53,405 nt of DNA from contig JAUCBJ010001362.1 of assembly GCA_032718475.1 (NCBI GenBank), positions 1 through 53,405 on the forward strand, given 5' to 3'. The notes under the pieces are model-generated. The model made no database searches. It was not told the origin of the DNA and saw only the letters and a list, made by a program, of their open reading frames with translations. This stretch comes from Nemertoderma westbladi. Its lineage: Eukaryota > Animalia > Xenacoelomorpha. The stretch's first letter is position 1; each line of letters begins with the position of its first letter. Below, in pieces: positions 1 to 53,405 of the stretch. The translations under genes were made by a program, and so were the position numbers.

Positions 1-601
1 GTTGACCTATTTATGCACATGTAGGCCTATATAGTACAAGTTCTTATAAGTCCAATCAAAAGTTAAATTCCAGTCTCTATTTCGTTTTCTATCTTTTCGA
101 TTGCGATACACTCCTCGGCTCCTCCAACTTTTCTACCACTGTAAAGTAATTAAGATTACATTAATTAAGATTTCATTGATTACATTATTAGATTACCATA
201 ATATTAAGTTGACAGCGAAACGGTATTCCATGATATAAGTTAAGAAAATTATGTTATAAATCCTCAAACCTAAACCAACCCACCCACATGCATAATATTT
301 AACACACAATTCCTCACCACTATTATTTATCTAATACAAAACTAATCTTTCTTTATATACCCACCCATATTGGCACCATTGCATTAAATTATAATATTTA
401 ATTAAATTTTGAGGTCTATGCATTATAATATAATTATACTTACATGTGCTTAGATCCACCAGCGCGCCACGCAACTTGAACAAAATAGTTTGTAATCACT
501 TTCTCTATCTTCGCGTCAACACCATAGGCCTAGTGTTCAGTGAGAAAGCTAGAAGAAATTTAATTGAAAATTAATTTAAATTTGTATCTCTAACTGAGCC
601 T

Positions 602-622
602 CGTGCTGCGCGAAGGCCCCAC
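602..622 (+). repeat. 3'-end motif of a HINE/Helentron-like non-autonomous element (CGTGCTGCGCGAAGGCCCCAC)
   Basis: Identical 21-mer at 602-622, 1436-1456 and 5085-5105. Its GCCCCAC end is the reverse complement of GTGGGGC at the element 5' end (3494-3500). Confidence 0.55.
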
Positions 623-764
623 GGACGTGTTTTGTTAGGTTATTATGTTACGAGCTTCAAACTATAGCAGTTCTTCCTAGGGTACAGAATAAAGTTATTT
701 ACTTTACTTTCTTTACATAAAATGAAACACAATAATATTATGTTCAAATTATCCTACTGCGTGA

Positions 765-1460
765 ATGCGGGGCGAGCCATGAAAGTAAGTGTTCTCTAGA
801 TCTGTAGGTCCGTGTTTTGAAATGTTAATAACTCGGCTAATTCTCGATGAAATCTAATCAAACTTAGTACACATGTTGTTTGGTAAAAGTTTATCAATTT
901 TCCAATTAGAATTTGCGTGGGGCCTTCAGGATGACCTAATGAAGAGACTAGTATTATGTTGACTATCCTTGCAAGCTTTAGTACAGAATATTGGACGATA
1001 TGTCAATTTGATAGCACCGGTGGTGGAATGTCTTATGCTAGTTATTTGGTGATCAGATGTACAGGACGAGTGCAACGAGGGTTGTAATGAAGACGAGAGT
1101 TTTAAAAATAACTCGTAAACAACCTGGTTTAGCATATTAGACGGTTGACACTTTATCCAATATTGCCAAAGGAATGTTTTAAGGCATATATTTGGTGACC
1201 AGGTTGTATAGGACGAACGCAACAAGTTTTGTAGTGGATACAAGTATCCATCTTCTATAAATCGTGTTAAGGCAGGTTAAATACTCAAGTCAAGTTAAAT
1301 AGTTAAAAAGCGTGTAAGGTTAAACTGAAATGGACCTCTGTTTTTTACAACTAGTTTATGCATCACTGATTGATATCTTGGAAATGACGGTTTTCGTTTA
1401 TCTAATAGAGATTAGTACACTTTCTTATAGACTTTCGTGCTGCGCGAAGGCCCCACAATG
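765..1460 (+). mobile_element. Degenerate HINE/Helentron-like non-autonomous element copy
   Basis: Starts with GGGGCGAGCCA (769-779, shared with 3496-3506), has the AATAACT...AAACTT core-repeat signature, and ends in the shared 21-mer at 1436-1456. Confidence 0.45.
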
Positions 1461-3489
1461 TGTCAATAAATGTTAGAAATAAATAAATAAATGTCATATG
1501 CCAACTTGCATTAGCGTTAATGTACTGTATGTGTACCGGCGTAGCCTATATGTACTGTAACAATATGTGTACTGGCGTATTATACTGTAACAATTCCATA
1601 TCAGTATGTAACAAATAATATGAAAAATTGTCTAACCTTTAATACATCTTAGAACGATTAATTTTCCCGATGGCATGTCTAGCGGTTTTTGCATATTTCT
1701 CGGCGAATGTGTTTCCATCCATCGTGCACAGATGTCAAAACTCGCAGCCGATAGTGATTGTGAGAAGTTGGAGAATTCGTCAATCTACAAAGATTAGAAA
1801 AAACTCCTCGCTTACTAACATTTTAATGCTAAAATATATAAACAATTATTACATTAATAAAAATTATTAATTACTGATCTAGAACAAATAATAAGAAATC
1901 AAAAGAATACGTTTCGAGAACGTATCGAGCAAAGCAAACAGTCGGCTGAAGCCGGAAGCGATCCGAAGGCTCTTCTTTCGATAGCTACTACCCGAAGGTA
2001 GTAATCTTCAACAATTCCTGATTCTGTTTTACACAATTTGTTAAATAATTTAATGTCAAATTCGACTTCCCATATAGGATAAAAGGATAAAGATGCCATT
2101 ATCATTCTCACCTTATACTTTGCCAGTGCATTTTTCTCCTTTAGGGCCTTTTCCCATTTGGCTAAATCCTCAGGAGAAGACTACTGGCTGGTCGGGGAAC
2201 AGGAACTCTGACTGAAGAGTCTCTCCTTGAATCCATTCCATTATTTTTAAAGTTCCTTGGACACTCTTCAACTCCTCCTTCCTCCTTTATTTCCACCAAG
2301 GAGTGAACAATGTTATGTAGAGGGGGCATGACAGGCAAAACACCCACCCCGCCCCCCCTCTCGAAGTTTGTTTATTGTGCAAATTTTTTTTTAACAATAT
2401 TTAGATATTTACTGTACTGTAACTACAGTAAAACGCAAGCGGCCTTTCGGATCTCGTGCGTGGTCTCTGTGGCACATGCCTTATTGGTCTCATTTACAAC
2501 CGCACATTAGGACTGATATATCTGTAGGGGTGTAGGCCTACTGTAGGTATGACTGTATGGAACCGTACTGAAAAACATCCATGCACTGTAAGTTACGGTC
2601 CAGGAAAACCAAAACATGAACACATTTGGTTCATGTGGATGCACTGAGTAGGTGTGTTAAAAAATCTGCACTGGCAAGGACTGGACAATAACGATAATGA
2701 AAACAATGGGGATTCACGTGCAAAGTTCTGTACCAGAGCAGGGCCTAATAAAGATGACATTAGGATAACACTAGAATAATATTGTCATTCAAAGCAGTTG
2801 AAGTATGACCCGCCAACATTCGAAAAACAACGTTAGAATAACCTTTTCGCATCATTGTTATAACAATGCTATGATTCATCCCCAATGTAAATTCATTTCC
2901 AATGAAAATATTCTTATTTGAACATTTCGATAACATTGGAAATACATTATAATATCAATAGTATGGAATATAGTATTAGAATATCATTCAAAATATGTTG
3001 CGACTATATGTGTTAAATAATAAACATTGCTGTTCGAATGTATTCTGAATGTCAATTCAATATCTGAATTTTAATATTAGTATTTAAATATTATTTTAGA
3101 TTATTTCAATATTAAAATGTAAAATTTTGGGTTTTTCTCAAATGATTTGTCTCATTGCACTATTGCACAACTTTTTAGCAGCATTAAATTTCAAATACAA
3201 AATTAATCCTCGGATACTTCTGGTTTGCAGGGAAGCTAGTGAGGCTAGCACCAATGGGTAACGCCAACAGGGAGTGGCGAAGTGACAATTAATATATAAG
3301 CCAATAGTGGGCAGGAAAGCACATTGGGAAGGACAAGAGCGCATCCATTGGATATTAGAGGCCGCCCAGTAGTGTAGGGCTAAAACCAGTATGTGTCAAT
3401 GATATAATAACCCTTGTAATTACTGATTATTAGTAAGTTGATTTCCTTATGGTTGTGAGACAGGAATAGTTTTTGACCGTCGTTACCGT

Positions 3490-5113
3490 TATTGTGGGGC
3501 GAGCCACGAAGTTGGCGGAGCCTTAGCGAATTGACACTGTTAGGGGGTGGGTCAATTTATGCAAATAGTTGTCGTCGTCGTCGTCGTCGTTGTCGTCGTC
3601 GTCGTCGTCGTCGTTGTCGTCGTTACGATTTTGACATGCTAATAACTTTGTCGGATTTAAAGCTGCCAAGTTGAAAATTTGTAGGTATCAATATGAGCAA
3701 AAGTTGAGATTTTTGAGAGACTTTCAGACACCATCAGTGCAATGGTCTCCCGCTAGAGGGCCACATGTCTAAACATTAAATGCCCTCCCATTTCTTTGCT
3801 TTTAATCCGTTTAAGCTGAAACTTGGCAGATATGTATTAGACCATTAGCTGTGACTTTCAAAGGAGGCGAATCCATCTGCAGTTCTCCAGTCTGCCGCTA
3901 GAGGGCCAAAGGTCTGAAAGTGAAATCGTTGTCGTCGTTACGATTTTGACATGCTAATAACTTTGTCGGATTTAAAGCTGCCAAGTTGAAAATTTGTAGG
4001 TATCAATATGAGCAAAAGTTGAGATTTTTGAGAGACTTTCAGACACCATCAGTGCAATGGTCTCCCGCTAGAGGGCCACATGTCTAAACATTAAATGCCC
4101 TCCCATTTCTTTGCTTTTAATCCGTTTAAGCTGAAACTTGGCAGATATGTATTAGACCATTAGCTGTGACTTTCAAAGGAGGCGAATCCATCTGCAGTTC
4201 TCCAGTCTGCCGCTAGAGGGCCAAAGGTCTGAAAGTGAAATCGTTGTCGTCGTTACGATTTTGACATGCTAATAACTTTGTCGGATTTAAAGCTGCCAAG
4301 TTGAAAATTTCTAGGTATCAATATGAGCTAAAGTTGAGATTTTTGAGAGACTTTCAGACACCATCAGTGCAATGGTCTCCCGCTAGAGGGCCACATGTCT
4401 AAACATTAAATGCCCTCCCATTTCTTTGCTTTTAATCCGTTTAAGCTGAAACTTGGCAGATATGTATTAGACCATTAGCTGTGACTTTCAAAGGAGGCGA
4501 ATCCATCTGCAGTTCTCCAGTCTGCCGCTAGAGGGCCAAATGTCTGAAAGTGAAATCGTTGTCGTCGTTATGATATTGACATGCTTATAACTTTGTCGAA
4601 TTTAAAGCTGCCAAGTTGAAAATTTGTTTTGTTGAAAATCAGTTCAACAGTCACCCGCTATAGGACTACTTTATGCCTGAAAGTGAATAGATTCTCCCGT
4701 CTCATTGATTTTAATCAGTTTAAGCTGAATCTTGCCATATATTCTGGACCACATGCTGCGTCTTTGTGGGGGGGGGGGGGGGGGGGGGGGAGATTTAATC
4801 GGTCTGCCGCTATACGACGAAATTTCTGAAAGTGAGATCCGTCTCTCATTTCGTTATCCGTTATTCAAGATGAAACTTGGCCGATGTACGTATGTACTAT
4901 TCATCCATAGGCTGTGTCTTTGTGGGGCTGGAGACCCTAATCCATCTTCAGTTCTCACTATACCGCTAGAGTCAGAAATGTCTGAATAGAAATGAAAGAG
5001 GTAAAAAGTGATTAGGCGAAATCTGCTTAAAATTTGCTAATACAGTAATACTTTCGAATTAGTACTTAAATTAAATTTAAGTCACGTGCTGCGCGAAGGC
5101 CCCACTTCGTGTT
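3490..5113 (+). mobile_element. HINE/DINE-1-like (Helentron-associated) non-autonomous element with central tandem array
   Basis: Order of parts: short sub-terminal inverted repeat (GTGGGGC...GCCCCAC), (GTC)n microsatellite at ~3568-3624, tandem core repeats, conserved 3' motif. This modular layout is characteristic of HINE/DINE-1/pearl-type elements. Family call is from architecture only. Confidence 0.6.
3612..4625 (+). repeat. Tandem repeat, 315-bp unit, about 3.2 near-identical copies (dimer of two related subunits)
   Basis: CGTTA(C/T)GAT recurs at 3621, 3936, 4251, 4566. CCGCTAGAGGGCCA occurs twice per unit, spaced 145 and 170 bp. Confidence 0.95.
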
Positions 5114-5339
5114 CGTATTGCATATTATTATATTCAGACTGTGCTATGTATTATCAACTGCTGTGATTATCAACACTGACAACTAACTCTGTTGTTTTCC
5201 ATCGGCCCTTGGCCAAACATATATCCAGCCTTCAGCCGAGCAGCCCAGCGACGCAACGACGCGTACAACCTACACCGGTCGGTATCCACTACTGTCAACT
5301 CAAGTGGATACCGTCACATTGAGACACCATAAGTTCGAC

Positions 5340-5850
5340 GGTGTCCCGCTAGTGGTCTACAAGTCTGAACATTAAATGTCTTCCCATTTCTTTGCTTTTA
5401 TTCCGTTCAAGCTGAAACTTGGCTGTTTTGGACTCCGTAGATGTGTCATTCAAAGGAGGCAAGTCAATCTACAGATCTCTAGTCTGCCGCTAGGGGGCAA
5501 AATGTCTCAAAATGATATCCTTGCCCCATTCCGTTATTTATGATCCGTTCAAGCTAAAAATTTTTACATATTTATTTGCTAGAACACATCCTGTGTCTTT
5601 GTGGGGTTCATAATCGGTCTGCAGTTCTCCAATCTGCCACTAGAGATCGAAATGTATGAAAGAACCTTCCCCACTTCCTTGATATTATTTTATTCTGTTC
5701 AAACTGAATATTGGAATATATGAATAAGAAAACATTCTGCGTCTCTCCTTGTAAGGTGATTTATCTGCAGTTATCCAGTCTGTCGCTAGAGGGCGAAATG
5801 AATGAAAGTGAAAACATTCTCCCATTTCCGTGATTTTAATCAGTTGAAGG
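5340..5850 (+). repeat. Diverged ~150-bp core repeats of the same HINE-like family
   Basis: Recurring TCTGCAGTT.TCCA.TCTGCC.CTAGAG and CCCATTTC...TTCAAGCTGAAA blocks homologous to the 315-bp array. Confidence 0.75.
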
Positions 5851-6310
5851 CTACTGTCTCATTTCGGTTACTCACTGTCTCATTACTTCTACTCACTTTC
5901 TCGTTACAGCTACTCACTGTCGAGTTACGGCTACTCACTGTCGAGTTACGGCTACTCACTGTCGAGTTACGGCTACGCACTGTCGAGTTACGGCTACTCA
6001 CTGTCGAGTTACGGCTACTCACTGTCGAGTTACTTCTACTCACTTTCGCGTTACGGTTATTCACTGTCGAGTTACGGTTACTCACTGTCTCGTTACTTCA
6101 ACTCACTTTCGCGTTACGGTTACTCATTGTCGAGTTACGGCTACTCACTGTCGAGTTACGCCTACTCATTGTCGCGGTACGGCTACTCACTGTCGCGTTA
6201 CGGCTACTCACTTTCGCGTTACGGCTACTCACTTTCGCGTTACGTCTACTCACTGTCGGGTTACGGCTACTCACTGTCGCGTTACGGCTACTCACTGTCG
6301 CATTACGGCA
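5850..6310. repeat. 21-bp minisatellite (CTACTCACTGTCGAGTTACGG), about 22 copies
   Basis: Directly visible and gives the 7-aa periodic ORFs. A few degenerate, partly inverted units follow at ~6430-6530. Confidence 0.95.
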
Positions 6311-6949
6311 AACTGTAGAAATGAAGATGAAGTACCGTCCCACAAAGAAACTACTACATTTATCTACAGGGTGTAGTACATATACGGCCTATGCCAAGAA
6401 TCAACTTAATGTGACAATGAGTAGTTAGTCGTAAAGCGACAGTAGCCATAACGCGATTTTTAGGGTAGCGGTACTGCTGAACTTCCAAAATCGCGTTACA
6501 GCTACTGGAAAAGTAGCCGTAACGTGACTTTACATATGGAGATAGTATCCGAACTGCCACTGCATCCAAATTTACCTCCCCGGAGAATTTACCACTTTGT
6601 ACAATGCCCGGTGGGGCATAGGGGAATAATACTACAGGTGTATATGGTAGAATACTTGTGGGGACTTCTTACATTGTACACCAGTACCTTAAATACTGTA
6701 ATATATTTACTAAGATGCCAGGCGGCGAGGAAGAGGTGTTGTACAGTAGTGAGATGGACTCACCTTACTACCGAACTCATCCCATCTGTAGCATACATCA
6801 GTTGTAGTCCACCCACCCCACAATATGTTTAAAATACTAATAATAATTCAACAATGTGAATTATTGTCAACTTCAACTAAATGAACAGGTTAAAGTTACA
6901 GGTTATTCAAACTAAAATAATAAACCAGATTCAAAAGTTACAGATTCAC

Positions 6950-6955
6950 TTTATT
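6950..6955 (-). terminator. Polyadenylation signal AATAAA for the 7046-7795 gene
   Basis: TTTATT on + strand about 90 nt downstream of the minus-strand stop codon. Confidence 0.5.
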
Positions 6956-7045
6956 CATACGCAATTCCCCCTCCCTATAGTATTGTCATACTGTACTGTG
7001 CTGTATTCTATTATTAGCTTTGTCCTCATAAAGTTGATTATGTTT

Positions 7046-7795
7046 CTAGAATACTCCAGTGAATGTAGCCACCACCAAAACCATCTGAATTACTGCAGTG
7101 GCAACAACTGAACTGCTTGCTTTCGTCTCAACTGTTGTGGTTTCTTCCACCTCCCTGTTACCGGTAGTTGTAGCCAGATTCCTCTCCCAGAGTGGATTAG
7201 GACACTCACCAGGACAACACATAATCTGACACGATTTGTACTTCTCTGTGAACCCGTGTACCATATAGTTTCTAACAGCAAACCAAACTCTCATGAGGTC
7301 ATCTTGGTCTGTTTCCACATCCTCGAAACTCTGCTGATTAATATTAAATCCGTCTTCATACTGTTGCATAAATACTAAACATCTATCTTCATCCATTGCT
7401 AGGCAATATTTCTCCCAGGAAAATTCGCTCACATTCCTTATGCAAAGTTCCAAGACAGCATCAAATATGAACTCATCCCCTGTATCACCATCAACTGCGA
7501 TGTTTCGATAGAAGTAATGGGCACATTCAGTGCAATTGTGTCTAATGTGTCTGATATCATGATGGCGTGTTGTGGTCACCTGATGGTATTCTAACCATTG
7601 TTGATTGCTTTTTAGTAGTCTAGTATATTTGTCATTCACCTCCTGTTGTAGCTTCTCAGTAGTTGCATTAAAGGTTACTACTCTTTCGTTGTAGCAGATC
7701 AAGCCACAGTAACATACGAAAATGTTTAGCAGCAAGTAAAGAGCCAATAGTGATGATGTCTTATAAAGACCCGTAGTTGAACAGTAGCGTTGCAT
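7046..7795 (-). CDS. Secreted, probably GPI-anchored cysteine-rich protein; divergent Ly6/uPAR (three-finger, quiver-like) candidate, 249 aa
   Basis: Non-repetitive 750-bp ATG ORF. Hydrophobic signal peptide (LLALYLLLNIFVCYCG), mature start LICY, 10 mature Cys ending CCPGECPN, N-glycosylation sequons NAT/NCT/NVS, Thr-rich stalk, small residues KASSS, hydrophobic C-terminus with no cytoplasmic tail, downstream AATAAA. Confidence 0.75.
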   Translation of the reverse strand: MQRYCSTTGLYKTSSLLALYLLLNIFVCYCGLICYNERVVTFNATTEKLQQEVNDKYTRLLKSNQQWLEYHQVTTTRHHDIRHIRHNCTECAHYFYRNIAVDGDTGDEFIFDAVLELCIRNVSEFSWEKYCLAMDEDRCLVFMQQYEDGFNINQQSFEDVETDQDDLMRVWFAVRNYMVHGFTEKYKSCQIMCCPGECPNPLWERNLATTTGNREVEETTTVETKASSSVVATAVIQMVLVVATFTGVF

Positions 7796-8160
7796 TATCG
7801 TATGTTGATGCCTCTATTATTCAGATATTTGGTCTAATAATAGCAATAATTTCGGTTATACGGTTATCACATATACGTTCACATACGGTTCTCAGTGGAG
7901 GCGTAGCCTACTTGAGGAAGAGAAGAGGTCCTTCAATAACTCGTGACAGAGGGGAGGGGTGGGGGTGGGGGGGGGGGGATCTGACCCACCTTGGCCGATT
8001 AATATCTAACCAAAGCAATAAACGAAAGTTTTTAGAACAGGTTATAGATATATTTTTGTTTGAGTCGATTTTAACCTAGATAAGGATGAATTGTGAATTG
8101 CGTTCCAATTTATCAGCTCTGAAATTTACTAGAAATCGAGCGTGGCAAAGTCGGAACAGA

Positions 8161-8218
8161 CATCCAGGTGGGATCGAACTGCTGACTTCCGGGTTGGAAG
8201 TCTGACGTTCTAATCCCA
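8161..8218 (-). repeat. tRNA-derived fragment (SINE head or tRNA pseudogene)
   Basis: Minus strand reads ...TAGAACGTCAGACTTCCAACCCGGAAGTCAGCAGTTCGATCCCACC: B-box-like GTTCGATCCC after an anticodon-arm-like segment. No complete cloverleaf. Confidence 0.4.
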
Positions 8219-8449
8219 GGTAAAAGGAGTTCGGAATACTACCGCAAAATAATAATAAATTATTTATATTCGGAAATAGAATCAGCGCAATTTACAGCCT
8301 CATGGCCTCATAACTGTCAATACCATAACTGTCTACTGTACATGGCCTTTACACAAATAATAAACTATAATTAATAACACACACTATCTACAGTTTATAG
8401 TTTGGCAGGGCTTCACCTCCCCCGTATTCGGGTTTTTACGTTATGCCAA

Positions 8450-9155
8450 TAGCCGACAGCAGATAACCGACAGCAGACAACCTGTAACAGACAACCGGCA
8501 GCAGAAAACCGTCAGCAGACAACCGGCAGCAGAGAACCTACTGTAGACAACCGACAGCACACAGTGAAAAACAAACAGCTAATATTTTTTAGATCCGAAG
8601 GCCTATGCAGCAGTTACTGTTTAAACACAATATCTAAAATTTAATTATTGTATTATTTGTTTTATGTATAATTAATTTGTATTACCGGGTTACCCGGCCA
8701 AACTAATGGCCATAATTTCTGGTATGGGGATAAATGAAAGTGAAAGATATTTGCAGGAGACGTACCCACATAGGCCGTTAACCCTTTCGATCCTATGGCA
8801 CAACTGTTGTGCCATAACCAACTGCGCTATGGCACAATTGTTGTGCCATGGGAATATACTTGATATTATTGGCTTTAAACTATACTCCGGTTGTTAGGAA
8901 ACATTATAAATTCCCATTCAGCGCATAAGGCGTCATCCCAATTTATTTAGGGATTAAATATTTCCTCTACTCTGATTGGCTAACAGATTAGTATTATAGT
9001 TCAGCAGGCAAAGATAACAGTAGGCATAAAGCATAACAATATACAGATAAGTTCAGTAATTATGAGGTTTAATAATACTATTAAATTATCTGCGGTCGGT
9101 TTTCTGCTGTCGGTCGTCTGCTACCGGCTGTCAGCTTGCGGTTGCCTGCTGTTGC
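8450..9155. mobile_element. Degenerate MITE-like element with inverted arrays of a 14-bp unit (AACCGACAGCAGAC)
   Basis: About 8 units at 8450-8560 and reverse-complement units (CTGCTGTCGGT...) at ~9095-9155. Termini and TSD not resolved. Confidence 0.45.
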
Positions 9156-9199
9156 TTATCCCAGAATGGCAATATCTCCTTTGCTGAAGTGAAGGATAC

Positions 9200-10095
9200 C
9201 GCAAATAGCCAATCACGCCAGTGGTGTAGATGGCGTGCCCCCTGAGGTCTTTAAAATACCATAGTGTTTGGACCCCATCATATATAATAGACATGTACAG
9301 AACGACAAGAGTCCCACAAGAATTGAAAACAAATAAGTTGGCGACAGTTCCCAATAAGGGAAACAAAAAACACTATATAGACCCTTTCTGGGAATCTCGT
9401 TGATCTCGATTGCTGCAAAGCTACAGTATACAATACAATAGAATTCGAATATATCGCATCGGGGATCCCATTGAGAGACTGCTCCGTGGAAATCAGAATG
9501 GGTTCTATAAAGGTCGTGGGACCATGGAGCCCATTTTTGCAATTAGAAGGATAATTGAAGAGTTATCAAAAAAGAAAGACAGTCACCTGGCTGTTATCTT
9601 TGTTGACTTCTTCAAGGCCTTTGATTCAGTGTCTCGCTCACGTATGTTCAGCACACTTTCATTATATGGGATTCCTGATGAAATTATTGCAGCAATCAGA
9701 TCAGTATATGACGGTTCGACAACATTTGTGTCTACTGTTGATGGTGACACAGAACCATTCGAAGTGATAGGGAGTCCTCAAGGGAGACACACTTGCACCA
9801 TTCTTGTTCATTATTGTGGTTGACTATGTTCTACGCATGTCCTTAGATCATCATAATGACATGGGGTGATGGTAACACCACCTACAGTAATGGCTTCATA
9901 AGTTGAGGAAATCCTGGCAAGTACCTAACTGATCTAGACTTTGCTGATGACTTAGGAGTACTCTCGGAATTACTAGGAGCTCAGCTCATGAGAACAGGCT
10001 GCATCTAGTGTTGGTCTTTTTGAGAAGAACAAAATCTTGACAGTTAACTTTAAAGTCCTCAGGAAATGTCAAATCGTATGCTGATAAATGACATG
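9200..10095 (+). pseudogene. RTE-clade non-LTR retrotransposon reverse transcriptase fragment (frameshifted)
   Basis: Motifs GVDGVPPEVFK, QNGFYKGRGT, IFVDFFKAFDSV, QGDTLAPFLFIIVVDYVLR and DLDFADDLGVLSE across frames; includes ORF 9410-9823. Confidence 0.9.
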
Positions 10096-10949
10096 GGAAT
10101 AAGCGTCAGTGTGTTATGTTTGGATATCGTTTTAAAAAATTATACTATTTATTGTAATTAAAAATCGACTAAAAAATTATACTAATTATTGTAATTAAAA
10201 ATCTACTAATTATTTATCTTTAGTATAGTACTCTATTTACCACCTAAAACTTGTAGTTTTAAACACAGGAAATGTTATATCATGTAATAGCGTTCTAGAA
10301 TGTATTTTTTTAGGTCTAGTTTCTATGTCTATCCTACATACAGTATGTTACTTCTTCTCTGGAAAACCGGGTTAATATCGCTTCTGGTCATTTTGATTAG
10401 AAGTTGGATAGAGTTGTGGATTTTCTAGTTTTTATACGTAATTTATTCCAGAGTTTTAATAATTGCCCGGCTAGTTTAACCGCAATTATTATTAGTTTTT
10501 GGAAATTTGATTTTCAGTTTAAAAGAGGCAGTTCTAGACATAGTTAACATATTGTTTAGATATTGTTAAAGAAAAAAGAAATATCCACGATATGATCAAA
10601 GCAGAGGTATTTTTGCGTTTTCCTGGAGTTCTGTGCCATTTTTGACATGGGCATTGAGAGATATTTATCGCGATTTAATGAATTATTATTTATTTGTTAT
10701 ATTAATTTATTCTTATTGCATCGTGGGCCCATTATTTATAGTTAACCATATACTCGAGATAGTGAGAAAAGTGTTCGAATGGCTGGTTTATAGTATTGAA
10801 ACCCCAAACGTTTTGCCTTCAGCGTGGTTTCGTTTGACCCTCGAGATAAATTTGTTATTTAATTAGTAGGCCTAATCGCATGTGTTTTAGAACAGCGCGT
10901 TATACATAGGCCGACATAAAAATCGGGGCTTTTGGGAATTAAGATTAAT

Positions 10950-11190
10950 TAATTTGTTTGTACTTAGGTCGAAAAATGCTACGGTTATGTATTTGTTGTT
11001 GATTAATTCATATCTCCATTTCTCAGTGACATATATTAAGGCATCGCAGGTTGAGAAACCACGTCGGAATCCGAAATGCTTAGAAGAAATTTCTTTTTTT
11101 TATTTAAGTAATTTTGAAGTTGTGTTTTCAATAATACGATCAAATATTTTAGACACTGGAGTGCATATTGTTAATGGGCGGTAATTGGAC
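10950..11190 (-). pseudogene. CR1/L2-type LINE reverse transcriptase fragment, antisense, between two RTE pieces
   Basis: Minus strand translates NYRPLTICTPVSKIFDRII ... HFGFRRGFSTCDALIYVTEKWRYELINNKYITVAFFDLS (RT domains 1-3). May extend further left. Confidence 0.75.
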
Positions 11191-11199
11191 GGGTCATTC

Positions 11200-11710
11200 A
11201 TATGAGATCTTCGAATACGTAATGGAAAGGCATGGGCAGCTTTGAATGGGCTTTTCAGCATTTGGAAATCACACAGAATTTATCGGAAAGTTAAGATCCG
11301 ATTATTTAGAGCAGCAGTTGTACCAGTACTCCATGGGAGTCCAAATCTCTGGATTGCACATTCACAAGATCACAAGAGTGATACATCTGGTTCACTGTGT
11401 CAAGTAGAATGCACACATCTCTACCCAGACACTATATAACATTGGAGGTGTCTCATTGGTTCCCCCAAGCTTGACCTCCGCTTTGCAGGACATTGTTTTT
11501 GCCGAGAGGACCAGCCAGTACATAATCTTGAGTTTTGGCAGCCCCATGTATAAAATAAGCGTGACGGACAGCCCATGACTTTCTTGAGACCGAGACGCAT
11601 CTTAAAGGACACTAGCCTTGAAGATGCGGATGATCTAGCAAATGTCATGGGTGATAGGCAGTTGTGGCGGTGCAGTTTTGTCGATTAGCCGGCACAGCAC
11701 TCTTAATTTA
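11200..11710 (+). pseudogene. RTE LINE C-terminal and 3'-end fragment (continuation of 9200-10095)
   Basis: DLRIRNGKAWAALNGL..IWKS..KVKIRLFRAAVVPVL and RFAGHC; homologous to 21470-21710 and 14754-15021. Confidence 0.85.
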
Positions 11711-13574
11711 GATACTGTTAGTACTGTAGTAGTTGTAGTAGACTATTTGTTGTAATTATTTTGTGTGAGACAGGACTATCGGCTGGCTGCCTTATAAATC
11801 ACGAGATAAAAAGCAAAAATTATAATGTGCCAAAATACAAAGAGAAGATGAACTGTAATTTATTTATATTTTTGTTATAACAATACATATTGTACTGCAG
11901 TGTGTAGATTGTATATGAATAATGTTGTATGTATATTGCCGTGCATCCTAGTATATCACTGTAAGGAAAAGTCAATATTATTGATCTTAATTTTTTTGCT
12001 TCTGTGCTGTGCTGACACAGAATCCTAATGAAATGTATTATTCATGTTAATAATACTGTATGTAATAATACTGTAGGACTACTGGTGCCATGTGGGATCA
12101 TAGTGAACTCTATATATTGCCTAAGCGACTAATTTGATATAGTAAATGGGTTTATGAGATTGTAGCAGATGATAGTGCTGGAGTGAGAGGCCGCTTTCAG
12201 ATTTCATGAATCAAATGGCAATGGTGCGAACCTTTCGTCGCAATCAAAAGACTACCAGGGGAAGTCGACGCAAATAACGGCATTATACTGCCTTCTGGAC
12301 CGCGGACCGAGGTACCCAAATTGCAGATTTTAGTTATGTAATATTAACAGTACATCGACATAATAGCTTTTTGTATAATATAATCATGTACAATTAAATA
12401 CAGAAATATACTGTATATGTTCTTTGCCCACTATCAGACTATAGACTGATAGATAGATGTTAGAATATTTATAAATTACAACTATAAATGTAAATCAGCT
12501 ATTGTTTTAAAATTCTACAGCTTTACTGTACCGGACCTAAGACCTAACAATAAACCTGTGAATAAATCAGATGATGTATGATGAATTAACCCCCCCCCCC
12601 CCCCCCCCCCCCTTTCCCAACATAACATGTATGTGTTAATATATACCCTACATTGATGTGAGGAGCTGTGTTATATAAATATTAGTAAGCCAGCCCTATG
12701 ACATATGTGTACTGTACCATACCTAACGTTATTAGCTTTTGCAGATTAGATGAAGTGTTAATTAACAGTAGTGACCATGTGGTTGTACTGTAGTGGCCAG
12801 TTGCAACTCATCATAAATCTTAGTTTGAGCCGATCCGCTGAACCCCCCTCCATCCCGTCTAATATACCCGAAATAACATGTTCATGTACCAGCTGTTCTG
12901 ATGTACTAGTACTGTACCCGACCTATCATGTTTTAAGGTCATGTATAAATGCTTAAATGTGATGAATCAAAGAATAGATCTAGTCGTGTAACTTTACTTT
13001 GGTTCAAATTTGGAATATAACAATATATACGGTAGCGGTAGCCCACCATTTATGGAAAAGGGACGATAGTTTTGATGGCTAAACAATAAACCCAAAGAAT
13101 AATTATAGGTTGGTAATTATTAAACAGATATTGATGCGACGTCCAACATTAAATCTTTGTGTGCCAGCTGGTTTGCTGTACTGTACCCGATCTAACATGT
13201 TAGGTGATGTGTAAATCTGCTGACTCATTAAAGATTAGTCGTATGTATATTTCTGTATTTGACCATACTGCCATATGGCTGTATGGTAATAAAATATACC
13301 CTTCATTGATGGGAGGGCCGTCTACAGTATGTAATTGTTCATGACTAATCATGAACAAGCTTGATGACCTCTGTATACAGTATACCTGTATGCTGCCGTC
13401 CTAACTTGTTGTTAGATCAGGTGTGAAAGGGGCGGCTTAATTAAAAGAATAGGAAGCATAGATTATATAAGACAATATAATGTACTCTACCTAACATTTT
13501 CTTACCTAGCGGAATTGGGATGCTATCAAAAGGCTAAACTACTGCTTCCGAGTCCGACAATAAAAAAGTAATAG

Positions 13575-14050
13575 ATACTGGATTTTTAAACACCAACCCC
13601 AAAACATTCCAAGCCCCATTTTTTCTGATGTGGCCCCCAAAGAAACCCTTTTCCCAGGGGAACTTCCCCCAGAACAAACACAATACTGTTGCTGAATGAT
13701 TTAGAAATAAGTGATTGCCTATATATATACTACTGGTATTTGTTCCGGCGTAATGCTTTTCAATGTAAAATTTGTAATGGAAGCCTATAGGAGCGGACCA
13801 ACTATCGGTAGTATATCATACTCCTGGTATTTGGTCCGCACTATGAGATTTTTAATTACCCACGATATTGGATTTTTAAACACCAACCCCAAAACATTCC
13901 AAGCCCCATTTTTTCTGATTTGGCCCCCAAAGAAACCCTTTTCCCGGGGGAACTTCCCCCAGAACAAACACAACACTGTTGCTAAATGATTTAGTAATAA
14001 GTGATTGCCTATATATATACTACTGGTATTTGGTCCGGCCTAATGCTTTT
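13575..14050 (+). repeat. Direct duplication of ~180 bp, period 290 bp
   Basis: GGATTTTTAAACACCAACCCC... at 13580 and 13870, nearly identical. A related segment occurs at ~47505-47565. Confidence 0.9.
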
Positions 14051-14753
14051 CCTGCAATCAACTTTAAACTCCACCAGCCCTTCCATCCCCGGATTTATAA
14101 TCAAGTTCTGAAGTTCAGTTCGTCCTCACCTCAGTCATGTCAGTCTGTCAGCATTCAGTCTTAATCTACTCTGCGGCTCTGTGTAGGATAATGTGTGCAG
14201 CTGCAGTCTGTACAGCTGTAGGATGTCTGGATGTGTAAATCAACAGCAGTAAAGGCAGTCGGTGAGAAGTCAAAAATTGGACTTCAAGTCCAATTTTAGA
14301 CTTCAAGTCCAATTTTGGACTCCAAAGTCCAATATTGGACTTTAGTACAACTCCAAGTGTACCCATGCTGCCATACTGTATATCGGTATTTCAATCAAAA
14401 CTGCATCCCGTATCAGTACATATATATTGCATAATTACTATGCAACATCATTTTAATGATCAAATTAATTATTATACATATTATAAGCAGGGATCGCAGA
14501 TCGCACACGTACAGTCAGACATCAGTAGTTACTTTTTGCGGTAGTGGTATGGCTTTGCAGTAGCCTTACTACCTTAGTGGTGTATACCGCGGTAGCGAGT
14601 TTTAGCTGTATAGTTCATTCATACCCATTCAGCTGTGGTATTTTCGTATGGCAAAAATAATACTACTGTAAACTGTAACCTATTATGTTATTGAGTTAAT
14701 GTTTATTGACTAGGCCTAATTGTTTTGATTAGGTTCACTGTTTGACTGACAGA

Positions 14754-15021
14754 CTGTGTCAAGTACAATGCACACATCTCCAACCAGACACTATACAACA
14801 TTGGAGTTGGAGGTGTCTCATTAGTTCCACCAAGCTTGACACTAGAACAAAGCCGCCTCCGCTTTGCAGGACATTGCTTTCGCCCTGAGAACCAGCCTGT
14901 GCACCTCATGGAGTAAATAAGCATGGTTGACAGCCCATGACTTTCTTGAGACGCATCTTTCTTACTGTATCAAAGGAGACTGGCCTTGAAGATGCGGATG
15001 ATCTAGCAAATGTCATGGGTG
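14754..15021 (+). pseudogene. RTE LINE 3' fragment, interrupted; resumes at ~16044-16120
   Basis: Homologous to 11395-11652 (RLRFAGHC motif). The tail ATGGGTGATA...AGCCGGCACAGCA.TCTTAAT at 16044-16120 matches 11647-11707. Confidence 0.8.
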
Positions 15022-15024
15022 TCA

Positions 15025-16043
15025 CCAGGTTGGAATTTATGTAGAGTTTGCTCAACATGTGTGGCGCGCATTTAGGATCCTGGCGCAAAGGAACAGGGGC
15101 GTGTGGCGCGCATTAAGGATCCTGGCTGCAGTAGCAAAAAGTAGCTGCAGTACAGTAGCAAAATGCACTGGCATGGCAACATATCCAGCCACTCTACTTG
15201 AAATTATACCGGTCTGCCAGTAGAGCCTATTTTTAAAAAGAGTTAGGCCTAGGCCTTAAAAATTTTCGCTCCCTTCGCTCGCGTTCGTGTATTATGCCTG
15301 CCTACTGTACGCTCTACTCTTATTCATCATTCTAATAAATATACAGAATATAACAGGGATATTTGATTAGGCCTAGTGATATTTTATTACACAGTAGGCC
15401 TATTTGTTTATTAACCTAGGTCAGTAGGCCCCTATAGAAGTAGTTCCGTGCCTTGAACTGTTTTGCACTCCCACATTATGGACAAACCGACAGTCATGGC
15501 CAATCAGGCCAAAGTTTTAATGTCTTTCAAAATATGAGTTGTTTGAAAGGTTTTTCTATTGTTCACACCAATATAGCCTAAAACCACGATTCAGCAGATT
15601 TTCCGTGCTCGCTACACTCCGATTTAATTCATAATCACATCTGTAGGTCAAAAATAGTCGGTTAACCCAAAAATGTTAAAATTTTCTTGCTCGCTACGCT
15701 CGCAATTTAATCACATCTGTCAGTCTGTATTTAAAAACAGTCGGTTGACCTTCTATCTGAATATTACAGTATTACTGTACGCCTATTGCCTATTCAAGTT
15801 TACATTTCTGCAAAATTTTCTTGCTCGCTTCGCTCGCATTTTCATGTTAAATTACTGTAGGAGTGGGTCTGTCTGTAGCGTAGGTACTGCAGTATAAACT
15901 GATAAATGATTACAATAATTGCCAAATTTAATGGTTAATCTTTCAATGGTTGGCGCGCATTGAACTGTTGAATATCATGGTTGGCGCGCTTTTCGTTTAA
16001 CCAGAATCCGTGTGGCGCGCTTTTTGTCAATATTCCATATAGG
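15025..16043. mobile_element. MITE-like insertion with TGGCGCGC sub-terminal repeats splitting the RTE fragment
   Basis: TGGCGCGC clusters near both ends, internal GCTCGCTTCGCTCGC-type motifs, and ATGGGTG repeated on both sides of the insertion. Confidence 0.5.
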
Positions 16044-17372
16044 ATGGGTGATAAGGCTGTAAGAGTGTAAGGGAGTTGTGGAGGCGCACTTTTGTCAATA
16101 AGCCGGCACAGCATTCTTAATAGGGCCTATATATATAATGCAGCTGCAATGCAGCATGCCGATTGCTGGATTGTAGTTAGTAGTATGTGGTGAAAGGGCT
16201 CCTTCAATTGGTAAAGTCAAAGTGGCCGTTTATTGTATTAGTTAGAAAAGCAGCCTGCCTCTGTCAGTCTGTATCTGTAACCTGTTCCTTTCCCTCAATT
16301 GGTTTATGACGTGTGTTACTTCTGTACTTATTATGTGGAAACCCCAACACGTTAATCAGTTAATCCCCTTTCATTATCCAGCCGTTTTAAAATACCCTTC
16401 CTGTTGTATGGAAAAATTAGAAGAGATGGTGGCAGCATCAACTTGTAGTATTTCTTTCTGATAGGGCTCCCATAGGCTTAGACGAAATCGTAGCTTGTAC
16501 TGTGTACTGTAGTTAGCCTTAGCAGCAGCTGCAGTTGGCAAACCTGGCATTGCTACCAGTTTCCACGAAATATAATTTGTAATTAAATATTTCTTGGAGC
16601 ATAATCTAATCTAGTCCTAAAGACTCTAAAGTCCTGGGTACATAAGGCTGTAAGGTTAGACATAACATGAATGTTAACTAAACAATATGCTAAAAGTAAA
16701 GTACAAAGTACCTAGAATGCTAGAATGTACCATTATATTCTAAGTACAGTACACTGAAGATACATACAGAGCTGCAAAGGTAACTTTCCATAACTTAATA
16801 GCTGTCTGGCTGTCTCTCATCTGTTATGCTTCAGGTACATTTAAGTTTGATTCTCAATGTCGCGTCGAAAATTGGACTTAAAGTCCAATATTGGACTTTT
16901 GTAAAAATTCAAAGCCTTATAAAAAAGTTCCCCCTGGTGAATTCCAGGTCCCCCTGTTCAAAACTCTTATTTTTTGATATATTTTCGATTAAAAAAAAAA
17001 AATCCCGCCCGATCCAATTACCCAAGGCCCTGGAACAATTGGCTGATTTGAAGTCCAATATTGGACTCGCAGAAGTCAAATTTTGGACTTGAACTGGAGT
17101 CGAAGTCCAATTTTGGACTCAAGTCCAATTTTTGACTTCTCACCGACTGAAAGGTGAGTTTTAGGTTGGCCGTACTTCATACTCATGTTATATAGCTGTA
17201 TAGGCCTAATGCTGTAATGCTTTTGCATAAAAAAAATACCGGTAGTTCAGTAGTTCACAACAACTATCCAAGGAACTTAACCTTATTTTCTGTGTATGAA
17301 AATTAAGTTAGTTTCTAAAATTACGGTACTTTTGGCACATCAAGACTAGCGTGTTTCAGGCAGCTGGCAGGG

Positions 17373-17980
17373 CAGGGCCTTTCTGCCTTCACTAGTTCAC
17401 CCTGCTGCCAGACTGGAATCCATACACTTTGCGCCGGATTAATCCGGCGCACTTTGCAATAAAAGCGCGTCAATGTGGCGCGTGGCGCGCTCGAAAATCG
17501 TAAATCGCGCCGACTTTGGCGCTTGGCGCGCTCGAAAATCGTAAAGCGCGCCGGCTTTGGCGCTCCCAAAAATAAAGCGGCGCCGATTTGTTAGTTTACC
17601 GGTTTAACAATTAGGCTATGGAAGTGCCTTAAAAATTGCATTAGGCCTAGTTGTTTAAAAATTTCGGCTCGCTTCGCTCGCCTTTCGTTTTCTGTTGTAT
17701 GGTTCAGTGGTTATGGTTAGGCAACTGTTGTATAGCTGTATAGGGCAGCAGGGACTGGTACAGCAGTACTGACTGACTTGACATCGACAGATTGGTTACA
17801 CTCCCTCAAATTGAATTTGCATTGGCGTGCCGCTCTTCAAAATTGTTTCAATGCGTGGCGCGCTTAAAAATTAAGTTGGCGCAGGGTTTTTCTTCGAAAT
17901 GGCATCGGCGCGCGGCGCGCATAAAAATTGGTCGGCGCGCTATCCGGCGCACTTTTTGGATGGATTCCATACAGGCCCTG
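17373..17980. mobile_element. hAT-like MITE with GGCGCG sub-terminal repeats
   Basis: CAGGGCCT (17373) and AGGCCCTG (17980) ends, inverted GGAATCCAT...GCGCCGGAT blocks, many GGCGCG motifs. No clear 8-bp TSD. Confidence 0.5.
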
Positions 17981-18723
17981 CTGCCCTGTCACCTGTACTG
18001 CAGTTGGCCTACTGTAACGGTACTGTACTGCAGTAAGTAGTTGTCTGGTTGTACTGTACAGTCAGACAGTTGTCAGTAGTCAGGTAGTACTGGCTGACTT
18101 GTGCAGTGTTCTGTAACCTGCTCCTTTCCCTTGTTCCCTCAATTGGAAATGCAGAAATCTGGCCGTTTATTGATTTGGTTAGAAAATCCTGCCTCTGTAA
18201 CCTGCTCCTTTCCCTCAATTGATTTATGACGTGTGTTGCTTATATTGTTAGGCCTACAGTCTGACTGTATTACAGTATTTATGTCTGTATCATGTGTATG
18301 TCTGTCTATCTGTATGTGGTCATGTGGAGGCCAGAGGCCCCCAAAATCGTTAATCCCGACTGCCCGATCCGGATATTAATTTTTTTATTTTGGACCTCAA
18401 TTCAGCAATTTACTGATTTATCAAACAAACCGAATTGCTGAAATGCTACGATAACAAAAACGTCACAGTTTTTATTTTATATAAGAGTCCTAAAGCGGTT
18501 CCTCATTCTGTCATTACTGCATTAGCCTACCTCCATTAGTGGGTTTAGGGGTACTGGTTCGGTATATAACCCTTTTCCATACATACATATGTTGCGGCAG
18601 TGCGGTATAGCTGTATAGGCCTACTGCTGTACTGTAAGTACTGGAGTATGAAGCGGGGGTTTCGGGTAATATTATAATATAGGCCTACGTAATTCCGTAA
18701 TGTAATGATTCCGTAATGATTCT

Positions 18724-20010
18724 ATGATTGCCCCCCCCCCCCCCCCCCCCCCCCTTCCCCCCTGGCCAGCCAAAACTGCCAGACATGCACATTCTGACAT
18801 AAGCTGATAAGTGTAATATATCATTCGAAAGATAATTTATTTCTGAGCTTGCATGCAAAATTTTATGGTCCAATACAAAACCCAAAAGTATAAACATTTT
18901 ATAGGCTATTCTTTAAACCAATCTTATTTTTCAATATTTTTGATTTAATCACAATTAAAAAATATAATTTATCCAGCGCTGGTCTTTACAGCCATGTTTC
19001 CCCTTTGAAGCATGGGGAGCTCCTCGATATGCGATAGTGGCAAAGGATATTGGCCCTCAAAAGGGCCATTTTGGTTTGAGTTCAGTTTGATTATGCCACA
19101 GAACCTCGACCCTCTCTAAAAGTAACATCTGATCGTGTCAACCATACGTTTTTCTTCAGAGTCTTCGGGTCAGCCTAATCACCCAACTACACCCAACTTT
19201 CACCCAACTACACCCAACTACACCCAACTACACCCAACTACACCCAACTTTCACCCAACTACACCCAACTTTCACCCAACTACCACCCAACTACACCCAA
19301 CTTTCACCAACTACACCCAACTTCAACACAACAGCATCCAACTTACACCAAACTATACTGTATGGCACCTATCTTCCACAAATTACAATATGTACAGTAA
19401 CAAACTCTGAACTTCTTTGAAGAATTGCTGAGATAAGAACTTTTAAAAGTTGCATGTACTCGTGCTGTATTTTGCCATCACTGCCCTGCAATTATGAAAA
19501 TAACTAACTAACATTTTATTTTTATTGCAGGTTGATTCTAGAATAATTGATGAATTTAGCAATAAATATACAAAGGAGAGACACAGAGACTATTGACGAA
19601 CGATCCAGATACCTATAGATGTCTACACATACCACGCATCAAAACTCCAAACTAAGCTACAGTACAAACTAAACTGGCGCTGTGGGATTGCGGTGAAAAT
19701 GAAAACGGTATTGATACACAGGAGGGTCACCGTCACAGCCTTAACGACGAAATCGCATTATTGGAAACTTCTGCTGTGGGAATAGCAATGCAGATAATTC
19801 GTACAAAGTTAATGGACATAAGTTCTATATTATACAGTATGTTTAATGCAATTATAATAATGTAATTATCCTTTATGTATCATAAAATACAAGAAAATAA
19901 ACTGTAACATTATTTTCAGCTTCTTTATCTTAAACGTTATGGCCTTTATACTGTATTAATTAATTTTTAACGAAACAACAGAAATAATTTTAGAACTTTT
20001 TACATTTCTC
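18724..20010 (+). repeat. Left arm of a long inverted repeat (partner 22100-23510)
   Basis: 18724-18981 is the reverse complement of 23286-23510; 19165-19925 of 22435-23110; 19935-20010 of 22100-22170. Confidence 0.9.
19179..19350 (+). repeat. CACCCAACTA / CACCCAACTTT 10-11 bp repeat array
   Basis: Directly visible; reverse-complement arrays at ~20720-20925 and ~22960-23100. Confidence 0.95.
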
Positions 20011-20257
20011 ATTACATTTTACATGTCTCAAGTTTACACTCCATTTGGCTCCCTGATCCAATCTTAATGGTTAGCAAATAAAGTACTTTCTGTATAATAT
20101 AGGCGAATAATAAATTTCTCATGGAACCAAAATAATAAACGAAAGATAAGATCAAATTAATATAAAGGCCACGAAGTTTAGAATAAAACTGTTGAAAATA
20201 AAGACTACTGTATGTTACAATCTTTCTTGTAATATGATACAAAGGATAATTATAATA

Positions 20258-20385
20258 TTTTATTGTTAAATTTCTGAATTACTTAACGCTTGTCCTTGGA
20301 CAAGCCGTAAATATAGTAGATAGATGGATTATTTGCGGCTCGTCCATAGACGAGCGTTAAGTAATCAAGAAATTTAACAATAAAA
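20258..20385. repeat. Imperfect palindrome, ~56-bp arms, each with an inner GCTCGTC..TAGACGAGC-type palindrome
   Basis: TTTTATTGTTAAATTTCT...ATTACTTAACGCT pairs with AGCGTTAAGTAAT...AGAAATTTAACAATAAAA. Confidence 0.85.
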
Positions 20386-20719
20386 CAACGTATTATAGTG
20401 TATAATGTACTTTTATCTCACTTCGGTCCCTCGTTTCAATATTTCACTAACTCGAATATGATAATAACTCGAAATAAATTTTCCAGTATTTACTAATTAT
20501 CATAGTGCGTTAAGGCTCGCCTTTACTACGTGGCTCGCATGTTCTCGCTGTTATGCCTCAGAACTAAACATTAGATATATTGTACTGTATGTCCTACTCA
20601 TCTTCACATCCAAAAAGCGACGTAGATTAGGATTTGTATGGTTTTTGACAATTTTATAATTTGCTTTATAATTTTTTATTTTCAAAAATCCTGACCTGCG
20701 AGAAAGTGGTGAAAGGTAA

Positions 20720-20925
20720 GTGTAGTTGGGTGGAAGTGAGACAATGTTGAGTGTACTGTAGTTGGGTGATAGTTGGGTGTAGTTGGGTGGAGAATTGGGT
20801 GTAGTTGGGTGAAAGTTGGGTGTTGTTGGGGGTAGTTGGGTGAAAGTTGGGTGTAGTTGGGTGAGAGTTGGGTGGAAGTGGAGTGTAGTTGGGTGAAAGT
20901 GAGTCAAAGTTGAGTGTAGTTGGTT
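20720..20925 (-). repeat. Third CACCCAACTA-type array (minus orientation) in the spacer of the long inverted repeat
   Basis: TAGTTGGGTG and AAAGTTGGGTG units. Confidence 0.9.
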
Positions 20926-21221
20926 GGAGAGTTTGGTGTTCTGTGGGACGAGTCACGCAGTCAGGGCAAGCCTTAGCGCACAATTGCAATTAGTAAAAAT
21001 AGGGCAAAATTTCATCTCCAGTCGGTCGTTCTGTCCGCTTGTCTGTCTGTAACGAAAAATTCATTCGTAAGTAACTTTTGAAGATTTTCGCCAACTGATC
21101 CACATTAAAGCCCGATGAGAAACCCCACTTGGGATCCGACTATGTAGCAACATACCTAAAGTGTGTGACATATTATTCATTCACATGTGAGAATTTAGCT
21201 TGGAAACCTCAATGTTGATCA

Positions 21222-21710
21222 GATAGACTTTGCTGATGACTTAGGAGTACTCTCAGAATCATTAGAGGGAGCCCAACGGCTCCTCAGCTCATTAGAACAT
21301 TCTGCTTCTAGTGTTTGGTCTTTTTATTACCTCCAGAAAGACCACAATTTTGACAGTTAACTTTGAAAGTCCTCAGCAAGTCTCTGATCGGATGAGCATA
21401 AGCTCAAAGGATGGTATGCTTGAGCATGTGGACAACTTCTGTTACCTGGGATCATGGATCCGGAAGTCAGGTGAGGACCTTCGAATACGTAAGGGAAAGG
21501 CATGGGCAGCCTTGAATAGGCTTTCCAGGATTTGGAAGTCACCGAGAATTAATCGGAAACTCAAGGTCCGATTATTTAGAGCAGCAGTAGTTCCAGTACT
21601 CCTCTACGGGAGTCCATGCTGGGCTCTAACTGCTGAGGACACCAAATCTCTGGATGGCACATTCACAAGAATGCTACGCCGGGTTCATTGTGTCAAGTAC
21701 AATGCACACA
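21222..21710 (+). pseudogene. Internal RTE LINE fragment (RT C-terminal part) flanked by a 27-bp direct repeat
   Basis: DFADDLGVLSE...FCYLGSWI...IRKGKAWAALNRLSRIWKS...VLLYGSPCW (ORF 21311-21742). Flanks 21195-21221 and 21711-21737 match at 26/27. Confidence 0.9.
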
Positions 21711-22099
21711 TTAGTTTGGAAACCTCAATGTTGATCACATGAGGATTTTCGAATGGGTGGAATGTCTGAAAGATTAAATACACTTCTCCCATTTCGTTGT
21801 TTGTAATAAAATAAGCTGAATATTGTCATATCCTACTGTACATATACTGTACAGTATGTACTAGAGACCACAAGCCGCGTCTATATGATTACGTTGATCA
21901 ACGTCTGCAATTCTCTACCCTAGTGTGATGAATTATTATTTCTACTACTGTAAGATCTGTAATGTATAACGATCTTATCGATTCTCATACTGTAGAGATC
22001 TTGTCCATTCTGGCATCGCCTGTATGTGAAGATCATAATAAGTTCCTTGCAGAAATTCCCTTGACCTATACAGATCTTACCAGATCCCCTTTTAGTTTA

Positions 22100-23510
22100 T
22101 CAAAAATGTAAAATGTTCTAAAATTATTGCTGTTGTTTCGTTAAAAATTAATTAATATAAAGGCCATAAAGTTCGCCCATGTGAATAATACCAGGATTTC
22201 ACTTTTCGGTCGACATTTTATTGGAATTTTATGTATGAAGATTTTTTATTTTTTTTAATTTATCTTTTTGATACGTTTCGTTTTGATACGGCTAAATTTC
22301 GTTTATTGTTTTGGTTAGATTCAGCCCTTTTGTAACCTGTGATTTTAATGAAAACCTGGGATTCTTCACATGGGGGCAACTGCAAAGTTAAATATATAAC
22401 GGCAGAAAGTGTTTACATGGGCCCAAGATTAAAATAAAGCTGCTGAAAATAATGTTACAGTTCTTTTTCTTGTATTCTATGATACATAAAGGATAATTAC
22501 ATTATTATAATTGCATTAAACATACTGTATAATATAGAACTTATGTCCATTAACTTTGTACGAATTATCTGCATTGCTATTCCCATAACAGAAGTTTCCA
22601 ATGCGATTTCGTCGTTAAGGCTGTGACGGTGACCCTCCTGTGTATCAATACCGTTTTCATTTTCACCACAATCCCATAGCGCCAGTTTAGTTTTATACTG
22701 TAGCTTGGATCGTTTGTCAATAGTCTCTGCGTCTCTCCTTTGTATATTTATTGCTAAATTCATCAATTATTCTAGAACCAACCTGCAATAAATATAAAAC
22801 GTTAGTTTGTTATTTTCATAATTGCTCAGCAGTGGGGGCAACATACAGTACATGAAACATTTATAAGCTCATATCTCAGCAATTCCTCGAGAGTTTGTTA
22901 CTGTACATATTGTAATTTGTGGAAGTTTGGTGCCATACAGTAGGTATAGTTTTGTGTAAGTTGGATGCAGAGTGGAAGTGGAAGTTGGGTGTAGTGGGGT
23001 GGAACTGTGTGGGTGTAGTTGGCTGAAAGTTGGGTGTAGTTGGGTGAAAGTTGGGTGTAGTTGGGTGTAGTTGGGTGAAAGTTGGGTGTAGTTGGGTGTT
23101 TAGGCTGACCGGAGTCATCAAAGATTGCACTGGAACTTGTCATTTTAATTACTTCTGTTAGGCCTAATTCAGTAAAATTACCAAAGAAACACTAATACCG
23201 GTAACTGAATACTGTAATATATTGCAATACAGCAAAAGTCAGTCAGTAATAACTGTTTAAACAGGGCTGCAAATCTGATGACTAACGCTGGATAAATTAT
23301 TATTTTTTAATTGTGATTAAATCACAAATATTGAAAAATAAGATTGGTTTAAAGAATTGCCTATAAAATGTTTTTACTTTTGTATTAGACCCTAAATTTT
23401 TGCATGCAAGCTCAGAATTAAATTATCTTTCGAATGATATATTACACTAAAGTGCATGTCTCGCAGTTTTGGCTAGCCAGGCACCAGGGGGGGGGGGTGG
23501 GGGCAATCAT
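22100..23510 (-). repeat. Right arm of the long inverted repeat
   Basis: Reverse complement of 18724-20010, with arm-specific segments at ~22171-22430 and ~23110-23285. Confidence 0.9.
22171..22380. mobile_element. Small MITE inserted in the right arm
   Basis: CCCATGTGAATAATACCAGG and CCTGGGATTCTTCACATGGG imperfect inverted ends; absent from the left arm. Confidence 0.55.
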
Positions 23511-24054
23511 TATGGAACACCCGGTATATCACTTTATTTTACAGTCCTGAACTATTAGTAAGATTATATTACAATTCGTTATAATTTATTACAGTACTTC
23601 AGTCCCTGTTTTTCGGGATAACGTTTAAAAACCAGTTCGAGTTCATTGGTACCAGTACGCAGTACATCATACACCTCCATTTTTATAAATATGTACCAAC
23701 CAATGTTTTTGAATTTTTATTTTAAACATTTTTGAAATATCAAAATATATTTTGCTATTATTTCATAATAAATTTTTTTTATTTTAGAATTTATTGTTTG
23801 ACAAATTTTCGCTACAGTATTGCTTCGTTTCTTTATTAAGGTCGCTGCGCCCGTTAAATACAATATCTCAAGCATAGTGAAAAGTGTTGTTTTTCAATAT
23901 TTACCATACCGGTATATCTAGTAAATTATTATTTATATTACAGAAAAAGCCCACAAGCCAATTGCAGACACCCTCTTCCAGTCACAAGTGGGATACCAAA
24001 CAAGTATAGCAAGCATCCTCACTGATAATAATGTGCGATTGATGCTCCATTCTC

Positions 24055-24400
24055 AACACTGGCACGCCTTCCCTTACTCTCCACACCATTCCCAATCCTG
24101 GCACGCCTTCCCTTACCCTCCACACCATTCCCAACCCTGGCACGCCTTCCCTTACCCTCCACACCATTCCCAATCCTGGCACGCCTTCCCCTACCCTCCA
24201 CACCATTCCCAACCCTGGCACGCCTTCCCTTACCCTCCACACCATTCCCAACCCTGGCACGCCTTCCCTTACCCTCCACACCATTCCCAATCCTGGCACG
24301 CCTTCCCTTACCCTCCACACCATTCCCAACCCTGGCACGCCTTCCCTTACCCTCCACACCATTCCCAATCCTGGCACGCCTTCCCCTACCCTCCACACCA
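24055..24400. repeat. 39-bp C-rich minisatellite (CCACACCATTCCCAAYCCTGGCACGCCTTCCCTTACCCT), about 9 copies
   Basis: Directly visible; gives 13-aa periodic ORFs on both strands. Confidence 0.95.
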
Positions 24401-24924
24401 CATCACTTCCATATCCCCTCCCTACCCCAACCCCTACCATGGAATACAGGACAGACCGTGCTCCCCCAACCAACCCTATCCCCACCCTCGTTCTGATTTA
24501 TACCCAAGTTTGTCTTCCGTCTTAATGAGTGGGATTTAGATGGAGCATCGAAGGGGCCTGTGTAGGATAATGTGTGGGTGAAGTCCGTAAGATGTGACAG
24601 TGGTATGGACTAGTGGACTCAAGTTAGATCCTAAAACGACAGGAGTAAAGACCAATTACTGTCTGGGGAACTTAATTTCTGTAATATGTTACAGAAACAG
24701 GTAATATTCCCAAGCGAAATACCAAATTATTTACTGTGTTTGTTCGCTTGTACAATGTACATCCCAGGTAACGCTGAATGTGTAAGATAAACTTTTCTGA
24801 TACATATTGCAGTTATACGGTGTCTCACCATTGTGTTGTTGTTAGTGCTTGCTAAGTTGCTACTCTAGTTGAGAGAAACGTTCCTTATATATGTTGCTTA
24901 TATATATCCCCCCCCCCCCCAATC

Positions 24925-27900
24925 CTTCCACCACCCTCCATCCCCCTTCCACCCCCTGCCCTTCCATTCCCTACTTCGACATCTCACCCAACCCCTTCCA
25001 CCACCCTTCATTCCCCTTCCACCCCCTGCCCCTCCATTCCCTACTTCGACATCTCACCCAACCCCTTCAACCACCCTACATCCCCCTTCACCCCCCTGCC
25101 CCTCCATTCTCTACTTCGACATCTCACCCAACCCCTTCCACCACCCTTCATCCCCCTTCCACCCCTGCCCCTCCATTCCCTACTTCGACATCTCACCCAA
25201 CCCCTTCAACCACCCTACATCCCCCTTCCACCCCCTGCGCCCCTCCATTCTCTACTTCGACATCTCACCCAACCCCTTCCACCACCCTTCATCCCCCTTC
25301 CACCCCCTGCGCCCCTCCATTCTCTACTTCGACATCTCACCCAACCCCTTCCACCACCCTCCATCCCCCTTCCACCCCCTGCGCCCCTCCATTCTCTACT
25401 TCGACATCTCACCCAACCCCTTCCACCACCCTCCACCCCCCTTCCACCCCCTGCGCCCCTCCATTCTCTACTTCGACATCTCACCCAACCCCTTCCACCA
25501 CCCTCCATCCCCCTTCCACCCCCTGCGCCCCTCCATTCTCTACTTCGACATCTCACCCAACCCCTTCTACCACCCTCCATCCCCCTTCCACCCCCTGCGC
25601 CCCTCCATTCTCTACTTCGACATCTCACCCAACCCCTTCCACCACCCTCCATCCCCCTTCCACCCTGCGCCCCTCCATTCTCTACTTCGACATCTCACCC
25701 AACCCCTTCCACCACCCTCCATCCCCCTTCCACCCCCTGCGCCCCTCCATTCTCTACTTCGACATCTCACCCAACCCATTCCACCACCCTCCATCCCCCT
25801 TCCACCCCCTGTCCCTCCATTCTCTACTTCGACATCTCACCCAACCCCTTCCACCACCCTCCATCCCCCTTCCACCCCCTGCGCCCCTCCATTCTCTACT
25901 TCGACATCTCACCCAACCCCTTCCACCACCCTCCATCCCCCTTCCACCCCCTGCGCCCCTCCATTCTCTACTTCGACATCTCACCCAACCCCTTCCACCA
26001 CCCTCCATCCCCCTTCCACCCCCTGCGCCCCTCCATTCTCTACTTCGACATCTCACCCAGCCCCTTCCACCACCCTCCATCCCCCTTCCCCCCCTGCCCA
26101 TCCATTCCCTACTTCGACATCTCACCCAACCCCTTCAACCACCCTACATCCCCCTTCCACCCCCTGCGCCCCTCCATTCTCTACTTCGACATCTCACCCA
26201 ACCCCTTCCACCACCCTCCATCCCCCTTCCACCCCCCTGCCCCTCCATTCCCTACTTCGACATCTCACCCAACCCCTTCCACCACCCTTCATCCCCCTTC
26301 CACCCCCTGCCCCTCCATTCCCTACTTCGACATCTCACCCAACCCCTTCAACCACCCTCCATCCCCCTTCCACCCCCTGCGCCCCTCCATTCTCTGCTTC
26401 GACATCTCACCCAACCCCTTCAACCACCCTCCATCCCCCTTCCACCCCCTGCGCCCCTCCATTCTCTACTTCGACATCTCACCCAACCCCTTCCACCACC
26501 CTCCATCCCCCTTCCACCCCCCTGCGCCCCTCCATTCTCTACTTCGACATCTCACCCAACCCCTTCAACCACCCTCCATCCCCCTTCCACCCCCTGCGCC
26601 CCTCCATTCTCTACTTCGACATCTCACCCAACCCCTTCCACCACCCTCCATCCCCCTTCCACCCCCCTGCGCCCCTCCATTCTCTACTTCGACATCTCAC
26701 CAAACCCCTTCAACCACCCTCCATCCCCCTTCCACCCCCTGCGCCCCTCCATACTCTACTTCGACATCTCACCCAACCCCTTCCACCACCCTCCATCCCC
26801 CTTCCACCCCCTGCGCCCCTCCATTCTCTACTTCGACATCTCACCCAACCCCTTCCACCACCCTCCATCCCCCTTCCACCCCCTGCGCCCCTCCATTCTC
26901 TACTTCGACATCTCACCCAACCCCTTCCACCACCCTCCATCCCCCTTCCACCCCCTGCGCCCCTCCATTCTCTACTTCGACATCTCACCCAACCCCTTCC
27001 ACCACCCTCCATCCCCCTTCCACCCCCTGCGCCCCTCCATTCTCTACTTCGACATCTCACCCAACCCCTTCCACCACCCTCCATCCCCCTTCCCCCCCTG
27101 CCCATCCATTCCCTACTTCGACATCTCACCCAACCCCTTCAACCACCCTACATCCCCCTTCCACCCCCTGCGCCCCTCCATTCTCTACTTCGACATCTCA
27201 CCCAACCCCTTCCACCACCCTCCATCCCCCTTCCACCCCCCTGCCCCTCCATTCCCTACTTCGACATCTCACCCAACCCCTTCCACCACCCTTCATCCCC
27301 CTTCCACCCCCTGCCCCTCCATTCCCTACTTCGACATCTCACCCAACCCCTTCAACCACCCTCCATCCCCCTTCCACCCCCTGCACCCCTCCATTCTCTG
27401 CTTCGACATCTCACCCAACCCCTTCAACCACCCTCCATCCCCCTTCCACCCCCTGCGCCCCTCCATTCTCTACTTCGACATCTCACCCAACCCCTTCCAC
27501 CACCCTCCATCCCCCTTCCACCCCCCTGCGCCCCTCCATTCTCTACTTCGACATCTCACCCAACCCCTTCAACCACCCTCCATCCCCCTTCCACCCCCTG
27601 CGCCCCTCCATTCTCTACTTCGACATCTCACCCAACCCCTTCCACCACCCTCCATCCCCCTTCCACCCCCCTGCGCCCCTCCATTCTCTACTTCGACATC
27701 TCACCAAACCCCTTCAACCACCCTCCATCCCCCTTCCACCCCCTGCGCCCCTCCATACTCTACTTCGACATCTCACCCAACCCCTTCCACCACCCTCCAT
27801 CCCCCTTCCACCCCCTGCGCCCCTCCATTCTCTACTTCGACATCTCACCCAACCCCTTCCACCACCCTCCATCCCCCTTCCACCCCCCTGCGCCCCTCCA

Positions 27901-28311
27901 TTCTCTACTTCGACATCTCACCCAACCCCTTCAACCACCCTCCATCCCCCTTCCACCCCCTGCGCCCCTCCATTCTCTACTTCGACATCTCACCCAACCC
28001 CTTCCACCACCCTCCATCCCCCTTCCACCCCCCTGCGCCCCTCCATTCTCTACTTCGACATCTCACCCAACCCCTTCCACCACCCTCCATCCCCCTTCCA
28101 CCCCCCTGCGCCCCTCCATTCTCTACTTCGACATCTCACCCAACCCCTTCCACCACCCTCCATCCCCCTTCCACCCCCCTGCGCCCCTCCATTCTCTACT
28201 TCGACATCTCACCCAACCCCTTCCACCACCCTCCATCCCCCTTCCACCCCCCTGCGCCCCTCCATTCTCTACTTCGACATCTCACCCAACCCCTTCAACC
28301 ACCCTCCATCC
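24925..28311. repeat. C-rich satellite, 72-bp unit with 70- and 73-bp variants, block 1
   Basis: Unit CCACCACCCTCCATCCCCCTTCCACCCCCTGCGCCCCTCCATTCTCTACTTCGACATCTCACCCAACCCCTT; 1004-bp higher-order period visible from rare variants. Confidence 0.98.
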
Positions 28312-29105
28312 TGTTCCCGACTATAGTCAGTATTTCATCGTACAGTATGGCCAAAAATTCTTATCACCTGTTATTGCCGTAGAAATTCCATTTTATTGAG
28401 AGAGAATGTCATGACGTCATAACATGACGTCACAAAAGTAAAAGTATAGTGTATCTTGCATGAAGGCATGCTCGCCTCATGTTCACGAGAGAATTATCAT
28501 ATCCTATAATGAGTGAGTGAATATTAGAACCATTTAAAGTGAAAGGACACATTGAGTGAGAGGCAACAATGGAAGTGTAAGGCATCCTCTGGGATTTACC
28601 CTCACCTGTGTATATTGGTGTATAACGTATTATATTTTGGCCCCATTTTCTATGGCCTATTGTTTAGTAAACCAATCCCAGATGGCTTTCCTTCCATTCA
28701 TATATGACAAGAGCAGGATGACATTAGATTCATTCTGTCGATATAACTTTGTAGAAACGTTACATAGTTTTCACCGTTCGTTCGTACGTTCGTTCTTTCG
28801 TTCGTTCGTTTATTGTTTGATTCGACTTGTTTCACGAACTGAACTTTTTGGACTCTATTCAGTGACCTATTGGTCACTGAACTTAACTATTATTGTTCTA
28901 ATTGAATTGAACGTACAGTGCATTTGTACTGTACGTGTTATAAATCATTTGTTTGAAGGAAGGAAGCGTCATCATGTGATTGTGCACTGGTGCCGTTTAT
29001 ACATATTGAATATTAAAGTAACTAGGACTTGAACTGAGTTTTCTTGACGAACGAAACGGACGCGTAGAAACGACGTTCTTAGAGGGAAAGAATATCGACG
29101 GAACA
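28312..29105 (+). mobile_element. Solo LTR (794 bp) of the BEL/Pao element
   Basis: TGTTCC...GGAACA ends, CATCC on both sides (28307-28311, 29106-29110), about 99% identical to the LTRs of 30975-41609. Confidence 0.97.
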
Positions 29106-30974
29106 CATCCCCCTTCCACCCCCTGCGCCCCTCCATTCTCTACTTCGACATCTCACCCAACCCCTTCCACCACCCTCCATCCCCCTTCCACCCCCCTGCG
29201 CCCCTCCATTCTCTACTTCGACATCTCACCCAACCCCTTCAACCACCCTCCATCCCCCTTCCACCCCCTGCGCCCCTCCATACTCTACTTCGACATCTCA
29301 CCCAACCCCTTCCACCACCCTCCATCCCCCTTCCACCCCCTGCGCCCCTCCATTCCCTACTTCGACATCTCACCCAACCCCTTCAACCACCCTCCATCCC
29401 CCTTCCACCCCCTGCGCCCCTCCATTCTCTACTTCGACATCTCACCCAACCCCTTCAACCACCCTCCACCCCCCTTCCACCCCCTGCGCCCCTCCATTCT
29501 CTACTTCGACATCTCACCCAACCCCTTCCACCACCCTCCATCCCCCTTCCACCCCCTGCCCCTCCATTCTCTACTTCGACATCTCACCCAACCCCTTCCA
29601 CCACCCTTCATCCCCCTTCCACCCCCTGCCCCTCCATTCTCTACTTCGACATCTCACCCAACCCCTTCCACCACCCTCCATCCCCCTTCCACCCCCCTGC
29701 GCCCCTCCATTCTCTACTTCGACATCTCATCCAACCCCTTCCACCACCCTCCATCCCCCTTCCACCCCCTGCCCCTCCATTCTCTACTTCGACATCTCAC
29801 CCAACCCCTTCCACCACCCTTCATCCCCCTTCCACCCCCTGCCCCTCCATTCTCTACTTCGACATCTCACCCAACCCCTTCCACCACCCTCCATCCCCCT
29901 TCCACCCCCCTGCGCCCCTCCATTCTCTACTTCGACATCTCACCCAACCCCTTCCACCACCCTCCATCCCCCTTCCTCCCCTGCCCATCCATTCCCTACT
30001 TCGACATCTCACCCAACCCCTTCAACCACCCTACATCCCCCTTCCACCCCCTGCGCCCCTCCATTCTCTACTTCGACATCTCACCCAACCCCTTCCACCA
30101 CCCTCCATCCCCCTTCCACCCCCTGCCCCTCCATTCCCTACTTCGACATCTCACCCAACCCCTTCCACCACCCTTCATCCCCCTTCCACCCCCTGCCCCT
30201 CCATTCCCTACTTCGACATCTCACCCAACCCCTTCAACCACCCTCCATCCCCCTTCCACCCCCTGCGCCCCTCCATTCTCTACTTCGACATCTCACCCAA
30301 CCCCTTCAACCACCCTCCATCCCCCTTCCACCCCCTGCGCCCCTCCATTCTCTACTTCGACATCTCACCCAACCCCTTCCACCACCCTCCATCCCCCTTC
30401 CACCCCCCTGCGCCCCTCCATTCTCTACTTCGACATCTCACCCAACCCCTTCAACCACCCTCCATCCCCCTTCCACCCCCTGCGCCCCTCCATTCTCTAC
30501 TTCGACATCTCACCCAACCCCTTCCACCACCCTCCATCCCCCTTCCACCCCCCTGCGCCCCTCCATTCTCTACTTCGACATCTCACCAAACCCCTTCAAC
30601 CACCCTCCATCCCCCTTCCACCCCCTGCGCCCCTCCATACTCTACTTCGACATCTCACCCAACCCCTTCCACCACCCTCCATCCCCCTTCCACCCCCTGC
30701 GCCCCTCCATTCTCTACTTCGACATCTCACCCAACCCCTTCCACCACCCTCCATCCCCCTTCCACCCCCCTGCGCCCCTCCATTCTCTACTTCGACATCT
30801 CACCCAACCCCTTCAACCACCCTCCATCCCCCTTCCACCCCCTGCGCCCCTCCATTCTCTACTTCGACATCTCACCCAACCCCTTCCACCACCCTCCATC
30901 CCCCTTCCACCCCCCTGCGCCCCTCCATTCTCTACTTCGACATCTCACCCAACCCCTTCAACCACCCTCCATCC
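29106..30974. repeat. 72-bp satellite, block 2
   Basis: Same unit, between the solo LTR and the 5' LTR. Confidence 0.98.
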
Positions 30975-31725
30975 TGTTCCCGACTATAGTCAGTATTTCA
31001 TCGTACAGTATGGCCCAAAATTCTTATCACCTGTTATTGCCGTAGAAATTCCATTTTATTGATAGAGAATGTCATGACGTCATAACATGACGTCACAAAA
31101 GTAAAAGTATAGTGTATCTTGCATGAAGGCTTGCTCGCCTCATGTTCACGAGAGAATTATCATATCCTATAATGAGTGAGTGAATATTAGAACCATTTAA
31201 AGTGAAAGGACACATTGACTGAGAGGCAACAATGGAAGTGTAAGGCATCCTCTGGGATTTACCCTCACCTGTGTATATTGGTGTATAACGTATTATATTT
31301 TGGCCCCATTTTCTATGGCCTATTGTTTGGTAAACCAATCCCAGATGGCTTTCCTTCCATTCATATATGACAAGAGCAGGATGACATTAGATTCATTCTG
31401 TCGATATAACTTTGTAGAAACGTTACATAGTTTTCACCGTTCGTTCGTACGTTCGTTCTTTCGTTCGTTCGTTTATTGTTTGATTCGACTTGTTTCACGA
31501 ACTTAACTATTATTGTTCTAATTGAACTGAACGTACAGTGCATTTGTACTGTACGTGTTATAAATCATTTGTTTGAAGGAAGGAAGCGTCATCATGTGAT
31601 TGTGCACTGGTGCCGTTTATACATATTGAATATTAAAGTAACTAGGACTTGAACTGAGTTTTCTTGACGAACGAAACGGACGCGTAGAAACGACGTTCTT
31701 AGAGGGAAAGAATATCGACGGAACA
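30975..31725 (+). repeat. 5' LTR (751 bp, with a 43-bp internal deletion)
   Basis: TGTTCC...GGAACA. Lacks GAACTTTTTGG...GGTCACTGAACT, which is present in the other two LTRs. Confidence 0.97.
31075..31095. promoter_or_regulatory. Two perfect CRE palindromes (TGACGTCA) in LTR U3
   Basis: ATGACGTCATAACATGACGTCAC, present in all three LTR copies. Confidence 0.5.
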
Positions 31726-31727
31726 AA

Positions 31728-31738
31728 GTGAAAACTAT
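31728..31738 (+). promoter_or_regulatory. Non-tRNA primer-binding site GTGAAAACTAT, complementary to LTR 31427-31437
   Basis: Begins 2 nt after the LTR terminal CA, has no TGG, and is the exact reverse complement of ATAGTTTTCAC in the LTR. Confidence 0.7.
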
Positions 31739-31789
31739 CTCGTTGAAAACGACAACCGAATTAACGAATTAGAATAGATTTGATCTTCA

Positions 31790-34700
31790 ATGGCTAGCGC
31801 CAACCGAACGCCATCAACGAACCATCCATCAGTGGAAACGAGCTCAGACCTCATTGACATGAGGGATGAGCCCAGACGAGTATCAGTCGTGGATGGTAGG
31901 ATCGAGTCGGGCCGAGAACTCGCCCGAACCCCGAGAACGAACCCAACACAAGCGGAGGGCGCCTGGCAACCAACAACGAGCCCAGGCGGTGTGGCACGCT
32001 CAATTCCTGGGGCTGCTAGAGCAAGCATCGGCGCTCGCTTACGCACTAGCAGCTTGGTGGGAACTGGGCAGGGGCCACCCACTCAACCACAACGAGCTGT
32101 CCTCCCAACTCACGAACATGAACCAGCCAATATTCGACACGAACCTGAAAGAACCTCGACACAGACAACACGACCCAAAGACCCCCAGATCCAACGATCA
32201 TCACGATCACAACGAAGTGCTGTTCTGATTGACCCCCAACAACCAGAGATCCTTAAACGACGATCTCAACGAGCAGAACTGACTCTTGTTTGGAACTGTT
32301 GAGAACCCAACTGGTGAACTGCCGGTGGAACCGGAGCTAAGTATACTTTTAAATAAAATAACGGTCTACATAGATCATTTACGTGCGTGCGGAGAGGAAC
32401 AAAGGGCTGTTGAGATTGAAGACCGGGTCAAAGCCCAGTGTCAATCTCGAGAGACCCGTTTCAATCCAAACGTTAGGAGGGAACCCAGAGGAACCCAGAG
32501 TGAAGATCTGAGGGAGGGAGACCCGACCCCAAGCATTATCACCGAGGTGCCACGCGTTGATCCAGAGGATTCTGTGTCCCAGGTGACACCAGACTCCATC
32601 TGGGAGAACGTCCCTAGGCAGAATGATCGTGTTTCAGGGGTCGGATCTACACTCATCCACGATCAATCGAATGAGAACGAATGCAGGGAATGAACAAGCA
32701 AGAATGGAGCTAGCGGATGGCATGAGAGAACAAGAGCGTGAGTTAGAGAGAGAAAATAAAAGGAGAGTAAGTGAACGTGAACTGGAAAGAATAGAAAAAG
32801 AGGAACGTGAGGAACGTGAGAAAAGGGAATGTGACAAAAGGGAACGAGAGAGAAGGGAACGAGTACAAAAGATAGCAGATGAGATGGAACGGGATAAAAG
32901 GGAAGGTGAGATTGAAAGGGAACGGGCAAGGGCCAAGAGGGAAATGGTTCGGCTAAATGCAGAACAGTGCATATTACGTATGGAAGAGGAGCCATCTCAA
33001 CTTGGAATTTCCCAGAGGGGAAATAAAACCAAGTGTGATTCAATGAATATACTAACTACTGTAGAACCCAATAACCTAACTACTGTAGAACCCAATAACC
33101 GAGAAATTGAAAGTAACCTTCTAGCCATAGAAACACCCCGTTATCCATCACCCGTACGTAGAATATCAGCGCGTACAGTAAAGAAACCTGTTATTACATC
33201 AAAACCCGAATATTGTATTAGTAGCAGAACACCAGCAATGACAGGGGGCTTTAATAGCACGTTAGGCAACTCTGCTTCAAAGGGCCCCAGAGGGGCTAAG
33301 AACCAAACATATAATTTGGAAAGCCCAACAAATACTGTAAATGCTGCAGTTACCAGCTGTATACATAGAACAGGGCACCATATTGAAACCCCTGTGTCAA
33401 TCATCCAGTACACTGGTGACGAAATGTCAGAACAAGCAGGCATGAATCATAACATTCAGACTGAGGTACCGGTATCGGATTGCAGCAGTAGGCCTAATAG
33501 ACGGCTGCATTCGACCGGTCTACCGGTAACACATTCTGCGCCAGTTTGCGGTACACCAGATTACAGCTGCAGTGATCAGCTACACGCGACTGGTCCGCCG
33601 CTATCCAATTCTATAGGCCTACCTGTATGCAGTACTCCAGACTGCACAGCATGCAGTAGGCAGAATCCCGATTATTATTATTTACCGGTATCTAGCCAGA
33701 ACCATAGGCCTAATGCTAATAGTAATACTCAAATACCGGTATCTGAAAGTTTAGATAGGCATAATCTTAATGTACCGGTATCTTATGATTATAGGCCAAG
33801 TTATGTAGGCTTACCTAACAGCCTGATGCATACCGGTACTGTTAATCATACATGTAGCCCTGCTGATGTAGGTCAAAATCAACATCAGTCTATAGACCAC
33901 CCTATACCTGTATACCATCCGAATTAAATCAAAATATCGGTATCCAATATGAACCAAGGTATGGCTATGGAACACCATTGAGCAGTAGGCCTACCGGTAA
34001 CCCAAGCCATTTAAACCCCAGAGCCGAGGAATTTCTACCCGTCCCCATAGGCGAAGTAGGAATGCCAGATGGCCAATATAAATACAAAACCCGTAGCGAA
34101 GTGAGTGAAACCCCACAGCAACGGGCAGTAACCTTTTCAAATCAAATAAATAATGGACCCGGATTATCAAAAATACCGAGTCTAGCGTACCCATCTATAG
34201 GAGCGCAAAGACAACAGAATAAAAATAATACCGCTGGCTACAATTACACAGGAGAAGCAGCCCCACATGGACCCCCTTATGTACAAGCAGGAAGGGTCCC
34301 TCAATGTTATCAGAGCGGAGGAGAGAGTGAGTTAAGTCATATGGCGGCAATAACAGACGCCATAAAAGCCAAGCTAGAACTGCCACAGGCTAAACCGTTT
34401 ACCTTCAGTGGAGAATACCCGGAAGAATATATTCAGTTTCGACAGCTATATACCACTGAAATTCTACTGAAACATAACCTGTCAGAAGCACAGAAGATGA
34501 CCTACCTGATGGTTTACACAACTGGAAAAGCAAAGGAAGTTGTTAGACAATATGCAGGCCTAACAGATGGTTTGCGACTAGCATGGGAAGCCATTGAAAA
34601 GCGATATGGAAATCCTTCACGTATAATGCAGGCAACAATCAACAAATTGGTCACTAACAAACAAATCACCACGACTGCCGAGTTTAGGGACTTTACAGAA

Positions 34701-37700
34701 AGGGTAAACAAAGCCCTGGTTGCCTTGAAGGAACTCGATATGCCGCATGAGTTGAATGGCATCCATAACATGCGAAAAATAATTGAACTAATTCCCTATT
34801 GGGCGAGGAACGCATGGAGAAAGGAAGCAGCACGGACTCGCAGCCAACTGAACCGCGAACCAACCATGAACCAACTGGCGAAATTCCTTTCAGATCAAAC
34901 CGAGATACAAGATGACCCTGTATTCGCAGAGGGACTACTATCAGCTGGTATCGCTGAGCGCCGGGACCGATCACATTCACGGGATGACTCAACCCGACAA
35001 TCGAGAGCAGATTACCCGCGAAAAACAAATATGCTGGTACCAAAGAAATCATTTGAATCTAACAAAGGGATGATAAAACCTGAACGAGAGCAAGTCTACA
35101 CAACAACGTCGACTAGTCCGATGAAGAGCCTACAATCGGACAAACAAGTCCGTTTCTCCAGCTACTCCCCAAAGCCACATACCCCAGATAGAGGTTCCCA
35201 GGAGTTGGTATACACCCTTGCAACCTGTGATCCAAGCGCAAAGTGCTATCTACATCCAAATGCAAGGGACCATCAATTCGTGCAGTGTACCCAATGGATA
35301 AATGCTGCTGCGGATGAAAAATGGGACTATTTAAAGAAGAATGGACTGTGTAGGAGATGCTATGGGCGTGGCAACATTGGACGCGACTGTCCGCGCAACT
35401 CCAACACCAGGCGTGAACCCAGAACATATGAACGATCCAGATCATACTCACCCAGAGGAGCGAGCGGGCTGACACCCCTCACAAAGGAAACTAAAAATCT
35501 AAAACCCCATAGTAACCGAGGAGATACTGATACTACTACTGTTAACCAAAATAAAAATGAGAATCTAACATCTAAGACAGGGGGGGATCAGACCCAACAT
35601 CCTAACCCTGCCTGGATGGCAAGATACAAGGATCCCCAGGGATCTGAAGTGAGTGGAACCACTGTTAATAAGACCCAGGCAGTGACCCACATGGCGACAT
35701 GTATGTCCCTGTCAGGGATTAAAGTGTACCTCAAAATTGTACCAGTAAAAGTAATGTATAAAAATGAAAAACAAGTAACAACATATGCCTTCCTAGATGA
35801 TGGTGCGACTATAAGTCTAATAAGTCGTACCCTTGCTGATACTCTGGGAATGGAGGGAACCAGAACTAAGTTAGGCCTGGTCATAGTGGGCCACCAGACA
35901 ACATCAATGGGGGCCATGAGTACCAAGTGCTCCATAGGTGCTCTGGAAGGCCGAGGGACACTCATCATTCATGATGCTGAGGTAGAAGTAATACCAGACG
36001 TTGGAGTTAACTGTACCCAACCAGATGAGGTAGAAATTGAGAGATACCAACACTTAAAGGGAATTAACTTAACAAACTTGCACATTGACATACCCTATGT
36101 GACTGTACTGCTTGGGATGAACAATCCTGAGGCACATGAAGAACTGGAAGTTAGGAAAGGTATCAACCCCGGGAAGACACCATGGGGAAAGCTAACACCA
36201 TTTGGGTGGTGTGTGACTGGACCACTGGAAACAACAGACTATATACACAACAAAACGAAGCGAGGTCTGGTGAATCATGTGGAAATAACTAAAGACTTAG
36301 AGACATTACTGAATAGGGACTGTGAGGGCCTTCATGACAACACATTGGGAGACTCTCCAGAGGACCGTAGGGCCTTACAGACTCTTAAGGACTCAATACA
36401 ACTGATAGATGGACACTACGAGGTAGACATGTTGTGGAAGGACCCCAATGAACGGCTTGAAAACAACTACATAATGGCGAGAAATCGTCTGAGAAAGTTA
36501 AAAGAAAAACTGAGGAAACTACCAGCAGCAGAAGAAGCCATAAACAAGGCAATATGTAAGTATATAGAAAGGGGCTGGGCAATAGAACTTCCAGAGGACA
36601 TACAGGAAACTGACCGGACGTATTACTTACCGATACACACAGTGTGGGAACCAAGAAAGAACAAATACCGAGTAGTACATGATGCCGCAGCGAAGTACCA
36701 TGGAAAATCGCTAAATGATTACCTTGTTCGTGGACCCAATATATACAACACAGGACTAGACGTTCTTCTAAGATTCAGGAAGGGAATATTTGCTTTCACA
36801 TGCGATGTGGAAGCAATGTTCCACCAGGTACGAGTGAACCCAAAAGACAGCAACAGCTTACGGTTCCTTTGGTATGAAGGGGAGCTAGGCTCAAAGGAAC
36901 CCAAAATCTACAAAATGATTGTCCATATTTTTGGTGCTAATTCATCTCCATGTGCGACAACATACGCTTTGAGAGAGACTACAAATGGCGAGAATCCTGC
37001 AATCCAGAATCCATCAGCAGATACAGTGGAAATGATTCGAGAACATTTTTATGTTGATGACGGACATGAGACAGGAAACTCAGAGGAGGAGTTGGTCAGG
37101 ATTGCCAAGGAGGCTAAACTTTGTTTAGCGGGGGGAGGATTCAACCTGACCAAGTTTTTATCAAATTCCGAATATATTACCAACTGCATGACAGACGGGA
37201 CCCAACAGGAGCCACTGAACAAACTGACCACAGAACCAGAATACAAACCAATGATAGAAGCTGATGGAGACAGTGACGAAGTTCGAGCTTTAGGGATAGT
37301 CTGGAACCGAAGAACAGATGCATTTGAGTACCATATGGCGAAAATGAAAAGAGGGAAACATACTAAAAGGGAATATCTATCCTTTGTTGCCCGGATCTAT
37401 GACCCAATGGGTCTACTCTCAAGGATCACAGTTGTTGGTCGACAAATACTTAGGGAAGCCCATCTACTGAAAGTAGGTTGGAATGATGAACTTCCCGAAG
37501 GAATAAGGAAGAAATGGGACAAATGGATGGATAGTTTACAACTACTAGATAAGATCACGATAGATCGGGCCTACTTTCCCGACGGAAACATGGAAAACTT
37601 AGAGATACATATCTTCAGTGACGCCTCAGACAAAGGCTATGGAGCAGTAGCCTATGTGGTTCAAAGACAGAATAATAGAAGGAGGGCACGGGTTGCATAT

Positions 37701-39643
37701 AGTAAGGCGAGACCGGCCCCATTAAAAATCGTCACAATTCCTAGGATATAACTCATGGCAGCTTTATTAGGAGTGAGAATAGGAAGACAGTTAGGAAAAG
37801 CAATTGGAAATATACAAACCTGGTATTTTTGGACTGACTCTACCACTGTTATTCATTATATCAGGACTGACGCACGAAGATTCAAAGTCTTTGTTGCTAA
37901 TCGAGTTGCAGAAATCCAAGAACTAACAGACATCAACAACTGGAACTATTGTCCAACGTCGATAAATCCCGCAGACCAAATATCGAGAGGAATAATTGGA
38001 ACACAGAAGAAGGAAGACGAAGATCTGTGGCAATATGGCCCGTGTACCTCAAGGATGAAGGAAGATGGCCTGAATTTCCAGGAGGTCCACAGGCTCTACT
38101 GGAAGGAGTCAAAGGGGATGACCCGGAATTACGAAGGGAAGTAGTTATGTCAACCACTATAAGAGACAAACCAACAATGACAGAGCGAATACTCCACCAT
38201 GATCGCTCATGGTATGACACTAAACGGCGTGTAGCGCGATGGAGGATGTGGATGGCTTGGATACGAACACGGAAAAGTGGAGGGCCCCGACCAGAACTAC
38301 ATGTGGAAAATGCAGGGATGGCTATCATAAAGTACATTCAACAGGAGGGCTTCCCAGATGAAGTGGAGAAACTAGTGGTTGGAAAACCTATCCCGAAAGA
38401 CAGCAACCTGAGACCATTGAGCCCCATTATGAAGGATGGAGTAGTCTGTATGGGCTCCCGGCTGGGGAATGCTCCAGGAGGGATTGTCCCTGATTGCCCC
38501 ATATTGATCCCGAAAGACTCAGTTATCGTGGATAAGATTATACACGATTCCCATGAAGCCTCACAACATGGAGGTGTGGAAGCAACACTCACGAGGATAC
38601 GGAGGAAATTCTGGATTCCAGCAGTCAGGAGAAGAGTGAAGGGCTGGGTGGAGAAGTGTGTTACCTGTCGCACCATTCGTCGACAGAGGGTGGAGCAGGT
38701 GATGGCACCTTTACCTGCGGAGCGGATAACACCCTATGAGCCACCATTCACAAATTGTGGTGTTGACCTCTTTGGTCCTATTAATGTCAAAGTGGGCCGA
38801 CGATACGAGAAACGATGGGGTTCCATATTCGTGTGTTACGCCTCAAGGGCTGTTGCCCTGGAATTAGTTAAAGATGCAAGCGCAAACTCATTTATTAATG
38901 CACTCAGAAGATTCATTACAATGTGTGGAGCAGTGCGAAGGATTAGCTCTGATAATGGGTCGAATTTCATTGGAGCTAATCGAGAACTTCAAGATCTCTA
39001 CCGGATTGCGCAAACACCTGCTATTGAAGAACATGCAAGGAAACAAGGTGTCAAGTGGAAATTCCATACCCCTTATGCCCCCCATTCTTCAGGAGTCTGG
39101 GAAAGACTTGTAGGAAGTGCTGAGCGGCTCTTAGAGGCAAGCACCCGAAATCGATGCCTTGATGAGGACGCATTCCGCACAGTGTTAGCAGAAACAGAAG
39201 CAACAATGAATGCGCGGCCGCTATGTGCGTTAAATGATGACCCGAATTCTTACGAGGTTTTGACACCAAACCATCTACTATTGAGGAGACCAGTCCAGGT
39301 TTTGAGTAAAGACCTGTTTGACGAGAATGACCTATATTCCAGAAAGACATGGAAAGTAATACAAGTAGTATCAAAGATATTCTGGCGCCAATGGGTAACT
39401 GAATATCTACCAACCCTTCACAAGCGACACAAGTGGCGGGTGGAAAGGAGAGATCTGAAACCGGGAGATCTAGTCATAGTGACAGATGACACCCTAGCGA
39501 AACACGATTGGGTGATGGCCAGAGTAGTGAATTGCCTGCAGGGACCCGATGGGCACACTAGAACAGTCGAATTGAAGACGAGTGGAAAGAAACTTGTAAG
39601 ACGTCCGATAAGCAAATGTTGCTTATTGGAGCAAACTGTCTAA
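31790..39643 (+). pseudogene. gag-pol: BEL/Pao gag-pol polyprotein, broken by frameshifts and a nonsense codon
   Basis: Coiled-coil N-terminal Gag; capsid-like LPQAKPFTFSG...AWEAIEKRYG; Cys/His knuckles (CYLH..H..C, CRRC..C); protease YAFLDDGATISLI; RT YYLPIH, RVVHDAAA, DVEAMFHQV, FGANSSP, FYVDD; RNase H IFSDAS, IPRI*LMAA (TAA at 37749-37751), WTDS, NPAD; integrase H..H..CVTC, GVDLFGP, SDNGSNF, WERLV. Frame changes near 32300, 32650, 33930 and 38040. Confidence 0.95.
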
Positions 39644-40805
39644 TTTATGCCAAAGGCATGGGGGAGGGTCCATGTATACCTCAAATCGTACCTAAATTAA
39701 GATTCATAATATATTATCAAATTTACAAATGAGTAGAAGAAAACTGAACTAGTACTTTAGGATAGGCTGATACCAGTATATAGGTACATTGACTGAATGG
39801 TAACCTGGGGTGAAATTTATGTTTCCGGAACATAAAATGTACGTGTGAAATGAATGAATGGTTATATGACGCAATACTGAACACAGCCCTAATGAACTTG
39901 CAACTTCTCAGTTGTGGAATGAACTGAAGGAATGAATGAATGGAACAATTGTAGTATAAAATGAACTTAAATTATGGGAAACATAGATTTCATTAGCAGC
40001 AACCATAGAACATGAAACCAGCAAATTCCAGAACGTATAATAAAACTTTATAGTGTAACTGACCATTTAGTCAATTATGGATATTATACGTTATTAATGA
40101 TAGTACTTGATCTGGATATCTGGATATAGAAGAATTATCATATATAGGCCTAACTAGCTTATTAGAATTAATCTCAGAGGAGCCGTAATGAGGACTGTGA
40201 TGTGTAAAGGATGCGGTGGCGAAGTGGTACCACGGGGAGAAACATTTAAAACTTGGCTTATGAACTGTCTTGTCTCAGGGTACGAAATGGAGGAACGCGA
40301 AAGTATCGTGACCGCGAATTCTGATAGAAGGGAAGGATTCCCCACCGCAGGAGACCCCATGGGGGGAGTGACCATGGTAGCAGCGACTAGTGGTGACCGT
40401 GGATGGAGCGTTTATGTTCGATTGTTATTACAAAAATAAACGAGGGACCCCATAATCATGAAAGGGAAATACATTATTTGATATGCTCTAACCATATATA
40501 TATATATATAATTGAATGGCACTACTTTTGCAATATGTACCTAGGATGAACTAACTAGCGATTTATCTTGAAGCATTATTGAACTACGAAATATTTCGTA
40601 TATCGGTATTTTAAAAGGACTTGAATGAATTGTAATGAATTTATAGAGGGAAATAGGAAACCACTCATGGTTTGGCAAACCATGAGCGTGTAATGTTGCC
40701 TGGGGGCCTACATCGCGGAATGACAGTTGATATATATATCGTTTTCGGACTCAAACTTTTTAATATAGTCGTGATTTCCTCGAGAAACCATTCATAGTGG
40801 TTTCT

Positions 40806-40813
40806 GGGGGGAG
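40806..40813 (+). promoter_or_regulatory. Polypurine tract GGGGGGAG
   Basis: Ends 2 nt before the 3' LTR start, the canonical plus-strand primer position. Confidence 0.9.
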
Positions 40814-40815
40814 TT

Positions 40816-41609
40816 TGTTCCCGACTATAGTCAGTATTTCATCGTACAGTATGGCCCAAAATTCTTATCACCTGTTATTGCCGTAGAAATTCCATTTTAT
40901 TGAGAGAGAATGTCATGACGTCATAACATGACGTCACAAAAGTAAAAGTATAGTGTATCTTGCATGAAGGCTTGCTCGCCTCATGTTCACGAGAGAATTA
41001 TCATATCCTATAATGAGTGAGTGAATATTAGAACCATTTAAAGTGAAAGGACACATTGACTGAGAGGCAACAATGGAAGTGTAAGGCATCCTCTGGGATT
41101 TACCCTCACCTGTGTATATTGGTGTATAACGTATTATATTTTGGCCCCATTTTCTATGGCCTATTGTTTGGTAAACCAATCCCAGATGGCTTTCCTTCCA
41201 TTCATATATGACAAGAGCAGGATGACATTAGATTCATTCTGTCGATATAACTTTGTAGAAACGTTACATAGTTTTCACCGTTCGTTCGTACGTTCGTTCT
41301 TTCGTTCGTTCGTTTATTGTTTGATTCGACTTGTTTCACGAACTGAACTTTTTGGACTCTATTCAGTGACCTATTGGTCACTGAACTTAACTATTATTGT
41401 TCTAATTGAACTGAACGTACAGTGCATTTGTACTGTACGTGTTATAAATAATTTGTTTGAAGGAAGGAAGCGTCATCATGTGATTGTGCACTGGTGCCGT
41501 TTATACATATTGAATATTAAAGCAACTAGGACTTGAACTGAGTTTTCTTGACGAACGAAACGGACGCGTAGAAACGACGTTCTTAGAGGGAAAGAATATC
41601 GACGGAACA
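40816..41609 (+). repeat. 3' LTR (794 bp)
   Basis: TGTTCC...GGAACA followed by CATCC. Confidence 0.97.
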
Positions 41610-44520
41610 CATCCCCCTTCCACCCCCTGCGCCCCTCCATTCTCTACTTCGACATCTCACCCAACCCCTTCCACCACCCTCCATCCCCCTTCCACCCCCC
41701 TGCGCCCCTCCATTCTCTACTTCGACATCTCACCCAACCCCTTCAACCACCCTCCATCCCCCTTCCACCCCCTGCGCCCCTCCATACTCTACTTCGACAT
41801 CTCACCCAACCCCTTCCACCACCCTCCATCCCCCTTCCACCCCCTGCGCCCCTCCATTCCCTACTTCGACATCTCACCCAACCCCTTCAACCACCCTCCA
41901 TCCCCCTTCCACCCCCTGCGCCCCTCCATTCTCTACTTCGACATCTCACCCAACCCCTTCAACCACCCTCCACCCCCCTTCCACCCCCTGCGCCCCTCCA
42001 TTCTCTACTTCGACATCTCACCCAACCCCTTCCACCACCCTCCATCCCCCTTCCACCCCCTGCCCCTCCATTCTCTACTTCGACATCTCACCCAACCCCT
42101 TCCACCACCCTTCATCCCCCTTCCACCCCCTGCCCCTCCATTCTCTACTTCGACATCTCACCCAACCCCTTCCACCACCCTCCATCCCCCTTCCACCCCC
42201 TGCGCCCCTCCATTCTCTACTTCGACATCTCACCCAACCCCTTCCACCACCCTCCATCCCCCTTCCACCCCCTGCCCCTCCATTCTCTACTTCGACATCT
42301 CACCCAACCCCTTCCACCACCCTTCATCCCCCTTCCACCCCCTGCCCCTCCATTCTCTACTTCGACATCTCACCCAACCCCTTCCACCACCCTCCACCCC
42401 CTTCCACCCCCTGCCCCTCCATTCTCTACTTCGACATCTCACCCAACCCCTTCCACCACCCTTCATCCCCCTTCCACCCCATGCCCCTCCATTCCCTACT
42501 TCGACATCTCACCCAACCCCTTCAACCACCCTCCATCCCCCTTCCACCCCCTGCGCCCCTCCATTCTCTACTTCGACATCTCACCCAACCCCTTCAACCA
42601 CCCTCCATCCCCCTTCCACCCCCTGCGCCCCTCCATTCCCTACTTCGACATCTCACCCAACCCCTTCCACCACCCTCCACCCCCCTTCCACCCCCTGCCC
42701 CTCCATTCTCTACTTCGACATCTCACCCAACCCCTTCCACCACCCTTCATCCCCCTTCCACCCCCTGCCCCTCCATTCCCTACTTCGACATCTCACCCAA
42801 CCCCTTCCACCACCCTCCACCCCCCTTCCACCCCCTGCCCCTCCATTCCCTACTTCGACATCTCACCCAACCCCTTCCACCACCCTCCATCCCCCTTCCA
42901 CCCCCTGCGCCCCTCCATTCTCTACTTCGACATCTCACCCAACCCCTTCCACCACCCTCCACCCCCCTTCCACCCCCTGCCCCTCCATTCCCTACTTCGA
43001 CATCTCACCCAACCCCTTCCACCACCCTTCATCCCCCTTCCACCCCCTGCCCCTCCATTCCCTACTTCGACATCTCACCCAACCCCTTCCACCACCCTCC
43101 ATCCCCCTTCCACCCCCTGCGCCCCTCCATTCTCTACTTCGACATCTCACCCAACCCCTTCCACCACCCTCCATCCCCCTTCCACCCCCTGCGCCCCTCC
43201 ATTCTCTACTTCGACATCTCACCCAACCCCTTCCACCACCCTCCATCCCCCTTCCACCCCCTGCGCCCCTCCATTCTCTACTTCGACATCTCACCCAACC
43301 CCTTCCACCACCCTCCACCCCCCTTCCACCCCCTGCCCCTCCATTCTCTACTTCGACATCTCACCCAACCCCTTCCACCACCCTCCATCCCCCTTCCACC
43401 CCCTGCGCCCCTCCATTCTCTACTTCGACATCTCACCCAACCCCTTCCACCACCCTCCACCCCCCTTCCACCCCCTGCCCCTCCATTCCCTACTTCGACA
43501 TCTCACCCAACCCCTTCCACCACCCTTCATCCCCCTTCCACCCCCTGCCCCTCCATTCCCTACTTCGACATCTCACCCAACCCCTTCCACCACCCTCCAC
43601 CCCCCTTCCACCCCCTGCGCCCCTCCATTCTCTACTTCGACATCTCACCCAACCCCTTCCACCACCCTCCATCCCCCTTCCACCCCCTGCGCCCCTCCAT
43701 TCTCTACTTCGACATCTCACCCAACCCCTTCCACCACCCTCCACCCCCCTTCCACCCCCTGCCCCTCCATTCCCTACTTCGACATCTCACCCAACCCCTT
43801 CCACCACCCTTCATCCCCCTTCCACCCCCTGCCCCTCCATTCCCTACTTCGACATCTCACCCAACCCCTTCCAACACCCTTCATCCCCCTTCCACCCCCT
43901 GCCCCTCCATTCTCTACTTCGACATCTCACCCAACCCCTTCAACCACCCTTCATCCCCCTTCCACCCCCTGCGCCCCTCCATTCTCTACTTCGACATCTC
44001 ACCCAACCCCTTCCACCACCCTTCATCCCCCTTCCACCCCCTGCCCCTCCATTCCCTACTTCGACATCTCACCCAACCCCTTCCACCACCCTTCATCCCC
44101 CTTCCACCCCCTGCCCCTCCATTCTCTACTTCGACATCTCACCCAACCCCTTCAACCACCCTTCACCCCCCTGCCCCTCCATTCTCTACTTCGACATCTC
44201 ACCCAACCCCTTCCACCACCCTCCATCCCCCTTCCACCCCCTGCGCCCCTCCATTCTCTACTTCGACATCTCACCCAACCCCTTCCACCATCCTCCATCC
44301 CCCTTCCACCCCCTGCGCCCCTCCATTCTCTACTTCGACATCTCACCCAACCCCTTCCACCACCCTCCATCCCCCTTCCACCCCCTGCCCCTCCATTCCC
44401 TACTTCGACATCTCACCCAACCCCTTCCACCACCCTCCATCCCCCTTCCACCCCCTGCGCCCCTCCATTCCCTACTTCGACATCTCACCCAACCCCTTCA
44501 ACCACCCTACATCCCCATTC
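41610..44520. repeat. 72-bp satellite, block 3
   Basis: Same unit; richer in 70-bp variants distally. Confidence 0.98.
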
Positions 44521-44698
44521 CCAATACTCGCATTGCTGATGAATGGGGTAAGTTCCATTTTATTTATTATTTTAGAAATTATTGTCGTTTAATCATTTTA
44601 AGTTACTGTAATTAAATTGATATAAAATACAATAAACACTAACGGTAGTTTTAAAGTGGTTCTGCTTGAATTAATCAGGTTATTGTTTCCTATACACC

Positions 44699-45542
44699 AT
44701 AACCCTTAATACAACAACCATTTTTAGGGGGTCGGAGCCCCCCCCCCCCCCCTAATTTTTTTCAAATTTCAATAAAATGCTACGAAATTTGGTATGATGA
44801 TAGATCGACACCTTTTCTTACTGGTGGCCTGGCCGGATTTTTTAATTTATGAGCTATTTCGTTACAACAAGCCGTTAAAAATCGTCTATTTCGCAATATT
44901 TAGCCACCTCTGTCGGCTATATTTTTCGTCTTTGGAATGAAATCTAGATATCATTAGAACCGCCTTCATCTGCAGATTCCGAATATGAAACCCGTTGTAA
45001 ATTTCACCAATAACGTCCAGAGATATTATCAAAATACTCAGGTGTAAATTTTTGTAACGTAAATCGCTATAATTCTAATGTTTTTTTTACTAATTTCTAG
45101 AATATTAATTATGGGTAATGAAAAAACAAGATGGAGAGTTTTAAACGCTCAGCTAAATAATAATTAATATTCTAGAATAAAGACAACAAAATATCAGAAT
45201 TATAGCGATTTACGTCTCTGAATTTACACATTAGTATTTTGATAATATCTTTACCAATTTTTGGTTAAATTTAAAACGGTTTTCAGATTCGGAATCTAAT
45301 TACATTTCAAAGACGTAAAATAAAGTCTACGGAGGTGGTTAAACATTGCTAAATAGACATTTTTTAAGGGATTGTTGTATGGAAATAACTGAGAAATTGA
45401 AAAATCCGGCCAGGCCACCAGTAAGAAAAGGTGTCGTGTCGATCCATCATCATTCCAAATTTTGTAGCATTTTATTGAAATTTGAAAAAAATTAAGGGGG
45501 GAGCTCCGACCCCCTAAAAATGGTTGTTGTATTAAGGGTTAT
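44699..45542. mobile_element. Foldback/MITE made almost entirely of ~410-bp inverted arms; piggyBac-like CCCTT...AAGGG ends
   Basis: ATAACCCTTAATACAACAACCATTTTTAGGGGGTCGGAGC is mirrored at the right end, and arms pair inward to a ~45-bp centre near 45113-45158. Flanks ATAA and TTAT are each one base off TTAA. Confidence 0.85.
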
Positions 45543-46131
45543 TCCCCATTACAAACTGTTTAAAATAACAATACAATGGTGGGCTATGTAAAAAAATATC
45601 CGAATTCGCCCTAGGGAAAATAACCAGTTATTAATCCCATCCCGCTTTTGGTAGCTTAGTTACATCCAATCAATTAGAATATAATAATAAAATATAAAAT
45701 ATTCGCATTTTAATAGGTTCCATCCACTAGCTACCATGGTTACAATTCACAACCACTTTGATTATAACTTAAGGCAGCGAAAGTAATGTACAGAGGTGCG
45801 TGCATACGTGGAAGAGGTATAGTAAATCTGGAACTGATTTTAAAGATTGAGACCTGATAATATGAGCAGAGTTCTAGAAATTCACATTTGCTGCAATTCC
45901 TTCAATGATAAAATGTCCCTTTCATATTCACGCAACTAAAGTTTTACGGTAGCTATGTTTTAGGTAAGCATAGCTATTATTTTCGACACTGGTTCCGTTC
46001 TCCTACTTTCCCGTACAAATTTTTTCATCGTAGCACTTGTTAATTTTTATATATAATTTCAATTTATTATACTGTAGTTCCTTTTAAAAAATATTATTCT
46101 AGAAGGAATACCGTTTTGACTAGAGGTCTGT

Positions 46132-46700
46132 ATAGCACTACATTTTTAAAACATATATCATTGTTACATGGCAACGTTGAAGAGTTGTAGAACAAATGAA
46201 AATAATTATATACTATTCTAAACCATAAATAAAATAAAATAATATTACGTTCTAGAACATATAGCTAGTTTATTTTTAATTTTAAAATAGCTAGTAAATT
46301 AAAAAAAAGTATTTAAATGAATTTCTGAATACATTTAAATGAATATTGAAAATTGTTATATTTCTAACATATACCGGTAGCTATTTTTTTTAATTAAAAT
46401 AGCTATTAAATTAAAAAATTTATTTTTAAATCAATTTCTGAATAGGCCTACATTTAAATGAAAATTGAAAATTTCCAAAGCACCAAACATTAATAAAACA
46501 ATTTTATATTTTTTTAAATTACAAGCTAATTAAAAATTTATAAATAACTAGCTATATGTACTAGAACGTTATATTTTTAATTTTATTTAAGTTCTAGAAT
46601 TAGGGTATAATAATACTGTATAAGATTTATAATTTGTTCTAGGACTCTATAAAATGTTGCCATGGTAACCATGATTTATGGTATAAACATGTAGTGCTAT
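46132..46700. mobile_element. AT-rich degenerate foldback/MITE with an internal ~120-bp tandem duplication
   Basis: Inverted pairs ATAGCACTACA/TGTAGTGCTAT, CATGGCAAC/GTTGCCATG and CATATAGCTAGTT/AACTAGCTATATG; 46250-46355 is repeated at 46362-46473. Confidence 0.7.
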
Positions 46701-47632
46701 GCGGATTCGGAACTGTTACCTTAGTTTTAATATTTTCTTTCTACGTCAAGAGTCAGTCCCCAAATCTGCAAACTGTGATAACAAATGTACGTTATTCAAG
46801 AAAGATCGATCACTAAGGAGACGTGGGGGGGGGGGGGGGGGGCGTTGTTGGACGCAAATCCCAACTCGTCGAATTTATATTTCGTCTTAATGTTAAATTA
46901 AAAATTAAGGGGAATGAGCGTTTACAAATTGCACTCTTATTCTAACCAAAACAATAAGTTAAAGACAATAGAACAGGTTACAGTTGTATTTTTTAGGAGT
47001 AATCAGCTGTTATTTGCTTCGATTTTACCCTGGAGCGGTATAAAGTAAAAAAAATGTAAAATGTTTATTCGGCTGTTAGGCCAGGGATTACGTGCAAAGT
47101 CGGGCGATCTACTGCATTTCCAGTGCGGGCCCCCTCGAACTATACTCCGCAGAGGAAAAGCCAGTACCGGTACTCATTTAGCTACCACTTCAGGATGCAA
47201 GCAAAAATGCGCCCTTGTTACACCCGCTTTTTATTCCGTCGAAAGTCCCATTATCTGTAGCTGGGAAATAAATATGAGAAATAGAGCTATAACATTTACG
47301 CTGTTACCTACTATATAAATACATAATTTAATAAATGTATTGATTGCTCTACTGCAGAAAGGCCACATATGAAAGCATTAAAAATGACTGAAATAATAGA
47401 CATAAAATAAGATTACTGAAATAATGTCTACCATAAGTCATAGTCGTTGAATTAAATCGTATCAATATAGGAAAAAAAATAGTGATAAAATATATATGCT
47501 TAGTTATTTCCCCCCAAAAATACCAAGCCCCATTTTTAATCAACTCCCCCCAAACAAAACCCTTTTAGAAATGTTTGAAGCCTTAGCAATAAATTACTCG
47601 TAGGTGAGTGAAGGTAATGGGGAATAACACAC

Positions 47633-47765
47633 TTATTACCCTATTATTGAGTTATTTTCCCGGTTATTTAACCCTTGGGCAGGAACACCCTCGGGCTTCG
47701 CCCTCGGGTTGTTTCCTGCCCGCGGGTTAAATAACCGGGAAAATAACTCAATAATAGGGTAATAA
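47633..47765. repeat. 133-bp hairpin element with 42-bp perfect outer stem
   Basis: TTATTACCCTATTATTGAGTTATTTTCCCGGTTATTTAACCC and its exact reverse complement, inner GGGCAGGAA/TTCCTGCCC, and a GGGC-TTC-GCCC apex. Confidence 0.95.
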
Positions 47766-48819
47766 ATATAGTTATGGTGTAATAAAGAAGTTCCTTTTAT
47801 TTTGCTTTCACTTCGTATAATTGATAAAAACTCTGCCGTAAGTTGAAATTTGGTCGTGCTGCTGATGTTGTTTACAAAGTTTATTCATAACATAGAAAAT
47901 TATGAATGTTTCAAGTTATTTGTGCCTGATGTAGGCTATTATTGAGTTTTTTTTTATATTGGTGAATGTTCTAGAACTTTAGTATATATTTTTTATGGTA
48001 GCTAGATTTTTTTGAAAATTATTTTGGTGATTAATATATTCTGCACAGTGTAAACCTGAAATATCCATTTTTTTCACATTATTTTTATGATTTCAAAAAT
48101 ACTAGCTAGCAAAAAAACACTAGCTATCATACAAAAACATATCTAACTATAACTACTAACTGTTCTAGAATATTTACAAATACCAAAAAACTTTAAAAAG
48201 TATTACATTCTGGAATTTCTGTGATATAAAATTCCGGGGGCTACTGTCCGGGGGCTATTCCTAATACTACATTGCAATTTGTTAACTATGCTATACGGTG
48301 TGTTATTCAAGGTCTCCAGCGATATTACACCAGTTACACCGCATTTCTGCCGTCCAAAGTCAAAACAACGTAACTACAAATTTATAAATTTCCAGTTTAT
48401 TGTAAAATGATTTATATCAATTAGTTCCATGTTCTCTGTGAAGGAGAACACCATATCTACTATAGTTTAGAATATAGCTAAAATACAAAACAATGTAACT
48501 CACACTTTCAGCTCTGAAAAACGAACAAGATCAACGTAAAAAACTGAAACAGATGAAAAACAAGGTATCTAACATATAGTTAAGTTGTTTTGGTTTTGTG
48601 AACTTCTTGTAAATGTGTAGATACGTTGTTATTGCAAATTTTCCAATATTATTGGGGTTGAGTTACGTTGTTTTGTCTCGAAAATGAGAGGGAAATTTAA
48701 AAATAAATAAATTGCCTACCGTCAGTACGGTACCAGTATGCCTGTACCAGTAGGCCTACACTGTACTTATGGATTAATTTTAAGTTTTTAACTTGAACTT
48801 TTGATACGTTTGTATCACA

Positions 48820-49182
48820 ATGCCTTCTATATATAAACTTAAAGTCACTGATAAAGTTCAAACGCTCTGGCATATGAAATGGTGGCCAGCTGAGGTTATT
48901 AAGGTTACAGGGAAATCTATTAATAAAGTTACTTTCCCAGGCTATTCCAAAAAATGGGATAAAGTATATAAGGACCTGAATAAAATTCGACGGGAGGGTA
49001 AGGTGCAGACTATGGCAGAGGAAGCGATTGAATTCCGTATAGCTACAGGCGTCCTCCAACTGGTAGTTGAACCCAGTCTAGCTACAAGCGTCGTCCCCCC
49101 ACTGGTAGTTGAACCCCGTCTAGCTACAAGCGTCGTCCCCCCACTGGTAGTTGAACCCAGTCTAGCTACAAGCGTCGTCTAG
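48820..49182 (+). CDS. Small ORF with Tudor/chromo-barrel-like N-terminal domain running into a 14-aa repeat
   Basis: ACAATG start. LKVTDKVQTLWHMKWWPAEVIKV...KVTFPGYSKKWDKVY matches the Royal-family barrel pattern by eye. Expression unknown. Confidence 0.5.
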   Translation: MPSIYKLKVTDKVQTLWHMKWWPAEVIKVTGKSINKVTFPGYSKKWDKVYKDLNKIRREGKVQTMAEEAIEFRIATGVLQLVVEPSLATSVVPPLVVEPRLATSVVPPLVVEPSLATSVV

Positions 49183-49569
49183 CTACAAGCGTCGTCCCCC
49201 CACTGGTAGTTGAACCCAGTCTAGCTACAAGCGTCGTCCCCCCACTGGTAGTTGAACCCAGTCTAGCTACAAGCATCGTCCCCCACTTGTAGTTGAACCC
49301 AGTCTAGCTACAAGCGTCCCCCCCCCCCCCCCCCACTGGTAGTTGAACCCAGTCTAGCTACAAGCATCGTCCCCCCACTGGTAGTTGAACCCAGTCTAGC
49401 TACAAGCGTCGTCCCCCCACTTGTAGTTGAACCCAGTCTAGCTACAAGCGTCCCCCCCCCCACTGGTAGTTGAACCCAGTCTAGCTACAAGCGTCGTCCC
49501 CCCACTGGTAGTTGAACCCAGTCTAGCTACAAGCGTCGTCCCCCCACTGGTAGTTGAACCCAGTCTAGC
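49060..49569. repeat. 42-bp minisatellite (CTAGCTACAAGCGTCGTCCCCCCACTGGTAGTTGAACCCAGT), about 12 copies
   Basis: Directly visible; two units have expanded poly-C. Confidence 0.95.
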
Positions 49570-49610
49570 GAACGAACTTACTATTATTGACTGAAACTTA
49601 ATTGTCTTAA

Positions 49611-49677
49611 ATTTAATTAATAAGACTCATATTAATAGTCAATAATTGACTTTTAATATGAGTCTTATTAATTAAAT
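49611..49677. repeat. 67-bp near-perfect AT-rich palindrome
   Basis: 25-bp perfect arms ATTTAATTAATAAGACTCATATTAA, one T/T mismatch, then AGTCAAT-A-ATTGACT. Confidence 0.95.
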
Positions 49678-52600
49678 AAAAATAATTATTATTAATTATT
49701 GTTCAAGTTATTATTTGGTATCATTCGCAATATGAAACAGAAAAGATTCTGAATTCTGAAATAAACTTTTTCTTCAGCCTGACTGTCGGATTTTACCAAA
49801 ACAAGAAAAACGTATATTGAGTACTTACCTTGTTTTGGCTTTGCATTAATTTCATATACAACCTTTTGCTTCTGTATCATTTACATTTTTTTGGGGGTGG
49901 ATGCAGGACTAAAAAAACGTATATATAAAATCGTTTCCTGTACCGTCATTTTAATTGTTTTTAGTCTTTTAAGCTATGTAACTTGTTTTCTTATAACCTA
50001 CTATCAATATAACATTACCAGACCGTTTTTAATATTTATAGTTTTCGCTCAGGAAAAGATTGAAAAAATGAGTTACAAAAACGCAATTTACTCTAAAACT
50101 TACTTTTGTTAGATACAATGTTTTGACTTTGGACGGCAGATTTGTTCTTCTACCTTGTATAGCTGTTTGTTGGTACCAATGGAAAGATGGCCTTGCAAGG
50201 ATTCCAAATATGTAACACAATTTGAATTTCGTTGAAAAATAGCTGAGATATTAGCGTTCAAATGTTGCATTGTTTTGCACCGGCGTGAGGCTATTTTATT
50301 CTATTTAATAAATAAACCACATTCTGGGATATTTTTCAAATGTATGAATAGCTACATAATAGTATGATTAAAGGGTCAGTAATGGTTGACCGATGCGCCT
50401 GTAAATAGCCTCTCGTCAACAAGTCAACCCCACCGACTAGCGGTACTGGCTGTTTTTGCTGACGGGGCTCTGTCGAACAACGCGTCCCTGATAGCAGTAG
50501 AGGGGGTCTCTTTATTGAGAGGCAGTATTATTATTGCCGCGGAACTGCCCCAACTCATCACCTCTCCCACTCTCGCTCTCCGACGAAAATGAACATAAAA
50601 TCAACATCAAAATCAACAATCAACCACACCGCGACACCCACCCACACCTACGATCTGAAAGATTGTACCCAATACAAAAAAAAACAGGATAAGTTGAATC
50701 ATACAACTAAAGCGGTAAGCTTGCAAGACGAATGCATGATTTACTGAGAATATCAGTCATAATCTCACTTAATGGAATACTGTACATATTGTTCAAAACT
50801 TTTACTAAATTAATTGCAATGCTCACCTATCATTTCGCGAGTGTCAATACATACTCTTACATACTCATGCATGTTAAAAATTAAGGTATAATTGGTACTG
50901 TACAAATCTGACAAATACTGGGATTGTAATTCAACTAGCATGATATAAACTAACGAACAAATTGGCAATTAATATGGCTGATATTTACTTCTTTTTCATG
51001 TATATTTTTCAGAAATATTTCAATTGCATTAATTTACATATTTCCAGGCCCTTTCATCCCATTTTACCAAATTTTTTACTTTCAGGGATTTTAATTTCCA
51101 TGCGGTATAGGGTTCCGCAACTTTTAGTGGCAACACTAGAGACATCTAACCCAGGGTAGGGTATTCCTTAAATACCCCCTGTAGGTGTTGGGCTGGGCTC
51201 CCATGGGTAAGATACAGCTAGCGCACTACCCAACTAACAAATTTCCAACTAAATCTTCCACTTTTTTTCTCTAAAACGCTCAAACTACCGTTGTTAGCTT
51301 ATTCAATTCCGCTAACCCAAACCCATAAAGTAAGTCGATAAGCAATATTGGGGGCCACGAGATTGGGTAATAACCAACTCGTGTCACCCCAACAAAGTGG
51401 GAGGGAAAAGCACACAATGAGGGTCAGGGGCCAAACCCCTAACAGAGAGAGAACAGGTGGAGTGAAGGGAAACACTCCAGAAGGCGCCAACAGGGGCATA
51501 AACCAATCAGAGGGGGGAAAGGCACCGAGTGAGTACAGCAATAAGGCCACCCGTGCAATATAACCAGTTACCCAATAATCAGTCATTCAGTTATCTCAGT
51601 GTCATATTGGTGCTAGCTAGGTTAGTAAGTTTAGTTAGGGAAGTGTCGGGGACTTTAATTACCGTTAACCCGCCTTCCGTGTACAGCAATCTATACCTAT
51701 TGTTCGCGCTTTCAGACCTTTGGCAGTTTAATCCGCCAAATTAAGATGTCTTCTAGATATTAAATCGCTTTTTAGCCTATGACAAGTATTTGATTCACTA
51801 CACTAGTCGAAACCAATCTGTGCGCGATCATTCACCCGCTGGATATTCCCGGGAGATTGGGTTCGACGGTTTAATTTTATTGCTATGTAAGCCTAATGTA
51901 TTATTCGACTGACAGTATTATATAATCTCTGACAATATTATTCACCTTAGGGAATATTAACAGTTCCTTTAGGACGTGGCGCTTTATTTATATAAACAGA
52001 GTTATGACTTAAACTACTCACAACGATATGGCTTAATTATAATTCACATATATGGCGCATTCTTTAGGAATTGCTTCTTTAACAGACTCACTCATACACA
52101 ATGCTGCACAATACTGCACACTAATCTGCCAATCTTCACTGATTTTAGTCACATATAAAAGGAACACAGACTGACTCATGTAGGGTCTATCAAATAACAT
52201 TAGATTCACTTCAAACCACTTTAACATAAGTCACAATCGTTATTGGTAACCTTTCTCTCTTACCTTCGGTATATCAAGAATATTGGGTTTTCGGGGTTAT
52301 TTCTCGTTATTCCAATATAATAATTCATCAACAAATATAATGAATAACCGACAACAAATAGCAGTATACAGTATCGATTGAGCAGGTAATTTTAGCAGTT
52401 TCAGCAGTTATACGTCAGTTATTAAAAGCCGTGTGTGCCGTGTGTCAGCAGTTAAAGGATATATGTCCTTATAATAAAACCTACTAGTGTTAAGCTAAAA
52501 AGCAGAAAGCACAAAACACTACAAAGCCGTTCTTTCGTGGCTTTGAAAAACTCGTGACTACTACTCTATACGAGGATACCAACTACCCTTATTCCACGAA

Positions 52601-52981
52601 GCTCCCGTTCAACACAGAGAAAGAGCAGTGAGATAGGAAAATTTCAGTTCAGTAGCTCTGTGATAGGTCAAAATCAAGGCTAACTCAAATTCTATTGGGA
52701 GATACAAAAACAAGGCTATGACGCAACCTTCCTAGGCTGGTTGGCCGATTAAACAGAGCCCAGATACCTGCGTACAGCAAATCAGCCAATAAGCTGGTAG
52801 CTTGCACTATTTTAGCTATAGATCCCCTTTAGAGTATTCTAGCGACCGGGGGGGAACTGGCCAACAAGGCAAACGAATCAGTTATCCCACAAAAGCTTTT
52901 ACACCGCTCCCAGAAAATGGGATTTAAGTCTATAAAATATACAAAATAACAGTTTCTAAAATATAAAAATACTCTAAACAG

Positions 52982-53405
52982 TTAGTCTTTCTTGCGCGGA
53001 CGGCGTTTACGCAGTTTTTTAAAGCTAGCAAGAGTCATTTTCTCTTTGGGGCGAGCCACTTTACGAGGAGGGCTGTAGCTCCTAGGCGAAGGGTGCAATA
53101 TAATTGCATCAGAAGGTGCAGGGTTACGATCGGTATACCCGCCGGTCGAAGTACCTGGTTGATTAATATCAACCTCAGTGGAGTGAGGTCTAACGGCCTT
53201 TAGAGCGCGTCTCAGGACAGCAGCTCCTACGGGTCCTTGACGGGTCGTCTGGACACTAGCGGTGGGTGGACCGTGAGTAGTGAGGAACTTTCTCGGTTTA
53301 ATGGTTCTCTCCAGCTCGCGTTCTCGGGTTCGATATTCATATGGTCGCCGAGATATTTCCTGTAGTTCAGGATGCGAGTTCACAAAGATGTCGCCATACT
53401 CCGGG
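52982..53405 (-). CDS. 3' end of an ORF entering from beyond the window; basic, low-complexity C-terminus; unknown product
   Basis: Frame is open to the window edge (PEYGDIFVNSHPELQ...), GC is higher than flanks, and it ends KKLRKRRPRKKD (NLS-like). Could be TE-derived. Confidence 0.4.
   Translation of the reverse strand, partial: PEYGDIFVNSHPELQEISRRPYEYRTRERELERTIKPRKFLTTHGPPTASVQTTRQGPVGAAVLRRALKAVRPHSTEVDINQPGTSTGGYTDRNPAPSDAIILHPSPRSYSPPRKVARPKEKMTLASFKKLRKRRPRKKD

Follow-up and report, generated by a model that had tools for sequence, protein, structure and literature searches.

A BEL/Pao retrotransposon lineage likely primed by its own RNA, with a primer that is split by a predicted intron in most members

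How does an LTR retrotransposon begin reverse transcription when no tRNA-type primer-binding site (PBS) follows its 5′ LTR? The question arises from a BEL/Pao element in a 53,405-nt stretch of DNA from Nemertoderma westbladi (contig JAUCBJ010001362.1; the whole of this stretch is referred to here as the window). According to the ICTV, the PBS of the Belpaoviridae consists of 18 nt complementary to the 3′ end of a host tRNA, replication is tRNA-primed, and the replication process is poorly understood (PMC8742986). An initial annotation of the window proposed that this element belongs to a lineage that primes from its own RNA. From comparisons with related elements, we consider positions 31728–31738 to be likely the PBS of such a self-primed BEL/Pao lineage, whose primer is in most cases predicted to be joined by splicing and is uninterrupted in the window copy; the predicted intron splitting the primer in most relatives is the main novelty beyond the initial annotation.

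The element and its surroundings

A domain search identifies the element as BEL/Pao (DUF1759, Peptidase_A17, Integrase_H2C2, rve, and DUF5641, plus a weak Asp_protease_2 match, E 0.0075). The motifs YVDD (37050) and FSDAS (37614) are present, the Pao-type domain order (gag, PR, RT, RH, IN) is kept, and the element has LTRs, a polypurine tract, and a target-site duplication:

28312..29105, + strand: solo LTR, with a copy of the primer segment at 28764–28774; most likely a duplicate of the same insertion
30970..30974, + strand: target-site duplication CATCC (5 bp), second copy at 41610–41614; within the 72-bp satellite
30975..31725, + strand: 5′ LTR, 751 bp, TG..CA, with a terminal inverted repeat; the other two LTRs are 43 bp longer
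31784..33927, + strand: 5′ coding region, in several frames (frameshifted)
33867..37751, + strand: gag-pol piece with DUF1759, a Cys/His knuckle-like motif, aspartic protease, RT, and Peptidase_A17/RNase H
37901..39643, + strand: integrase piece (H2C2, rve, DUF5641), in a frame that differs from that of the RNase H end
40806..40813, + strand: polypurine tract, preceding the 3′ LTR
40816..41609, + strand: 3′ LTR, 794 bp, with a copy of the primer segment at 41268–41278

Two scanned pieces of the 5′ coding region gave no Pfam match, and the integrase piece has no match to a chromodomain; with domains that are those of BEL/Pao, the element is not of Ty3/gypsy chromovirus ancestry. Protein relatives of the element are 31–44% identical to it, and most of the named ones belong to aquatic animals; the named homologues with E < 1e-90 are from animals and have the same domains. 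The window copy is broken, in that its coding sequence lies in several frames and the gag-pol piece terminates at a stop within the RNase H region, so its own primer site may no longer be functional. Between its two LTRs are 3 substitutions and one 43-bp gap, from which we take the insertion to be young; across all three LTR copies, there are 3–7 substitutions. The solo LTR and the 3′ LTR have 591 exact bases of flank in common (the next best of 97 satellite sites has 176), which most likely makes the solo LTR a duplicate of the same insertion; on this ground, target preference for the satellite is rejected as its origin.

The surroundings are rich in repeats. The element lies inside a 72-bp C-rich satellite (24910–28311, 29106–30974, and 41610–44520) with extreme GC skew (about −0.87), whose long open frames derive from the repeat itself and in which a block duplication left the solo LTR. 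Other tandem arrays occupy 3611–4627 (315 bp), 5769–6392 (21 bp), 19160–23116 (10–11 bp units), 24008–24478 (39 bp), and 49011–49621 (42 bp units). Between the integrase piece and the 3′ LTR, about 1.2 kb (39644–40815) contains several perfect hairpins and no frame longer than 93 codons; one frame scanned there gave no env-like match. Elsewhere in the window are another reverse transcriptase fragment (9404–9820, + strand; RVT_1, E 9e-8), which is unrelated to the primer finding, and a weak DUF6451 match (21296–21739, + strand; E 8e-6) that may be a degenerate retroelement and lies in a region with a second copy at about 11206.

An 11-nt complement between LTR and leader

Two short segments carry the proposal:

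31427..31437, + strand: predicted self-primer segment, complementary to the PBS at every base; CG comes next, as in 12 of 23 such elements
31728..31738, + strand: predicted PBS, GTGAAAACTAT, 2 nt past the LTR and without TGG; starts with GT, as in 18 of 23 such elements

The initial annotation had located the LTR end at 31725, an AA spacer, and these two segments, all of which hold, and its TATAA (31405), ATTAAA (31632), and three R-U5 helices sit where it put them. As it reported, no TGG follows the 5′ LTR, so the site is not the complement of a host tRNA 3′ end that the ICTV describes. It had further pointed to conservation of the 11-mer in all three LTRs: copies do begin at 31427, 28764, and 41268, but they supply no independent evidence, since the LTRs are near-identical and the solo LTR is a duplicate. 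With 11 nt at offset 2, the site falls within a published in silico criterion for self-priming, given in the accessible text of PMC6317226 as a complement of at least 10 bp starting 0–5 bp past the LTR. The window LTR contains no spliced match with an intron minimum of either 50 or 30 nt.

Could the match be accidental, even if relatives of the element are self-primed? Among dinucleotide shuffles of the LTR, 23 of 20,000 reach a match of at least 11 nt at an offset of up to 2, and 68 of 20,000 do so at an offset of up to 5, which puts the chance of a match at this a priori position at P 0.001–0.003; none of 250 decoy windows reaches 11 nt. On the side of chance is that 4 of the 9,060 positions of the internal region start an LTR match of at least 11 nt: one is the PBS itself and two are a single overlapping word, so that, over the 9 kb of the internal region, LTR matches of 11–12 nt turn up at two further places. 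The placement of the window element on trees is also not firm (see below). Given the P value, and given that the window carries the signature of the group (the GT start and the CG after the primer), we regard coincidence as most improbable.

Among the contig variants listed for four DNA runs (a table that is complete for two of them), no other letters occur in the primer segment or the PBS. A TTCG-type microsatellite lies right after the primer segment (31438–31480); contigs from the four runs have a form of it that is 12 nt shorter, with the 11-mer intact. In runs X2 and X3, a diverged LTR subfamily tracks window positions 31306–31434 and departs at 31434.

Relatives and their predicted primers

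Searching with an integrase alignment yielded 78 metagenome loci, and an RT alignment yielded 28 loci from a genome collection (L080–L107), whose contigs, filed as bacterial genome records, are most likely host animal DNA in bacterial bins; in a viral collection, the integrase alignment returned one unrelated locus and the RT alignment none. The leaders of these relatives are of two kinds, those with TGG and those without. Of the latter, a few have a contiguous 11-nt complement, and in most the complement is split by a GT...AG segment of the LTR that begins like a splice donor and is rich in pyrimidines at its end. We therefore scored loci by a fixed rule: an exact match of at least 10 nt, starting 0–5 nt past the LTR, either unbroken or joined across a GT-AG intron of at least 50 nt, each side contributing 3 nt or more. 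This rule was fixed after the leaders of the discovery set had been read, and the second set was scored without altering it; several LTR ends were set by eye, with the sequence already seen. Scoring covered 22 of the 78 metagenome loci (dropped were the near-duplicates L010, L017, L023, L075, and L077, the non-TGG loci L016, L037, L058, and L064, whose LTRs are unreadable, and 47 others without a readable LTR end) and 10 of the 28 genome-collection loci.

Of the 24 readable relatives without TGG, 20 pass, each with an exact complement of 10–16 nt in its own LTR; in 16 of the 20, this complement forms only when a GT-AG intron-like segment within the LTR is skipped, and in four it is uninterrupted. 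The discovery set contributes 14 of 17 (3 contiguous and 11 spliced; 10–16 nt) and the second set 6 of 7 (1 contiguous and 5 spliced). None of the eight TGG-type elements passes the rule, and 10 nt is reached by just 29 of 4,500 decoy windows (0.6%) and by 3 of 306 swapped PBS-LTR pairs, two of these three being sister families. Where the LTR end was set by LTR-LTR alignment (L004, L013, L018, L029, and L083–L086), seven of eight non-TGG elements pass. As to the remaining relatives, L062 has no match under the rule, L085 is one base short, and L048 and L053 pass only if introns of 37–38 nt are allowed, a change made after seeing them. The predicted introns of these last two (L048 337–374 and L053 181–217), which are related elements, have an unusual donor, GTTTGT, in common. 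If any deletion is permitted, two-part matches of 10–13 nt often arise by chance, and the GT-AG match is among the longest in 10 of 17 elements; thus, the signal depends on the splice rule.

Counting the window element, the 20 passing relatives, L048, and L053, there are 23 matching elements, the set to which the GT and CG counts listed above refer. The paired site starts 0–5 nt past the LTR end in all 23, and a poly(A) signal lies at or past the primer end in 16 (a count for which no null was computed). Their PBS 10-mers include 21 distinct sequences, so no single tRNA can account for them. The PBS might still bind a host tRNA half or internal tRNA fragment, with the LTR match incidental; a glutamate tRNA cut in the anticodon loop, which we take to be a candidate, may fit the window PBS in part. 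The tRNA calls in 54 loci of other hosts number three, none of them Glu. Priming by half-tRNAs and by internal tRNA segments is described for Ty1/copia lineages (in the accessible portions of PMC6317226 and PMC5445492), which lends the idea some plausibility; it leaves unexplained, however, the exact LTR match in the window (P about 0.003), the 21 different 10-mers that each match their own LTR, and the compensatory changes at splice junctions described below, and we hold it to be very unlikely. A tRNA-like primer encoded by the element is not supported: an ARAGORN scan of the window detected no tRNA, and the sole Rfam hit was a chance match (E 0.27).

Sister elements change on both sides of the pairing. 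The LTRs of L084 and L086 are much alike and share a homologous donor (at 1381 in L084, by alignment, where another donor gives an equally long match), and their exon ends, CAC versus TAA, face the PBS triplets GTG versus TTA. L020, which is contiguous, and L022, which is spliced, group as sisters on both trees, with differences at 3 paired positions, and L048 and L053 differ at 2. Because the site in the DNA stays complementary to an exon-exon junction, the best explanation is that spliced RNA pairs at the PBS. The initial annotation had suggested looking in related families for conserved, covarying complementarity between LTR and PBS; the outcome is strongly positive, and its core proposal, that this BEL/Pao lineage self-primes, is supported at the sequence level by the 20 of 24 relatives together with these compensatory changes.

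The two kinds of leader also separate phylogenetically, on trees whose rows are unnamed loci and include no references from named clades (Sinbad, Sparrow, Surcouf, Suzu, Tas, BEL, Pao, Dan, or Flow). On the integrase tree (56 rows, without the short L085 and L086), all self-type loci and the window element fall on one side of a branch with support of 97, and all nine TGG rows fall on the other; on the RT-RNase H tree (44 rows), and likewise on a reduced integrase tree (37 rows), one change of state separates self-type from TGG-type. The four contiguous relatives are scattered among the spliced ones (4 changes on both trees), a pattern that fits repeated intron loss, with its direction unproven on these unrooted trees. 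The window element itself forms a long branch (1.4 and 2.37), and grouping it with TGG-type elements survives an AU test (p 0.446), so that its membership in the lineage rests more on the signature than on the tree. The window element most likely belongs, as a copy without the intron, to a self-priming BEL/Pao lineage in which the primer is usually made by splicing. As a separate observation, two TGG-type elements (L096 and L097) have the same target duplication, GTACC, which hints at target preference.

Start site, proposed mechanism, and known systems

Where the RNA begins bears on how the primer would be made, and the following signals are relevant:

31362..31369, + strand: candidate TATA box, the best consensus-like match upstream of the primer and the sole one; 65 nt before the primer
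31396..31407, + strand: 12-nt segment of a rival helix, complementary (one G-U) to U5 31712–31723; predicted to displace the primer helix for RNA starts at 31380–31396
31405..31409, + strand: TATAA of the initial annotation; weak consensus, 22 nt before the primer
31439..31442, + strand: predicted 5′ arm of an R-U5 helix, pairing with 31721–31724 and stacked beside the primer helix
31632..31637, + strand: ATTAAA, candidate polyadenylation signal, 194 nt past the primer end

The usual spacing from TATA box to start site is about 30 nt. The TATAA at 31405, which had been taken to place the start near 31427, is a poor match to the consensus, and the usual spacing would put the start inside the 11-mer. 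Nor is the primer, as first supposed, likely to be the first 11 nt of the RNA: the primers of relatives span a predicted splice junction, and a consensus-like TATA motif, present upstream of the primer in 10 of the 23 elements, is at its nearest 49–221 nt away. Judged from these motifs, the primer appears to be internal rather than the RNA 5′ end, and a start away from 31427 is, on the same grounds, compatible with self-priming. A strict counterpart of Tf1, with the start at about 31427 and the first 11 nt as primer, would be a sub-case of self-priming that differs only in the start. Folding, which the initial annotation had recommended, speaks for it to the extent that in RNA starting at 31427 the 11-mer is predicted to pair with the PBS (z −2.2; 3 of 100 shuffles are as good) and the rival helix is avoided. 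Set against this are the TATAA just 22 nt upstream, the relatives’ junction-spanning primers with only 3–9 nt on the upstream side, and the distance of the relatives’ TATA motifs, which together reduce the strict arrangement to a minority possibility.

In the predicted ensemble, the primer helix has a probability of 0.92–0.99 for RNA starts at 31403–31431 and of 0.92–0.97 for starts at 31360 and 31200. For starts at 31380–31396, where the best TATA motif suggests that the RNA may begin, the model favors the helix between 31396–31407 and U5, leaving the primer helix at 0.02–0.04; the two competing folds are about 3 kcal/mol apart. This second U5 complement (31396–31407 with 31712–31723) resembles the terminal inverted repeat of the LTR; it may act as a switch or be left over from an older LTR end. 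Among the three R-U5 helices in the initial annotation, only GTTC:GAAC is predicted to coexist with the primer helix (0.95), whereas the other two drop to 0.02 each. As for a Tf1-like R-U5 stem, a 4-bp helix is predicted in the window, where pairing between the post-primer segment and the U5 end beats swapped partners (1/22), but family-wide the pairing is marginal (1,063 of 20,000 permutations; p 0.053).

The competition between two mutually exclusive helices, depending on the start, is what might be expected if the LTR-PBS pairing were real and selected but served as an RNA structure or switch (for splicing-dependent packaging, dimerization, or control of translation), with some other RNA or a protein acting as primer; covariation, moreover, shows pairing and not priming. 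We think this unlikely, because in 23 of 23 elements the pairing starts 0–5 nt past the LTR, where a primer must sit, and because the paired site occurs where the TGG site is absent, with no other primer site evident. It is the position of the site, adjoining the LTR end, that makes the pairing point to priming.

Self-priming by the element’s own RNA could then proceed as follows. Transcription would begin within the LTR, tens of bases ahead of the primer segment. In relatives that carry the intron, which would be cap-proximal, splicing would remove it from the 5′ LTR copy and leave it in the 3′ copy, so that it is inherited; normal splicing would have to be confined to the 5′ copy, because survival of the intron requires it. 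The primer segment would anneal to the PBS, and the RT/RNase H of the element, by analogy with Tf1/Tf2, would cut just 3′ of the duplex (here after 31437) and extend that end; the cut-site context AC/CG, with the cut at the slash, is common in the group. Strong-stop DNA would move to the 3′ repeat, which would span the region from the cut to the poly(A) site. Intron-less copies such as that in the window would arise when the 3′ copy is spliced too. On balance, we favor the broader view that a large BEL/Pao branch of aquatic animals dropped tRNA priming once, that the spliceosome builds its primer, with pairing at the PBS open to the spliced 5′ LTR copy alone so that splicing licenses its replication, and that repeated loss of the intron gave rise to intron-less copies such as that in the window.

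If this is true, it would be a third origin of self-priming, and one in which a replication primer is assembled by splicing, and a common branch of animal LTR retrotransposons would be independent of host tRNA. Silencing by tRNA fragments should then miss this branch, as would annotation that relies on the PBS. A primer that comes into being only through splicing would link retrotransposition to the host’s control of splicing, and it prompts the question of how an LTR can keep an intron.

Neither self-priming nor a spliced primer in BEL/Pao elements turned up in the literature searched, which consisted mostly of titles and the beginnings of abstracts, with subscription journals, Repbase reports, and supplements lying outside it, so an earlier mention of BEL/Pao self-priming may exist in print. 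The accessible main text of three BEL/Pao surveys (PMC554778, PMC3118150, and PMC6238403) contains no statement on a PBS or tRNA, and that of PMC8220671 mentions the PBS only generically. With the Belpaoviridae as profiled by the ICTV, the window element has in common its domain set and order, LTRs, and polypurine tract (PMC8742986); the tRNA-type PBS of that profile is absent from the window element and at least 20 relatives, and TGG-type relatives (8 scored) are found as well.

Self-priming itself has been reported or predicted, in the portions available of PMC6317226, PMC4600332, PMC5341516, PMC5445492, and PMC3601003, for Tf1/sushi, Tcn1, and copia TAR elements. Tf1/Tf2/Tj1, Tf1/sushi, and Tcn1 elements, as far as those excerpts describe them, resemble the window element in lacking a tRNA site and in having a short LTR segment that complements a site just past the LTR. 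The self-primer of Tf1-type elements is described as cut free by RT (excerpts of PMC5341516 and PMC4600332), and for Tf2, a cut by RT/RNase H 3′ of the primer duplex is described (PMC5341516, in part). The Tf1 group, however, belongs to Ty3/gypsy, a different superfamily from BEL/Pao, and unlike in Tf1, the primer of the window lineage seems to be internal rather than at the very 5′ end of the RNA. R-U5 pairing, which is part of Tf1-type priming, is only marginal across the window’s family, and the GT-AG intron that splits the primer in most relatives is a feature not described for Tf1-type groups in the excerpts at hand. For the TAR lineage of plant Ty1/copia elements (Houba and Osr-1), self-priming was likewise predicted from LTR-PBS complementarity (PMC6317226, accessible text); in contrast to the window lineage, these are copia elements of plants with a contiguous primer and, in that text, no reported splice junction. 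Because the TAR lineage, so described, lies outside the Tf1 group, independent origins of self-priming have a precedent.
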